In this document: positions 1 through 46,501 of the stretch, in pieces
Position numbering within the stretch: the stretch's first letter is position 1
Layout: each line of letters begins with the position of its first letter
Virus record (IMG/VR): IMGVR_UViG_3300039443_000002
Reading direction: 5' to 3' (one strand)
Source of the DNA: a virus
Length of the DNA stretch: 46,501 nucleotides
Position numbers and translations under genes: made by a program
Notes under the pieces: model-generated
What the model saw: the letters and a program-made list of their open reading frames with translations, nothing else
What the model was told of the DNA's origin: nothing
Database searches by the model: none

Positions 1-147
1 AAGAGTTCAGCCGCCTGCTCCATAAAGAATTGACGGGCTGGGTGCCTGAAATTATGGGATGGTACGATAGACAGAGACTGAACAAAGGAATGCTAGCACC
101 ATGACAAATGATGGACACACTGTATGGACTGACTTCCGGTTAAACCG
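1..147. repeat. Window-end overlap: 1-147 is base-for-base identical to 46355-46501 (circularly closed or permuted contig)
   Basis: Direct comparison of both ends. The repeat contains about the last 33 codons of thyX and the first 15 codons of the next ORF, so it lies inside coding sequence. Confidence 0.95.
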
Positions 148-328
148 CCTTGCCGCCGACGTCGAAGCTAATACAGCAACCTGTACGGAGCTGCGTCTCA
201 CAGCAGAAGCATTGCTGCAAGTTGTCACCATACACCAAAACAATTTCGAGACAGTTTCACGAGACGTTCTAGGCTTACAAGTAGAAATCAGACGACTTGT
301 GGAGGAGTTGCGGGGTAGGAATCAGTAA
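101..328 (+). CDS. Hypothetical 75-aa coiled-coil-like protein, last gene of the plus arm
   Basis: The ATG overlaps the thyX stop (ATGA at 101-104). The product is charged and heptad-like. No family recognised. Confidence 0.5.
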   Translation: MTNDGHTVWTDFRLNRLAADVEANTATCTELRLTAEALLQVVTIHQNNFETVSRDVLGLQVEIRRLVEELRGRNQ

Positions 329-339
329 CTCCTATCCTG

Positions 340-1608
340 TTAATTCCCTAGTTTGTACCCCATGAAATAGGACTGACCTGATCCTCCTATTATCGTATAG
401 GAGGTACTCGAACCGCTACAGTTTGTCTGAACTTTAACTGTTTGTCCTGCTAGAACTGAAGCTATACAACTTACATACAATGGAAAGTCTTCTGTTGTCC
501 CGTAAGTTGTATATACTGCTTGAGCTATTGACGTTGAGTTAATCAACAGCTGTATCTGAATGTTAATTCCAGATGCACTAGGTGCGTTAATGTGACAAAG
601 AGAAGCTAAAAAGTAAACTCCCCCTTGTCCTGTTGGACAGGTGAATATACTACTGGTTCCTATAGCGCTGTCTGTGTCAAGAGACACTACGCTTAATACT
701 ACTGTTCCTAAAGAAGTACTGTAGGCATTATTAGTAGCGTTGTACACCAACCAAGCAGGTCTGTAGTTAGCGTTGGTGTAAGCAGTAGTTGCTACCTTAG
801 TGCTGTTGTCACTCTTAGCTTGAGTAGTAGCTGTGACACCATTGCCCAAAACAAATGACGCAGACAAGGTTTCAGTACCCGACGTTAATTCATTATGGAC
901 AAAAGCGTCAGTAGCTACTTTGGTAGTGTTGTCGCCAACTGCCTGAGTAGAAGCTACCGTTCCATTGCTCAATGTCAGAGCAGCAGCCAGGGCGTTAGTG
1001 ACCCTGGTGTTCGCGTATTGGCAGGTAGCTAGCTGGGTTGTGTTCGTGTTGTCCGTTGCAGTCGGGGCTGCCGGGACACCCGTAAACGTAGGACTCGCTA
1101 TAGGTGCCAGTGTCGACAGAATATTGAACAAAGCGCCACGAGTGGCACCGAATACAGTATCGCCGCTCCAGCCCGTTGGATAAGCTCCGTTCGACAGGAC
1201 AGACGTAATCCCGCTTGACCCAGGACCGATACCGTTCAGATCCGCTTCTTCCTTCCACCGTACCGTCCGGTCTAGTTCCTGGTTCCATAATGTACTGCTC
1301 AACCTTTGCCCATATGTAAGGGGCGATATAACAGCATCCTGGGTTTTGCGCTGGAAGACAATTGTTGTAATACTTGTCTGGCTAGTACCAGTCCATGTCA
1401 GTGTTGTAGTGCTGGTCTTAGACCAACCGTTGACAACTGGTGTTGGATTGGCAGCTTGAAACAGTGTCCCGTTCTGAAACACGTTGAAGTCGTAGATGTT
1501 CAGATTAGGGTCTAGGTTAAGAAGCGAGGGCGGTGGTCCTATAGTTACGGTGTAGCCGTTAGGTACGTTACCGCCCACAGGGTTAACAGAGACGTTTGCT
1601 GTGGGCAT
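340..1608 (-). CDS. Tail fibre protein with tail-fibre repeats and a C1q/TNF-like C-terminal head
   Basis: 422-aa ORF at the distal end of the virion arm. It has three repeat units (DNTNTTQLATCQYA, DNTTKVATDAFV, DNSTKVATTAYT). The C-terminal ~135 aa follow the C1q jelly-roll pattern (GGVYFLASL ... LAGQTVKV ... SYFMGYKL). Confidence 0.75.
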   Translation of the reverse strand: MPTANVSVNPVGGNVPNGYTVTIGPPPSLLNLDPNLNIYDFNVFQNGTLFQAANPTPVVNGWSKTSTTTLTWTGTSQTSITTIVFQRKTQDAVISPLTYGQRLSSTLWNQELDRTVRWKEEADLNGIGPGSSGITSVLSNGAYPTGWSGDTVFGATRGALFNILSTLAPIASPTFTGVPAAPTATDNTNTTQLATCQYANTRVTNALAAALTLSNGTVASTQAVGDNTTKVATDAFVHNELTSGTETLSASFVLGNGVTATTQAKSDNSTKVATTAYTNANYRPAWLVYNATNNAYSTSLGTVVLSVVSLDTDSAIGTSSIFTCPTGQGGVYFLASLCHINAPSASGINIQIQLLINSTSIAQAVYTTYGTTEDFPLYVSCIASVLAGQTVKVQTNCSGSSTSYTIIGGSGQSYFMGYKLGN

Positions 1609-1620
1609 TTATACCTACTC

Positions 1621-3351
1621 CTATAAGCTGAGGATAGCGGGCAGAATGTAATTGTTGACAACGTATGTACAACCAGCAGGTGTCAGATTGTGTCCATCAG
1701 CTGTGAAGTAAATTGTGTTTGTCCATGGAGTAGCAGCGCTATTACTGCTAATTGATGGGAAACCAATGTTGACATCACTAGCTAAGTCAATGATGACGTT
1801 AGGAATGTTTGTCAATGCACCAGTTACTGCGTTACCTGCAACACCGGAAGTGCTGGAAATTGTGACGCCACGTATGTTATTAGCTAGGTTGTTCAGCGCT
1901 TGGTTCAAGGCAGTCTGTGTTGTCTGAGAAGAAGCGACACCATTATAGGTAGCTTGTGACTGCGCAAATGGAGTAATTACAGCTACTTTATAACCCTGTC
2001 CTTGCATTGCACCAATGTAAGTATTGAGAGAAGTAGCAATAGCTGCGCTGTTGTCACCGTTGTTGGTGAATGCGTCGTAAGCTCCAGCAAACAATAGAAT
2101 AACGTCCTTGTTTAGGAAGTTAAGCTTAGCTGCAATGTTGTTGTTTTTGTTGGTAGAACCGTTAACTGTAGCTGCTGTGCGCTTAGGCAGAGATGGGTTG
2201 ACGCCGCACCAGCTAGACCCTAGGGACGACAACAGTAGGTTAGGAACTGCACTACCCATCTGCGCGTTGCTTAGGAACATTCCAGCGAACAAGTCATCAC
2301 CGTCAAATATAATTCGGTTGGACACGTTCATCAACTGGAACAGGTTGAAGGTAGCTGACAATGCTTGAATAGCTGTGAGCGAAGCGTTGTAAACCGTGAA
2401 GCGTCCAACAATGTTTGTCTGAGCGCGACCGAGAATACCAATACCTGACGCGCCAGCACCCAGTCTTCCGCCAGTAGCAGCCGCAGTAGTTAAGGCAAAT
2501 GTTGTCGTAGTAGCCTGTCCGCCAGTCAGTGTCACCGCGTTAGCAGCAGCTATGCCCTTGTAGCCATTGACATACATTGTCGGAACCGTAGCAGCGTTAG
2601 AAACAAGTACGCATACTGACGGACCAGTTGTCAACTGTAGCCCAGTGTCCGCAGCATAGAACGCTGCGGAACCGGAAGCGTAGGGACACCAGGACATAGA
2701 CTGACCGTTTGTCGTAACACCTGCTGCGTTTTGGTTTGGTAGCCATGCTACGCCTAAACCGTTCTGAGCTGCCGTGTTAGCGTCTGTACCTAAGTTTACA
2801 ACGCCCATTCCCAAAGCTACGTTGAAACCACCCGTTGGGTATGACTGGTTGTTAACACCAAAGACTAAGCTACCTGCCTGTTGGCTAGTAATGCTCACCC
2901 CTGCTGGTAGTGTCATGTCCACTGCGCTAGCACCGGGGAAAGTTAAGCCATTGCTAACTACAGAAGCTTTGGTGTTACCAGTACCATTTGTTGACACTAA
3001 GAAAGTATTGCTGTTGACGCTGTCGTCCGGTGTCGCTAAAGTACTACCGTTCCATACATAGTCAGCTAACATGCTGGTTGTAGGGTAAGGGAGCGGGTTG
3101 AACACGTTAGCGTTAAGCGGGTAATTGACCAAGCTATTAATTGTAATGACTGCGTTAGCTGCCAGTGTCGGACCAACGTACTGCATGGTGTTGTTGCCCA
3201 GCTTTACGAAGTTACCGGGTGGAACTGACACACCATTAATAGTTGCTGTGAAGTCTGCGACACTAGCCAACGGACTAATGTTCGCTTGCGTTACGTCGAA
3301 GACGAAATTAGTCCCGCCCGCGACTTGTGTCTGTGTTACTGAACGTGGCAT
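1621..3351 (-). CDS. Tail fibre/spike protein with a C-terminal SGNH(GDSL)-like esterase-fold domain
   Basis: 576-aa ORF next to the other fibre gene. The middle region is lectin-like (YVWNGS...NGLTFPG). The C-terminal part has SGNH-like blocks IIFDGDDLFAG, ILLFAGAYDAF and FTADGHNLTPAG. Confidence 0.65.
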   Translation of the reverse strand: MPRSVTQTQVAGGTNFVFDVTQANISPLASVADFTATINGVSVPPGNFVKLGNNTMQYVGPTLAANAVITINSLVNYPLNANVFNPLPYPTTSMLADYVWNGSTLATPDDSVNSNTFLVSTNGTGNTKASVVSNGLTFPGASAVDMTLPAGVSITSQQAGSLVFGVNNQSYPTGGFNVALGMGVVNLGTDANTAAQNGLGVAWLPNQNAAGVTTNGQSMSWCPYASGSAAFYAADTGLQLTTGPSVCVLVSNAATVPTMYVNGYKGIAAANAVTLTGGQATTTTFALTTAAATGGRLGAGASGIGILGRAQTNIVGRFTVYNASLTAIQALSATFNLFQLMNVSNRIIFDGDDLFAGMFLSNAQMGSAVPNLLLSSLGSSWCGVNPSLPKRTAATVNGSTNKNNNIAAKLNFLNKDVILLFAGAYDAFTNNGDNSAAIATSLNTYIGAMQGQGYKVAVITPFAQSQATYNGVASSQTTQTALNQALNNLANNIRGVTISSTSGVAGNAVTGALTNIPNVIIDLASDVNIGFPSISSNSAATPWTNTIYFTADGHNLTPAGCTYVVNNYILPAILSL

Positions 3352-3425
3352 TCTGTTTTACCTCTTGTGTGTTTACCGAACGTAAATGGAATTTAGCTAA
3401 GTATTTATTAGCTATAATCTCGTCG

Positions 3426-6400
3426 TCACTTAGTTGACCCGGACGCATTGGGCATACCTCTACGTAACTGCAAGGCTTCTGTTAATATTTTAGTCATCTC
3501 TTCCGCTCCAGGTAGCGGCGCTTTGTTCTGAATTACAGTTAATTGCTTTACTACCTCTATGGCTTTGGACGGCGGTATATGGTTCTGTACCATCCAAGCC
3601 ATAACCCTACCTCTGTCTACTGACATCTGGTACCAGTTGTCGATGTTCTGGTTAATGGCTTTTGTCCGTCTGTCTAGCTCCGCCTTTGGGACACCTCCTG
3701 TTAGCTGGTCATTCCTCAACGCTACCTGCGCGTTCTGTATTGACTTGTAGACATCATCTACAGCTTTGCCATACTCGTCAAATGTGTACTGCATATTCGC
3801 CGCAGGTCGCACGTAACTTAACTGTAGACCAGTACCGCGTAGCAATTGCCATAGCCACGCTTTCTCTACTGGCTGAATGTTCATGTCCGTGTCAGACCGC
3901 TGTGTACCAAATACACTTAATTGCTCCGGTCTGACAATGTTACCGTGAACGTCGTACATCTTTGCGTAGCCGAAGACACCGCCAGGGTTTACATCGTTTA
4001 TGTCTTTTGTAAACGGTACGGCTGCTGACAACAGGGCTGCTGCTGCTCGGCTCATGGGGATGCCCAGGAAGGTGTTGCCCTTAGCTAGCGGGTTGGGTAT
4101 GTCCCGTCCTTCGGGGTGCAGCTCCTCTACCATGTTCTGCAACCATGTCCCATTGGTAGCGTCGTTAAGCCAGTCTACCCAAGTGTCCTCACCGCCGATG
4201 CCCGCGTCGCTTAGCGCTTGGTCTCTCTGTCGTTCAGCGCTACCACTGTAATTGCCCCCATGTCCTGACAAAGACCCAAAGGCGTGCCAAACCCGTTGAC
4301 CTTCGTCATTAATGAAAGAAAGTGCGTCAAGTCTAGGGTCATAGCTTGTTGCTCGTAGGAATACATTAACACCGTCTACTGGTCCTTTTTGCACGAGAAT
4401 GGGAAAACGCAAACCGTCAAAGTCTCGAACACCGCCTTCAGGTATGCTATTAGCACCTTCGTACTGGTTCCATGCTGACAATAACCTATAGTATGCGACA
4501 TACTTATAAGGCTCTGCTAACATGTTGCGTATTGTCAGCGGTAAGTTCTTCATGCCCCAGGTAGCGAATGGCTTCAACCAGGTTGTGACAAACTTACCCG
4601 CTGTTCCTGTGTCAGCATAGTTAGGAAAGTATTCACCAATATGACCCATAGCGTCTTCAAATTTGTTAAACCTCTTAGGCATGAGGGCGAGGTTATACAT
4701 GCCGTCTGCACGCTCGCCTACTGTCTGAAGCACCGCGAGTTTTGCAGCAGCCTCCATAGACAAACCGACGTTGACAAATGGAGCGATGGTAGCGTCGACC
4801 GCTCTCCCGATTAACTCGGACCCGTAATGAATTCCCTTTAGCGGGTCTTTGAATGCGTCGCTGTACGCCAGAAAGTTCCTAATCGCCCCCGGCAATTTAG
4901 CCGGGTTTATTGCTTCACCACTACTATGACTGACCAACCATGGAGCTATAGAACTGTCCGTGTGCAACAAGGCTCGTTGCATGAATTGACGATGGGTGAG
5001 CATCTCCCCGTCGAACTTGATGAATGGCTTTGCGTTGTCGAAGGAGTCGAATCCCGTCTTCATCACTTGATGGTAGTCGATGTAACTTCCCAGGAAGCGG
5101 GACATATCCCCTCCGGCTGCTACCGTATTAGCCATGCTCTGCCAAAACATCCTACCGATGAATAATATTTTGCTCGACAAGTTGACACTACCCTTATAGA
5201 AATGATGCAGATAACTCCAGACCCCGCCAGCTTCAGCCAAAGCGCTTGGGCTAGCTGCGACATTCATCACCGCCTTCCACTGGTCCGCAGCTACCCTATG
5301 AACGTACAAATCACTTGCAGGTATGTCAATCCCAAATTGCTTGGGATTAAGACTGCCGACATTAACGTAGCGGCTTTTGTCTACAGCACTGAGACTGTCA
5401 TAGTCGTCTTTCGTGATTGTCCACCCAGCTTGAAGACCGTCCTTGATGACTGTCTTCGTAGAAGCGTAGTTAGCCACCCCGCGCTTAAGCCCTTCTGTGT
5501 AAGTCTTTATGGCTTCAACGGGGTCGTTACGCCATATTTCGTTAATAAACTTATGCGGGAGTTCATACTTAGTGACAAGGTAGTCATAAGCTTCACGGCT
5601 AGACATTGGCAGCTTCGTGAGTACCCCACTGTCAACGAGCTGGTCTACCTGCTCTGGTGTAGCGGACTGCTGGAGGAAATTACGCCACTCCCTGGGGTCG
5701 TCTGACAGAACCATTCGCTTTATTTCGTTTGATGAAGTTCCCAGAAATTTAGCTGCAATCTCTGCGTCTTCCGGCATATAGTGATAGGTAGACCGCATTC
5801 TATTCCAAACGGTAGAGAGACCGTTCTGATTGTATGAGCCACCTTTACGAAGTTCACTGTCCTCTATGCCTGAGAGTTCTTTCGCAAGGTCAGACTCTGG
5901 TTCCAGAGTACGCATGTAGAACGACATGTCCGGTGTTGCGATGCGTGGAAAATAACCCAAACCTTGCAGCTTCGATATATCGGAAATGCCCATCGCTTTG
6001 CCCAGAATCCGAGCTTCATCGAATGCAGAAGCTATGTCAGCCCCGCGTTTCACCAGCCCTTCATAGTCGGCTTGAGACAAGCCCATCTGTCGCATTCGGT
6101 CAGCAAAGTCCGTATAGCGACGACCGTTAAATTGACCGACAAGAGTCGTGTCGCCGTAGACTGTTTTGGACTTAGGTATTTGTCCAATTTCTACGGCGTC
6201 TCTCATTAGGAACTGTTTCTCTACTTCAGAAAACTTATACTTAGTAGATAGGGACTCAATGTAATCTCTAGCCGCTTTGACTCTTTGTAATGAATTATAT
6301 AGACCAGCCTGTCTCAGATAGTTCTGCGCCAACTCACGAGCTTTTACAATCTGTTCGTGCGCTAAGCCTGGGACTGACTTACCCAGACCGATTAGCATGT

Positions 6401-6680
6401 TATGTGTCTCGCCTAGAGACGCAGCTAGGAATGAACCAAGTCTGTCGTACTCCCCAGGACGGAGCATTACGAGGTGAGCCATCTCGTGCTGAAGTAAGTC
6501 CTCAATTCCGGCGCGAACTGCGGCGACGTTATCGGCAGCGTCTTGGAGATTGCCAAACATAGCATTGCGTTTGTTCACCTCAATTTTGCGCTTCGCCAGA
6601 TCAGACAATTCGTATGGATCGAAGTCGCGCTCTTTTGGTGTTTCAGTTCTTGTCGGATTATTATTGCAAAATACACTCAT
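3426..6680 (-). CDS. Large (1084 aa) putative internal/ejection virion protein with an N-terminal HExxH motif
   Basis: Position between the internal-protein genes and the tail fibres. HEMAH at residues 65-69 (nt 6474-6488). No other family recognised. Confidence 0.55.
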   Translation of the reverse strand: MSVFCNNNPTRTETPKERDFDPYELSDLAKRKIEVNKRNAMFGNLQDAADNVAAVRAGIEDLLQHEMAHLVMLRPGEYDRLGSFLAASLGETHNMLIGLGKSVPGLAHEQIVKARELAQNYLRQAGLYNSLQRVKAARDYIESLSTKYKFSEVEKQFLMRDAVEIGQIPKSKTVYGDTTLVGQFNGRRYTDFADRMRQMGLSQADYEGLVKRGADIASAFDEARILGKAMGISDISKLQGLGYFPRIATPDMSFYMRTLEPESDLAKELSGIEDSELRKGGSYNQNGLSTVWNRMRSTYHYMPEDAEIAAKFLGTSSNEIKRMVLSDDPREWRNFLQQSATPEQVDQLVDSGVLTKLPMSSREAYDYLVTKYELPHKFINEIWRNDPVEAIKTYTEGLKRGVANYASTKTVIKDGLQAGWTITKDDYDSLSAVDKSRYVNVGSLNPKQFGIDIPASDLYVHRVAADQWKAVMNVAASPSALAEAGGVWSYLHHFYKGSVNLSSKILFIGRMFWQSMANTVAAGGDMSRFLGSYIDYHQVMKTGFDSFDNAKPFIKFDGEMLTHRQFMQRALLHTDSSIAPWLVSHSSGEAINPAKLPGAIRNFLAYSDAFKDPLKGIHYGSELIGRAVDATIAPFVNVGLSMEAAAKLAVLQTVGERADGMYNLALMPKRFNKFEDAMGHIGEYFPNYADTGTAGKFVTTWLKPFATWGMKNLPLTIRNMLAEPYKYVAYYRLLSAWNQYEGANSIPEGGVRDFDGLRFPILVQKGPVDGVNVFLRATSYDPRLDALSFINDEGQRVWHAFGSLSGHGGNYSGSAERQRDQALSDAGIGGEDTWVDWLNDATNGTWLQNMVEELHPEGRDIPNPLAKGNTFLGIPMSRAAAALLSAAVPFTKDINDVNPGGVFGYAKMYDVHGNIVRPEQLSVFGTQRSDTDMNIQPVEKAWLWQLLRGTGLQLSYVRPAANMQYTFDEYGKAVDDVYKSIQNAQVALRNDQLTGGVPKAELDRRTKAINQNIDNWYQMSVDRGRVMAWMVQNHIPPSKAIEVVKQLTVIQNKAPLPGAEEMTKILTEALQLRRGMPNASGSTK

Positions 6681-6687
6681 ATGTCAT

Positions 6688-9600
6688 CTACCATTCACAC
6701 GGATTATTCTGACCCTCAGTTGTGTGACTTTCAAAGTCTGACTTCCAGTCAGCTAGAAAGTCTGCCTTTGCCTGCTGTGCCGCAGACAACCGCTCCGGTT
6801 CCGCGACTTGTTGAAGACGCTTATCTGCTGACAGCAGTCGATGCACTGCGCGACTGCCTTCATCTTCTACTAGTTGTAAGTCCTCCTTCGTCTTGTCAAG
6901 TAACCGCGACTGGAGAGTTATGTTACTCTCCATTTGATTCACTTGCGCTAGCGGCGATTGAGGGTGTTGGGAACTTACCAAGCTATCAGCGTTATATCGT
7001 GAAGCGGCTTGACCTAGTACGTCGTTTGCTACGCGAGCTTGGCTATCCAATAACTGCGCATTCCCTGACAGAAGATTGACCTTGTCACCATCCGTGATCG
7101 CGTCGAAGCCCATGGAATGCAAGGTTAGTGAGCTAACCTTGCTTACGTTGTGCAGCGTCTCTTCGTCCGTTACACCACTGGCGATTAGACGTTTCTCCAT
7201 TTGTGTAAAGTAATCCCCAAAGGGAGTGTCACCTTTAATGGACTTGGTGAAGTTTGCTATCTCGTCCTTGTTTACTCCGCCGACTTCTCGTAAGATCTCT
7301 CTAAATGCATTTTTGACCTGATTAGCCACTGCGGGTCGAAGGGGTACCCTAGTGTCAAGAGGTGAGTGGGTGGATAGCTTAACTTCGTGAACTGTTCCAG
7401 CGTCGCTATATAATCTTCCAGACACTGCTGGTAGATTATCTGTTGCTTTAGCATCTGCAAAAGTACGCGCCGTCTCCACATCAGAAACAACATACGTGCC
7501 GTGACCCCACTCATGGCGACCGCTACCATCAGCCCAGTTAACATCTGGTGTCCACTCCTGTACTTTAGTTCCGTGAAAAAATGACCGACCATTCAAATCA
7601 GCAGCCAGTTCCGAATTCGGTAAAGCGACTCCAGCGTACTTTGCTGGAATCTGGGTTTCCAGAGGGCGCGGTACCGTTGGCAACATTCGCCGTCCGATGT
7701 CAACCGTTGAATTTTCTAGCTTTTGATATGACAAATTCAGAACCTGACTCTGCTTCGTCACCTCGTCCTGAAGATGATTCACTGTCGCAGCTATATTCGC
7801 TGCTTGGCGCTCTGCATTCAGCTTTGCTTGAGTCTGGATTGTCGAAGAATGAGACTGACCAACTTCTGTATCCGGTATACGACTACGTTGCAGGTCTCTT
7901 AACGCGTCTGGACGACCAACAACGTCAGGGTCAGTAATGTTGACACGCAGGTTATGCGCCAAGTCCGTTGTCTCCGCTTTGGCTACTTCATTAGCTTTGT
8001 CAATGATGTAGCTACCCGGCTTGGACAATGGCGACACATCCATCGAAGTGTCAGGGTGAGCTGTGTCTACTGACACAGCCAGAGGATTACCGTCGCCAGC
8101 CAGCACGTTAAACTCTCCGCCAGCCAGTACGCTCTTGGGAATTTCAGCGCCGTAGGGTGCAAATATTGTCTTGTATATAGGGTCAGTAGCGCCGCGTTCT
8201 TGCAGCAAGGTATCTATCTGACCCCAACGTTTTAGTGCGACTGCATCTTTCCCCAAAAGGGGAGCGCCGTCGGGACCAGGAATGACACGGGCTAACCAGT
8301 CCATTTCGTCAATAGTACGTAGAGACTTATTCAGCATCGCCGGGTCTACCTGCATCCCAGGCTTCATAGTGCTTAGGGCTGACACTATATCGCTGTTCTT
8401 CTGCACACCCGTTAGAACATTGCCGCTAATAACTTTCCTTGCTAAGTCCTCCGTGGACATTTGGGCAGGATGAACGTATTCAACGTTATTGTTGACATTG
8501 TTTACAGCTTCTTCTAGTGACAACTTATGGTTATTCATCCAGTCTGTCACTTCGCTCATGCGCTCCATCGCTTCAAATGGAGAGTTGAATTTAAGCCCTA
8601 ATTTTGCAGCAGCTTGCGTTATAGGTGTACCCGTAATGACAGGCGTTGGTGACGCTGCCAGCGTCGTTGTAGGCTCTATTTGAGCTTTGGGGACAGATGG
8701 AGTTACCCTAATAACTTCCGGCCCGTCTACCCCCGGCGCGGGAATTGACACGTACTTTATGTCTCTTCCTGTTCTAACCGCCACAGGAGCAGGAAGCCTG
8801 ACAGGGGCTTGTGTCGGTGTTGGTGTAGCAGCTCCAGCACCAGTTCCCGCTTCAGACACAGGCGTTTCAGTTCGTCGCCGTGGCATGAGCTTACCAGGTT
8901 CTTGAACGTTACCCGCTGGTATAGTACCCGCCATAACTTCGCTGTTGACACTGGGCTTTCCTTCAGTTACAGTTGGCTTTATAGAAGTATTCTCTACACT
9001 TATTCCAGGTCCCTCACCCTCTGGCGGGACCATTTTTATAGGATGATTTAACGGTGACGAACTTTCACCTATTGCTGGTAACGCGGGACGCTCCGGTGCT
9101 CCTACTAACTGTTTTGGGGTGCCAGCTTCTGGCGCTGTTGGCGGTTCTGTACTTAATGGAACCAGACGACCTCTAGGCTTAATCTTGTTGTAGACAGCGC
9201 CCAGAGCTTTGTTGATGGGGTTGATTTCGTCTACGTTGTGGTAGACTAGCATATCAACCGCCATCCCAGCCCAGAAGCGTGGGTCAGAAATATTACCACC
9301 GGAACCAAATCCGAATGCGTGAGTCTTGTCCTGTGTACCGGAGAAGGAGCTTTGCTCACCACGTAGCGCGTTTAGGAAATGACTTCCTTTATACTGGGGT
9401 GTCGGCGCTATTGGTTCGACAGGTTGTAGGGAGGCAGACGGAAGTTGGACATTATTACCGAAACCAGCACCAAGTACAGACTTACCAGTTTGTCCAGTGT
9501 TGTTCATCAAAGGCTTGCTAGCCCAGCTCAGCCCCTGGTTGAGATATTTGACACCACTGTTGTAGAGATTAGCAGCATCATTGCCGAAGTCATGAGTGAG

Positions 9601-10671
9601 AGCATAGTCAGTAACACCATGCATCCATCCTGGGGTCACGCTGTCGATAGCTCTGGCAGCGCGGTTGAGGACGCTATTGAACGCATCTCCGACGCGACCA
9701 TAAGGTGCTGGGTTAGTGTTGCGCAGGTCTGCCACAGCGCCAAGGACAGCGTTCGGGACAACACCAAGAGTGTATAGAATACCACCAATAGGACCATTAC
9801 CCGCTTCACCGAACTGTCCTTTTGTCGGGTCAAACGGGTTAGTGCTGGGAGCGCCCCAGCTTCCCAACCAGCCCCAGAACGTTTTCATCATTGACCCAGT
9901 AGCGTCTGGGCGGTACTTGGTAGGGTCAGTAATGGTTTGCGGCTTAGGCTTCATCAGCCCCATGTTCAGGTTGTCATTGCTAATCTCCGTTAGTTGCTGC
10001 CTGAACTTCTGGTCCTCCTGGTCTAGATTGTCGCTACCCTGCTTTTGGTACCAAGTCGGGACATAGTTATGGGCTAATTCCTGCTCACCCAGCCCATGCA
10101 TCGTGTCACTACCTTGCTTTAGTAGGTAGTTCATCGGGTTGGTATCAGCGATTACCTGCGACGGGCTAGGTTGCCCAGAACTGGGAGCTTGCGGTATTGG
10201 GTCGCCTGGGGACAGAGTTGGGAAATTCTTGGGGTCAAGAAAGTTGTTAGGGTCGCCCTGGTTCATTGCGAACACGCTAGGGTCCTGACCGGGCATCTTT
10301 GACACTGGCGCTCCAGGGAATACCTGGTCGCCGCCCTGCGGTCCTGTCGGTCCCTGTGGCAGCAATGCATTAGTTTGCTGTAATGACTGCTGCATCATGT
10401 CACCACCCTGCTGATCCTGGGCAGGAGTGCTAGGCTGTGGCAACTCTGTCGCCGTTTGTGGTGGCGGAGCAGCTATACTATGCGGCGCACCACCTGACAT
10501 ATGAGGTTCAGCAACTTTAACTACGGGTAATTGCTGATGCGGTTGCTCAGCATTCTTTTGCTCGTAGTTAGTGACAAGGTTAGGATTAGTTGGTTGGTCA
10601 GGCATCGTGTATGGGCTGTCCGTAATGAGGAACGGTGGGCGAACCGCTCTGCCGCAGCTTGTCACAGACAC
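6688..10671 (-). CDS. Large (1327 aa as tracked) putative internal/ejection virion protein with a Pro/Gln-rich N-terminal region and an ADP-ribosyltransferase-like signature near the C-terminus
   Basis: Long ORF in the internal-protein block. FFHGTK ... WGHGTYVVSDVETARTFA at nt ~7480-7581. The real start is probably the ATG at 10605 (MPDQPTNPN), which overlaps the stop of the upstream 63-aa ORF. Confidence 0.55.
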   Translation of the reverse strand: MSVTSCGRAVRPPFLITDSPYTMPDQPTNPNLVTNYEQKNAEQPHQQLPVVKVAEPHMSGGAPHSIAAPPPQTATELPQPSTPAQDQQGGDMMQQSLQQTNALLPQGPTGPQGGDQVFPGAPVSKMPGQDPSVFAMNQGDPNNFLDPKNFPTLSPGDPIPQAPSSGQPSPSQVIADTNPMNYLLKQGSDTMHGLGEQELAHNYVPTWYQKQGSDNLDQEDQKFRQQLTEISNDNLNMGLMKPKPQTITDPTKYRPDATGSMMKTFWGWLGSWGAPSTNPFDPTKGQFGEAGNGPIGGILYTLGVVPNAVLGAVADLRNTNPAPYGRVGDAFNSVLNRAARAIDSVTPGWMHGVTDYALTHDFGNDAANLYNSGVKYLNQGLSWASKPLMNNTGQTGKSVLGAGFGNNVQLPSASLQPVEPIAPTPQYKGSHFLNALRGEQSSFSGTQDKTHAFGFGSGGNISDPRFWAGMAVDMLVYHNVDEINPINKALGAVYNKIKPRGRLVPLSTEPPTAPEAGTPKQLVGAPERPALPAIGESSSPLNHPIKMVPPEGEGPGISVENTSIKPTVTEGKPSVNSEVMAGTIPAGNVQEPGKLMPRRRTETPVSEAGTGAGAATPTPTQAPVRLPAPVAVRTGRDIKYVSIPAPGVDGPEVIRVTPSVPKAQIEPTTTLAASPTPVITGTPITQAAAKLGLKFNSPFEAMERMSEVTDWMNNHKLSLEEAVNNVNNNVEYVHPAQMSTEDLARKVISGNVLTGVQKNSDIVSALSTMKPGMQVDPAMLNKSLRTIDEMDWLARVIPGPDGAPLLGKDAVALKRWGQIDTLLQERGATDPIYKTIFAPYGAEIPKSVLAGGEFNVLAGDGNPLAVSVDTAHPDTSMDVSPLSKPGSYIIDKANEVAKAETTDLAHNLRVNITDPDVVGRPDALRDLQRSRIPDTEVGQSHSSTIQTQAKLNAERQAANIAATVNHLQDEVTKQSQVLNLSYQKLENSTVDIGRRMLPTVPRPLETQIPAKYAGVALPNSELAADLNGRSFFHGTKVQEWTPDVNWADGSGRHEWGHGTYVVSDVETARTFADAKATDNLPAVSGRLYSDAGTVHEVKLSTHSPLDTRVPLRPAVANQVKNAFREILREVGGVNKDEIANFTKSIKGDTPFGDYFTQMEKRLIASGVTDEETLHNVSKVSSLTLHSMGFDAITDGDKVNLLSGNAQLLDSQARVANDVLGQAASRYNADSLVSSQHPQSPLAQVNQMESNITLQSRLLDKTKEDLQLVEDEGSRAVHRLLSADKRLQQVAEPERLSAAQQAKADFLADWKSDFESHTTEGQNNPCEW

Positions 10672-10789
10672 GGCAGTCTGTATGGAACCTGGTGTGAATA
10701 GGACGTGTCAGCCTGTACGCACGGTCTATGTCATAGCGTCTACCCGTAGTACGCCCTAAATTACGTAGCTCCTTATTAAAGTCTGACAT
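10598..10789 (-). CDS. Small basic hypothetical protein (63 aa)
   Basis: The ATG lies 2 nt after the stop of the 1061-aa gene. Its stop overlaps the ATG at 10605 of the next gene, a tight, coupling-type arrangement. Confidence 0.4.
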   Translation of the reverse strand: MSDFNKELRNLGRTTGRRYDIDRAYRLTRPIHTRFHTDCRVCDKLRQSGSPTVPHYGQPIHDA

Positions 10790-10791
10790 AG

Positions 10792-13700
10792 CTAGTAGAG
10801 TCCTGGCAGTGTATAGCTTCTATTGTGACTCTTGTCGAAGCTCTTCATCCAGCCATACATATTCAGGTTCAAAGCTTTGTCATAGCTGGCAGCACTAATG
10901 CGCGTAGGGTCACCACTGTTTAGAGCTGACACTAGCCCTTGTCCACCCCAGATAGCGCCCTTAACCCAAGCTATGCCTTTCTGTAAGTCCTTCGGGTTAA
11001 ATTGCTCCAGGTACTTCTGGACATAAACCATTTGGCGCTCAGGCGGCATTGACCACAGTTCTTCTTTTGTCAGACCCCACTGCTTAGCGTCTGCGTCTCC
11101 GAAGCCGATGAGTCCTCCATAGCCAGAAGAGTTAGAAGCGGTCGGTTGTCCATTGCATTCAGAGTCAATGACATCCGCGAGCCATTGTCCAGGAATGCCA
11201 AGGTTGTTAGCAGTCCGATTAAGAGCCTGACGAAATGCGGGGTTACGACGAAGCCACGAATAACTATAGTCCGCGTCAAGGTCATTTTTTCCGGCAAACC
11301 CTCCGCCACGGTCAAACCCCATATCCAACGGTCGAGTGTTAGAAGTAGCATTCTGTATATCGACACCCTGAGCAAGAGCATTTTGAAGGGCATAAACTTT
11401 ACCATTTAGGACGTATAGTCCCGCTCCATAGTAGACTGCGTTCTTAGGAATTTTGGGGTGCTGGATGAATGGGTTGTTTGGTGCTTGCCAACCGGACATG
11501 TCTCCTCTAGGACCAGGAGCAACTGTATCCACTGCTCCTGCTGTTGCGACATATGACAAAGGGTTGACTGTACCGTCAAAGCCAAAGTTCCTAGCGTCCC
11601 CGCTGGGGTTACTTCCGTTTGCCGGTACAAAGTATTTCCTGACCTCCCAATCTAAATGAGGTCCTGTAGACAATTCGCCGGGGTGAGGTTCTCCAACTGT
11701 TCCTAGCGGCTGCCCAGCGCCGACCACATCACCAGGATGTACATTAAGGGAGCCGTCAAGATGAGCAAACCTGTGAAGCATTCCAGCCCTATCAACAAGG
11801 TCAACTGTATATCCGTAGCCATCATACCAACCTGCATGTACTATTTTCCCGTAAGTATAGCTGACAACCTGCGTTCCTGCCGGAGCCGCTACGTCTACAC
11901 CTGCATGTGTCAGCCCTCCTACTGGGTCAATTCCAGGAATAGCTCTGTGCTGTCCGTACGCAGTAGTAAATGTCACATTAGCATTGGGTAGGAACGGAAT
12001 AACGGCTTTGACACCATTGGGATTGTCTGGTGTCACTCCGATGGTGGTGCTGTAAAGGTTAACTGCTTTGCCTTGTAATGCGCTGGTTGTCGGTGTAAGT
12101 TCTGAGGTGTATTTGTTCTGGGCGCTCCCGCCCTTGTCAAAAGGGCTAGGAACTCCTAGCTGGTTCCCTGGTGGAGGAGCTAGCGTGTCCTGCATCTTCT
12201 TGATGAAGTCCTGATTGGACAAAGCATGTTGCTTCATCCTGGCGTCGATGTCCTGGTCTGTACCATAGAAGCCCATGTTCTTCATGAGCTGCGCCCTGCG
12301 ATCCATCTCAGTCTGAGCGTCGCGTACCTGATTGTCCAGCGCTCCCAGGGTTTGCCCTTCCAGGTTGATGATTTGCTGCTTTTGCTGATCTGACAAAAGT
12401 CCTGGAATTGTAATAGGTTTGCCGTCTGGTCCTGTTGGTAAAGCTCCCTGCGCCAGCAACATGTTCTGTAGCGTCTGGTTGTTCAGCATGAGACGCACCA
12501 AGTCATCGCCAGTGCTAGCCTGAATCTTGGCTTTCTCTGTCATCAAGTCGCCAATCTTCTGCTGCTGTGTCGGCACCCATTCACGGTATTGCCGCAGCTG
12601 GTCAGCCTGCGCTACGGCAGCTTTGACAGTATTGTTTTGCTTCCATATGTCGCTCTGTAGAAAGGTCTGTGCTGCCGGGTCGTTGTTGTAAATCTCCCAG
12701 GTTAACTGAGGTAGGATTGTCTGGTCAACAGCATGGAGCATCTCATTAGTAATGATGCCCTTGTTGCCCAAGTCCCTGATGTCCTGCTGCTGCTGGAGGA
12801 TAGACTTTGCATAGTCCTGGTTTGACAAAGGGTCTTCCGGCTTGAAGTCCGGTCCCAGTCCGGCTGCCATAGCAGCGCTGTGAGTCATCCGGTCGTAGTC
12901 TATCTTGCTGAAGCTGTTGCCTTTGCCGTCTTTGCCTGCTGACAAATAGCTTTGCGCTAGCTGCTCTGTTGCTAGGTACTGCGTGTACTTTGCTTGGTTG
13001 TCTCGTATCTCCTGTAGCTTACCAGCGTCGCCTTTAGCAGCGTCAGCTGCGCTTTGATACAACGTTGACGTGACAGCGATCTTGCCCCAAGTATCTAAGG
13101 TCTGATCGCTTGACACTTTGGAGATAACGTCCTGGAAGTCCTTCAGTGCTTGAGTCTTGTCAGCAAACGGAGACCCCAATTGCGCGATAGCCCCAGCAGC
13201 AAGACCTTGGTACTGAGCGGTTGCTTGCGCTCGGTACTGGGACATGATCTGCTGGTTGACCTCATACATCCTGTCATTGTTCTGCTTGATATAGTCCTTC
13301 GCTGGCTGAAAGGAAGACTCTATCAGGTTCTTGACATCTGTCGGGTCTAGGTTGGCGTATTCCGGTTTATGGATTATCTCTAGAACTTTTTGCTTATAGT
13401 AGTCCGTCCCGAACTGCGGGATAGTGTTGTTGAGCTGGAGTTCGTCAATCTCTTCTTGCGCTCTGGCAAGTTGGTCTTGCGATCGGAGCTTATAGGCTGA
13501 CACTGCTTGTTCAGTCTTTAGCTCTGTCATAGCCTTGTACTGCTCAGCCTTCTGCCCCTGGAAGGCTAGCTGGTTCTGGACAAACTGTTGCCCCGCTTGC
13601 CCGATAGCTTCATAACCTTTTGCCAGGTTTGCCGCTTTGCTTGCCTGCGCTTGCGCAATCATCGCCGCGCTATCTTGCCTTGACACCATTGCCCGACCAG

Positions 13701-13977
13701 CGGCGTCTAGACCGCTGTTGATGTCGGCAATGTTCTGCTTCATGTAGTCGTCGTTTTTGTTGAAGCTATTGGCTATTAGCTGTCCGGTTTGTTGGAGTTC
13801 GTCGATTCCGTGATTTGGAAACTGCGTAAAGTCTCGCGGACGGAGAGTGTTAACTTCTGTATTTCCAAGTTGACTTTGTCCTCCCTGCATCTGTCCGCCA
13901 GGGACTGCCTGTACTTGGAAACGCGGTGCGTCAATCCCGACAAGCTGTAAGGGCGATTGTCCTGATACATCTTCCAT
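10792..13977 (-). CDS. Internal virion protein with an M23 peptidase domain and a C-terminal lytic transglycosylase (SLT-like) domain
   Basis: M23 signature THAGVDVAAPAGTQV ... LHRFAHL ... GPHLDWEV (nt ~11608-12000). SLT signature VIDSECNGQPTASNSSGYGGLIGF (catalytic Glu codon 11158-11160). Functional analogue of T7 gp16. Confidence 0.75.
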   Translation of the reverse strand: MEDVSGQSPLQLVGIDAPRFQVQAVPGGQMQGGQSQLGNTEVNTLRPRDFTQFPNHGIDELQQTGQLIANSFNKNDDYMKQNIADINSGLDAAGRAMVSRQDSAAMIAQAQASKAANLAKGYEAIGQAGQQFVQNQLAFQGQKAEQYKAMTELKTEQAVSAYKLRSQDQLARAQEEIDELQLNNTIPQFGTDYYKQKVLEIIHKPEYANLDPTDVKNLIESSFQPAKDYIKQNNDRMYEVNQQIMSQYRAQATAQYQGLAAGAIAQLGSPFADKTQALKDFQDVISKVSSDQTLDTWGKIAVTSTLYQSAADAAKGDAGKLQEIRDNQAKYTQYLATEQLAQSYLSAGKDGKGNSFSKIDYDRMTHSAAMAAGLGPDFKPEDPLSNQDYAKSILQQQQDIRDLGNKGIITNEMLHAVDQTILPQLTWEIYNNDPAAQTFLQSDIWKQNNTVKAAVAQADQLRQYREWVPTQQQKIGDLMTEKAKIQASTGDDLVRLMLNNQTLQNMLLAQGALPTGPDGKPITIPGLLSDQQKQQIINLEGQTLGALDNQVRDAQTEMDRRAQLMKNMGFYGTDQDIDARMKQHALSNQDFIKKMQDTLAPPPGNQLGVPSPFDKGGSAQNKYTSELTPTTSALQGKAVNLYSTTIGVTPDNPNGVKAVIPFLPNANVTFTTAYGQHRAIPGIDPVGGLTHAGVDVAAPAGTQVVSYTYGKIVHAGWYDGYGYTVDLVDRAGMLHRFAHLDGSLNVHPGDVVGAGQPLGTVGEPHPGELSTGPHLDWEVRKYFVPANGSNPSGDARNFGFDGTVNPLSYVATAGAVDTVAPGPRGDMSGWQAPNNPFIQHPKIPKNAVYYGAGLYVLNGKVYALQNALAQGVDIQNATSNTRPLDMGFDRGGGFAGKNDLDADYSYSWLRRNPAFRQALNRTANNLGIPGQWLADVIDSECNGQPTASNSSGYGGLIGFGDADAKQWGLTKEELWSMPPERQMVYVQKYLEQFNPKDLQKGIAWVKGAIWGGQGLVSALNSGDPTRISAASYDKALNLNMYGWMKSFDKSHNRSYTLPGLY

Positions 13978-13983
13978 AATTTC

Positions 13984-15621
13984 TTAACCCCCGAATAGAG
14001 AAGCCGTAGACCCGCTAAAGCCACCTGACAAATCACCACTGCCGAAAGAAGTATCAGGATTGAGATTGACACCAGCGCTATAGCCGTAGTCTTGACCGCT
14101 AAGAAAGCCGCTGTTGGAAGATGTTCCGAAATTGGGAGTTCCGTAATTGAATATTGGGTTTTGAGAGTATTGCTGTGCATATTGCCTTTGTCCCTGAATC
14201 AATTGGTTTTGCTGATTTTGCTGGTTGTAAATGTTGTAGCCCTGCCCCAGCAGCCCGATAAATTGCTGAGCGTTGCCAGACCCGATTGCGCTTTGCTGTG
14301 CTGACAAACCAGCTAGCTGTGCCTGCAACTGTTGCTGCACTGCCCCGCTCTGCATGGCAAATCCTGACCCTGCCATAATCTGATTGACTGCTGCCGCATT
14401 CGCGTCGGATGCGCTGGCTGCCCGCAATCCTAGTTGCTGTGTCTGGATTCCGAGGTCGTTCATCTGACCAGTGAGCAATAGATTATTGATGTCTGCTGCT
14501 GTCGCGCTCTGTGTGTACTGGTTCTGCATTCCCAGCAAAGAATTGTTGACACCAGCATTCATCTGTAGCTGGAGGTTTGACAAACCTGATTGTCCTTGTA
14601 ACTGAGCTGACTGTAATTGCGCTTGCAAGCTATTCTGTCCAAACGCAAAGTCAGCACCCTGGTTTGTCATCTGCTGCTGGAGCGCTGCTAGATTCGACTC
14701 TGGTCCGTACATGCCCTCGCCAACCTGAGCTTGCTGTAGCTGCGTCTGGGCAAGCCCTTTCTGTAGTCCGGCTAGACCAGTTGCCGCGTTAGCTTCTCTT
14801 ATTGACTCTCCTGCTGCTTGGTTGGTGTTCTGCATCTGCTGGGCAAGTTGGTTTCCACTAGCCATGCTACTGGACTGGGCTTGACCAATGCTAGAAGCGT
14901 CAGTACCAGTGTTAATGCCATTGCTGGCAAACATTGCTTGGTTAGCCAGGTTACGTAATTGCGCATCAGTTATAGCTGTTTGTTGTCCCTGCATCCCTTG
15001 AGCCAGTCCAGACAATTGTCCGGCGCTCTGGTTCAAAGCTCCCGTAGCGTTTTGTGCCGCTTGCCCCTCGGCTGCGTAAGCCGCTCCCTCTTGCTGTGTC
15101 GATTGTCCCAGATTGCCCAGCGCTGCACTCTGTTCCTGGAATGCTTGAGTGTTGCCAGCCTGCTGCTGCTCAAGGGTACCGATGTCCGCCTGTAGCTTAC
15201 CACCCTGAATTGCCCCCAGACCCATCTGGGTATTGTAGCTATTCTCTGCTTGCCCCAGCAATGAATTGTAACTATTCTGTGCTTGGGACAATCCGGTGTT
15301 GAAGTTACTCGTGCTTTGCTGCAACTGGTCAGCAAACGTAGCCTGCTGCTGTTGAATCTGATTCATTATCTGCTGGGCACTAGCTCCTTGCAGAGCGTTT
15401 GACAACTGAGCTTGACGCTGCATCTGTCCCAACTGATACTGATAGTTCTGATATAACTGAGCAGTCTGTATTTGCTTCTGCTGTATGTATGCCTGCGTCT
15501 TAGTGTCTGCTGCTTGAGCCTGGAGAGACGCGGCTTGAGCTTGTTGTTGCTGCTGCTCAGCATTAAAACCGAATATAGCCTGAGCGCCGCCTAGAACGCC
15601 CCCAATCGCGCCTGCTCCCAT
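13984..15621 (-). CDS. Q/N/A/G/S-rich low-complexity virion protein (545 aa)
   Basis: Long ORF tightly packed between neighbours. Gly-zipper-like N-terminus MGAGAIGGVLGGAQAIFGF. The body is dominated by Gln with very few charged residues. G/S/F-rich C-terminus. Confidence 0.6.
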   Translation of the reverse strand: MGAGAIGGVLGGAQAIFGFNAEQQQQQAQAASLQAQAADTKTQAYIQQKQIQTAQLYQNYQYQLGQMQRQAQLSNALQGASAQQIMNQIQQQQATFADQLQQSTSNFNTGLSQAQNSYNSLLGQAENSYNTQMGLGAIQGGKLQADIGTLEQQQAGNTQAFQEQSAALGNLGQSTQQEGAAYAAEGQAAQNATGALNQSAGQLSGLAQGMQGQQTAITDAQLRNLANQAMFASNGINTGTDASSIGQAQSSSMASGNQLAQQMQNTNQAAGESIREANAATGLAGLQKGLAQTQLQQAQVGEGMYGPESNLAALQQQMTNQGADFAFGQNSLQAQLQSAQLQGQSGLSNLQLQMNAGVNNSLLGMQNQYTQSATAADINNLLLTGQMNDLGIQTQQLGLRAASASDANAAAVNQIMAGSGFAMQSGAVQQQLQAQLAGLSAQQSAIGSGNAQQFIGLLGQGYNIYNQQNQQNQLIQGQRQYAQQYSQNPIFNYGTPNFGTSSNSGFLSGQDYGYSAGVNLNPDTSFGSGDLSGGFSGSTASLFGG

Positions 15622-15624
15622 AGA

Positions 15625-15795
15625 CTATTTAACTCCCAAAACGGAACCGTTAGCAACCAAGAACTTAGTTACTTCTTCCATGAGGGAAGCAACAGCTTTA
15701 ACTTTGGGGTCTTGAAGGACAGGGATTAATGGACTGATTTGGTCGTATTCGACTTCAATGTCGCCCACAATCTTAATCACGTCAGACAATTTCAT
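15625..15795 (-). CDS. Small hypothetical protein (56 aa), not in the supplied ORF track
   Basis: Hand translation gives MKLSDVIKIVGDIEVEYDQISPLIPVLQDPKVKAVASLMEEVTKFLVANGSVLGVK. ATGA overlap with the upstream stop, and the stop lies 3 nt before the next ATG. Confidence 0.5.
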   Translation of the reverse strand: MKLSDVIKIVGDIEVEYDQISPLIPVLQDPKVKAVASLMEEVTKFLVANGSVLGVK

Positions 15796-16112
15796 ATTCC
15801 AGCTCCGTCTAGTTGTAGAAGGTAATTACCCATCGCTGCCTTAGCAGTCATCACTATTGTATCTACACCAGGGGTACCTACGCTCTGGTGTTGGTCAGTA
15901 AATGTGACAATTACTTGGTTTGGCGTGTTAGGAACATTGACCGTAATAGCTCCCGGAGTAGCCACCGCATTGTAACCCGACAATTGAGGGTACGTCGTAT
16001 TGAACGTGTTGGTAAACACATATAGCTGTGCCAGTGTCGGGAGGATAGACGGACCGTTAATCTGTATGGTTAGTTGCTGATTGACAACTGTATTGCTCTG
16101 CGGTTGTGTCAT
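15792..16112 (-). CDS. Hypothetical virion-arm protein (106 aa)
   Basis: ORF with start/stop overlaps to both neighbours. No family recognised. Confidence 0.5.
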   Translation of the reverse strand: MTQPQSNTVVNQQLTIQINGPSILPTLAQLYVFTNTFNTTYPQLSGYNAVATPGAITVNVPNTPNQVIVTFTDQHQSVGTPGVDTIVMTAKAAMGNYLLQLDGAGI

Positions 16113-16801
16113 AGTCCCGGCACCTGTACGCCAACGTACTGAGCGTTTCTACTTACCCGTCCCAGCCAATCAGCTTCAAAGACTTTCTGGCTTGGGTCGT
16201 ATGCAACTATAGCTAAATAATACTGCTTCCTATTCTCTAAGACACTAGCTATTAGGTTGTTGAGGTGCCCCTTTGAGCAGTAGTACAACACTTCGTTGAT
16301 GGTCATGTGACCGCAGACCCCGTCCGGCGTGACGCCTACTAGTCCTTGAAGCGTTTTGACAGAACGGCTGACACCGCAATTAACAGCGTAGTCAAAGAGA
16401 ACACAGCTAAGAGACTTATTAAAGTTAGGTCCGCCCACCAAATTGTAGTACCCAGTGCGGTAGATGTCTGTGTATTCATCAACTGTAATGTATGCGACGC
16501 TCCGGGCTGGTAGTCCTTTACCATAACGGTAGCGATTGTATTCGCCTTGGGTGATGCCATAGTTAGTTGCACCGCCGTAGTCATTGGGGTCGTCACTATA
16601 ACCGCCTTCCTCCTTCAATGTGAACTGGAGCATCCATGGGAAGTTATCAACTATAGTTGCTGTCATTCTAGCCTCCTTGGGACTGACAAACCGAAGTAAC
16701 CAGTTATAACTGCTGACAATACTATCTGCTGCGACGGCGTAGGACTGCCAGTCTTTAGACACAGTGTCACGACAAAGAGAACTACGAAGGCTCTTATGCA
16801 T
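16109..16801 (-). CDS. GH108-type N-acetylmuramidase (likely endolysin or virion muralytic enzyme)
   Basis: Motif LKEEGGYSDDPNDYGGATNYGITQ is typical of glycoside hydrolase family 108. A strong SD (AAGGAGG) precedes the internal ATG at 16666, so the true CDS may be 16109-16666 (185 aa). Confidence 0.75.
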   Translation of the reverse strand: MHKSLRSSLCRDTVSKDWQSYAVAADSIVSSYNWLLRFVSPKEARMTATIVDNFPWMLQFTLKEEGGYSDDPNDYGGATNYGITQGEYNRYRYGKGLPARSVAYITVDEYTDIYRTGYYNLVGGPNFNKSLSCVLFDYAVNCGVSRSVKTLQGLVGVTPDGVCGHMTINEVLYYCSKGHLNNLIASVLENRKQYYLAIVAYDPSQKVFEADWLGRVSRNAQYVGVQVPGL

Positions 16802-16969
16802 TCAATCACCAGCGTCACGGTGCGTGTCCCAGACACTTTTGCCGTCGCATTTCCAGGAACCGTCACCGTATAGTTCGTAGATGTGTCCGGCAAAGTGGAT
16901 GACGATGGGAGGCTCGTGCCAGGTTCGCTCGAATTGTTTGTCTTTGGAAACAAGGTCAATAACCTCCAT
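16802..16969 (-). CDS. Small hypothetical protein (55 aa), not in the supplied ORF track
   Basis: Hand translation gives MEVIDLVSKDKQFERTWHEPPIVIHFAGHIYELYGDGSWKCDGKSVWDTHRDAGD. Its TGA is directly followed by the ATG at 16801. More protein-like than the overlapping 98-aa tracked ORF. Confidence 0.45.
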   Translation of the reverse strand: MEVIDLVSKDKQFERTWHEPPIVIHFAGHIYELYGDGSWKCDGKSVWDTHRDAGD

Positions 16970-16982
16970 ACATTAATTACCG

Positions 16983-19900
16983 TTAATTGGGTTGGATGTA
17001 GCGCTGTCCTTTTAGTGGTGCGACAATTTGATAGCCGACTAATCTAAATGTAGCTTCATCATAGTCCCATATCATGAGCTGATACGAATAGCCCACGCCC
17101 TGATGAATTGGAGCTTTAAACAATTGATACGGTTGGAACTGCTGCGCCGACGGTTGGATGTCGAAGCTCGCGTCATCCCAAACCAAGTCGGAGAATCCGT
17201 ATATATCACTCGTGGTTGCGCCGCTTTCGTCATTGCTGTAAATTACCGTGAAGTTACAATCCAGACGTTGAGTATATAGACCTAGTAGCTGAGCGGGGTC
17301 CTGACTGTCGTTACTGTTGACATAGGAGGGCTGGTACAGTACCTGACCAAATTGGTTGTCCATAAACGCATAAGCTTTAAGGACACGCTTGAATGCAGGC
17401 AATTGCTGCTGTGTGAACATTGGGGTCGTATAGATAGCTAGGTATCTCTGTCCGTATTCGACAACAGCATTCGCAGCAAGCGCCACGTTAGCCCCAGAAC
17501 TTGCACCCCCAGTACCAGCAGGAGGAGCGGTGGTAATGCTAGAGATAAGCCCGGTACTGCTGACACTGTAGCTACCTGTGAGTTGTGAGCTTGGTCCGCC
17601 GACTGGGACGTTGTCAACGAAGACGAATGAATAGTCGTCATTACCGTTACCGAATGCTGAAGGTGCAGTTACAGGGTTAGGTGGTGACAAGCTAATAGTC
17701 AACGTAGCTCCGGCTCCAGGGTCTGCCGCTAGGTACAGGTCGCCATTAGGTAGCTTAAAGTAGTCTTGTTGGAAATTAAGCGTAACTGTTTGGTTCCCAG
17801 TTCTCGCGCTGTTTAGGGTGACAACTAGGTCATTAACATCCGTTGTCGGGTGGACAAAGAAGCTGCTTAGCTTTCCAGTTTTGCTAAAGGCGATGGGATA
17901 GGTAAGCTGTTTTGCTGCGGTTGTGTAGCTGATGCTAGGGACGGGGGGTAGTTGGTAAGTGTCACCGACACCTGTGGCAATTCCCGCTTGGTGCCAGTCA
18001 ATGTAACGAGGACCATTGAATTTGAAGAAGACAGTGTCACTTGGCACGTTACTGCTTCGCAACCAGCTTCCAATTGCTCCGAAGTTGATGCCATTACCCC
18101 TGTCAACATATTCACCAGCGTGGCTGCAACTGAATCCGCTAGGAGTGTCGTACTGTGTCCAACTGTCTCTATATGTGTTGTAAACATATAGTTCCCGTGT
18201 TGTTGAAAGTTCTCCAAGCGTCGCTGCGCCAACATAGACAAGTCGGTCGGTTGAGCTGAACCTGACCCAAGGGAGTAGTTCATAAGCTGGGTTGAGTGTT
18301 ACTCCGAAACGCGTCCTTATCTTAACACTCCGTTCAATGGGCTTATATTCCTGGTTCTCTATCTGTGGCAGTAGGTCATACAGCCCAGTATCAGACAAAT
18401 ACATTACTGACACGTCTGTCTTAACTATGCATTGTTCGTTGCAAATTCCAACGTTACCAAGGTAGTTGGCATTACGGTTAGAAAATGTAATAGGTTGTCC
18501 TGGTCCGCCGTTGAGACGGTAGACAGACTTGCGACACATGGCGAACAGGTAGCCTTGGTGTTCAACACAAGTTACTGTTCTGTCGTTAGCGTCAAGAGGT
18601 AAAGTAACGGTAAATGGTGAAGTAGCAGCAGTCTGTGTAGAGTCAACTTGATAGAAAGCATAGTTAAAACCTAGACCTAATGAGTCATAGACGATGCTAA
18701 ACAACAGAAGCATAGGGTTATTAGCAAACCCGCCCCAGACCAGACGCCCCTGATAGAAGGCGACACTTCTAGGGAATATGCCAGAGTTATAGTCCGCAAA
18801 CTGACCGAAACCATAGGCTGTTATAATCCCCCCGTCTAAGTAGACATTATTCGTAGTCTGTGCGTTACTACCGACATAAGTAGGCTGTGTGTCAATTACC
18901 TGTACTCGCGACTGAGCTGGAATGCCTAGGGTGCTGGCTTCAAAGCCAATGTAAGTATAAGGAGTGTTAGTAGTTGTAATTAACGTACCGCTACTGTTGT
19001 AGACGGTGTATGACTTATAGATTAGGTCGTTACCTGCACCGTTCTGTATGGACTGTGCTTGTGCTACACCGTCTACCAGCACTAGAGTATTAGCTACAGT
19101 TTGTCCATTACCAAATAGAAAGCCTGTCTGTCGCTTACGTATAAACGACACATTATATGCCGTGCTGCCGTCGAGCGCACCAAAAGTAACGTCAAACGGG
19201 GACGGGTTAGTGAATGCAGTACTACCAGCAACATAGTACTGACCGTCGCTAAAGCTATACTGTGTAGCCGTACTAGGCTGATTATTGCTCTGGTAAGTGA
19301 AGGTGCTATTCCTGGTATTGTTCTTGTAAACATTAATTACAGCTGACGGATTGCTAACGTTGGGACTGTCAAGGTTACTGTTAATTGTTGACGGTACAGT
19401 GACGTTAACATCGAAGCCTATATTAGCGTTAGCTCTGACACTGTCCTGGTAGTAGCTGTTCCCTAGCCAGTATGTCCCTTCTGCCCACCATTGCCAGCTA
19501 ATGAAGTCTACTACGACAGTGGAAGTTCCCGAAGCCGGGAAAGCAGGTAGGTTATTAATTGTAAGACTTCCTCCTGCGTAAGACACACTCCACCCTGTTT
19601 GCCTAACTCGGTTGACATAGACAAGCAGGTTTGAAGTAGAAGCGTTAGTGTATCTAGTAGCGTTTGTGATGGTGACACTTGTCTGACTTGTGTTGGCGAA
19701 GGTTTGCTGTTGTTCTGTAAACTTTAACTGTACTGGCGTATTGACACCGGTTGCAAATATTATGCGCGGTTCTACTTCCGACGTGAGAATATACGACGGA
19801 CGGACGCCACTAGCTGCCGCAGTCCATACGTTAGCTTTCGACATAACCTGAGTGGCAGTGTCATTAACGACCTCATAAATGTTAAGACCCGTTCCACTCT

Positions 19901-20183
19901 TGACAACAACGAGGTTGAACTGAAGACCAGTCGTAACCGGAACCATAACAGAACCAACGCAGGAAGCACCACTGTTATAGTTAAGTACGTGGGTGCCCTT
20001 TCGCTTAAATACAGCCCCACTAATGTCAGTAATACAGTTGAGTAAAATAGGGCTGTCTTCATACGGGAGATTGGTCGGGGTCGCGACGACATTGAGACCT
20101 CCAAAGTTATTAGAAAGTATAGCCGTGTCGTTTTCGACCTGGTACGAAAACGCACGGCGTTCATAGTTTTGTGTTTCTGACAC
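16983..20183 (-). CDS. Tail tubular protein B / nozzle (T7 gp12-like), 1066 aa
   Basis: Follows the gp11-like gene. The N-terminal pattern GGLNVVATPTNLPYEDSPILLNC...GAVFKRKGT resembles gp12-type nozzle proteins (from memory). Confidence 0.6.
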   Translation of the reverse strand: MSETQNYERRAFSYQVENDTAILSNNFGGLNVVATPTNLPYEDSPILLNCITDISGAVFKRKGTHVLNYNSGASCVGSVMVPVTTGLQFNLVVVKSGTGLNIYEVVNDTATQVMSKANVWTAAASGVRPSYILTSEVEPRIIFATGVNTPVQLKFTEQQQTFANTSQTSVTITNATRYTNASTSNLLVYVNRVRQTGWSVSYAGGSLTINNLPAFPASGTSTVVVDFISWQWWAEGTYWLGNSYYQDSVRANANIGFDVNVTVPSTINSNLDSPNVSNPSAVINVYKNNTRNSTFTYQSNNQPSTATQYSFSDGQYYVAGSTAFTNPSPFDVTFGALDGSTAYNVSFIRKRQTGFLFGNGQTVANTLVLVDGVAQAQSIQNGAGNDLIYKSYTVYNSSGTLITTTNTPYTYIGFEASTLGIPAQSRVQVIDTQPTYVGSNAQTTNNVYLDGGIITAYGFGQFADYNSGIFPRSVAFYQGRLVWGGFANNPMLLLFSIVYDSLGLGFNYAFYQVDSTQTAATSPFTVTLPLDANDRTVTCVEHQGYLFAMCRKSVYRLNGGPGQPITFSNRNANYLGNVGICNEQCIVKTDVSVMYLSDTGLYDLLPQIENQEYKPIERSVKIRTRFGVTLNPAYELLPWVRFSSTDRLVYVGAATLGELSTTRELYVYNTYRDSWTQYDTPSGFSCSHAGEYVDRGNGINFGAIGSWLRSSNVPSDTVFFKFNGPRYIDWHQAGIATGVGDTYQLPPVPSISYTTAAKQLTYPIAFSKTGKLSSFFVHPTTDVNDLVVTLNSARTGNQTVTLNFQQDYFKLPNGDLYLAADPGAGATLTISLSPPNPVTAPSAFGNGNDDYSFVFVDNVPVGGPSSQLTGSYSVSSTGLISSITTAPPAGTGGASSGANVALAANAVVEYGQRYLAIYTTPMFTQQQLPAFKRVLKAYAFMDNQFGQVLYQPSYVNSNDSQDPAQLLGLYTQRLDCNFTVIYSNDESGATTSDIYGFSDLVWDDASFDIQPSAQQFQPYQLFKAPIHQGVGYSYQLMIWDYDEATFRLVGYQIVAPLKGQRYIQPN

Positions 20184-20194
20184 TGGCTACCTCC

Positions 20195-20953
20195 TTAGAA
20201 TAGACGCGCTCTGCGGTAGCGGAACATGGTAGCCGCGTCAGTTGGCATGTTCCTTTCCCTGTCTCTGAACTGCTGGGTCAGAATTTGGTACTGCTGCATA
20301 AAGAACTGCGCCGCATTCTGGTCGTCCAAATGCTGCATACACATAACCTGACTACCCCTATAGTAGAGCAGCTGCAAGAACCGCTCTGGCATGGGGAACG
20401 TGTCAGTCGGGTTTGTCGGGGACACTAGGGGCTTAATTACGTAGAACTGTATTTGCGCCTGACCCTGTGCCCCCGTCGGATAAGGGTTTAGTCGAAAGGT
20501 ATTATAGCCCCCAGCAGCCGTGTACATTCTGGGGACAAGTCCCTGACCTGAGTTAAGTGTGCTGTCGTCATAGCCGACGAGCGGCAAGCTGTCGAAGTCT
20601 GGAGGGTTAACGTAGCCGACACGAGCAAATCCATTGCTGGCAGTAGTAATACCAGCGGAATTACTGCCAGTTCCAATAGCGGTAGTATTACAAGTAATGG
20701 CTTTAAGCCTTTGTATGTCACCGAGGTAGGCATTTTCATTTGACCAACTTAATGCAGGAATGATGTTATACTGCCATGACCACTCATTCATGTTGGAAAG
20801 TTCCTGAGTGGCGTCACGAAGTACTTGAGCACATTTCGCAGCAGTCGGACTGGTAAGGTTGGTGACACCTCTTTCGCCTATGGTAGCCAAGACAATGTTC
20901 ACCGCCCCTAGGAGGTTTGTCGTGCTGGAGACTGTCTGGTTAGTGGCTGCCAT
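20195..20953 (-). CDS. Tail tubular protein A / adaptor (T7 gp11-like)
   Basis: N-terminal pattern AVNIVLATIGERGVTNLTS...AQVLRDATQELSNMNEWSWQYN matches the gp11 family signature. Position is just upstream of the gp12-like gene. Confidence 0.65.
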   Translation of the reverse strand: MAATNQTVSSTTNLLGAVNIVLATIGERGVTNLTSPTAAKCAQVLRDATQELSNMNEWSWQYNIIPALSWSNENAYLGDIQRLKAITCNTTAIGTGSNSAGITTASNGFARVGYVNPPDFDSLPLVGYDDSTLNSGQGLVPRMYTAAGGYNTFRLNPYPTGAQGQAQIQFYVIKPLVSPTNPTDTFPMPERFLQLLYYRGSQVMCMQHLDDQNAAQFFMQQYQILTQQFRDRERNMPTDAATMFRYRRARLF

Positions 20954-20959
20954 AAGACC

Positions 20960-21709
20960 TCACGTTGTAGGTAGTCCTAAATTATATTTTGTACTCAGGT
21001 AATTACGCGCTGCTAGACGAGTAGTACTATCATTTACTGAATAAAACAATATAGCTGCAATATTTATGACTATGAAATTATTGTCTGGGTCTTGACCAAT
21101 GTATAAATATTTTTGCCCAGAAGCGGAAGCTGTTCTAGTCCATTCAACCAAAAACCACTGGTTAAGGGCTGGATATGCGACACCTGTAGTTAATGTTGTA
21201 AAGTTAGTTATGTTTTGGCTTGCACCATTAAACCATACGCTTTGTGTTCCGGTAGCATCATAGCCAACTAAAGTAGTCGTATTGTTTAAGTTCCCGTAAA
21301 CAGCAATGTCACTGTCACTTACTTGTGCGGGTGCCTGGGACCTTATACATGCAATACCTTTGTAACCGCCACTTGCTACCCAAGCAACTGGAATGTTTAT
21401 TAAGTAGAAACCCATAGCCCAGGAATAGCTTGCTCCATTGGTTTCCATGTACACCGGAGAACCCGTCAAGTTGACACATGGCAAACCGCTTATAGAGTTA
21501 TAAGTTATTCCGGGTTGATTTGCTTTTGTAGTTTGGATAAAGTTGTTGTTAGCTGTTCCAGTTCGGTCATTCCATTGCGCAACCGTAGTTTGACCGGAAG
21601 TGGTGTCTAAAGTAATTCCATTGTCTGCTTCCCACCAACCAACTATGTTATTTGTCGGTGGTGATAAGCTAGAAATATTTGAAACGAGCTGAGGTAAAAG
21701 TGTAGACAT
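20960..21709 (-). CDS. LamG/concanavalin-A-like lectin-fold protein (249 aa)
   Basis: GWWEADNGITLDTTSGQTTVAQWNDRTGTANNNFIQTTKANQPGITYNSISGLPCVNLTG resembles LamG-type domains common in phage receptor-binding modules. Confidence 0.4.
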   Translation of the reverse strand: MSTLLPQLVSNISSLSPPTNNIVGWWEADNGITLDTTSGQTTVAQWNDRTGTANNNFIQTTKANQPGITYNSISGLPCVNLTGSPVYMETNGASYSWAMGFYLINIPVAWVASGGYKGIACIRSQAPAQVSDSDIAVYGNLNNTTTLVGYDATGTQSVWFNGASQNITNFTTLTTGVAYPALNQWFLVEWTRTASASGQKYLYIGQDPDNNFIVINIAAILFYSVNDSTTRLAARNYLSTKYNLGLPTT

Positions 21710-21711
21710 AC

Positions 21712-22014
21712 CTATCTAAAACTTCCAGAGTAGTACCAGTCTGAACTCAAAGTGTTTACAGAGCTAGTCACAATGTTTTGTATTACTGTCGGTACCTTAC
21801 CAGGGTAGTTATTTATTGCCGTGTTCAAGTCATCAAGTGTACCTTGAAGTACAGGAAACGCTACTGAATTATTTGTTGGGTGGACAATTGGCAAACTATA
21901 GCTTAGTGTCAACGCGTTTGGTAGTCCGTAATAATTCATTACAGAATTATTAAGCGAGCTATGGCTAGCAAGGTTTATAATTCTGGAAGCATTATTGAAA
22001 ATTATGAAAGGCAT
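21712..22014 (-). CDS. Hypothetical virion-arm protein (100 aa)
   Basis: Tightly packed ORF with 2-nt gaps to its neighbours. No family recognised. Confidence 0.5.
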   Translation of the reverse strand: MPFIIFNNASRIINLASHSSLNNSVMNYYGLPNALTLSYSLPIVHPTNNSVAFPVLQGTLDDLNTAINNYPGKVPTVIQNIVTSSVNTLSSDWYYSGSFR

Positions 22015-22016
22015 AG

Positions 22017-22427
22017 CTAGTAAGTTAATGAGACAGTTACCGTAAGAGAGTCGCCAACTGTGTCTACTGCCGCAGTATCAACAACGTTAATTATTATTGT
22101 GCTGTTAAGGAATATAGGACAAAGAGGAGTAAGGACATAGTTAGTAGCCCTAGCACTTGTCAAGTCTGGCATTCCTGTAGCAAAAGTATAACGGTAAGTC
22201 AACGACGCTGCTTGAGTAGCCCCACACACAACACGAGCGTAATAGTTACCTGCATTGTCTGAAATGTTTACAGCTAATTGTCTATTACCTGCTGTTGCGC
22301 TGCTGACTAGTACCGCATGAACTGCAACTATTTGTGAAGTTTGTGCCAGTGGTACGTAGTAACTTTTGCTACTTCCGTTGTTGGACACAAACCCCGGACT
22401 GGCTGGATTGAGTAATAATGCTGGCAT
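22017..22427 (-). CDS. Hypothetical virion-arm protein (136 aa), directly downstream of the capsid gene
   Basis: Tightly packed ORF. No family recognised. Confidence 0.5.
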   Translation of the reverse strand: MPALLLNPASPGFVSNNGSSKSYYVPLAQTSQIVAVHAVLVSSATAGNRQLAVNISDNAGNYYARVVCGATQAASLTYRYTFATGMPDLTSARATNYVLTPLCPIFLNSTIIINVVDTAAVDTVGDSLTVTVSLTY

Positions 22428-22460
22428 GTTAATTGCCCCGAACTAGCCGGGGCTATAAGG

Positions 22461-23576
22461 TTAGCTAATAGCAGGTATGGTGTTGGATGTATGAATTATC
22501 ACTGCGTGGTCTGGGCGGAATAGCTTGGTTCCGTACAGATGAGACATAGTGACAACATCAGCCAAGTACATGGATTGACGGCTAGCCTCTGTCATAGGGT
22601 CTTGCTGGACTGCCATAATAGCCCAATCGGGGTGTACGAGTAATGCTGTCTGATAACGGAGGTTTGTAGCAGCAGCATTGTAGGTACTAAGAGAGATGGA
22701 ACCAGCAGTGTTAATGAAAGGCAACGGAGTGAAAGCATCTTGTACGGGCAGGTATGGTCCTGTGGTAGCGGTGGTTGTGTCAGCGGTACATCCTGGAGTA
22801 GGCTGCGCTGTCGCACCAGTACCGTTCAGGTACCCTACAGGAGAGTTGTCAGTGATTTGGGAAGTCATATAGACTGGGATGTCGAAGATATGACCGACCA
22901 CTCCGTTATTAACTGGGTAATCCGCGTTGGTGTACCAGGTGTTGATGAACTTGTCAACTGCCAGTAATGCGTTGTACTGCTGGGGTGACACAATAAGTAC
23001 ACGGTCTTCCGCTGGGACATCGGCTGCATCCAAAATGGTTTTAGCGGTTAATATCGCACTATAGTTAAGTGGAGCGGGAGTACCAGTAAGAGTACCCGCG
23101 CCAGTGCCCGTTGAGTTGAAGATAACCTGTGATGAGTAGTTAGCCACCGCAGCACGGAGCGCAAGGACGCTATTGTCAAGGTCACGAGCAAGTGCGTACC
23201 CAGCTTCACGAGTATATTCCGCACGAAGACCATAATTGCTTTGGACATTGATTAAATCCTCCAACATGAAGGACGACTCTTTGTACTCTGTGATGTCAAT
23301 GAAGTAGTCGTTCTCTGTACGGGCTTGCAGGTTAACAGGTGTCTCCGAAATCTTCCGGTTGACAGCTGCACGAGAGATGGATGGGATGTGGAAGCGGTCG
23401 CCCTTCTTACCACGGAAAGGAATTGTCTTAGCATACTTAGCTGCAAGGAACTTCTGGTCGCGGAAGCGCTTTACCTCCGTACCCCATAGCTCCGGTACGA
23501 ATACATCACCCGTAGACTTGGTAATTGCCTGTCCACGGTACTGCCCTTGGAAAGTCGGTGTCGAGGGGAACGACAT
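22461..23576 (-). CDS. Major capsid protein
   Basis: 371-aa ORF downstream of the portal and scaffold genes. Size and position are typical of a podovirus major capsid protein. Confidence 0.75.
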   Translation of the reverse strand: MSFPSTPTFQGQYRGQAITKSTGDVFVPELWGTEVKRFRDQKFLAAKYAKTIPFRGKKGDRFHIPSISRAAVNRKISETPVNLQARTENDYFIDITEYKESSFMLEDLINVQSNYGLRAEYTREAGYALARDLDNSVLALRAAVANYSSQVIFNSTGTGAGTLTGTPAPLNYSAILTAKTILDAADVPAEDRVLIVSPQQYNALLAVDKFINTWYTNADYPVNNGVVGHIFDIPVYMTSQITDNSPVGYLNGTGATAQPTPGCTADTTTATTGPYLPVQDAFTPLPFINTAGSISLSTYNAAATNLRYQTALLVHPDWAIMAVQQDPMTEASRQSMYLADVVTMSHLYGTKLFRPDHAVIIHTSNTIPAIS

Positions 23577-23598
23577 AATTTATTACTCCTAAGTGTAT

Positions 23599-24066
23599 TT
23601 ACTGAGTGTGTTCAACGTGCTTTAGGGCTGAAACCCTTTTGGCATAAGACATACGTTCGTTAACTATGTCTTCCGGTAGCTTGTGGTATCTACCATTCTT
23701 CTCGTCTCTTTTGTAACCTTTACCGTAATGTTTTTCAGCGTACTCAATAATTAGTTGAGCTTGCTCTTGTTTGTCAATTAGGTATGGTTCCATCAGTCGC
23801 AAGAAATCTACTGCCCTGTTACCCCACAAACTCCAGTCATACTTTTGCCTGTGATGCTCCTTTTGCTTCGTAGCTAATGGGACTATTTCAGTACCAGGAA
23901 CCAGCAGAGTAAAGGGTTTCAAAGATTTAGGAGTACACATCGTTACCCTGACAACTACTTCTACAAAATTGCAGTTGTACTTTTTCTTTAGAGCGCAGTA
24001 TCCCTCACCTTCAAACAATCCGGCACACCAGATTGTTAACTCAGTAGGGTTGCTTGGGAATGACAT
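23599..24066 (-). CDS. Free-standing LAGLIDADG-type homing endonuclease (single motif, 155 aa)
   Basis: WCAGLFEGEGYC near the N-terminus and LRLMEPYLIDKQEQAQL later, as in LAGLIDADG enzymes. Inserted between the scaffold and capsid genes. Confidence 0.55.
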   Translation of the reverse strand: MSFPSNPTELTIWCAGLFEGEGYCALKKKYNCNFVEVVVRVTMCTPKSLKPFTLLVPGTEIVPLATKQKEHHRQKYDWSLWGNRAVDFLRLMEPYLIDKQEQAQLIIEYAEKHYGKGYKRDEKNGRYHKLPEDIVNERMSYAKRVSALKHVEHTQ

Positions 24067-24106
24067 GTGCTATCCTCTAGTTGTGTGTTTATCGAACTAA
24101 TCGAAA

Positions 24107-24805
24107 CTATGCGCCCATATCGACTTGACCGTTAGCGTAAGCGCTAGCTATACGGTCGGCGTTACGGGCGTATTCCTTATTTGACATACCTTCAATCTGA
24201 CTCTGGGTAAACTGATATCTCGACTGAGGAACGTCACCGCTACTAGACGACCTGTCAAATCTGGGAACCTGCTTCTGTGGCACAGCGGGCGATTGCTGTT
24301 GCTCTAATTGCAGCTTTGCCCAGATCAACTGAGCGCCTTCAGGGTTGTCTAGTTTTGCCTGCATCTCCTTCGGGTACTGAGCGAATCGCTCTTTCACCGC
24401 TGACATCCTGCGGTTAAACTCGGAACGGTTTACGTCCCAAGCTTCCCGTAGATTGTCCTCTTGCTCTTTACGAGACAAACGGGCAAGCGTGTCAGTAGCC
24501 TGCTTGAAGTCCATCCCCGTGTAGGATTTGAACTGCTCGGCAAATTCTGTGAACGCTTTGAATTGCGCAGGGTCTACCTGTACAGGTGGTGGCGTTTGCG
24601 TCGCAGGAGCATTAGGTACATCCAACATAGACAGGTCAACACCATTGACACTAGGAGCTTGCTGTGTCTCTTGTGACACATATGTCTTACCTCTGTCACG
24701 CGGGTCATTGCCGCTGTCCATTGCTGGGCGTTGGTTCCAGAGCAATTCGCCCTGTTCCTTCTCCATTGCTGGTTGGTCTGTTCCGGTGTTAACTGTGTCA
24801 GGCAT
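24107..24805 (-). CDS. Scaffolding protein (putative)
   Basis: 232-aa acidic, Gln-rich, helical-looking ORF immediately downstream of the portal gene. Confidence 0.5.
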   Translation of the reverse strand: MPDTVNTGTDQPAMEKEQGELLWNQRPAMDSGNDPRDRGKTYVSQETQQAPSVNGVDLSMLDVPNAPATQTPPPVQVDPAQFKAFTEFAEQFKSYTGMDFKQATDTLARLSRKEQEDNLREAWDVNRSEFNRRMSAVKERFAQYPKEMQAKLDNPEGAQLIWAKLQLEQQQSPAVPQKQVPRFDRSSSSGDVPQSRYQFTQSQIEGMSNKEYARNADRIASAYANGQVDMGA

Positions 24806-24808
24806 ATG

Positions 24809-26926
24809 TTATTGCGGTGGTGGTACTTGTTGGTCTTGTAAGTTTAGGTACGGACCTATGTCGATACCCGTAGCTTTCTTAGCCAGCTTTCGTCCTCTGT
24901 CTGCCATGAGCTGGTTTGTTAGTCCCGTTCTTACGTGGCGGTCTGCCAGCAGCGCCGCTAGTTGAGGGGAGTTTGCCCCGTTTAGCATCTGCATTGCCGC
25001 TTCCGTTGACCCGTTGCTTCCGTCCGAACTCGGCATACTGGGAGGCGTCCCCCCGGTGGTTGGTTGCGCCGATGAGGTCAAGGGGCTTGTGGGTGACGGT
25101 CCTTGCCCGTTTAGTGGGGGCTGCGATGAGCTTTGCGATGGTACACCTCCTTCTGGCGGTACAGGTTGAGCCTGCATGATGTAAGACTCTGGGTCATCAA
25201 AACCAAAGTGCTGCACTAGGTCATACAGTATTTTATGGTAATTGATGCTGTTCGCCATCTGGGGTATACCCGCTACCGCCTGCAAGAACTGCATACGAGA
25301 CTGAATGTAGTTCTCCCTGTCGGTGACATAGTCTGCACCAATTGGCTTTAGACTATAGTCCATATTAAGCGTATTGGCATCTACTTTATAGTATGCATAA
25401 CTTCCGGTCTGGTCGCCCGCAACGCGCACTACTTCGTCTTCTGTGACAAATTGCTGCATTAAGCGGAACACTTTCTTAAGTATAGGAAGTAAGCTAGTGT
25501 CTTCAATATGTTTATGGAGGTTTGACAACCTATTGCCGCCTGCATCTCTGAGGGCTTGAATCTCAGCCGCAGTGACTCGCTCTCCACTTCGTCCTTCACC
25601 AACGCTGACCATAGAGCCAGTTCCGAAGGCTTTGTCAATGAACTTCTCCAATACTTCTGTCTCTTCATAAGTTACATTCCACTGTTGAGGTAGTTCGACG
25701 GGCTGCAAGTCGGTATGGTCGCCGACAAGGAACACTCGCCCAGGTTCGGAGTAGACATCGTCCGGTGCTAACACTCCGTCTGACTTCAACGTGAACATGG
25801 AGTCTATACTTATCTCTAAGCTGTCTAGGCGCTGGTTCGTAATTATGTTTAATTCATGCAGCATTCCCATTGCTGGCTGGACGACACCAATGGCGTAAGG
25901 TGTCTGAGTCAGCGGTGTGCATGTTCCAACAATAAATGGCTTGCCGCACCAGTATGGGTTAGTCTCGAAGCGTAGAAGGTAGTCACCCATAACCGTAGCA
26001 ACAACATCATGATATGTTACCCCAGAGAGGTTTATATTCCCCCAATATTCAAGAATCATCACCTGGTCAAGGAGGTTTGGTGGAGGCGGAGGCGTGACAC
26101 CCTGCGCTATCCGCACCGAGTCCTGGTTACTGTCCGACTGGGTGTAGGGGAGCGTAGTCACTACGTCCGTTGGGCTGACCCCGGTGTAAAAGCCCTGTTC
26201 AATCAGGTTTATGACTTCAGCCTTGGTCTTGAGGATGCGTCTGATAAAAGTACAGTCGTTAGAGTCTTTCGCACGCGGCTCAAGAAAGCACTCGAACATA
26301 TCAAGAGTCTCGAACTCTGGTCTGTTCATTACGACCTTTGTCTGCTCCTGTACCTCCCAGTGGGTACGCTTGTCAATGTCAAGCGTGAACTCGTCCATCA
26401 CTGGAACTCTATTCTTAATGTTTTTCTTCCATTTAATGGCTTCATAACGCCACGGAAGCGCCATAACAGAAGTACCACATACCAGAAGCTGCCTAAGAAA
26501 CTGTTCATAATGGCTTCTGAAATTCGCAGCTTCCAACTTATTAGCTACATACTTGCGAATGACACGGGCAACTTCAGCGTAACCCGGCTGTTCTGGTTCT
26601 ACGTTAAACCATTCGTTATTTGGAAATGTAGCCGACATGAGGTATCCATGTATGGTTTCTACAGACTCGTAGCATTTACCCGTACTGATACGGTGCCGCC
26701 AGTCGCTATTAACGTTACCGACAGTCTTAATGGTGTGGTTGCGCTGGTCTGTTACAGCAATAGGCGTTCCTAGGTAAAGCATCCAAGCTTCGCGCCATGT
26801 GTCCTCTACCATAAGACGCTCGGTCATCAAGCGCTTATGCTCTGCTTTGACATAGCGGACAATGTCGTCGTCTACTTCTGGGTGGTCTGTACCGTAGGTG
26901 TCGGTTGTAATGAATTCGTTAGACAT
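24809..26926 (-). CDS. Portal (head-tail connector) protein
   Basis: 705-aa ORF immediately downstream of the large terminase and upstream of scaffold and capsid. Confidence 0.75.
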   Translation of the reverse strand: MSNEFITTDTYGTDHPEVDDDIVRYVKAEHKRLMTERLMVEDTWREAWMLYLGTPIAVTDQRNHTIKTVGNVNSDWRHRISTGKCYESVETIHGYLMSATFPNNEWFNVEPEQPGYAEVARVIRKYVANKLEAANFRSHYEQFLRQLLVCGTSVMALPWRYEAIKWKKNIKNRVPVMDEFTLDIDKRTHWEVQEQTKVVMNRPEFETLDMFECFLEPRAKDSNDCTFIRRILKTKAEVINLIEQGFYTGVSPTDVVTTLPYTQSDSNQDSVRIAQGVTPPPPPNLLDQVMILEYWGNINLSGVTYHDVVATVMGDYLLRFETNPYWCGKPFIVGTCTPLTQTPYAIGVVQPAMGMLHELNIITNQRLDSLEISIDSMFTLKSDGVLAPDDVYSEPGRVFLVGDHTDLQPVELPQQWNVTYEETEVLEKFIDKAFGTGSMVSVGEGRSGERVTAAEIQALRDAGGNRLSNLHKHIEDTSLLPILKKVFRLMQQFVTEDEVVRVAGDQTGSYAYYKVDANTLNMDYSLKPIGADYVTDRENYIQSRMQFLQAVAGIPQMANSINYHKILYDLVQHFGFDDPESYIMQAQPVPPEGGVPSQSSSQPPLNGQGPSPTSPLTSSAQPTTGGTPPSMPSSDGSNGSTEAAMQMLNGANSPQLAALLADRHVRTGLTNQLMADRGRKLAKKATGIDIGPYLNLQDQQVPPPQ

Positions 26927-26951
26927 TAGTTATACGTAATTAATGTATTGT

Positions 26952-28646
26952 TTACCTAGACCCGCCGTACTTCATATTGTACTGTTTACGGGGAGTTAGT
27001 ACGTGAGCCTTCTTAGGGACGGGACAAGCTACAGCCCTTAGCATTTCCATAGTGTCCAAGCAGTCGTCATGCGCAGTCTCTCTGGGGAAGTACATTATTT
27101 CGTCATGCAGTTCCTTTAACCTTGACAAATTGTTAGCAAGGTATATTTTATTGTTTGCAAAAAGTGGCTGTAATCCCTGCTCTATTCTGCTCTTCTTTGA
27201 CCCACTCCTGCTGTCCGGCTTAATCTCTCTGACAACTAGGGGGCGACGCGACCTGAACTGTTCCTTAATACCATAGACTAGTGCTGCCTGGAAACCGACA
27301 ACCTCAATGTGAACGGTATGCATGTTCCATTTGTCAGTGAGGGTGTATATGTGTTCAATGGTCTTCATTGGTGCAAACTTCCCAACAACCATGTCAACTA
27401 TAAACATGTCTCTGTTCTCGTCCAGTCCACCAACGGTTATGCATGTATTGTCAGCGTCATTAGCCATACTGATTGCAGGGTCTACTACCAAGTACAGCTT
27501 GACATGTCGCGGGAAAGGTTCGTTAGGGACATAGATGTCTACCATCATGTCCTTCACTTCTACCCTGTCTATATGAAAGTACTGTATTTGGTCGGACCGG
27601 AGGACGCTCGTTTCGTCGGTAACAATACGGTTAAGGTACTGGCTAGCGAAGCGTCTGGCGGACAACCTAGCTCGTATTTGTCGCAGTACAGTTTCATTAA
27701 ACTTTTCCTGCCATATGAAACCATAGTCAGCATTGACACCGTTTCTGTAAATGTTGCGCAGAAATGTGGCATACTCTAGCTCCTTCTGGTTGTCTATTAA
27801 ATAGTGGTAGAAGTCGTTAGCGTCGTACCGTGTTCCGAGTACGACAATTTCATTGCCTACTTCCTCTTTGAAGACAACTGGTATTCCCCTCTTGTCTAAG
27901 TACTTACCAACAGAAACAGAGCGTGCTGGGTCTAACACGCTCTCTAAGTCTTGCGTCCAGTCAAACACGCGGTCTATCTTCACCTGACTTGACACATTGT
28001 CGAAGTCAACTATGTCGTCCAGGATGATAAGGTCGCAGTGGTTTCCCGTTGTCTTAGTCCCAACGGAGATTGCTAGCAGCGTCGGTTCTTTGAAGACACC
28101 AGGGCGCAACACCTGTAGCGCAGTGTTCGTCCATATCAGCTTCTTGTCTTCCGTCTCTGTGAAGTCTTGGCTTCGCCGCTTCCGTCCGGCTGCATCCATT
28201 ACAGGTATTAATCTGCCACCAATGTGCGGTCTCGAATTCCATACCAGTTCTCCTAGCTGCGGGTCTTCAAGGTACTGTCTTACTTCCCGAATGAAACTAG
28301 TGGCGAGCTGTAATATATTAGTGCCGACAATAATACGTATGTCAGGGTTACGATAAATACGCCATAGAACGTACAACGTCGAGCAAACAGTTGACTTGAG
28401 GTGCCCTCGTGGCATGAGGACCAAGCGTCTTTTATTGCTGTAATAAACTTCATGGTTGTCACTATATTTATGTCCTCTTTGCGTACTAGTAACGAAGCCT
28501 GCTAGCTTCTTGTGTACTGTACCAAAATTGGTACGTCCGCCATGGAACTTAATGAGGTCTGCGAATTCCCATATGTCAAAGAGGGCTTTAATCTTTTGGG
28601 ACTGCAACGCTTGCGGGACAACTTCGTTACTAGTTCGCTTCAACAT
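26952..28646 (-). CDS. Terminase large subunit
   Basis: ATPase motifs LVLMPRGHLKST (Walker A-like) and DLIILDDIVD (Walker B). Nuclease-domain acidic motifs YLVVDPAISMANDAD and AHDDCLDTME. Confidence 0.85.
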   Translation of the reverse strand: MLKRTSNEVVPQALQSQKIKALFDIWEFADLIKFHGGRTNFGTVHKKLAGFVTSTQRGHKYSDNHEVYYSNKRRLVLMPRGHLKSTVCSTLYVLWRIYRNPDIRIIVGTNILQLATSFIREVRQYLEDPQLGELVWNSRPHIGGRLIPVMDAAGRKRRSQDFTETEDKKLIWTNTALQVLRPGVFKEPTLLAISVGTKTTGNHCDLIILDDIVDFDNVSSQVKIDRVFDWTQDLESVLDPARSVSVGKYLDKRGIPVVFKEEVGNEIVVLGTRYDANDFYHYLIDNQKELEYATFLRNIYRNGVNADYGFIWQEKFNETVLRQIRARLSARRFASQYLNRIVTDETSVLRSDQIQYFHIDRVEVKDMMVDIYVPNEPFPRHVKLYLVVDPAISMANDADNTCITVGGLDENRDMFIVDMVVGKFAPMKTIEHIYTLTDKWNMHTVHIEVVGFQAALVYGIKEQFRSRRPLVVREIKPDSRSGSKKSRIEQGLQPLFANNKIYLANNLSRLKELHDEIMYFPRETAHDDCLDTMEMLRAVACPVPKKAHVLTPRKQYNMKYGGSR

Positions 28647-28649
28647 TTG

Positions 28650-29006
28650 TTATGAGTAGTTAACGATTAAGGCAGTGTTAGAACTACCATAAGTTAACTG
28701 TAACTCTTTGACACGACGAAGCCTTTCAAGCAACATTCTAATGTTGAACTCCGTGCTGTTACCTGCCGTAAACGCTACAGTTGTCACAGCACCAGCACCG
28801 TTACTTGTTGCAGTAATTATACTTGGTTCGTCTACCAATTGGAAACCTCTAGCGCCCATGACAAGACCAATGCCATAGAACAGAGAGCTTGGCTGGATTG
28901 CTCCGGTCGGCGACAAAAGGGAACCGGACGCGGCGACACCAGCATTAAGGAACTGGTAGTCCGCGTCGGACATTGTAATAGAAAAAGCGGGAACTGTAAT
29001 AGCCAT
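28650..29006 (-). CDS. Hypothetical protein (118 aa) in the position usually held by a small terminase
   Basis: Immediately upstream of terL in the transcription direction. The sequence is beta-rich and not recognisably TerS-like. Confidence 0.45.
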   Translation of the reverse strand: MAITVPAFSITMSDADYQFLNAGVAASGSLLSPTGAIQPSSLFYGIGLVMGARGFQLVDEPSIITATSNGAGAVTTVAFTAGNSTEFNIRMLLERLRRVKELQLTYGSSNTALIVNYS

Positions 29007-29010
29007 GTGT

Positions 29011-29763
29011 TTATCTTCCTAGGAAACTACCGCCTGCTGGCGCGTTGTACGGACTATACGACGCTTGGAACGTCGGACCACGCAAGACCATGTTCTGCGC
29101 TTGGCTGCCTGCTACTGCCGGGTTAGCCTGCTGTGTAACGTCCTGCGTTAGGTTAGTCTGCTGCTGTTGTGCTTGAGCAGCATACTTCTCTTGCTCCATC
29201 AGGAACTGGTTTTGCGTCTGCTGGTTCTGCTGCGCCAGTTGTTGCTGTTGTTGGAGATAACTATTTATGCCTGACAACTGCTGTGTCTGTTGTTGTTGTA
29301 GCTGTACTTCTTGCTGTTGCCCCTGCAAAATGCTGTTGTACTGTTGTTGTTGCTGTCCATAGTCTTGCTGCAACACATTAAATTGGTTTTGCAAATTACC
29401 GACAAGCTGTTGCTGCTGTGCGTACTGCTGCTGCGCTTGGGTATTGAAATAAGACAGAATGCCACCAGTCTGCGCATTAAAAGCATTTAATATGTTGGAT
29501 TGATACGCTCCCATTTGGTTTACCATGTCGTTCATTGACTGCGCTTGCTGCTGCTGCTGCGTCGCTAGCAATGACAACTGCTGCCCATAACTTTGTGACA
29601 ATTGTGTCTGAAAGTCTTGGAACTGTTGCTGGTAGTTGTTCTGTTGGTCAGATAACTTATTCATCATATCTTGGTACTGCTGGTTAACCTGCTGCTGGTA
29701 CTGCTGGTCAGCGTTAACCTGTTGCTGCAAAGCTTTGTCAGAGCTACCACCACCACCGCCCAT
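29011..29763 (-). CDS. Extremely Gln-rich low-complexity protein (250 aa)
   Basis: MGGGGGSSDK followed by long Q-dominated sequence (QQQVNADQQYQQQVNQQYQ...). Tightly packed between neighbours. Confidence 0.55.
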   Translation of the reverse strand: MGGGGGSSDKALQQQVNADQQYQQQVNQQYQDMMNKLSDQQNNYQQQFQDFQTQLSQSYGQQLSLLATQQQQQAQSMNDMVNQMGAYQSNILNAFNAQTGGILSYFNTQAQQQYAQQQQLVGNLQNQFNVLQQDYGQQQQQYNSILQGQQQEVQLQQQQTQQLSGINSYLQQQQQLAQQNQQTQNQFLMEQEKYAAQAQQQQTNLTQDVTQQANPAVAGSQAQNMVLRGPTFQASYSPYNAPAGGSFLGR

Positions 29764-29856
29764 TTACCTGCCCTCCAATCTGTCTGCTATATAAGTAGCA
29801 ACTAGCACAACAACGCATATCGTGCTGGAAAGCACAATCCATTCGACGGGTTCCAT
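29764..29856 (-). CDS. 30-aa single-pass membrane peptide, not in the supplied ORF track
   Basis: Hand translation gives MEPVEWIVLSSTICVVVLVATYIADRLEGR. TAATG overlap with the upstream ORF stop. Its TAA is directly followed by the ATG at 29763. Confidence 0.5.
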   Translation of the reverse strand: MEPVEWIVLSSTICVVVLVATYIADRLEGR

Positions 29857-30110
29857 TACGGTCCTCCCAGCAAGCTAGTCTTGTTTAAATTGACACGGGG
29901 GTTAACCATCTTAGCTGCCTTGGCTGGTTGGGCTGGCTTTAGTGCGGGTCTGGCTTTGGGCTGCTTTGGCTTGACCGATTTGTTCCCTAATGGATTGGAG
30001 CTGCGCTTTGCTGTAGGTGGCTTTCGGGCTTTCTTGCTTTGTCCCGGATTGGGTGTCGGTGCTGCTGCTCCCAACGCTGCCATCTGCAATGGATTCATCC
30101 CGCTGTACAT
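29856..30110 (-). CDS. Lys/Pro/Ala-rich basic protein (84 aa), overlapping the 147-aa ORF in another frame
   Basis: KKARKPPTAKRSSNPLGNKSVKPKQPKARPALKPAQPAKAAK. The stop is coupled (TAATG) to the downstream membrane peptide, which argues that this frame is translated. Confidence 0.45.
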   Translation of the reverse strand: MYSGMNPLQMAALGAAAPTPNPGQSKKARKPPTAKRSSNPLGNKSVKPKQPKARPALKPAQPAKAAKMVNPRVNLNKTSLLGGP

Positions 30111-30354
30111 CTACCGTCTCCTTTTGTCCTACCTGTATATAGGGCGCTGTGTTCTTGTTCCAATCTTCTATTTCTTTGACACGTTTATCGCGCTGGAGCG
30201 CCTCTTGTATATTCTTTTGTCGTCCGGCTTCGAGGTCGCGTAACTCTTGCATCCGCTGTGCTTGTACGGTTTCTCGATAGGCTTTAGCGGCTTGGTCGGG
30301 CTCTTCGTATTGCTGGTACATGCGAAGGAGAGCTGCAGGGTCAAGGTTTGACAT
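29911..30354 (-). CDS. Hypothetical charged protein (147 aa)
   Basis: The start overlaps the end of the 94-aa gene. The N-terminal ~80 aa look like a charged helical protein. The C-terminal third overlaps the 84-aa ORF and is low complexity. Confidence 0.5.
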   Translation of the reverse strand: MSNLDPAALLRMYQQYEEPDQAAKAYRETVQAQRMQELRDLEAGRQKNIQEALQRDKRVKEIEDWNKNTAPYIQVGQKETVDVQRDESIADGSVGSSSTDTQSGTKQESPKATYSKAQLQSIREQIGQAKAAQSQTRTKASPTSQGS

Positions 30355-30625
30355 TGTTTTTTATCTGCTCCACTGAACTTTGTATTTCTGACAAACGCTG
30401 TGCGTTTTGTTGGGCTTGGGCTTGTAGTTGTTGTATTTGAGCGCCTTGTGTCGCTACCTGAGCATTGAGGGTTACAAACCCTCCCACTGCTGTGGCTATT
30501 ATTGCCATACTAGCCGCAATTATGCTGCCATAGCTGCCTATCGTGCTGGAAGCACCATTTGGTCTGTGCTTTAGAGCGTCTACTTCGGCGCGTAGCTCTT
30601 GTAGTTCGTTGCTATTGTTGTCCAC
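30341..30625 (-). CDS. Membrane-anchored coiled-coil protein (94 aa), first gene of the minus arm; possible lysis-related protein
   Basis: One hydrophobic span YGSIIAASMAIIATAVGGFVTL, followed by a Q-rich coiled coil. Confidence 0.5.
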   Translation of the reverse strand: MDNNSNELQELRAEVDALKHRPNGASSTIGSYGSIIAASMAIIATAVGGFVTLNAQVATQGAQIQQLQAQAQQNAQRLSEIQSSVEQIKNNVKP

Positions 30626-30726
30626 TGCTCTACTCCATGTACTGCCCTACTACCATTGTTATGCATAAATTTGGTGGGTGTGTAGACGCAATTTATCGCC
30701 CACATTCCCCCCGTTAGCCTTGCTCT

Positions 30727-30773
30727 GCATAGGTTTGCGGTGCGTTATGCATAGGTATGCGTAGGTTTGCGGA
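30727..30773. repeat. Cluster of short direct repeats (TGCATAGGTTTGCGG / TGCATAGGTATGCG / TAGGTTTGCGG)
   Basis: Read directly at 30727-30741, 30748-30761 and 30763-30773. The related GTTATGCATA occurs at 30659-30668 and 30745-30754. Located ~100-150 bp upstream of the first minus-arm gene. Confidence 0.7.
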
Positions 30774-31395
30774 GGTTTTGTGCGAATATACCAACTCTCA
30801 GCCCTTATCCGCCCAATTCCACCTACCAATGAGTAGGTAGTCAAATGCGCATTGCCAAATATAGGGAAAACAAAGTTATAATCCCGTTCATTCAGTTCAT
30901 ATTCAGTTTTACTTAGATATAGGGTGCTGTTTTGACAACTAACAGCTATGTCTACAGCTAGAGATGTGCAGCAATTAACTGTAACGAGTTGTAACGAACT
31001 ATGGACGTTGAGATTATGCGTAGTTAATGTAGATGCATAGAGGACGAAGAAAGCAACAAGCAACTAAGAACTCTAAAACATACATAGCCCAGTTGAGCTA
31101 CAGACATAACGAACTACTTACCGCAACTACCGTGTCAGTCGACCGCTACTAAGACGCAGAACGAAGAGCAAGGACTTAGTTACTACACAACTCAACACAG
31201 CCACGTATAAGTGCGACACGTTGTATTAAAGAACTCAACCAAGCAACAGAATGACTTGTTGTAATGGGACAAGAGCTACTAGCCGCAGTGGGGGAATACA
31301 TGGTAGCAGCAATGAGGTATAACCTCTGCTCGTGCTGGCACTGGCTGTCTTGAGTTAGAAATAACTCACACACAACTACCCAATAGGTAGAAAGA

Positions 31396-31557
31396 TGACA
31401 CACACTACAGTTGATTACTGCGTTACTTGCCAAGGACAACACATTGCTTGCTGCGCTACAGAAGCAGACGCGCAACGAGTGTCAGGTCTAATGGTATGGA
31501 ACAGACATTACTATAGCTGTGACATTACACAGCAACCGCGCAAGCATTACGTATAAC
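31396..31557 (+). CDS. Small Cys-rich early protein (53 aa), not in the supplied ORF track
   Basis: Hand translation gives MTHTTVDYCVTCQGQHIACCATEADAQRVSGLMVWNRHYYSCDITQQPRKHYV. A purine-rich stretch (GGTAGAAAG) precedes the ATG. Confidence 0.35.
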
Positions 31558-31587
31558 AACAACACACAGATTAGTTAGGTAACACAC

Positions 31588-31776
31588 ATGCTGACAAGAC
31601 AGGAGAGGTTCGCCTACTACTTAGAGGTAGAGTTCGACCTAGATGCATACGAAGACTTCTTGCATGACCTAGACCACGAAGAATTCATGACTGAAGTTAA
31701 TGAGTTCGACGAATACTTACAACATCAACTAGCAATGAACAGGGATGGACACACATATGCAACGCAGTTATTCTGA
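31588..31776 (+). CDS. Highly acidic early protein (62 aa)
   Basis: First tracked ORF of the early arm. Roughly one third Asp/Glu (EVEFDLDAYEDFLHDLDHEEFMTEVNEFDEY). Confidence 0.55.
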   Translation: MLTRQERFAYYLEVEFDLDAYEDFLHDLDHEEFMTEVNEFDEYLQHQLAMNRDGHTYATQLF

Positions 31777-31906
31777 CACAACACAACGCAACCTAGATGC
31801 AATGCTCAAGTATGAACGGCGTCAATTACAGTTAGTTAATGCACAACACCAACTGCAAACACTGTATTGTATTGGTAGTTCAGTAGTTAAAGCCCATGTT
31901 ACATAG
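31757..31906 (+). CDS. Small hypothetical early protein (49 aa), not in the supplied ORF track
   Basis: Hand translation gives MQRSYSDTTQRNLDAMLKYERRQLQLVNAQHQLQTLYCIGSSVVKAHVT. Overlaps the end of the previous ORF by 20 nt. Confidence 0.3.
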   Translation: MQRSYSDTTQRNLDAMLKYERRQLQLVNAQHQLQTLYCIGSSVVKAHVT

Positions 31907-31921
31907 CGTACTTCAAAGTAG

Positions 31922-31957
31922 CTTTACAATGTAACCTTCAATGGTTACATTGTAAAG
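31922..31957 (+). other. Perfect 15-bp stem-loop (CTTTACAATGTAACC-ttcaat-GGTTACATTGTAAAG)
   Basis: Read directly. No U-tract follows, so it may be a processing site, an operator or a weak terminator. Confidence 0.7.
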
Positions 31958-32004
31958 TGGATATGTAGTATTGTCAACAGGGGTATATGTTTTAGTTACA
32001 GCTA

Positions 32005-32051
32005 ATTAATGCGAGTGGCTGAAAGCCTTGCTGTGTAAGCATCGCATTAAT
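32005..32051 (+). other. Compact three-way-junction RNA-like structure
   Basis: The outer stem ATTAATGCGA/TCGCATTAAT encloses two mini-hairpins, GGCT-gaa-AGCC and TGCT-gtgta-AGCA. It lies ~55 nt upstream of the ORF at 32105. Confidence 0.5.
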
Positions 32052-32104
32052 CAACTGTGATTACAACACTCACAGGTCTATCGGTTAAGCAGGAGTAATG
32101 ACAC

Positions 32105-32290
32105 ATGAATGAAGAACTGATTGCCGTACTGAAGAAGATAGCAGCAGAGCTAGAGCATCTTAATGACAGACTAGATAGCTTGGCTGGCATTGAAGACAGA
32201 CTGGCAGGGATAGACCACACTACAGAGCGGGGGCTAGACAGAATACTCAATACGCTAGACAGATTAGCTGACGAGGTAGCAAACAAATGA
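32105..32290 (+). CDS. Small coiled-coil early protein (61 aa)
   Basis: SD AGGAG lies upstream. Repeated DRL heptads (LNDRLDSLAGIEDRLAGI...LDRLADEV). Confidence 0.55.
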   Translation: MNEELIAVLKKIAAELEHLNDRLDSLAGIEDRLAGIDHTTERGLDRILNTLDRLADEVANK

Positions 32291-32673
32291 CTGACACTAT
32301 TACTACACACCGTAAACAACTCGAAGAGATAGACAGACTATTAGACAAGGTGGCTGACGCTATGGCTACACTGCCTGAGTCACGAAAGATAGACTTACTC
32401 TTCACTGACTTACTCGACGTGAAGAAACGAATGCAGTCTATCAAGTTTGTCATCAACAAAGACGGGAACATACAGATGCTAGGGCATGGCGAAGCAATAG
32501 CTAAGGCGACACCACGCAAGCCACTGCATGACTTCGCTCCACGTGAAGAGTGTCCTATATGTCACCAGACAAAGACAGTTAAGCTAGGTAGAAACAGAGC
32601 AGGACAAACACGCTGGCGTTGCAACAAGTGCTGGAAGAACTTTGTACCTGACCTACTATACAAAGCAAGCTAA
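32287..32673 (+). CDS. Early protein with a C-terminal zinc ribbon (128 aa), possible DNA-binding regulator
   Basis: ATGA overlap with the previous ORF. CPICHQ...17 aa...CNKCWKNF resembles transposase-type zinc-ribbon domains. Confidence 0.55.
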   Translation: MTDTITTHRKQLEEIDRLLDKVADAMATLPESRKIDLLFTDLLDVKKRMQSIKFVINKDGNIQMLGHGEAIAKATPRKPLHDFAPREECPICHQTKTVKLGRNRAGQTRWRCNKCWKNFVPDLLYKAS

Positions 32674-32825
32674 TGGAAGCAGAGCAAGCATTCATGTTGT
32701 CCAAGAAACTAGACAACATGACAACAGCAGACAGACAACAGTCATTGCAGTTAATCATTGCAGAACTAGAGTCCATCACAGTATGGAAGGAGCGAATGGT
32801 ATATGGCAAGAGCGAAACAAACTAA
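32673..32825 (+). CDS. Small hypothetical early protein (50 aa), not in the supplied ORF track
   Basis: TAATG overlap with the previous stop. Hand translation gives MEAEQAFMLSKKLDNMTTADRQQSLQLIIAELESITVWKERMVYGKSETN. Confidence 0.45.
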   Translation: MEAEQAFMLSKKLDNMTTADRQQSLQLIIAELESITVWKERMVYGKSETN

Positions 32826-33042
32826 AGGTGAATATCAATTGACCAAGGCTGAATGCAGGCTGGAGCGTGTCATGCCATTTGAAAATGGCGATATGACACA
32901 AGCAGTTGAATACTTGCTTGACACTATGGAGACACAGAACGACAGCATGTCAGAACTTATCTACGCGCTGCACGCGACTCTACAACGTGTCAAGAAGTTA
33001 GAGAATGACATAGAAGTCATGCGCTTAGTACCACGCTCCTAG
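32803..33042 (+). CDS. Hypothetical early protein (79 aa)
   Basis: SD GGAAGGAG lies ~10 nt upstream of the ATG. Last ORF before a ~200-bp AT-rich intergenic region. Confidence 0.55.
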   Translation: MARAKQTKGEYQLTKAECRLERVMPFENGDMTQAVEYLLDTMETQNDSMSELIYALHATLQRVKKLENDIEVMRLVPRS

Positions 33043-33086
33043 GGCGCTGCTATGCGCCAGCATGATAGCTGCGAAACGACCAAGCG

Positions 33087-33113
33087 TTTTTTGACGCAAA
33101 AAATTTGTGACAC
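33087..33113 (+). promoter_or_regulatory. Degenerate copy of the operon-start motif (TTTTTTGACGCAAAAAATTTGTGACAC)
   Basis: Similar to the identical 26-mers at 36811 and 41910. Contains TTGACG. Sits in the intergenic region before the 33240 gene block. Confidence 0.45.
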
Positions 33114-33239
33114 ATTTAAGTATTGGTTTGTTTCAAATCAGACAATATATGTCTATTAAATACTTAGCTATTGATATCGATTCATCGGTAGACTGATAGG
33201 TATTTAGTAGTATATAGAGTTTAGTAAGGAGTAATAGGA

Positions 33240-33428
33240 ATGACACCCCATCAAATGGATGAGTTGCTTAAGAAGCATGAAGACAGACTAGACGCCATAC
33301 GTGAGTATGTCATTAGTCTAGAAGACCGCATAATAGAGCTAGAAGCTATAACAGCGAGGTTATATAGTGGCAGCTCAAGTAGACTACGACATAGACCCGA
33401 ATTCAGTGTCACCGAATTTTCTGGTTAA
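33240..33428 (+). CDS. Small coiled-coil protein (62 aa)
   Basis: SD AAGGAG lies upstream. Helical heptad sequence. Confidence 0.5.
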   Translation: MTPHQMDELLKKHEDRLDAIREYVISLEDRIIELEAITARLYSGSSSRLRHRPEFSVTEFSG

Positions 33429-33660
33429 CATTTACGTTAATGGCAGTACGGTGTACACTGGAACGTTTCCGACACAGGCAGCAGCTCAAGTCTGTGTCAA
33501 CTCTTTTTTAGCCCTAGGCACTCCAGCATACGGCGGCACGGGTACAGCTGGTAGTGTCGGTGCCACAGACACAGAAACTGTTGACTCATCGTTTATAGCT
33601 AATGACACACAGAATACAGACGTAGTAGCTTCGACAGATAGCGAAGCTATTTCCCAATAG
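33367..33660 (+). CDS. Hypothetical protein (97 aa), GTG start
   Basis: GAGG lies 8 nt upstream of the GTG. Overlaps the previous ORF by 62 nt. Confidence 0.45.
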   Translation: MAAQVDYDIDPNSVSPNFLVNIYVNGSTVYTGTFPTQAAAQVCVNSFLALGTPAYGGTGTAGSVGATDTETVDSSFIANDTQNTDVVASTDSEAISQ

Positions 33661-33672
33661 GAGGTTAACCAT

Positions 33673-33930
33673 ATGTCATTGAAAGTACAGCAAACAACTA
33701 TAAACGGTGCGAAGGTAGTTGTCATAGCTGACCGTAATGGTGGACAAGTAATCCATGACGCTACTTATGCGGCTAGGATTGCTGCGTTCCCTGTTGACCC
33801 AACAGCAGCGTTTCAAATAACGTCACCAACACAAGTGTCAATACCAACGACAATTGACGAAAGCAGGACGCGCCTCAACATGAATTTGAGGCTCAATGAT
33901 TTGCCTCCTGTAGTTAAGCACTCGCTATAG
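33673..33930 (+). CDS. Hypothetical protein (85 aa)
   Basis: Strong SD AGGAGG precedes the ATG. Confidence 0.6.
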   Translation: MSLKVQQTTINGAKVVVIADRNGGQVIHDATYAARIAAFPVDPTAAFQITSPTQVSIPTTIDESRTRLNMNLRLNDLPPVVKHSL

Positions 33931-33961
33931 GGGCGAAGTAATTATAGTTGATTAATACAGA

Positions 33962-33997
33962 GCTACTGAAACCCTTGTCCCGCAAGGGTTTCGTAGT
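33962..33997 (+). other. Strong GC-rich stem-loop (GAAACCCTTG-tcccg-CAAGGGTTTC with an extended lower stem)
   Basis: Read directly, ~30 nt after the stop at 33930. No U-tract. Followed by the AATCAACTGT motif at 34007. Confidence 0.65.
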
Positions 33998-34082
33998 ATG
34001 TACATCAATCAACTGTAATGAATGATGTACTGAGTTCAGAAATCCTAACTTTCAATTTACGTAATAACACGGAGCGATCCAT

Positions 34083-34439
34083 ATGAGACGCGCATTCCCG
34101 ATGATGATGATGTTCTTGGCTGTGCTATTTGCTACACCCAATGCGGCTAAGGCAGACAATCCAACACAAGCTATGCTTGAGATTATGACTAGTTACTGTA
34201 ATGCAAGAGAACAAGGAGTAAGCCGCGACCAATTAGACAGAGCGTTGTCTGAATACATGTTGCAGGGGAAGATAGACAAGAGCGCGTTTGACACGGTGAT
34301 GGTGTTGGAGACACGCGCAGAACAGTTCGTTTGTCCTGAAGTAAATAACAGCAGCTACGACCCAGGCAGGCTACACGGTCATGCAATGAACTACGCTAAT
34401 GAACAGCAGTACATTCATACCAAAGCCTGGGAGTATTAA
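34083..34439 (+). CDS. Secreted/periplasmic early protein (118 aa) with a signal peptide
   Basis: N-terminus MRRAFPMMMMFLAVLFATPNAAKA-DNP has the n-h-c layout with an AxA-type cleavage site. Confidence 0.55.
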   Translation: MRRAFPMMMMFLAVLFATPNAAKADNPTQAMLEIMTSYCNAREQGVSRDQLDRALSEYMLQGKIDKSAFDTVMVLETRAEQFVCPEVNNSSYDPGRLHGHAMNYANEQQYIHTKAWEY

Positions 34440-34441
34440 CT

Positions 34442-34687
34442 ATGGCTAAATACCACGCTGAAGAAGGTGTCAATTACGAACGTAACTTTCTCATTGCCTA
34501 CGCTAATGTGCGCAATGCTGAAGGTAGGTGTGTCAATCTCATACTAGAGTCAATGGAACTGGACGGTGTTGAGTTCGACGGTGACATCTTCTGCGAGGTG
34601 ATACGAGACAAGCAACACAAACAATACAAAGTTAGTTGTTGGTTAGACGAGGGGAATGAAGAAGATGGAAGCGGACCAACCTTATGA
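34442..34687 (+). CDS. Hypothetical protein (81 aa)
   Basis: The start lies 2 nt after the previous stop. No family recognised. Confidence 0.5.
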   Translation: MAKYHAEEGVNYERNFLIAYANVRNAEGRCVNLILESMELDGVEFDGDIFCEVIRDKQHKQYKVSCWLDEGNEEDGSGPTL

Positions 34688-34991
34688 CGGTGCATCAATT
34701 ACACGTCCTTTCTGTACCATTAATCAGTTTGTCCTTGAAGACGACCTCGACCCGCTCGAAGCATTAGCTATAGAGCAGACACTATACCAAGGCTGGCTGG
34801 CGCACAGACTACCGCAAGTTATTATGCCTGGTTGTCGATATGAAATAGATGTAGTTCGTACAGTGGATGACAGCAAGCTACACAAAGTAGAGTGGACAAA
34901 CAACCAAGCAATTGAGACACATGGTAAACGTGTCACATATACATGCATTATTAAACCCCAGGAGGTTGACCTAAGTGAACGCCAACGTTAA
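34656..34991 (+). CDS. Hypothetical protein (111 aa as tracked; the start may be the second ATG at 34665)
   Basis: GAGGGG lies upstream. Overlaps the previous ORF end. Confidence 0.5.
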   Translation: MKKMEADQPYDGASITRPFCTINQFVLEDDLDPLEALAIEQTLYQGWLAHRLPQVIMPGCRYEIDVVRTVDDSKLHKVEWTNNQAIETHGKRVTYTCIIKPQEVDLSERQR

Positions 34992-35199
34992 GGTATACGA
35001 CATCATCATGCTGGCTAGGTTGCGTGGTATTAGCAAAGAACTACGCAACGCTATGGGTCATGCAGCAGCACACGGTGACAGAGAACTGACAGACCAACTA
35101 CTTTATGTCAAGATGGACATCGACAACATAACTTATTGGATGGAAAAGCAGCAGTGTAGTGACCTATACAAACCGCTGGCGTCTCTACCTTTAGACTGA
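34975..35199 (+). CDS. Hypothetical protein (74 aa), GTG start
   Basis: AGGAGG lies 9 nt upstream of the GTG. Confidence 0.5.
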   Translation: MNANVKVYDIIMLARLRGISKELRNAMGHAAAHGDRELTDQLLYVKMDIDNITYWMEKQQCSDLYKPLASLPLD

Positions 35200-35253
35200 T
35201 AGATTCATAAGTTTGTTTAAACTTTGTAATAATTCTTAAGTAGGTGATGTAGA

Positions 35254-36210
35254 ATGCTAGTGATTACAGAACAGACTGAGCATAGGGATTCATTCATGGC
35301 TTCGATAGAAAGGCTATTGCCTCCATTAGACCTAAACGATGAACGAGCGTTCATTGACACCTACCAGAACAGAGCAGTCAAAGATAAAGAGACTACCATT
35401 ACTTTCAGCGAGCTACTGGAAGCTGTCAGGAACAGTGAGAAACTTTTTGAGCAATACCCAGTTGACGTACGCAATGTCAACAAGCTACTCAAGTCAATCT
35501 TCATTGAAGACGAATGGTTGATGCAAGACCCACTCATAGCTTGTATTGACAGCAAGTATTACCTGTACGGTGGGCGTCATAGAGTAGCAGCCATCGCTAA
35601 GTATTTCGACTCTCAGGTTAAGCACTATGCTGACAAGAGGCAGGCTGAGTACTTGATGAACATGATGCTGGTCCGTGTCGAGATAACAAAGATAGAGGAC
35701 GAAGGAACTCTACTCCGTTTGATACAGGCGAACAATGCCAGCAGAATCATGCGGAAGCCAGAGTTATATCACCTGCAGTATCAGGCTTTAGGTGGAGACG
35801 CTGGCGATCATCAAGTAGGTAACGTAATACTCAATCGGGACATACTACCGTCAGATGCTAGACACTTGTCTGGTCAAGCTTTCGTGAGGAGGAGCCACCC
35901 CAAGCTACAGAACGTAACCAAGCAACAGATTGCGGAGTACGTGGGAGCTTGGATACTATACGATAAGTTGCCCGGTGACAGATTGAATAAAAAGCTGGAA
36001 CCTAATGTCAATGCCGAAGCTTACAACGTCTTGATGGATATAGCTTGGGACAAGCTTTGTGAAATCGTAGAAGGCGAGAATGTTCTAGGCAGGAATGCCA
36101 GACAGCTAGCACTCGAAGTCATAGAGCAAGTAAAGGAGGCAGTGGCTGAGACAGCCCCAAAACACCAAGAGCTAGTAGGCGCAGGAAACAGCAAGGGCAA
36201 TAGCTTCTAG
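35254..36210 (+). CDS. ParB/DndB-like (ParB N-terminal nuclease-fold) domain protein
   Basis: YYLYGGRHRVAAIAKYF resembles the ParB/Srx DGxHR core. A downstream LIQANNASRIMRKPE block follows. Confidence 0.5.
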   Translation: MLVITEQTEHRDSFMASIERLLPPLDLNDERAFIDTYQNRAVKDKETTITFSELLEAVRNSEKLFEQYPVDVRNVNKLLKSIFIEDEWLMQDPLIACIDSKYYLYGGRHRVAAIAKYFDSQVKHYADKRQAEYLMNMMLVRVEITKIEDEGTLLRLIQANNASRIMRKPELYHLQYQALGGDAGDHQVGNVILNRDILPSDARHLSGQAFVRRSHPKLQNVTKQQIAEYVGAWILYDKLPGDRLNKKLEPNVNAEAYNVLMDIAWDKLCEIVEGENVLGRNARQLALEVIEQVKEAVAETAPKHQELVGAGNSKGNSF

Positions 36211-36240
36211 CTCGCTGATTAAATGATTAGGGATAGGGGT

Positions 36241-36399
36241 ATGGAGTACGAGACTATTGCGGCATGTGAATTCTTTGACACATCCAGCACGATAGATGAA
36301 GAGTGGTATCAGTTCATTGAACAACGAGATTACAACGACGACTACCTAGAGGATTGTCTAACAGCTAACGGATTGGACATCGATTTAATCCTTTCCTAA
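36241..36399 (+). CDS. Small highly acidic protein (52 aa), not in the supplied ORF track
   Basis: Hand translation gives MEYETIAACEFFDTSSTIDEEWYQFIEQRDYNDDYLEDCLTANGLDIDLILS. Followed by a strong hairpin. Confidence 0.45.
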   Translation: MEYETIAACEFFDTSSTIDEEWYQFIEQRDYNDDYLEDCLTANGLDIDLILS

Positions 36400-36405
36400 A
36401 AGGAA

Positions 36406-36440
36406 AAACGGTACATGCTCCTGTTAGACATGTACCGTTT
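36406..36440. terminator. Intrinsic terminator hairpin (12-bp perfect stem), best U-tract on the minus strand
   Basis: AAACGGTACATG-ctcctgttaga-CATGTACCGTTT. On the minus strand it is followed by a TTCCTTTT-type run. It lies between the convergent 36241-36399 (+) and 36475-36759 (-) ORFs. Confidence 0.75.
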
Positions 36441-36474
36441 ATGACAATTGATAGGGATTAGCCCAATTGTATCA

Positions 36475-36759
36475 CTAGCAACAATGGTGATGTAGTACGT
36501 CCAAGTGGTCCGACGCGGGCTTGGGTGTATTTGTTATGCCTGCTTCAGCGTTAGCCATTTTGTCTTTGCCTTGGTAGCGATAGCCAACTGAGTGGTCGAT
36601 GGCGTGACCGCCACTAGCTAACACTGGTGTACCGTGTCCGTCACGCGGGTCGCGCTTACCGTAGCTTGCGTCTCCACCACCACCGCCACGAATTCCTACG
36701 CCAGCCTTAGCGCCCTTATAGTCTGACTTGGGCGCTCTGCCCATCCCTGACTTAGCCAT
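36475..36759 (-). CDS. Gly-rich basic protein ending in HHHCC (94 aa); lone minus-strand gene inside the plus arm
   Basis: It is the only ORF in a 450-bp gap of the plus arm. GGAG lies ~10 nt upstream of the ATG and a terminator lies downstream. Product: ...GIRGGGGGDASYGKRDPRDGHG...LDVLHHHCC. Confidence 0.5.
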   Translation of the reverse strand: MAKSGMGRAPKSDYKGAKAGVGIRGGGGGDASYGKRDPRDGHGTPVLASGGHAIDHSVGYRYQGKDKMANAEAGITNTPKPASDHLDVLHHHCC

Positions 36760-36787
36760 ACCTTAAATGCTCCATAATGGTCTACTA

Positions 36788-36816
36788 CGCTTAGTCTAAC
36801 CGACTAGGCGTTTTTT
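36788..36816 (+). terminator. Intrinsic terminator (9-bp stem plus T6)
   Basis: CGCTTAGTC-taacc-GACTAGGCG followed by TTTTTT. Confidence 0.6.
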
Positions 36817-36836
36817 CATGCAAAAATTTTATGACC
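36811..36836 (+). promoter_or_regulatory. Operon-start motif TTTTTTCATGCAAAAATTTTATGACC (candidate extended -10 promoter and/or operator)
   Basis: Identical 26-mer at 41910-41935. TGCAAAAAT fits a TGn-extended -10. The ATG of the next gene lies 17-20 nt downstream of the motif. Confidence 0.5.
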
Positions 36837-36852
36837 CAAAGGAGGGTCTGTT

Positions 36853-37650
36853 ATGTGTGCATTCAACGTAAGTAATTTCCTCAGTGATGATAGTAACGAT
36901 GACGACGAAGAAAAAATCGGTGAAATTTGGCAAATTGCTAAAACAGACTATGAGAGGTACGTTTCAGACGCTTATGATAAGGTAAAGGTTCTAGGTACTA
37001 GTGCTAAATTCTTGTATCTAAACGATTGGTGGAAAATGACAGGACTGCCAGAGTATAGATACGCAAAGAGGCAGCTGATTGATAACTTCGTAAAGTCACT
37101 AGATTACGACGAAGAAACCAAAAGAGTTGGGGGGATACACCTGAAGTACAAGACAACATTAGCCTGCATGAAAAGTATGGTGATGATGTCTAAAACAAAA
37201 GAGGGCTATGAAAGTAGACTGTATTTTCTCCACTGCGAAGAACAAGCCATCATAAACGCAGGGCTACTGGAACTTAAGACGGAGGAACTAGAGGCGTATA
37301 AGGCAAGAGTAGAAGAATACCCTAACTTAGCAAAGTTGTTTGAACAGGCACAGAATGACCCTAAGCTGTTGGAGGACAAGGAATATTACAGCGTAAGTCA
37401 AATTCTGAAGTACTACGGCTATTCAGTCCTGATACGTCCTAAGTCCATAGCAGTAAAAGTAGCTGGAGCTTACGAACATCTATACGGTACTATGCCAACT
37501 AAAAAGAATAACTCCAGGGCTAGAGGGTTTTCGTACCAGCGTAAGGATTGGTTTATAACTGAGTACATAGCAGACGCGTTAATCAGAAAGTACGAAAAAC
37601 TGACAGGGAAACAAGCTTGTTGGAAGGGCGGTTTTCTACAATTAATGTAG
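36853..37650 (+). CDS. Phage antirepressor-like (AntA / KilA-C type) protein
   Basis: LACMKSMVMMSKTKEGYESRLYFLHCEEQA resembles the AntA-type motif. YYSVSQILKYYGY... resembles KilA-C modules. Confidence 0.4.
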   Translation: MCAFNVSNFLSDDSNDDDEEKIGEIWQIAKTDYERYVSDAYDKVKVLGTSAKFLYLNDWWKMTGLPEYRYAKRQLIDNFVKSLDYDEETKRVGGIHLKYKTTLACMKSMVMMSKTKEGYESRLYFLHCEEQAIINAGLLELKTEELEAYKARVEEYPNLAKLFEQAQNDPKLLEDKEYYSVSQILKYYGYSVLIRPKSIAVKVAGAYEHLYGTMPTKKNNSRARGFSYQRKDWFITEYIADALIRKYEKLTGKQACWKGGFLQLM

Positions 37651-37689
37651 GTCAGCAATAATGGTAGTAGTCCTCTACTACTCCCCGTA

Positions 37690-38046
37690 ATGGCTACTAC
37701 CCTTGTCGGCATCATCATCTTCTGCGACAACACTGCTGACCTAGAGACGGTTCGCGGTCAGGTTGTCACCATGATTAACCAGTCACCATCTAAGTTTGTT
37801 TACTATGACACTGAACTCGTTACTGGAACAACTCACCCATTTGCTTTGCTTGGTGGTACTGGTGGCGCTCAATATAGCACTAGCATGGGAAACCAACAGC
37901 TCAACCAGACTGTCAATCCCTCTGCTGGTCTGTACGTCGGTCCCGCTACTAGCACTGCTGGCTTGCCGTCGGGCGGATACATAGCCCGTGTCTACTTCCG
38001 TAACAAAGCTGACGCTGACACCTTCGTTGCTGCTCTAAGTCTGTGA
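37690..38046 (+). CDS. Hypothetical protein (118 aa)
   Basis: ORF in series with its neighbours. No family recognised. Confidence 0.5.
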   Translation: MATTLVGIIIFCDNTADLETVRGQVVTMINQSPSKFVYYDTELVTGTTHPFALLGGTGGAQYSTSMGNQQLNQTVNPSAGLYVGPATSTAGLPSGGYIARVYFRNKADADTFVAALSL

Positions 38047-38702
38047 GAATTAAGCGTACTGACCGCATTGAATACAAGGTTCATGAACTGGTGCTTGGTG
38101 AACCGACTAAGCGCCAGCAACGTTTCTTGCCTGACAACGTTCAGATATACGCTGACCTAGACAAGCCAGTGTCAGAAGAGTACTTCATGGTGCTATGCAA
38201 CTGGATTAGAAACCTAGAGCGCAAGCACTATAAGAACTGCAAGTTTGACCTAGACGAAACGTTAGACCGTGTGTCAGAGTTCCTGCAATATGCCAGAGAA
38301 AACAAGCACATGACTGGCGAATGGACTATGGCTACTTGGCGTATCCAGTTCGCTAAGGTCGAGACACTGCGTGAACTCAAGAAGCTAAACATAGATGTGT
38401 TTGACCAAGAGTTGTCAATCACTGACAAGCTCCGGCATCCCATGACACGTTGGTTTACTAAGTTGTTTGCACTAGCAAGACGTATGTCTAACGCTGGTGT
38501 TCCCATGACAATGGAAGCTATAGCCGACGAATGGATGAAGGACGCGCGGAACAAAGGCGGATTAGCACGGGAGAACTTCCTAAGACAGTATGCTAGATGG
38601 TCACTCGTATTACTCGAATGCGCCCACACAGAACGAGCATGGGCAGAGCGCAGTGTCACAGATGGATTTGGTCACGATATTGGCGGTAAATTCTACACGT
38701 AG
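38043..38702 (+). CDS. Hypothetical protein (219 aa), GTG start overlapping the previous stop
   Basis: GTGA overlap at 38043-38046. No family recognised. Confidence 0.5.
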   Translation: MRIKRTDRIEYKVHELVLGEPTKRQQRFLPDNVQIYADLDKPVSEEYFMVLCNWIRNLERKHYKNCKFDLDETLDRVSEFLQYARENKHMTGEWTMATWRIQFAKVETLRELKKLNIDVFDQELSITDKLRHPMTRWFTKLFALARRMSNAGVPMTMEAIADEWMKDARNKGGLARENFLRQYARWSLVLLECAHTERAWAERSVTDGFGHDIGGKFYT

Positions 38703-39114
38703 ATTCCGGTGGCTAGTCAAGCTAGGCTGCTGGAGACTAGGTATACCGATACCCGCAGCGTGTCATTCCGCCATTGTCATACGCGGCGATGTGTATGAGC
38801 TGACCGACAGAGGTATATATAAGCACCCTGGTCGCAGCTTCTTTGACGACATGGGTTATGAACTCATACGCGCTCGGACATTTGTCACACCCTACGGCGC
38901 GTTATGGATAGATAGAATAAGGACACTTGCTCTTGCAGGAACTAGGCTAAGATATACAGACGTTCTTCGCCTCTTTCTAGGCATAACCCCGCAAGGACTA
39001 CTCTGCACATCATTTGTCCAAGCCGTGATGGGGCTGCCCTTGTCACCAGTACCACCAACACCAGACGAACTAATCGAACAGGTCATTAACTATGAGCGAC
39101 AACATCAGAGCTAG
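38590..39114 (+). CDS. Possible permuted papain-fold (YiiX/NlpC-P60-like) hydrolase; the start is more likely the ATG at 38661
   Basis: His-then-Cys order: AACHSAIVIRGDVYELTDRG ... RYTD ... GLLCTSFVQAV resembles permuted NlpC/P60 enzymes. The tracked N-terminus overlaps the previous gene by 113 nt. Confidence 0.35.
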   Translation: MLDGHSYYSNAPTQNEHGQSAVSQMDLVTILAVNSTRRFRWLVKLGCWRLGIPIPAACHSAIVIRGDVYELTDRGIYKHPGRSFFDDMGYELIRARTFVTPYGALWIDRIRTLALAGTRLRYTDVLRLFLGITPQGLLCTSFVQAVMGLPLSPVPPTPDELIEQVINYERQHQS

Positions 39115-39310
39115 GTTGGTCAAGGAAACTAACGATACTGACATCTTGATGTGTATAGATGTACCCGTGCGTCCTATTGACGGATTGCTCAACTTGCTGC
39201 CAGAATACCTACGTTTCGGTTGGTTCGTTCCGCAGAACAAAGAAATCCCAATAGTCATCCATGAGACTAATAAGATTTATGTTGTGTTGGAACTGGATGA
39301 CGTTAGCTAA
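39092..39310 (+). CDS. Hypothetical protein (72 aa)
   Basis: ORF overlapping the previous stop. No family recognised. Confidence 0.45.
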   Translation: MSDNIRARLVKETNDTDILMCIDVPVRPIDGLLNLLPEYLRFGWFVPQNKEIPIVIHETNKIYVVLELDDVS

Positions 39311-39350
39311 TATCACCAAATTATGACAATTGAATTAGGAGATAAACACC

Positions 39351-41594
39351 GTGGATAGGAATGACAGCCGAGCGGTGTCAAGGGAGCGCTGTCCTGAATG
39401 CGCCAAGCTAGGGCAAGACACCAAGGGCGACAACTGCATTGTCTATTCAGACGGTCACAAGCATTGCTTTGCCTGTGACTGGCATCAAAGTTCAGACGGC
39501 GACATTAGCTGGAAGACTAGCTACAAGCCACCGCTAGACAACGGCGCAATACCTGACATCCAGTCCAGAGGCTTGACAAAAGCAACCTGCGAAAGGTTTG
39601 GTGTCAAGATAATGGCAGCGCTGGACGAAGACGGCGACCCTATTTACACTAAGATTCCGGGCGCTACAGATGCTGACTGGGAGATTAAGTACCAGGGAAC
39701 TAGTAAGCTCATGTTCCCGTACTACGACGCTAAAGATTTAACTACGCTCCGCACCGTTCACATCAGAGACTGGAGCAAACCAAAAGACCAAGGCTATCCA
39801 TTCGACACGAGGAACGGCGGTAGCGTAGCTGAAATATCATTCTTCGGTTTGAACTGCCTTAACACCAAGTCTGACACCCTTGTCATAGTAGAGGGCGAGA
39901 CTGACACCATGACCATCGCCCAGATGTTCCCCAAGCTGGCGGTGTTGGGATTCCCCGGCGGAGCTGGTGTCAGGTGGGCGACGAGGAGTGCTGATATATT
40001 CAGTAGCTTCAAGAGGATTGTCATCCTGACAGACAACGATCATGCTGGTGACAACTTCAAGCTGGAGTTGTCCAAGAAGCTGCCAGAGGAAAAGATTTAT
40101 ATAGGCAAGTACCCTAGGGGCTACAAGGACGCTAACGACGTCCTGGTAGCCTACAACAAACTGTCAAGGGCAGAGTCTAAGAAGGAGCTGTTTGACGAAC
40201 TAGAGAACGCTATTAAGTATCCTGCAAAGCTGACACCGCCATTGATTGTCCCGCCAGAGCAGATGCGGAAATCGTTCTATGACAGGTGGCTGTCAAAAAA
40301 GCCCAAGCCCAAAGGGATAAGGACAGGATACCCGGAACTGGACGAAGTGACACATGGTCTTAAGCCTGGGTTCCTGTATGTCCTGGCAGGCGACACAGGC
40401 GTCTGTAAGTCCAGCTTGATAGAGAACATCGCCCTAAACGCAGCGCGTCTCAGTGGTGTCAAGAGCATGTTCATATCTACAGAGATGGGCAACGACCAAA
40501 CCTTTGACCGGATCGTACAGGCTGACACTGGGCTACCGTTTGACAGAGACATGTTTTTCGACCCAACTCCACACGCTGAAACGCTGAAGAAGAGCGTTGA
40601 CTTTCTGTCGGAGCTGATAACATTCCGAGACCAGGGGCCGAAGATTAACACTGACAAGGTGATGGCTACCATCGACGAGGCGGTAGACAACGGTATCAGA
40701 TTGATACTAGTTGACCCAATCACTGGTACGACAGATACTGCGGATGACTATGGATGGGCTAAGCTTGAAAATTTTATGAAGGAGCTGAAGGCCAAAGCTA
40801 TAGCCAGAGACATTCCTATTGTCACAATCAGTCACATAAGTAGGAACGGTACTAAGTCCGGCAGTGTGCCGGAAACCCAACACTTAAGAGGGTCAAATGG
40901 CATAGGTCAACAGGCAGACTTCATACTGGCTATAGGACGGGACAGAGAAACTCCAGTGATAGAATGCGTTGTCAAGAAGCTGGACAGGGTTACAGGTAAG
41001 TCCGGTAGCTGGAAACTATACTTAGAAAATGAACGCATTGTTAGCAAGTCTGACGTTCCCTCTGTCCTTGAAGTAAGACATGACAAACCAGCAGTCAAAG
41101 CCGACACCCCAAAAGAGACCGACCAATGCGAGACGGGAAGGGCAGTACCGGAGCAAGTTCGAGAAGAAGATAGCGGAGTGCAACCCTTACCTAGAGTACG
41201 AGACGATGACACTCCGGTATACGACATCCCACGACTACCTACCAGACTGGATTATCGACAGGTCGCGGGCTGTCTTGTTGAACAAGGAGCTGAAGCACTT
41301 GCACGACTTATCACACCAACGCCGGAAGACATTCTCGCTGGCAACTACGCGACGCTCCGAATCATGTACAAAGACGGAAGCGAACCAAGCCCACCAAGAG
41401 ACAAGTGTCAATTCACGGAAGCGTTCAGCGCCGTCAACCAGCCTGGACACATCTATATGTTTCATCGAGGCAAAAGGATTGCTGTCATCCGAGGACAGGA
41501 AGAAGCTCTTAGCTGTCAAGCGTTGCCACCCGACAGCGGACATCAGACTGGTACTGATGGAGCCTTACCGGAAACTGACGAAGGCACCGAATAG
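39351..41594 (+). CDS. Bifunctional DNA primase-helicase (T7 gp4-like) with an unusual ~170-aa C-terminal extension
   Basis: GTG start with AGGAG upstream. Zn finger CPEC...CFAC. TOPRIM motifs VIVEGETD and ILTDNDHAGD. Helicase Walker A LAGDTGVCKSS and arginine-finger block HLRGSNGIGQQADFIL. Confidence 0.85.
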   Translation: MDRNDSRAVSRERCPECAKLGQDTKGDNCIVYSDGHKHCFACDWHQSSDGDISWKTSYKPPLDNGAIPDIQSRGLTKATCERFGVKIMAALDEDGDPIYTKIPGATDADWEIKYQGTSKLMFPYYDAKDLTTLRTVHIRDWSKPKDQGYPFDTRNGGSVAEISFFGLNCLNTKSDTLVIVEGETDTMTIAQMFPKLAVLGFPGGAGVRWATRSADIFSSFKRIVILTDNDHAGDNFKLELSKKLPEEKIYIGKYPRGYKDANDVLVAYNKLSRAESKKELFDELENAIKYPAKLTPPLIVPPEQMRKSFYDRWLSKKPKPKGIRTGYPELDEVTHGLKPGFLYVLAGDTGVCKSSLIENIALNAARLSGVKSMFISTEMGNDQTFDRIVQADTGLPFDRDMFFDPTPHAETLKKSVDFLSELITFRDQGPKINTDKVMATIDEAVDNGIRLILVDPITGTTDTADDYGWAKLENFMKELKAKAIARDIPIVTISHISRNGTKSGSVPETQHLRGSNGIGQQADFILAIGRDRETPVIECVVKKLDRVTGKSGSWKLYLENERIVSKSDVPSVLEVRHDKPAVKADTPKETDQCETGRAVPEQVREEDSGVQPLPRVRDDDTPVYDIPRLPTRLDYRQVAGCLVEQGAEALARLITPTPEDILAGNYATLRIMYKDGSEPSPPRDKCQFTEAFSAVNQPGHIYMFHRGKRIAVIRGQEEALSCQALPPDSGHQTGTDGALPETDEGTE

Positions 41595-41688
41595 CAAGAC
41601 CTACGCTGACTGGTGTGAACTACACGGCTTCCCGTGGTGCGAAGGACCATACATTCCTACTGAGTGGTATTGGGATTATGACATGTGA
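41080..41688 (+). CDS. T7 endonuclease I (gp3)-like Holliday-junction resolvase, with an internal insert of about 64 aa
   Basis: YRSKFEKKIAE, LEYE, HDYLPDW, then ICFIEAKGLLSSEDRKKLLAVKRCHPTADIRLVL and IPTEW parallel T7 gp3 (FRSGLEDKV, FEYE, HTYTPDF, FVETKGLWESDDRKK...HPELDIRIVF, IPAEW), recalled from memory. Confidence 0.75.
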   Translation: MTNQQSKPTPQKRPTNARREGQYRSKFEKKIAECNPYLEYETMTLRYTTSHDYLPDWIIDRSRAVLLNKELKHLHDLSHQRRKTFSLATTRRSESCTKTEANQAHQETSVNSRKRSAPSTSLDTSICFIEAKGLLSSEDRKKLLAVKRCHPTADIRLVLMEPYRKLTKAPNSKTYADWCELHGFPWCEGPYIPTEWYWDYDM

Positions 41689-41830
41689 CAAATGGGAATT
41701 GCTTGGCATCTATGACGACAGCGACTTGACTGACACTGTCAAAGGACTTATTGACGACGACATCCCATACAGAGTAGCCACGCGAGGCGGGCGCTATCAC
41801 ATCTATACGCTTGTCTGTGGTGTAGAATAG
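41615..41830 (+). CDS. Hypothetical small protein (71 aa tracked; likely 50 aa from the ATG at 41678)
   Basis: The internal ATG at 41678 overlaps the endonuclease stop by 11 nt (MTCDKWELLGIYDD...). Confidence 0.45.
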   Translation: MNYTASRGAKDHTFLLSGIGIMTCDKWELLGIYDDSDLTDTVKGLIDDDIPYRVATRGGRYHIYTLVCGVE

Positions 41831-41858
41831 CGGATGTAAGCAAGGAGAGTTGTTTCTT

Positions 41859-41915
41859 TCCCTAGCGGCGCTTCTGGTAAACGTGATTCCCCAGAGCATC
41901 GACTAGGGATTTTTT
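41859..41915 (+). terminator. Long imperfect hairpin plus T6 (intrinsic terminator)
   Basis: Outer stem TCCCTAG/CTAGGGA and inner stem GCTTCTGG/CCAGAGC, followed by TTTTTT. The 3' arm shares CGACTAGG with the 36788 terminator. Confidence 0.6.
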
Positions 41916-41935
41916 CATGCAAAAATTTTATGACC
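41910..41935 (+). promoter_or_regulatory. Operon-start motif TTTTTTCATGCAAAAATTTTATGACC (second identical copy)
   Basis: Identical to 36811-36836. Lies 20 nt upstream of the DNA polymerase ATG. Confidence 0.5.
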
Positions 41936-41954
41936 AAAAGCAAATGGAGGGCAA

Positions 41955-43775
41955 ATGAAATATGTTGTTATCGACCTTGAGACAGACGGTTTGGGCAGGG
42001 ATTGCAATATACATTGTGTCGGCTTTGCTTGTAGAGATGGTAATGAAGTTAAGAGCTACTGCAAACCTTGGAATGAAGGAGGACGGGACCTTGTTATTTT
42101 CTGGCTCACTATGGAAGACGCTGTGTTTGTTGTACATAACGCAGCTTTTGATATTGCTGTTCTGCGTCAAAACGGTATTAACATACCACCAGGACGCTAC
42201 GTCTGTACATTCGTCATGGCATACCTCACGGACCCTGGATGCATTGACGGGCATAGCCTTGAGCGCTGGGGCAATGTAGTAGGTTGTCCTAAGTCAGACA
42301 AACCTAAGAGCTTTACATCTCTTACACAGGAAATGATGGACTACTGCCGTCAGGACTGTGTCACTACACTCAAAGTCTTCGAGTATCTACAGGGTATATA
42401 CACCCGTAACGAACGTCTGCTAAACGTCTACAACCGACTAGAACTACCATATGTCGAAGTTGTAATGGCTCTGAATAGGACTGGAATGTATGTAGACCAA
42501 GCGGCGCTTGAAGAGTTGGACAAGGAACTTACAGCATTAATTGCAGCTAATGACAAACAACTCATAGCTGAAGCTGGACTCGTGCCGACAAAGGTTAGTT
42601 GGAACTATGAATACCAAGTCTATGTACCTGAAGAGACAATTTACCGTAATGGGGTGTATCGTAACCCTAAAAACCTTGAAAAGTACAAGTGTAACCCAAT
42701 ATATGACCATTGCCCGTTGGGACTCATTAGAGCGTCACAACCTGAAGTCATAGCATGGCTGCTAATGCGACGAGGCTGGAAGCCAACCATATTCAGTGAC
42801 AATGGCAAGCCAAAGCTGGACGAGAAAGTGATGAAGGCAGCACAGAGCAAGTTTGACATAGTGTCACTCATTATGGAGAACCGCAAGCTGAACAAGCTCA
42901 AGGGAACATATGTCGACACTATGAAGGAGATGTCAGCCAAGGATGGGTTTGTCAGAGGACAATTCAACCAGTGTCGGACTGACACGACTAGACTGTCTAG
43001 TTCAGAACCGAATATGCAGAACATTCCAGCACGTTCTGAACTGGGTAAAAAGATTAGGAAGTGCATCATAGCGCCTCCTGGCTTCAAGATGGTTGTCGGG
43101 GACTTAGACCGCATTGAGTTAGTAGTACTGGCGTACTATCTAGAGCAGTTCACCGGCGACCATGGTATGTCAGATGAGATACGCAAGGGGACAGACATAC
43201 ATGCCTACAACGCTGCTCGCTGGGGCTGTACTCGCGACCAGGCTAAGACAGTCATCTTCCTAATCAACTATGGTGGCGGACCCAGCAGGCTAGCTGGTCA
43301 GCTAGGCATTAGCCGCGACGAAGCTGAAGACATCATGCGCGGTGTCCATGAAGCCATGCCGTCGCTCAAGACTTTAATGGAGGACACCATAGACTATACG
43401 TTCAGGAACAACTGCATTCTGAACGACATTAGCGGGCATTGGCTGACATACAAGGAACTGCGGAGCAACGACGAGGCTTTAGAGTCGTCTGCTCGTAGGC
43501 GTTGTTTCAACGGACTCATTCAAGGAGGTGCAGGGGCAGTATTCAAAGAAATGCAATTACGCATATTCCCGCTGATGATATCGCTGGGCGTGTTGTATTC
43601 ATGCGTAGTTCATGACGAATTAGTTCTGTATGTTCCAGAATACTGTGCGTCAATGGTTGTCGAATTACTGAATGGAGAAGTACCGTCTCAGGACATACTT
43701 GTCACAGATAGAGGACCAATTCCTATAAGAATTGACTTTAAAATTTATGACAACTGGGGAGACGCGAAAGGATAG
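41955..43775 (+). CDS. Family-A DNA polymerase with a 3'-5' exonuclease domain
   Basis: Exo I VIDLETDGL. Pol motif A VVGDLDRIELVVLAYY. Motif B RDQAKTVIFLINYGGG. Motif C VVHDELVLYVP. GGAGGG SD upstream. Confidence 0.9.
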   Translation: MKYVVIDLETDGLGRDCNIHCVGFACRDGNEVKSYCKPWNEGGRDLVIFWLTMEDAVFVVHNAAFDIAVLRQNGINIPPGRYVCTFVMAYLTDPGCIDGHSLERWGNVVGCPKSDKPKSFTSLTQEMMDYCRQDCVTTLKVFEYLQGIYTRNERLLNVYNRLELPYVEVVMALNRTGMYVDQAALEELDKELTALIAANDKQLIAEAGLVPTKVSWNYEYQVYVPEETIYRNGVYRNPKNLEKYKCNPIYDHCPLGLIRASQPEVIAWLLMRRGWKPTIFSDNGKPKLDEKVMKAAQSKFDIVSLIMENRKLNKLKGTYVDTMKEMSAKDGFVRGQFNQCRTDTTRLSSSEPNMQNIPARSELGKKIRKCIIAPPGFKMVVGDLDRIELVVLAYYLEQFTGDHGMSDEIRKGTDIHAYNAARWGCTRDQAKTVIFLINYGGGPSRLAGQLGISRDEAEDIMRGVHEAMPSLKTLMEDTIDYTFRNNCILNDISGHWLTYKELRSNDEALESSARRRCFNGLIQGGAGAVFKEMQLRIFPLMISLGVLYSCVVHDELVLYVPEYCASMVVELLNGEVPSQDILVTDRGPIPIRIDFKIYDNWGDAKG

Positions 43776-43812
43776 TTATGTTATAACTGAATCACTTGAG
43801 GGGAATTAAGCA

Positions 43813-44358
43813 ATGTGGGAACCTGAAAATAACCTTGTAATTCCGGTGGAAGACCGGAAGAAAAACGCTGAGCTAGATGTCAGACCGTATGCAATGAAGA
43901 CACCGAAGGGCTTAGACTACCTGCCATGGTCAGTGTCAGCAACATTACTTTACAAGTACAATTCAAACCTTGAAGTTGGCTACGACGAAGATGAACATGG
44001 AAACCCGTTCTTTGTCACACCATTCGGTTGTTATATTCGGGCGTACATATTCGATAAGGTTGCTGGGAAGCGAACACCAAGCATGGTATTCCCTTGTCGA
44101 ATTGACAGACTTAAAGGTGAGTCGTCTACCGACTGGGCAAACAGACATAGAACTGACACTAACATGTCACTCATTGGTAACGACTTGCAGAGAGCTTTTG
44201 CGAAAGTTATTGCAAAAGAAGTAGGTTTCGGTTGGTCACTGTACAGTAAGTATGACGAGTCTATTGACGACGAGTTAGATAAAGACACCAAGGAACTACA
44301 TGAAACGAGACCAGTTGCAGCTGCCAGAAAGTCAATTACCCGTGCAGAACTATTCTGA
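43813..44358 (+). CDS. Single-strand annealing protein (Sak / DUF1071, Rad52-like)
   Basis: GLDYLPWSVSATLLYKYNSNLEV...HGNPFF ... QRAFAKVIAKEVGFGWSLYSKYDE follows the Sak/DUF1071 pattern (from memory). Acidic tail. Confidence 0.5.
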   Translation: MWEPENNLVIPVEDRKKNAELDVRPYAMKTPKGLDYLPWSVSATLLYKYNSNLEVGYDEDEHGNPFFVTPFGCYIRAYIFDKVAGKRTPSMVFPCRIDRLKGESSTDWANRHRTDTNMSLIGNDLQRAFAKVIAKEVGFGWSLYSKYDESIDDELDKDTKELHETRPVAAARKSITRAELF

Positions 44359-44506
44359 CCTTAAAGAGAAAGTGTTCCTAGACTACATACACGCATTACG
44401 CGTAACTAATGTAGAACTGGAACTGGAGAACAAACAGCTACGAGACAAAATTGAACGGTTGACAGAAGAGAACGTAGTGAACGAAGAAAAATACCTGGAA
44501 AATTAG
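44300..44506 (+). CDS. Small coiled-coil protein (68 aa)
   Basis: ORF overlapping the previous gene end. Leucine-heptad sequence ELELENKQLRDKIERLTEEN. Confidence 0.4.
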   Translation: MKRDQLQLPESQLPVQNYSDLKEKVFLDYIHALRVTNVELELENKQLRDKIERLTEENVVNEEKYLEN

Positions 44507-44516
44507 GACGGTAATT

Positions 44517-44837
44517 ATGGCTAACAAAAACCCTGACCTGACTGGCTTCATCTACCTCAAGAAAAACAAGGGCATAGAAGGTTCCCCTTGTCTCAAAGGC
44601 TTCATCAAAGTCCCTCTGTCTTTCATTGACCGCTTCACGCACGAAGCCGACGAAGAAGGAATGGTTATGCTAGACGTAGCATTGTGGCATACCAAGAACA
44701 ACGCTGAAGCCGTAGCTGGTAATGTGACACTGACTTACTCAGCACAGCAAAAGGAAGCTGCTCTTAAGTCTCAGTCCACTGCTAAGTCCAACGGCAATGG
44801 CAAACGTAAGTACCAAGATGAGGAGCCTATATTCTAA
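44517..44837 (+). CDS. Small SSB-like protein (106 aa) with an acidic C-terminal tip ending in Phe
   Basis: The C-terminus ...RKYQDEEPIF resembles the SSB tip (DDDIPF) and the T7 gp2.5 tail. Sits between the annealase and exonuclease genes. Confidence 0.4.
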   Translation: MANKNPDLTGFIYLKKNKGIEGSPCLKGFIKVPLSFIDRFTHEADEEGMVMLDVALWHTKNNAEAVAGNVTLTYSAQQKEAALKSQSTAKSNGNGKRKYQDEEPIF

Positions 44838-45739
44838 TGGACAAGACAGCTTACGCTTACCTAGCAGAATGCATCACTTGGTTGTCAGAAGGCAAAGAAG
44901 AGGTAGGACAGCACGTTAACGTTCAGTATACGAAGTTAGTGTCTGAGTCCTTTTATAAACAGTTCTGCCACAAAGAGGGCAGTCATACAACCATCCGTGT
45001 CAGCTCACTAGGTAAGCCAGCTGTTCTCCAGTCCATGAACGTGTTGGGTTATAACGACGTTCCGATAGACTTGCTGTCCAAGTACCGCTTTCATATGGGC
45101 GACACATTTGAAGCGTACCTGATTGTCATGATGGACTGGTACTTTAGAACTAACTATAACCTCAAGCAGTACGCCCACCAAGCAGAGCTAGAGTTCAACG
45201 GCATTACTGGACACATAGACTTCGTACAGGAAACTCCAGCAGGAGCGGTTGTCATAGAAGCCAAAACTATGAATGACAACTACTTCCAACGCTTCACGAA
45301 AGCTCCAGACGACAACAGAGGGTATGTCACGCAGCTAGCAATCTATTCGCACTGCTTGGGCATACCCGCTTTCTGGGTAGCTTTCAACAAGGGAACACAT
45401 GAATTAGCTGTAGTTGCACCTGAACCTAACGTCACAGAAGCAGCATTAATTAGAGCTAATAAAGTCATACCTCCTCTGAAGGAGATACGGAAGGTAGAGC
45501 AGATATGGAACCACTTTTCAGCTCCACCACCCGTCCCAGAAATCTACCGGAAAACCGAGACCGGACTTTATATGGTTCCAGAGTCAATGCGTTACAGTCA
45601 GTTCTCAGAGATGTTTTATGCCATAGGTTACGGTAAAGACAACTATGGACGACAAAAGCGCTATGTAGTGGAACCATATTACAACGATGCTACAACTGCT
45701 ACAAAAATTTTGACTGATATGGGATACAGCGTCATATGA
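44837..45739 (+). CDS. PD-(D/E)XK (RecB/Cas4-like) exonuclease
   Basis: GHIDFVQETPAGAVVIEAKTM contains the D...ExK core. Its ATG abuts the stop of the previous ORF. Confidence 0.65.
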   Translation: MDKTAYAYLAECITWLSEGKEEVGQHVNVQYTKLVSESFYKQFCHKEGSHTTIRVSSLGKPAVLQSMNVLGYNDVPIDLLSKYRFHMGDTFEAYLIVMMDWYFRTNYNLKQYAHQAELEFNGITGHIDFVQETPAGAVVIEAKTMNDNYFQRFTKAPDDNRGYVTQLAIYSHCLGIPAFWVAFNKGTHELAVVAPEPNVTEAALIRANKVIPPLKEIRKVEQIWNHFSAPPPVPEIYRKTETGLYMVPESMRYSQFSEMFYAIGYGKDNYGRQKRYVVEPYYNDATTATKILTDMGYSVI

Positions 45740-46458
45740 ATTACGACCCGTACTTTGCAATAGTTACGCTGCACAGACCGATAGACGCACAACGCACGGC
45801 TTACTTAGCCATGCATCAATGTTACTCTGACCACCATGTAATTGAGACACATTTGGATTGGGTGAAGTGTGGAGAAATCGTTGTCGACAGATTGCTTAAG
45901 GGAAATAGAGGACATTATAGCCCGCTCGAACATTGTCATATCGTATTGTCCTGCGGCTACTTCCCCCATAGCATGGTGCAACAGCTTACTCGCCATCGCC
46001 TACTTAGCTTCTCGGTTCAGTCGTTCCGGTACACATCTGAGTCGGTTGTCAGAGTGGCTCGTGGGGATCAAAAACTAGAAGAGGTATTTTATACCCGTCC
46101 TTTCGACCAGCTTTACACCAATAGACAAGGTAAGAAGTATATCTATACTGCTGAAGACGCTGCGCTAGATAAGACTTTTTTCATGGATTTAGCTTTGGAC
46201 TATAAGCGCAAACTTGATCTAGGAGTGTCAGAAGAACATGCTCGCAACCTATTACCTATGGACATCCGTCAGCATTTTGTTATGTCTGGCAACTTACGGT
46301 CTATGCTGCACATCCTCGACATGCGACACAAACCAGACGCACAATACGAAATCCAAGAGTTCAGCCGCCTGCTCCATAAAGAATTGACGGGCTGGGTGCC
46401 TGAAATTATGGGATGGTACGATAGACAGAGACTGAACAAAGGAATGCTAGCACCATGA
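45736..46458 (+). CDS. thyX: Flavin-dependent thymidylate synthase
   Basis: ThyX signature LTRHRLLSFSVQSFRY (RHRxxSxxxxSxR). Size of 240 aa fits. Confidence 0.9.
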   Translation: MNYDPYFAIVTLHRPIDAQRTAYLAMHQCYSDHHVIETHLDWVKCGEIVVDRLLKGNRGHYSPLEHCHIVLSCGYFPHSMVQQLTRHRLLSFSVQSFRYTSESVVRVARGDQKLEEVFYTRPFDQLYTNRQGKKYIYTAEDAALDKTFFMDLALDYKRKLDLGVSEEHARNLLPMDIRQHFVMSGNLRSMLHILDMRHKPDAQYEIQEFSRLLHKELTGWVPEIMGWYDRQRLNKGMLAP

Positions 46459-46501
46459 CAAATGATGGACACACTGTATGGACTGACTTCCGGTTAAACC
46501 G
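46355..46501. repeat. Second copy of the window-end overlap (identical to 1-147)
   Basis: Direct comparison. Confidence 0.95.

Follow-up and report, generated by a model that had tools for sequence, protein, structure and literature searches.

Does the C-terminal part of a large putative ejection protein carry an ADP-ribosyltransferase (ART) that could act on the host at the start of infection? The question is raised by a 46,501-nucleotide stretch of viral DNA (IMG/VR record IMGVR_UViG_3300039443_000002, here called the window), in which a preliminary description had placed a diphtheria-toxin/PARP-like H-Y ART signature at 7069-7600, within a giant protein of the internal or ejection-protein block. 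The gene lies on the minus strand (Table 1). A mechanical call opens its reading frame at a GTG at 10671 and yields 1327 aa (6688..10671, minus strand), while a public collection holds a protein, P0001, that is identical to the 1305-aa form starting at the internal ATG. All residue numbers below follow the 1305-aa frame; those of the preliminary description follow the 1327-aa frame, and its span corresponds to residues about 1003-1179 in the numbering used here. A scan for promoters and terminators around the gene returned signals at background level, and a megablast search against phage genomes found no near relative.

Public annotations at present list members of this gene family as 'tail protein', 'ParB-like partition nuclease' or 'hypothetical protein'; the ART finding described below corrects these labels. 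The 'ParB-like partition nuclease' label, which is carried in PHROGs and RefSeq, was rejected, because it is without Pfam ParB support in Pf-WMP3, PP and A4.

Table 1. Coordinates of the gp27-like gene, of the features within its product, and of the neighboring ejection-protein genes in the window
Feature	Position	Strand	Details
gp28-like ejection protein, 1061 aa, M23 peptidase domain	10792..13977	-	phmmer versus 9k2v_E (A4 gp28), E 1.3e-51
gp27-like ejection protein gene	6688..10605	-	1305 aa from ATG at 10605; stop codon 6688-6690
ART-fold domain	7030..7590	-	residues 1006-1192; order b1, a, b2, a, b3, b4, helical insert, a, b5, b6, b7
FFHGTK, strand-1 motif	7564..7581	-	His1011 (codon 7573-7575), predicted NAD-binding His; aligns with HGT of the RPP1 ART
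GHGTYV, strand-2 motif	7489..7506	-	Tyr1038 (codon 7492-7494), on model strand E45-48
'HEV', His1073-Glu1074-Val1075	7381..7389	-	acid proposed in the preliminary description; within strand 3, model E74-85
Family-specific insert, 54 residues, three helices	7177..7338	-	residues 1090-1143, between strand 4 and last core helix; model helices H99-116, H121-130, H137-150
GFD, strand-5 motif	7102..7110	-	Asp1168 (codon 7102-7104), predicted catalytic acid; starts E177-179
C-terminal long helices	6691..7020	-	residues 1196-1305, end NNPCEW; Cys1303 codon 6697-6699; model H204-221, H226-306
gp26-like partner ejection protein, 1084 aa	3426..6680	-	phmmer versus 9k3a_A (A4 gp26), E 8.3e-135; starts MSVFC; Cys5 codon 6666-6668

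Motifs and fold of the C-terminal module

The minus-strand translation of 6688..10671 reads ...NGRSFFHGTKVQEWTPDVNWADGSGRHEWGHGTYVVSDVETARTFA...GTVHEVKL..., and both motif blocks that had been reported at ART-like spacing are present in it. The FFHGTK codons lie exactly where they had been placed (7581..7564, minus strand), and GHGTYV...ARTFA follows 23 residues after them. The strand-2 block is followed by the helix VETARTFADA, in which Phe1049 stands 11 residues after Tyr1038; diphtheria toxin and the PARPs likewise have a second aromatic 11 residues past the strand-2 Tyr.

One explanation for such a pattern is that HG[ST]...G.G.Y has turned up by chance in a protein that is large and of low complexity, a view that draws on the absence of any direct Pfam, NCBIfam or PDB-ART match for the window sequence. 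However, when the residues of the protein were shuffled 200,000 times, [YFW]HG[ST] followed 15-40 residues on by G.G.Y[FVLI] appeared once and the pattern extended by A..[YF][AC] never, and the pattern is kept in about 100 clusters of homologues. Independent profile and structure evidence also leads to the ART fold. With conservation, Pfam, Foldseek, hhalign and the shuffles all against it, the chance explanation is refuted, and we give it next to no weight.

Profile searches against ART families gave matches at the level of the family and none for the window sequence itself. Neither the whole protein, nor its C-terminal 337 aa, nor the isolated domain matched any entry of Pfam or NCBIfam even at E<=10, and the protein does not reach the gathering threshold of Pfam PF18760 (ART-PolyVal). 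A construct from which the insert had been deleted found no ART in Pfam and matched only DUF3990 (E 0.21), and phmmer and hmmsearch against PDB sequences returned A4 gp27 alone and no solved ART. Among 36 family members, 19 matched PF18760 at E<=10 (best E 1.5e-8), 12 matched DUF3990, and one weakly matched the Pfam PARP family. The gathering score of PF18760 is 31.2 bits, and ten members scanned individually scored 16-26 bits where they matched at all. The members' Pfam alignments begin at the HG motif and extend to profile positions 129-132 of 140, with ~180 residues spread over ~122 profile positions.

The prototype of ART-PolyVal is the ART fused to the N4-like virion RNA polymerase (vRNAP) of Roseovarius Plymouth podovirus 1 (RPP1), a domain whose PF18760 score of 36.5 bits exceeds the cut-off. 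Aligned to it by hhalign, the family profile gave a Prob of 92.1% and an E of 6.3e-7. Once the family-specific insert was removed, the whole RPP1 domain could be aligned (Prob 96.1%, E 3.2e-9), with HGT, G.Y.T, V.EV and GYD in register.

Structure prediction is consistent with these alignments. The AF2 model reached a pLDDT of 91.1 and a pTM of 0.80, a single-sequence AlphaFold model (pLDDT 44) being unusable, and it places the first motif His (H19 in model numbering) within strand 1 (E16-23), the Tyr (Y46) within strand 2 (E45-48) and the Asp (D176) at the opening of strand 5 (E177-179). Past its own family, the Foldseek search of BFVD matched viral proteins that the database annotation names as 'ART-PolyVal-like' or 'PolyVal ADP-ribosyltransferase' (E 3.9e-8, 1.4e-6 and 4.8e-4; probability 1.00), with a target TM of 0.48-0.57. 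Against the PDB, solved ARTs were non-significant (1tox_A, E 0.13; PARP4, 8swz_B, E 0.44) and stood amidst ferritin-like and helical-bundle noise, because the long C-terminal helices of the model dominate the search. The profile and model comparisons support the assignment of residues about 1006-1192 to a divergent, so far unannotated ART domain of the polyvalent-protein kind, in the ART-PolyVal / Tox-ART-HYD2 lineage.

The predicted active site and its conservation

Homologues were gathered by an exhaustive HMMER search that gave 110 clusters, and per-column counts were taken over 108-110 aligned cluster representatives; a word-indexed search had returned no match with the sequence and one with a 36-sequence profile. 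The clusters share only 22-37% identity, and in nearly all 110 of them the module sits at the C-terminus of proteins of 1000-2200 aa. Both residues of the proposed H-Y pair are kept, with His at the position of His1011 in 104/108 clusters and Tyr at that of Tyr1038 in 86/109, another 15 having His at the latter. The G of the HG motif is present in 108/108 and the T or S that follows it in 107/108. On the helix after strand 2, A1046 is retained in 104/109 clusters and A1050 in 98/109, and position 1049 between them is Y in 69/109 and F in 8/109. Conserved residues beyond the ART core, specific to this family, are R1030, E1032, N1057 and E1148.

The identity of the catalytic acid had been left open in the preliminary description, which offered the Glu of 'HEV' as one candidate. 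That choice did not survive the alignment. The position of Glu1074 is Glu in 54/110 clusters, Q in 16 and T in 11, with VYTV in its place in CHP58, and this poor conservation, together with the location on strand 3, rules it out. The predicted acid is instead Asp1168 of 'GFD', a position that is D in 98/110 clusters, aligns with the GYD of RPP1 'GGYDGAIV', and is preceded by G1166, kept in 104/110. Glu occupies the strand-5 position in just 2/110 clusters, one with H-Y-E and one with H-H-E. The triad predicted from the alignment and the model thus comprises His1011, Tyr1038 and Asp1168, on strands 1, 2 and 5 respectively, and the full H-Y-D set is found in 74/110 clusters.

Because the acid is an Asp on strand 5, the domain belongs with the H-Y-D type (ART-PolyVal / Tox-ART-HYD2) and not with the strict H-Y-E ARTs. 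Accordingly, the original proposal of a diphtheria-toxin/PARP-like H-Y ART holds for the ART fold, for the broad clade and for the His and Tyr, and fails for membership in the H-Y-E class. Diphtheria toxin, exotoxin A and PARP have [YF]HG[ST] on strand 1 and G.G.Y on strand 2 in common with the window domain, but their catalytic residue is Glu where the window has the Asp of GFD, the counterpart of GYD in RPP1. Diphtheria toxin and PARP have been grouped with the H-Y-D domain in one broad clade (PMC5512222). The same paper describes a His on b1, a Tyr on b2 and an Asp on b5 as the site of ARTs in polyvalent proteins that are packaged in the virion, among them one fused to a podophage protein that is ejected.

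The closest known system is ART-PolyVal, which has been placed in the Tox-ART-HYD2 clade (Iyer et al. 2017, PMC5512222). Its prototype has the same fold and H(b1)-Y(b2)-D(b5) layout, carries HGT, G.[YF].T, A..YA, V.EV and GYD in register with the window domain, and is likewise joined to a large head-packaged, ejected podophage protein, for which an early host-modifying role has been predicted. There are also differences. The window, A4, PP and Pf-WMP3 proteins fall below Pfam detection, the window domain has its 54-residue insert of three helices before the last core helix, and the carrier is a pre-ejectosome ring protein of the gp27 type, not a vRNAP or a polyvalent protein of the MuF/zincin type. 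Furthermore, polyvalent proteins as defined by Iyer et al. (2017) combine a number of effector or enzymatic domains, unrelated to one another, in a single virion-delivered polypeptide, whereas searches of the 1305-aa protein with Pfam, NCBIfam and PHROGs found no second enzymatic domain, the ART module being the only one recognisable.

Pre-ejectosome homology of the carrier protein

In a phmmer search of the PDB, the 1305-aa protein matched gp27 of the Anabaena cyanopodophage A4 (A-4L; 9k3a_B, E 1.1e-25) in four stretches, which cover the last 300 residues along with portions of the middle and of the N-terminal part. The model superposed on the same chain in Foldseek with an E of 1.4e-17 and a TMq of 0.75 over 318 columns. 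The A4 protein is ~24-26% identical and longer (1717 aa versus 1305 aa), and the counterparts of the triad in it are His1426, Tyr1448 and Asp1580. By cryo-EM and mass spectrometry, A4 gp27 forms the outer layer of a pentameric pre-ejectosome, with gp28 as the middle layer (PMC12002296). The neighbors of the gp27-like gene are homologues of the two other A4 ejection proteins, and the order gp28-like, gp27-like, gp26-like, downstream of the nozzle gene, is that of A4, which bears out the earlier placement of the protein in an ejection-protein block. The gp28-like product also matches M23 peptidase structures as well as PHROG peptidases and endolysins; the lytic domains are housed in this separate protein and not in the 1305-aa one.

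A4 gp27 reaches into gp26 with its C-terminal helix, and a disulfide links its Cys1715 to Cys5 of gp26 (PMC12002296). The corresponding Cys1303, three residues from the C-terminus (position -3), is invariant in a 7-phage alignment, and the Cys(-3)/Cys5 pair of the window is also found in A4, Pf-WMP3 and TR020. Natural fusions of gp27-like and gp26-like proteins exist as well. By analogy with A4, the 1305-aa protein of this putatively cyanobacterial short-tailed phage would be packaged in the head and is most likely ejected into the host with the DNA. The particle evidence, mass spectrometry and cryo-EM, belongs to A4 alone, where gp27 has been seen in the virion and ejection itself is inferred.

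The location of A4 gp27 also bears on a different reading of the module, as an ART fold that has been exapted into an inert building block of the pre-ejectosome, packing on gp26 and gp28, contacting the first DNA circle, or forming part of a trans-envelope channel. The homologous A4 region is ordered in the outer layer, adjoining the bound DNA circle, and the second aromatic (position 1049) is missing in A4. The authors of the structure invoke no enzyme, and the main text of their paper is silent on ADP-ribosylation, lacking the string 'ribosyl' and not describing the region as an ART (PMC12002296). Moreover, the triad is broken in about 20% of clusters, which lack H, Y or D and still keep the module (TR020, for instance, is without the Asp), so that the module can persist without catalysis. 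However, conservation in the C-terminal region peaks at exactly those residues that make up the NAD site in H-Y-[EDQ] ARTs (H 96%, G 100%, Y/H 93%, D 89%), which a structural domain would not be expected to retain at 22-37% identity, and losses in a minority of lineages are common for effector domains. We consider an inert fold unlikely, while granting it some weight.

Another alternative keeps an active, NAD-using enzyme but gives it a role unlike that of T4 Alt, in which it would ADP-ribosylate phage or host DNA or RNA, act on NAD+ as a glycohydrolase, or serve in counter-defence. The 14/110 clusters with H-H-D, not H-Y-D, are consistent with it, and recall the His-for-Tyr replacement that occurs in RNA 2'-phosphotransferases. 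Some members of the ART superfamily modify DNA or RNA and others are NADases (PMC9503650), and the gp26/gp27 cleft of A4 holds dsDNA (PMC12002296). That DNA, however, has been proposed to be the first-packaged and hence last-ejected end, and the ejection proteins must exit earlier. In addition, those who defined ART-PolyVal / Tox-ART-HYD2 class the clade with protein-modifying ARTs (PMC5512222), and DarT and Tpt1/KptA are absent from the 25 Pfam families listed for the 36 members. A nucleic-acid-directed or NAD-degrading enzyme seems very doubtful on these grounds.

Proposed delivery and host target

The reading that we favor, with some reserve, is that residues about 1006-1192 of the gp27-like protein are an H-Y-D ART that is injected and ADP-ribosylates a host macromolecule early in infection. 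By homology with A4 gp27, about five copies would lie within the capsid, in the outer pre-ejectosome ring, with the C-terminal Cys tethering the ART-bearing protein to Cys5 of its gp26-like partner. At infection, the ejection proteins would exit via portal and tail before the DNA does, the C-terminal module would reach the NAD-containing cytoplasm, and the enzyme could then move ADP-ribose from NAD+ onto its target at the very start of infection. The target would most likely be a protein. Host RNA polymerase is one attractive candidate, as the phage seems to have no such gene of its own: neither an ORF of suitable size nor a match to an RNA polymerase was found in the window.

Such a role would be functionally analogous to that of T4 Alt, a capsid-borne ART that enters with the DNA and modifies host proteins such as RNA polymerase (PMC5512222, PMC9503650). 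The likeness is one of concept, a head-packaged and injected ART, as Alt belongs to the R-S-E (Alt/VIP2) clade, whose active site is not homologous to the H-Y-D site of the window (PMC5512222). The Arg, Ser-x-Ser and Glu-x-Glu of the Alt/VIP2 site have H, Y and D at their positions in the window domain, and no ADPrib_exo_Tox match was found in the ART module among the members of the domain alignment, the one weak match (P0028, E 0.02) lying N-terminal to the module. Alt is, furthermore, a free internal protein of a myophage and not a scaffold of an ejectosome.

A more elaborate version of the proposal, which we put forward as a decidedly long shot, would make the ART a load-bearing part of the ring that is kept inactive and tied to gp26 by its disulfide, until reduction of this tether in the cytoplasm frees and activates an enzyme that ADP-ribosylates host RNA polymerase, or possibly DNA. 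If true, this would describe how a T7-like phage without an RNA polymerase of its own takes over transcription, and A4 gp27 (PDB 9k3a) would be the first enzyme of the ART-PolyVal family to be observed in place within a virion and the first with a defined mechanism of delivery and activation.

Head packaging and injection were predicted for polyvalent-type ARTs in 2017 (PMC5512222), and a search of the literature found no report of an ART-PolyVal member seen in a virion. The assignment made here ties this predicted enzyme family to a protein with a cryo-EM-resolved homologue in the capsid, A4 gp27 (PDB 9k3a). To our knowledge, no ART-PolyVal member has been characterised biochemically, and the activity of the family is itself a prediction. 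Because the A4 homologue has been solved, and because genetics is possible in A4, for which CRISPR editing is available, as well as in its host Anabaena PCC 7120, the ART prediction is directly testable. The finding suggests a route by which podophages without an RNA polymerase of their own might take over functions of the host as they enter.

A gp27-like gene in an ejection-protein block

The window appears to be a nearly complete podophage genome of T7-like layout, with genes for a primase/helicase, DNA polymerase, Cas4-like exonuclease, ThyX, terminase, portal, capsid, nozzle and lysin, and no tRNAs. The feature of interest here is a single long minus-strand ORF whose translation includes ...NGRSFFHGTKVQEWTPDVNWADGSGRHEWGHGTYVVSDVETARTFA...GTVHEVKL..., with the FFHGTK codons exactly where the preliminary description had placed them. 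The start codon is ambiguous, being GTG 10671 in the mechanical ORF and ATG 10605 in a public gene call, and no obvious Shine-Dalgarno sequence precedes either. The public call is an identical, unnamed 1305-aa protein encoded on a metagenomic contig of 46,495 bp; residues are numbered here from its ATG (22 lower than in the preliminary description). Because the two motif blocks co-occurred in only 1 of 200,000 shuffles of the protein, and an extended pattern in none of 200,000, the motif is real and chance resemblance is excluded.

No near relative at the DNA level was found among phage records, and tblastn matches of the protein were limited to short-tailed phages of filamentous freshwater cyanobacteria (A-4L, CHP58, PP, Pf-WMP3, LPP-2 and TR020; 24-28% identity). 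The sole PDB sequence match is 9k3a_B, gp27 of Anabaena podophage A4 (E 1.1e-25). Mass spectrometry and cryo-EM of A4 showed that gp26-gp29 form a pentameric, three-layered pre-ejectosome within the capsid, in whose outer ring gp27 alternates with gp26; the C-terminal helix of gp27 is inserted into gp26, and a disulfide joins gp27 Cys1715 to gp26 Cys5 (PMC12002296). The A4 gene order is retained in the window, where the gp27-like gene is preceded by a 1061-aa ORF matching A4 gp28 (E 1.3e-51) and M23 peptidases, and followed by a 1084-aa ORF matching A4 gp26 (E 8.3e-135). The Cys(-3)/Cys5 pair is also kept, since the gp27-like protein ends in NNPCEW before its stop codon and its partner starts with MSVFC; Pf-WMP3 and TR020 likewise have the pair. 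Furthermore, two metagenomic relatives, P0107 (2221 aa) and P0029 (2028 aa), carry both proteins in one polypeptide, with the ADP-ribosyltransferase (ART) module mid-protein and the match to the gp26-like protein (1e-60 and 2e-88, respectively) immediately after it; such fusions confirm, in Rosetta-stone fashion, that the two proteins are partners. Homology to A4 gp27, gene order, the Cys pair and the natural fusions thus bear out the earlier placement of the protein in the ejection-protein block.

Three further relatives (P0040, P0059 and P0062) are fusion candidates by length. Where the two proteins are separate, the place of the junction is flanked by the conserved Cys(-3) of the gp27-like and Cys5 of the gp26-like protein, the disulfide pair of A4. 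Elsewhere in the window, an ORF at the position of gp29 had no PDB, Pfam or PHROG match, a second ORF had no Pfam or PHROG match, and a lysozyme is encoded in addition to the M23 peptidase of the gp28-like protein. Close homologues (P0005, 1336 aa, and P0002, 1712 aa) are encoded by Nostocales cyanobacterium HT-58-2, in its 7.85-Mb chromosome, and on ~38-kb contigs of Calothrix assemblies. These occurrences suggest that relatives of the phage group, which otherwise looks lytic, are integrated or co-assembled, and that the likely hosts are heterocystous cyanobacteria.

Features of the window and of related records, with counts for the best-conserved residues among homologue cluster representatives (108-110 aligned per position)
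Feature	Position	Strand	Remark
gp27-like ORF	6688-10671	-	
FFHGTK codons	7564-7581	-	
gp26-like ORF, 1084 aa	3426-6680		phrog_19395
gp29-position ORF, 545 aa	13984-15621	-	A4 gp29 is the innermost ejection protein
576-aa ORF	1621-3351	-	between gp26-like gene and tail fibre
230-aa protein, GH108 lysozyme + PG_binding_3	16109-16801	-	between nozzle gene and ejection-protein block
Pf-WMP3 gp26, gp27 homologue	L002 (Pf-WMP3 record) 2419-6906		phrog_33290
PP gp26, gp27 homologue	L004 (PP record) 768-5906		phrog_33290
H1011			104/108
G1012			108/108
T/S1013			107/108
R1030	~7516-7518		90/109
E1032	~7510-7512		99/109
G1034			104/109
Y1038			86/109, H in 15 more
A1046			104/109
Y/F1049			77/109
A1050			98/109
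N1057	~7435-7437		98/109
E1148	~7162-7164		102/109
G1166			104/110
D1168			98/110

ART fold and conserved H-Y-D site of the module

Taken singly, the window sequence gave no Pfam or NCBIfam match at E<=10; a construct of its domain with the insert deleted matched only DUF3990 in Pfam (E 0.21), and a profile of seven phage homologues found only A4 gp27 in the PDB. An exhaustive HMMER search collected 110 homologue clusters (47 at E<=1e-10), in which the module nearly always forms the C-terminal part of a 1000-2200-aa protein. Of 36 members compared individually with Pfam, 19 matched PF18760 (ART-PolyVal; best E 1.5e-8), 12 matched DUF3990 and 1 matched PARP, every other family being matched by at most one member. 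Among ten individually scanned members the PF18760 scores were 16-26 bits where matched, all under the gathering score of 31.2, and the alignments were consistent, beginning at the HG motif (profile position 7-9) and in three members extending to position 129-132 of 140 over ~180 residues, as expected if ~60 residues are inserted. The prototype of PF18760 is the ART fused to the virion RNA polymerase of Roseovarius Plymouth podovirus 1 (PMC5512222), which itself scores 36.5 bits. Comparison of the gp27-family profile with this single sequence by hhalign aligned strands 1-4 (Prob 92%, E 6e-7) and, once the three-helix insert was removed, the whole domain (Prob 96%, E 3e-9), in the register HGT/HGT, G.Y.T/GLFFT, V.EV/VKEV and PEE..QR..LR..GYDaI/RPDQFWINNQKDLNGLMVQGGYDGA. 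The ART assignment that had been proposed for checking by profile is thus upheld at the family level, the window sequence alone being negative.

Structure prediction, also proposed earlier, agreed. The AlphaFold2 model, built from a 36-sequence alignment, is confident (pLDDT 91.1, pTM 0.80) and runs from b1, which carries FFHGTK, through a short helix, b2 (GTYV), a helix (VETARTFAD), b3 (YSDAGTVHEVKL) and b4 to four helices, b5 (DAI, preceded by GF), b6, b7 and two long helices that reach the C-terminus. Strand 1 bears the His, strand 2 the Tyr and the beginning of strand 5 the Asp, which is the configuration given for polyvalent-protein ARTs (PMC5512222). The top Foldseek match in the PDB is 9k3a_B (E 1.4e-17, TMq 0.75, 318 columns), on which the model superposes, and the homologous module is therefore ordered and modelled in the A4 pre-ejectosome. 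Solved ARTs were matched only non-significantly (1tox_A, E 0.13; PARP4, E 0.44), the remaining PDB matches being helical-bundle noise from the long C-terminal helices. Among predicted viral structures, Pf-WMP3_26, TR020 and A-4L came first, followed by proteins with automatic rather than experimental labels: an 'ART-PolyVal-like domain-containing protein' of Yersinia phage fHe-Yen9-03 (E 3.9e-8, target TM 0.48), a 'PolyVal ADP-ribosyltransferase' of Myoviridae sp. (E 1.4e-6, 0.57), an ART-PolyVal-like protein of Salmonella phage Mutine (E 4.8e-4, 0.55) and several large proteins labelled LT_GEWL or ParB/Sulfiredoxin.

The His and Tyr on whose conservation the original reading depended are kept in most homologues (table). 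The acid suggested with them, Glu1074 of 'HEV', is rejected: it lies on strand 3, only 54/110 clusters have Glu there, and CHP58 has a different residue. The canonical position of the acid is occupied by the conserved Asp1168 of GFD (family consensus GYD), which aligns with GYD of the prototype. The triad is H-Y-D in 74 of the 110 clusters, the window protein included, and H-H-D, with His for the strand-2 Tyr, in 14 (among them P0018, P0019, P0022, P0025 and P0028); the other 22 include a few fully degenerate cases. P0092, P0099 and P0101 have lost both His and Tyr, and in Arthronema virus TR020 the Asp is replaced by Thr. A4 gp27 has His1426, Tyr1448 and Asp1580. Judged from sequence, the H-H-D and degenerate triads suggest either a different substrate chemistry or inactivated structural versions. 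Within the gp27 family, conservation of Arg1030, Glu1032, Asn1057 and Glu1148 is 83-94%. In the Roseovarius prototype Glu1148 aligns with an Asp and the other three lack an equivalent; all four may be additional residues, specific to this subfamily, of the active site or for recognition of the substrate.

The module may be a pseudoenzyme retained for a structural role, as its A4 homologue is an ordered ring component adjoining DNA and the triad is broken in ~20% of clusters; however, no positions are better conserved than the NAD-site residues, even though the sequences share only 22-37% identity. Alternatively, the substrate of the module may be nucleic acid, or the module may be an NADase; the describers of the clade grouped it with protein-modifying ARTs (PMC5512222).

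Predicted action and standing of the family

On the favoured reading the gp27-like protein is probably an ART that modifies protein. It would be ejected before the DNA, as other podophage ejection proteins are, and its C-terminal module would reach cytoplasmic NAD+ and ADP-ribosylate a target in the host as infection begins. The host cytoplasm would be expected to reduce the gp27-gp26 disulfide. Because the window has no RNA-polymerase-sized ORF or RNA polymerase match, an Alt-like action on the host RNA polymerase would be a reasonable guess.

Fusions of ART-PolyVal domains to phage proteins that are packaged in the head and ejected are a known kind (PMC5512222, PMC9503650), from which the gp27 type differs in its helical insert, its extra conserved residues, its part in a ring scaffold and its disulfide or fusion to a partner. 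This subfamily is not annotated as ART, its members being publicly named 'hypothetical protein', 'tail protein' or 'ParB-like partition nuclease'. An ART goes unmentioned in the main text of the paper on the A4 structure (PMC12002296), and no such report was found in the literature on ART-PolyVal, Saffermanviridae, or ejection proteins and ADP-ribosyltransferase. The 'ParB-like partition nuclease' label, carried by the Pf-WMP3 and PP homologues, looks wrong, lacking Pfam support for ParB. 'Tail fiber protein; host specificity', applied to gp26 homologues, also looks wrong, because A4 cryo-EM shows gp26 to be an internal ejection protein. The main value of the finding is that a prediction made in 2017 becomes testable in a system with a solved virion structure and genetic tools.

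Follow-up and report, generated by a model that had tools for sequence, protein, structure and literature searches.

Among small RNA viruses and single-stranded DNA viruses, long out-of-frame gene overlaps are a familiar feature. Tailed double-stranded DNA phages rarely have them, and there they are usually suspected to be annotation errors. Classical overprinted viral pairs include those of the phiX174 genes and the Rz/Rz1 spanin genes of lambda and T7. The closest described counterpart of the locus analyzed here is the homologous gene pair of Anabaena phage A-4L (KF356198 / NC_024358), which has the same gene order and consists of ORF16R (DNA primase/helicase, 7830-9869) and ORF17R (endonuclease, 9469-9939). 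Both genes are already annotated in GenBank. In the A-4L literature covered here, ORF16 and ORF17 are treated as separate genes, with no discussion of their overlap. A predicted promoter before ORF17 was active in E. coli (PMC9803696).

The window, which is the whole stretch of DNA that we analyzed (46,501 nucleotides, from an uncultured phage), carries a primase-helicase gene that runs into an endonuclease I gene in a second frame. As in the window, the A-4L helicase tail extends into endonuclease I (by 401 nt), its stop lies in the same loop of that enzyme, and T is depleted at the same third codon position. However, the A-4L helicase is only ~32% identical to that of the window, and its endonuclease lacks the insertion described below. 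We read the locus as a true same-strand, out-of-frame overlap (overprinting), in which a C-terminal extension of the helicase is encoded over the resolvase gene. Together with the origin and the tail role proposed below, this reading is given a probability of roughly 0.7.

The helicase and endonuclease genes and their relatives

The primase-helicase ORF (39351-41594, plus strand) encodes 747 amino acids, and its GTG start is preceded by a Shine-Dalgarno motif (taGGAGat). The T7 gp4-like combination of an N-terminal zinc finger (CPEC...CFAC, invariant), a Toprim domain (Pfam Toprim_2, aa 178-265) and a DnaB-type helicase domain (DnaB_C, aa 322-534) is present in one chain. The ORF matches PHROG 239 with E=2e-88. 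The initial annotation had described this frame as open from 39351 to 41594, with the last recognizable helicase blocks near 41040. Both statements hold, as the GTG-started ORF is listed at its full length and the alignment to the nearest helicase is credible until ~aa 564 (nt 41040). The first stop in frame 0 is the TAG at 41592-41594 (plus strand), within a variable loop of the endonuclease. Since ribosomes from GTG 39351 reach no stop before 41594, all full-length helicase molecules have a C-terminal tail of ~183 aa (41040-41594, plus strand, frame 0). The tail lies over the endonuclease gene from 41080 onward, so that the final 171 residues come from DNA that also encodes endonuclease I.

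The endonuclease I gene (41080-41688, plus strand) starts with ATG and encodes 202 aa; its frame is +1 with respect to that of the helicase. It had been recognized from the sequence alone as a T7 endonuclease I homologue, and this was confirmed by matches to PF05367 (68.7 bits; cut-off 29.1), to PHROG 945 (E=1e-29) and to the T7 endonuclease I structures 1M0D/1FZR/2PFJ (E~5e-12). Residues E28, D56, E130, and K132 are invariant in an alignment with T7, the Logan contig L001, A-4L and three other homologues. We take their catalytic roles to be those of E20, D55, E65, and K67 in T7 endonuclease I. The N terminus (MTN..Q/PTP) is similar to those of A-4L and L001. By profile and conserved residues, the protein is thus a phage endonuclease I of the PF05367 type, a T7 gene 3 type resolvase with putative Holliday-junction cleavage activity. 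A word-indexed protein search with the endonuclease as the query returned no match, and an AlphaFold model calculated without an alignment had a pLDDT of 36. Automatic gene callers missed the resolvase gene in all metagenomic copies (e.g., in the gene calls of L029 and L030), and the clade therefore looks resolvase-less unless both frames are read.

The same arrangement, with the endonuclease in the +1 frame of the helicase, is found in three genomes. The overlap is 515 nt in the window, 320 nt in L001 and 401 nt in A-4L, and the three helicases are ~31-34% identical. The helicase stops fall at columns 197, 192, and 205 of the endonuclease alignment, within 13 columns in a variable loop. The tail has a median length of 23 codons across 142 distinct related helicase loci, of which only these three overlap an endonuclease gene and 139 do not. 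No sequence similarity was observed among the three aligned tails beyond the residues that endonuclease motifs force, such as HQ(T/V) under DIRL. Searches of IMG/VR, JGI metagenomes, and GTDB genomes gave no relatives at 35-100% identity; they found A-4L and ~140 distant helicase loci. A nucleotide search with 39351-41830 against 50,697 phage records gave no match, and word-indexed protein searches with the helicase and with the helicase alignment gave close matches only to itself and L001. The overlap is old enough to be common to three very divergent podoviruses, and it has been kept through divergence sufficient to erase nucleotide similarity.

Long overlaps are often errors, and this prior is the only point that favors a sequencing or assembly indel falsely joining the helicase ORF to downstream sequence. 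However, the window agrees with ENA k141_681619 over 17,151 nt and with Logan SRR7091543 over 14,487 nt, with 0 mismatches in both, and an identical 747-aa protein is encoded on a JGI contig. L001 has the same overlap as well, and so does the finished genome of the cultured cyanophage A-4L; both genomes are saturated for substitutions. We give an indel practically no weight.

A programmed frameshift might produce a helicase-resolvase fusion or, by a -1 shift at CCCAAAA (41108), a helicase with a short tail. A canonical X XXY YYZ heptamer (C CCA AAA) does lie 28 nt past the start of the overlap and is in the helicase frame, but it leads into the third frame and not into that of the endonuclease. 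It is missing from L001 and A-4L, no other slippery site is common to the genomes, and neither a stimulatory RNA structure nor an Rfam match was found in 40800-41950. In all three genomes, the endonuclease frame has a stop 1-5 codons 5' of the endonuclease start. In the window, this is the TAA at 41074-41076 (plus strand), one codon 5' of the ATG, and any fusion is therefore limited to a frameshift inside the overlap. Moreover, production of a fusion would be no reason for the helicase frame to stay open through the remaining 100-170 codons. This makes a programmed frameshift highly improbable. The initial annotation had left overprinting, a frameshift-linked fusion and an assembly indel as three options. 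The first is supported by the three divergent genomes, by stop avoidance and by the depletion of third-position T; the fusion has no support, and the indel is rejected.

Codon choice keeps both frames open

In the 515 nt overlap, the last 171 codons of the helicase lie on the first 171 codons of the endonuclease, on the same strand and in a second frame, and both frames are free of stops. The third frame has 9 stops, including the TGA at 41279-41281, in agreement with the early observation that it is not open; across the window, L001, and A-4L, it has 9-13. It had also been argued that about 170 stop-free codons are unlikely to survive by chance, and synonymous resampling and permutation bear this out. 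When the endonuclease codons of the window were redrawn synonymously according to genome codon usage, the helicase frame gained a mean of 13-15 stops, and in 20,000 trials it was never without one. The probability of no helicase-frame stop under this resampling is <5e-5 for the window, 1.5e-4 for L001 and <5e-5 for A-4L. In a conservative test, in which synonymous codons were permuted only inside the overlap, P is 0.003 for the window and 0.087 for L001 alone. In 12 endonuclease I genes that do not overlap a helicase, the equivalent frame contains 3-15 stops (mean 7.9) over 90 codons. The longest stop-free off-frame runs in the 23 other genes of the window are 143 codons in +1 and 128 codons in +2, the latter being the frame that the helicase takes relative to the endonuclease.

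The first position of helicase-frame codons in the overlap, which is the third position of endonuclease codons, is 40% G and 9% T. The G-richness described in the initial annotation is therefore real, and its suggestion of a second-frame constraint on the resolvase wobble positions is correct; the constraint can be expressed as a depletion of T. At the endonuclease third position, T makes up 9% in the overlap versus 23% in other genes for the window, 7% versus 30% for L001, and 8% versus 32% for A-4L. Before AA, AG, or GA, third-position T is absent (0 of 50 cases in the window and 0 of 30 in L001), and in harmless contexts it reaches only 12.5% and 9%, respectively. Codon choice under selection thus keeps both frames open. 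The codon-usage score of the helicase frame is +0.16 across the overlap and −1.0 past the helicase stop; in the parts homologous to endonuclease, it is only ~1-2 sd over the mean of stop-free off-frame windows.

These data bear on a tolerated read-through, in which the helicase stop was lost and a functionless extension is translated in a frame that is open because the region is T-poor for other reasons. The overlap has 16.9% T versus 20-23% nearby, and minus-strand ORFs of 102 and 106 aa are open in it as well. The tail has no conserved sequence and no homologues; an exhaustive phmmer search returned only the tail itself and spurious matches to repeat proteins (two of which were read and checked), and Pfam, PHROG, and PDB searches gave no match. 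No confident fold was predicted for it by AlphaFold run without an alignment (pLDDT 37), a value that is uninformative and is not proof of disorder. However, a T-poor region does not account for a depletion that is confined to one codon position, does not extend past the helicase stop in either the window or L001, and recurs independently in three genomes with differing background codon usage. The neutral expectation is 9-13 stops, the 12 control genes all carry stops, and the position of the helicase stop is conserved relative to the endonuclease. We consider a functionless extension unlikely.

The insertion in the endonuclease

The endonuclease match is split into residues 25-60 and 127-197, with ~64 extra codons in between. 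This window-specific insertion (41257-41454, plus strand; ~64-66 codons), on which the initial annotation did not remark, accounts for 192 of the 515 nt of the overlap. It separates the catalytic motifs PD and ExK of the endonuclease and is missing from L001, A-4L, T7, and three other homologues. L001 and A-4L have the compact PD...(D/E)xK core with a short hairpin, whereas the window has ~64 extra residues from PDW to IEAKG. In the helicase frame, the insertion reads RQVAGCLVEQGAEALARLITPTPEDILAGNYATLRIMYKDG...GHIY. No Pfam or PHROG domain was found in it in either frame. Read in the helicase frame, its codons score as coding-like (+0.21).

Several origins for the insertion were ruled out. 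An intron or RNA element gave no Rfam match at E<=1, and the folding z-score of 0.24 indicates no excess of RNA structure. A mobile insertion is contradicted by the lack of flanking repeats, of copies or similar sequence elsewhere, and of signs of mobility. For an intein, 64 residues are too short, and the terminal Cys/Ser...HN residues are absent from the sequence.

An insertion of this size might have broken the window endonuclease, leaving a decaying or inactive gene and only the helicase frame of importance in this genome. The gap between PD and ExK is ~74 residues instead of ~10, and in the endonuclease frame the insertion has off-frame-like codon usage (−0.15 to −0.23) and encodes a peptide rich in S, T, and R. 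The ribosome-binding site at the endonuclease start (ATG 41080) is also weak, and gene callers skipped the gene. Against decay, the length of the insertion is a multiple of three, and the endonuclease frame is stop-free through it (P=0.004, compared with P=0.003 for the helicase frame). All residues invariant among six homologues are kept, and the match of the C-terminal half to T7 endonuclease I reaches 46 bits. The endonuclease frame also continues with a positive coding score for 31 codons past the helicase stop. The insertion point presumably corresponds to a hairpin turn in the T7 endonuclease I structure (PNG in T7). We regard decay of the endonuclease as very unlikely.

Proposed origin and role of the tail, and comparison with known systems

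For the overprinting that we prefer, endonuclease I would be the ancestral frame because its family is widespread, and the helicase tail would be the newcomer. The tail may have arisen when a helicase stop was lost and translation ran into the downstream gene. Endonuclease I would be a separate product, with ribosomes initiating internally at ATG 41080 (+1 frame). In A-4L, its start may have its own promoter; in the window, a sigma-70 promoter and terminator scan of 39000-42200 gave nothing over the shuffled expectation. The overlapped 171 residues of the tail contain 30 D+E versus 19 K+R and are 22% hydrophobic. Acidic clusters after the helicase core are also seen in L001, A-4L, and L013, the last of which has a long, non-overlapping tail. 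Such an acidic, hydrophobic-poor tail would be free to vary in sequence. By analogy with T7 gp4, in which a short acidic tail holds the DNA polymerase, it would most likely be an enlarged counterpart of that tail and serve as a long, flexible acidic tether on the C-terminal face of the helicase hexamer. In the lineage of the window, the insertion would have lengthened the tail, and the endonuclease would carry it as a loop at the PD-ExK turn.

The overlap might instead be a functional coupling device, with the tail interacting with the resolvase or controlling its amount, for example by ribosome traffic over the weak internal start, and with the insertion as a newborn tail module that survives as a loop inside the PD-ExK hairpin. 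We consider this quite unlikely. If true, one insertion would have remodeled two enzymes of replication and recombination at once.

The overlap joins, over 320-515 nt, two core enzymes, a replicative helicase and a junction resolvase. If it is overprinting, it offers a clear-cut case in nature of a C-terminal extension that arose in this way. A-4L is cultured and has been fully synthesized, and a CRISPR-Cas12a editing method exists for Anabaena cyanophages; the function of the tail is thus directly testable.

Like the classical overprinted pairs, this locus encodes two proteins in one stretch of DNA, and both frames constrain codon choice. It differs from them in that the new frame is a C-terminal extension of a large upstream enzyme rather than a separate gene, and in that the gene underneath encodes a conserved nuclease of a tailed double-stranded DNA phage. 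Disorder is typical of overprinted proteins, and the younger frame is biased to disorder-promoting residues (PMC8227390).

The acidic tail of T7 gp4 binds basic patches on the gp5 DNA polymerase, and its removal cuts processivity (PMC12593628). The window tail is likewise a negatively charged, and probably flexible, C-terminal extension of a DnaB-type phage primase-helicase. However, the T7 tail has 17 residues and no gene overlapping it, whereas the tails here have 110-185 residues and no sequence similarity to it. They show no evident conserved aromatic residue at the C terminus, and a shared function would be by analogy.

The insertion has a parallel in phage ShiLan, in which an insertion in a methylase gene has no host-frame stops, carries a coding signal in another frame and is believed to be accommodated as a loop (PMC11855218). 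In both cases, a phage enzyme gene stays open through an insertion that has a real coding signal in a different frame. The ShiLan insertion is a self-contained gene for an HNH homing endonuclease, complete with start and stop codons. That of the window brings neither a start nor a stop, no domain or sign of mobility was detected in it, and its alternative frame is part of the helicase tail.

Two genes on one stretch of DNA

The primase-helicase ORF stays open on the plus strand from a GTG at 39351 to a TAG at 41594 (747 aa), as described in the initial annotation. It encodes a bifunctional primase-helicase with a Toprim_2 domain (aa 178–265) and a DnaB_C domain (aa 322–534), and it matches PHROG 239 (E=2e-88). 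The alignment with the nearest relative is credible up to approximately aa 564 (nt 41040), where the recognisable helicase had been said to end. The endonuclease I ORF lies on the same strand in the +1 frame relative to the helicase, from an ATG at 41080 to a TGA at 41688 (202 aa). The proposed homology with T7 endonuclease I (gene 3 type) was confirmed by PF05367 (68.7 bits; cut-off 29.1), PHROG 945 (E=1e-29), and the solved T7 enzyme (1M0D, 1FZR, 2PFJ; approximately 5e-12). The two ORFs have 515 nt in common, over which both are free of stops and the third frame contains nine, including the TGA at 41279. From these stops and the ORF and family checks, therefore, every factual statement of the initial annotation is correct.

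An assembly indel, one of the explanations offered initially, is ruled out. The 747-aa protein is identical on a JGI contig, and an ENA assembly and a Logan assembly of SRR7091543 are base-for-base identical to the window over the 17,151 and 14,487 nt compared. The endonuclease was called by no gene caller behind these JGI, ENA, and Logan records.

Stop-free off-frame runs in other window genes reach 143 codons (+1) and 128 codons (+2, the frame of the helicase relative to the endonuclease), so the length of the overlap alone is no proof. The earlier argument that about 170 stop-free codons are unlikely by chance does not stand on length alone; resampling is the stronger evidence. The endonuclease protein was kept constant and its codons were redrawn from the genome's own usage. 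The helicase frame then acquired a mean of 13–15 stops and was stop-free in none of 20,000 trials. A conservative test, permuting only the synonymous codons already present in the overlap, gave P=0.003; the converse test, with the tail fixed and the endonuclease frame remaining open, gave P=0.0006.

The sequence itself shows how stops are avoided: T is depleted at endonuclease third codon positions (9% in the overlap), compared with 23% in the training genes and 26% over the 31 codons by which the endonuclease extends past the helicase stop. None of the 50 third positions preceding AA, AG, or GA has T, and even in harmless contexts its share is just 12.5%. The share of G increases to 40%, which a first codon position would lead one to expect. 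The G-rich first position of the helicase frame and the constraint on the resolvase wobble positions, both claimed initially, are thus real. The codon-usage log-odds of the helicase frame is +0.16 over the whole overlap and −1.0 directly past the helicase stop. Elsewhere in the genome, off-frame windows free of stops have a mean of −0.13 (sd 0.16), and the signal in the endonuclease-homologous parts of the overlap is therefore supportive rather than decisive.

Two minus-strand ORFs are also open across the overlap, at 40907–41227 (106 aa) and 41235–41543 (102 aa). No homologues of either were found, and the simplest view is that they follow from the low T content of the plus strand (16.9%).

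Conservation of the overlap

No close relatives were found in any collection searched, only two distant ones. The first, L001, is a 6.3-kb Logan contig with a helicase 31% identical to that of the window. Its helicase ORF (2475–4421) extends over the first 320 nt of an endonuclease I ORF (4102–4596) uncalled by annotation. The second, L111, recovered via its DNA polymerase, is Anabaena phage A-4L (Saffermanviridae, Kozyakovvirus), which has been cultured. Here the helicase ORF (3136–5175) runs 401 nt into the endonuclease I ORF (4775–5245). The A-4L GenBank record annotates both genes (ORF16R 7830–9869, ORF17R 9469–9939), and the homologous overlap is already visible there. Among the 40 best phage records listed for endonuclease I, it alone has a primase-helicase annotated over the gene.

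In all three genomes, the endonuclease occupies the helicase +1 frame with an in-frame stop 1–5 codons upstream of its start, and the helicase stop falls within a variable loop (columns 197, 192, and 205 of the endonuclease alignment). Inside the overlap, T occupies 9, 7, and 8% of endonuclease third positions in the window, L001, and A-4L, respectively, versus 23, 30, and 32% in other genes of the same genome. The probability of no helicase-frame stop is <5e-5, 1.5e-4, and <5e-5; the third frame has 9, 13, and 12 stops. As a control, 12 endonuclease I genes without helicase overlap contain 3–15 stops (mean 7.9) over 90 codons of the equivalent frame, and their third-position T is 18–38%. In 142 distinct related loci with a complete 3′ end, the median helicase tail past the core is 23 codons long. 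Only four exceed 100 codons, namely the three overlapping ones and L013, a distant relative. Neutral read-through of the helicase frame cannot account for three independent, position-specific T depletions, nor for the conserved position of the helicase stop. Conservation in three genomes, stop avoidance, and T depletion support true overprinting, one of the three possibilities first offered.

In L001, endonuclease I and the DNA polymerase are separated by an HNH_3 homing-type endonuclease gene (4403–5044). It overlaps the 3′ end of endonuclease I (ORF end 4596) by 134–194 nt, depending on the start used. L001 endonuclease I carries a 25-aa C-terminal extension unseen in other homologues. The endonuclease I match of another metagenomic relative (L105:1236–1604) has an in-frame stop inside the tblastn-defined frame and may be a pseudogene or a sequencing error.

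Endonuclease expression and neighbouring genes

A frameshift producing a helicase-endonuclease fusion had also been proposed, and one canonical −1 slippery heptamer, C CCA AAA (41108–41114), does occur in the helicase frame, 28 nt past the start of the overlap. This only canonical heptamer leads, however, into the third frame. It is absent from L001 and A-4L, no slippery site is conserved, and no stimulatory structure was found. A fusion, moreover, would not need the helicase frame open downstream. The frameshift proposal is thus not borne out. A −1 shift at 41108–41114 would end approximately 20 codons later in the third frame, giving a short-tailed helicase.

We infer that the endonuclease would be expressed independently of the helicase. 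Its ATG has a poor Shine-Dalgarno motif, as do several other window genes. In A-4L, a predicted promoter ahead of ORF17 is active in E. coli (PMC9803696). Speculatively, ribosomes on the helicase frame crossing the weak endonuclease start may hold nuclease levels low.

A small ORF (41615–41830; no family match) follows endonuclease I. With ATG 41681, its probable start, it would share 8 nt with the end of the endonuclease gene (ATGACATGA), as is typical of translationally coupled genes. Upstream of the helicase, ORFs of 219 aa (38043–38702) and 174 aa (38590–39114), both without a family match, share 113 nt in different frames; if the second starts at 38662, as one gene caller has it, the overlap is only 41 nt. 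The replication module continues over 43813–46458 with a protein weakly matching the Sak-like single-strand annealing family (E=2e-4), a Cas4-domain exonuclease (44837–45739), and a ThyX thymidylate synthase (45736–46458). Among cultured relatives of the whole module, cyanophage A-4L is the nearest.

The helicase tail and the endonuclease insertion

The tail has no match in Pfam, PHROG, or the PDB. When 1.8 billion representatives were searched exhaustively without a profile, the only matches were the protein itself and repeat proteins, the latter being spurious, with scores summed over many weak stretches. AlphaFold without an alignment gave a pLDDT of 37, uninformative in either direction. 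The tails of the window, L001, and A-4L are net acidic (D+E versus K+R: 30 vs 19, 19 vs 13, 25 vs 17), have just 18–22% hydrophobic residues, and share only residues forced by endonuclease motifs. Overprinted frames generally show such a profile (PMC8227390). The 681-aa primase-helicase of L013 (5992–8037; 25% identical) has an acidic, proline-rich tail of approximately 120 aa (PHPLPHPLPQQQPQ...) overlapped by no other gene; long tails therefore exist also without overlap. It is followed by a Vsr-like small ORF and then the DNA polymerase.

The endonuclease match to the T7 chain is split into residues 25–60, up to the PD motif, and 127–197, from the ExK motif on. Aligned with T7, L001, A-4L, and three other homologues, the window alone has approximately 64 extra residues, at a turn reading PNG in T7. 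This insertion (41257–41454, plus strand) makes up 192 of the 515 nt; the remaining overlap of approximately 323 nt is comparable to those of the relatives. In the endonuclease frame it encodes an S-, T-, and R-rich peptide with off-frame-like codon usage (−0.15 to −0.23); the helicase-frame peptide looks more ordinary, and usage there is coding-like (+0.21). It is stop-free against expectation in both frames (P=0.004 and 0.003). It has no Rfam match, excess RNA structure (z=0.24), or flanking repeat, and nothing similar occurs elsewhere in the window or in approximately 270 loci. We read the insertion as probably serving the helicase tail, with the nuclease carrying it as a loop. Since the family-invariant residues (E28, D56, E130, and K132 among others) are intact, we consider the endonuclease probably functional; that it is decaying is very improbable.

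Overprinting as a phenomenon is well known. In the A-4L literature, the original genome paper aside, ORF16 and ORF17 are handled separately and their overlap passes without comment. New here are the evidence that the overlap is conserved and held open by selection, a resolvase lost in metagenome annotation, and an insertion apparently read in two frames.

The acidic helicase tails recall T7 gp4, whose short acidic C-terminal tail binds basic patches on the polymerase; when this tail is deleted, processivity drops from 17 to about 5 kb (PMC12593628). By this likeness, the helicase tail may act as a tether. The closest published parallel to the insertion is the one of ShiLan, located in a phage methylase gene; it contains no stops in the host frame, and its coding frame is a different one. 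The ShiLan element differs, however, in being a self-contained HNH homing endonuclease (PMC11855218).
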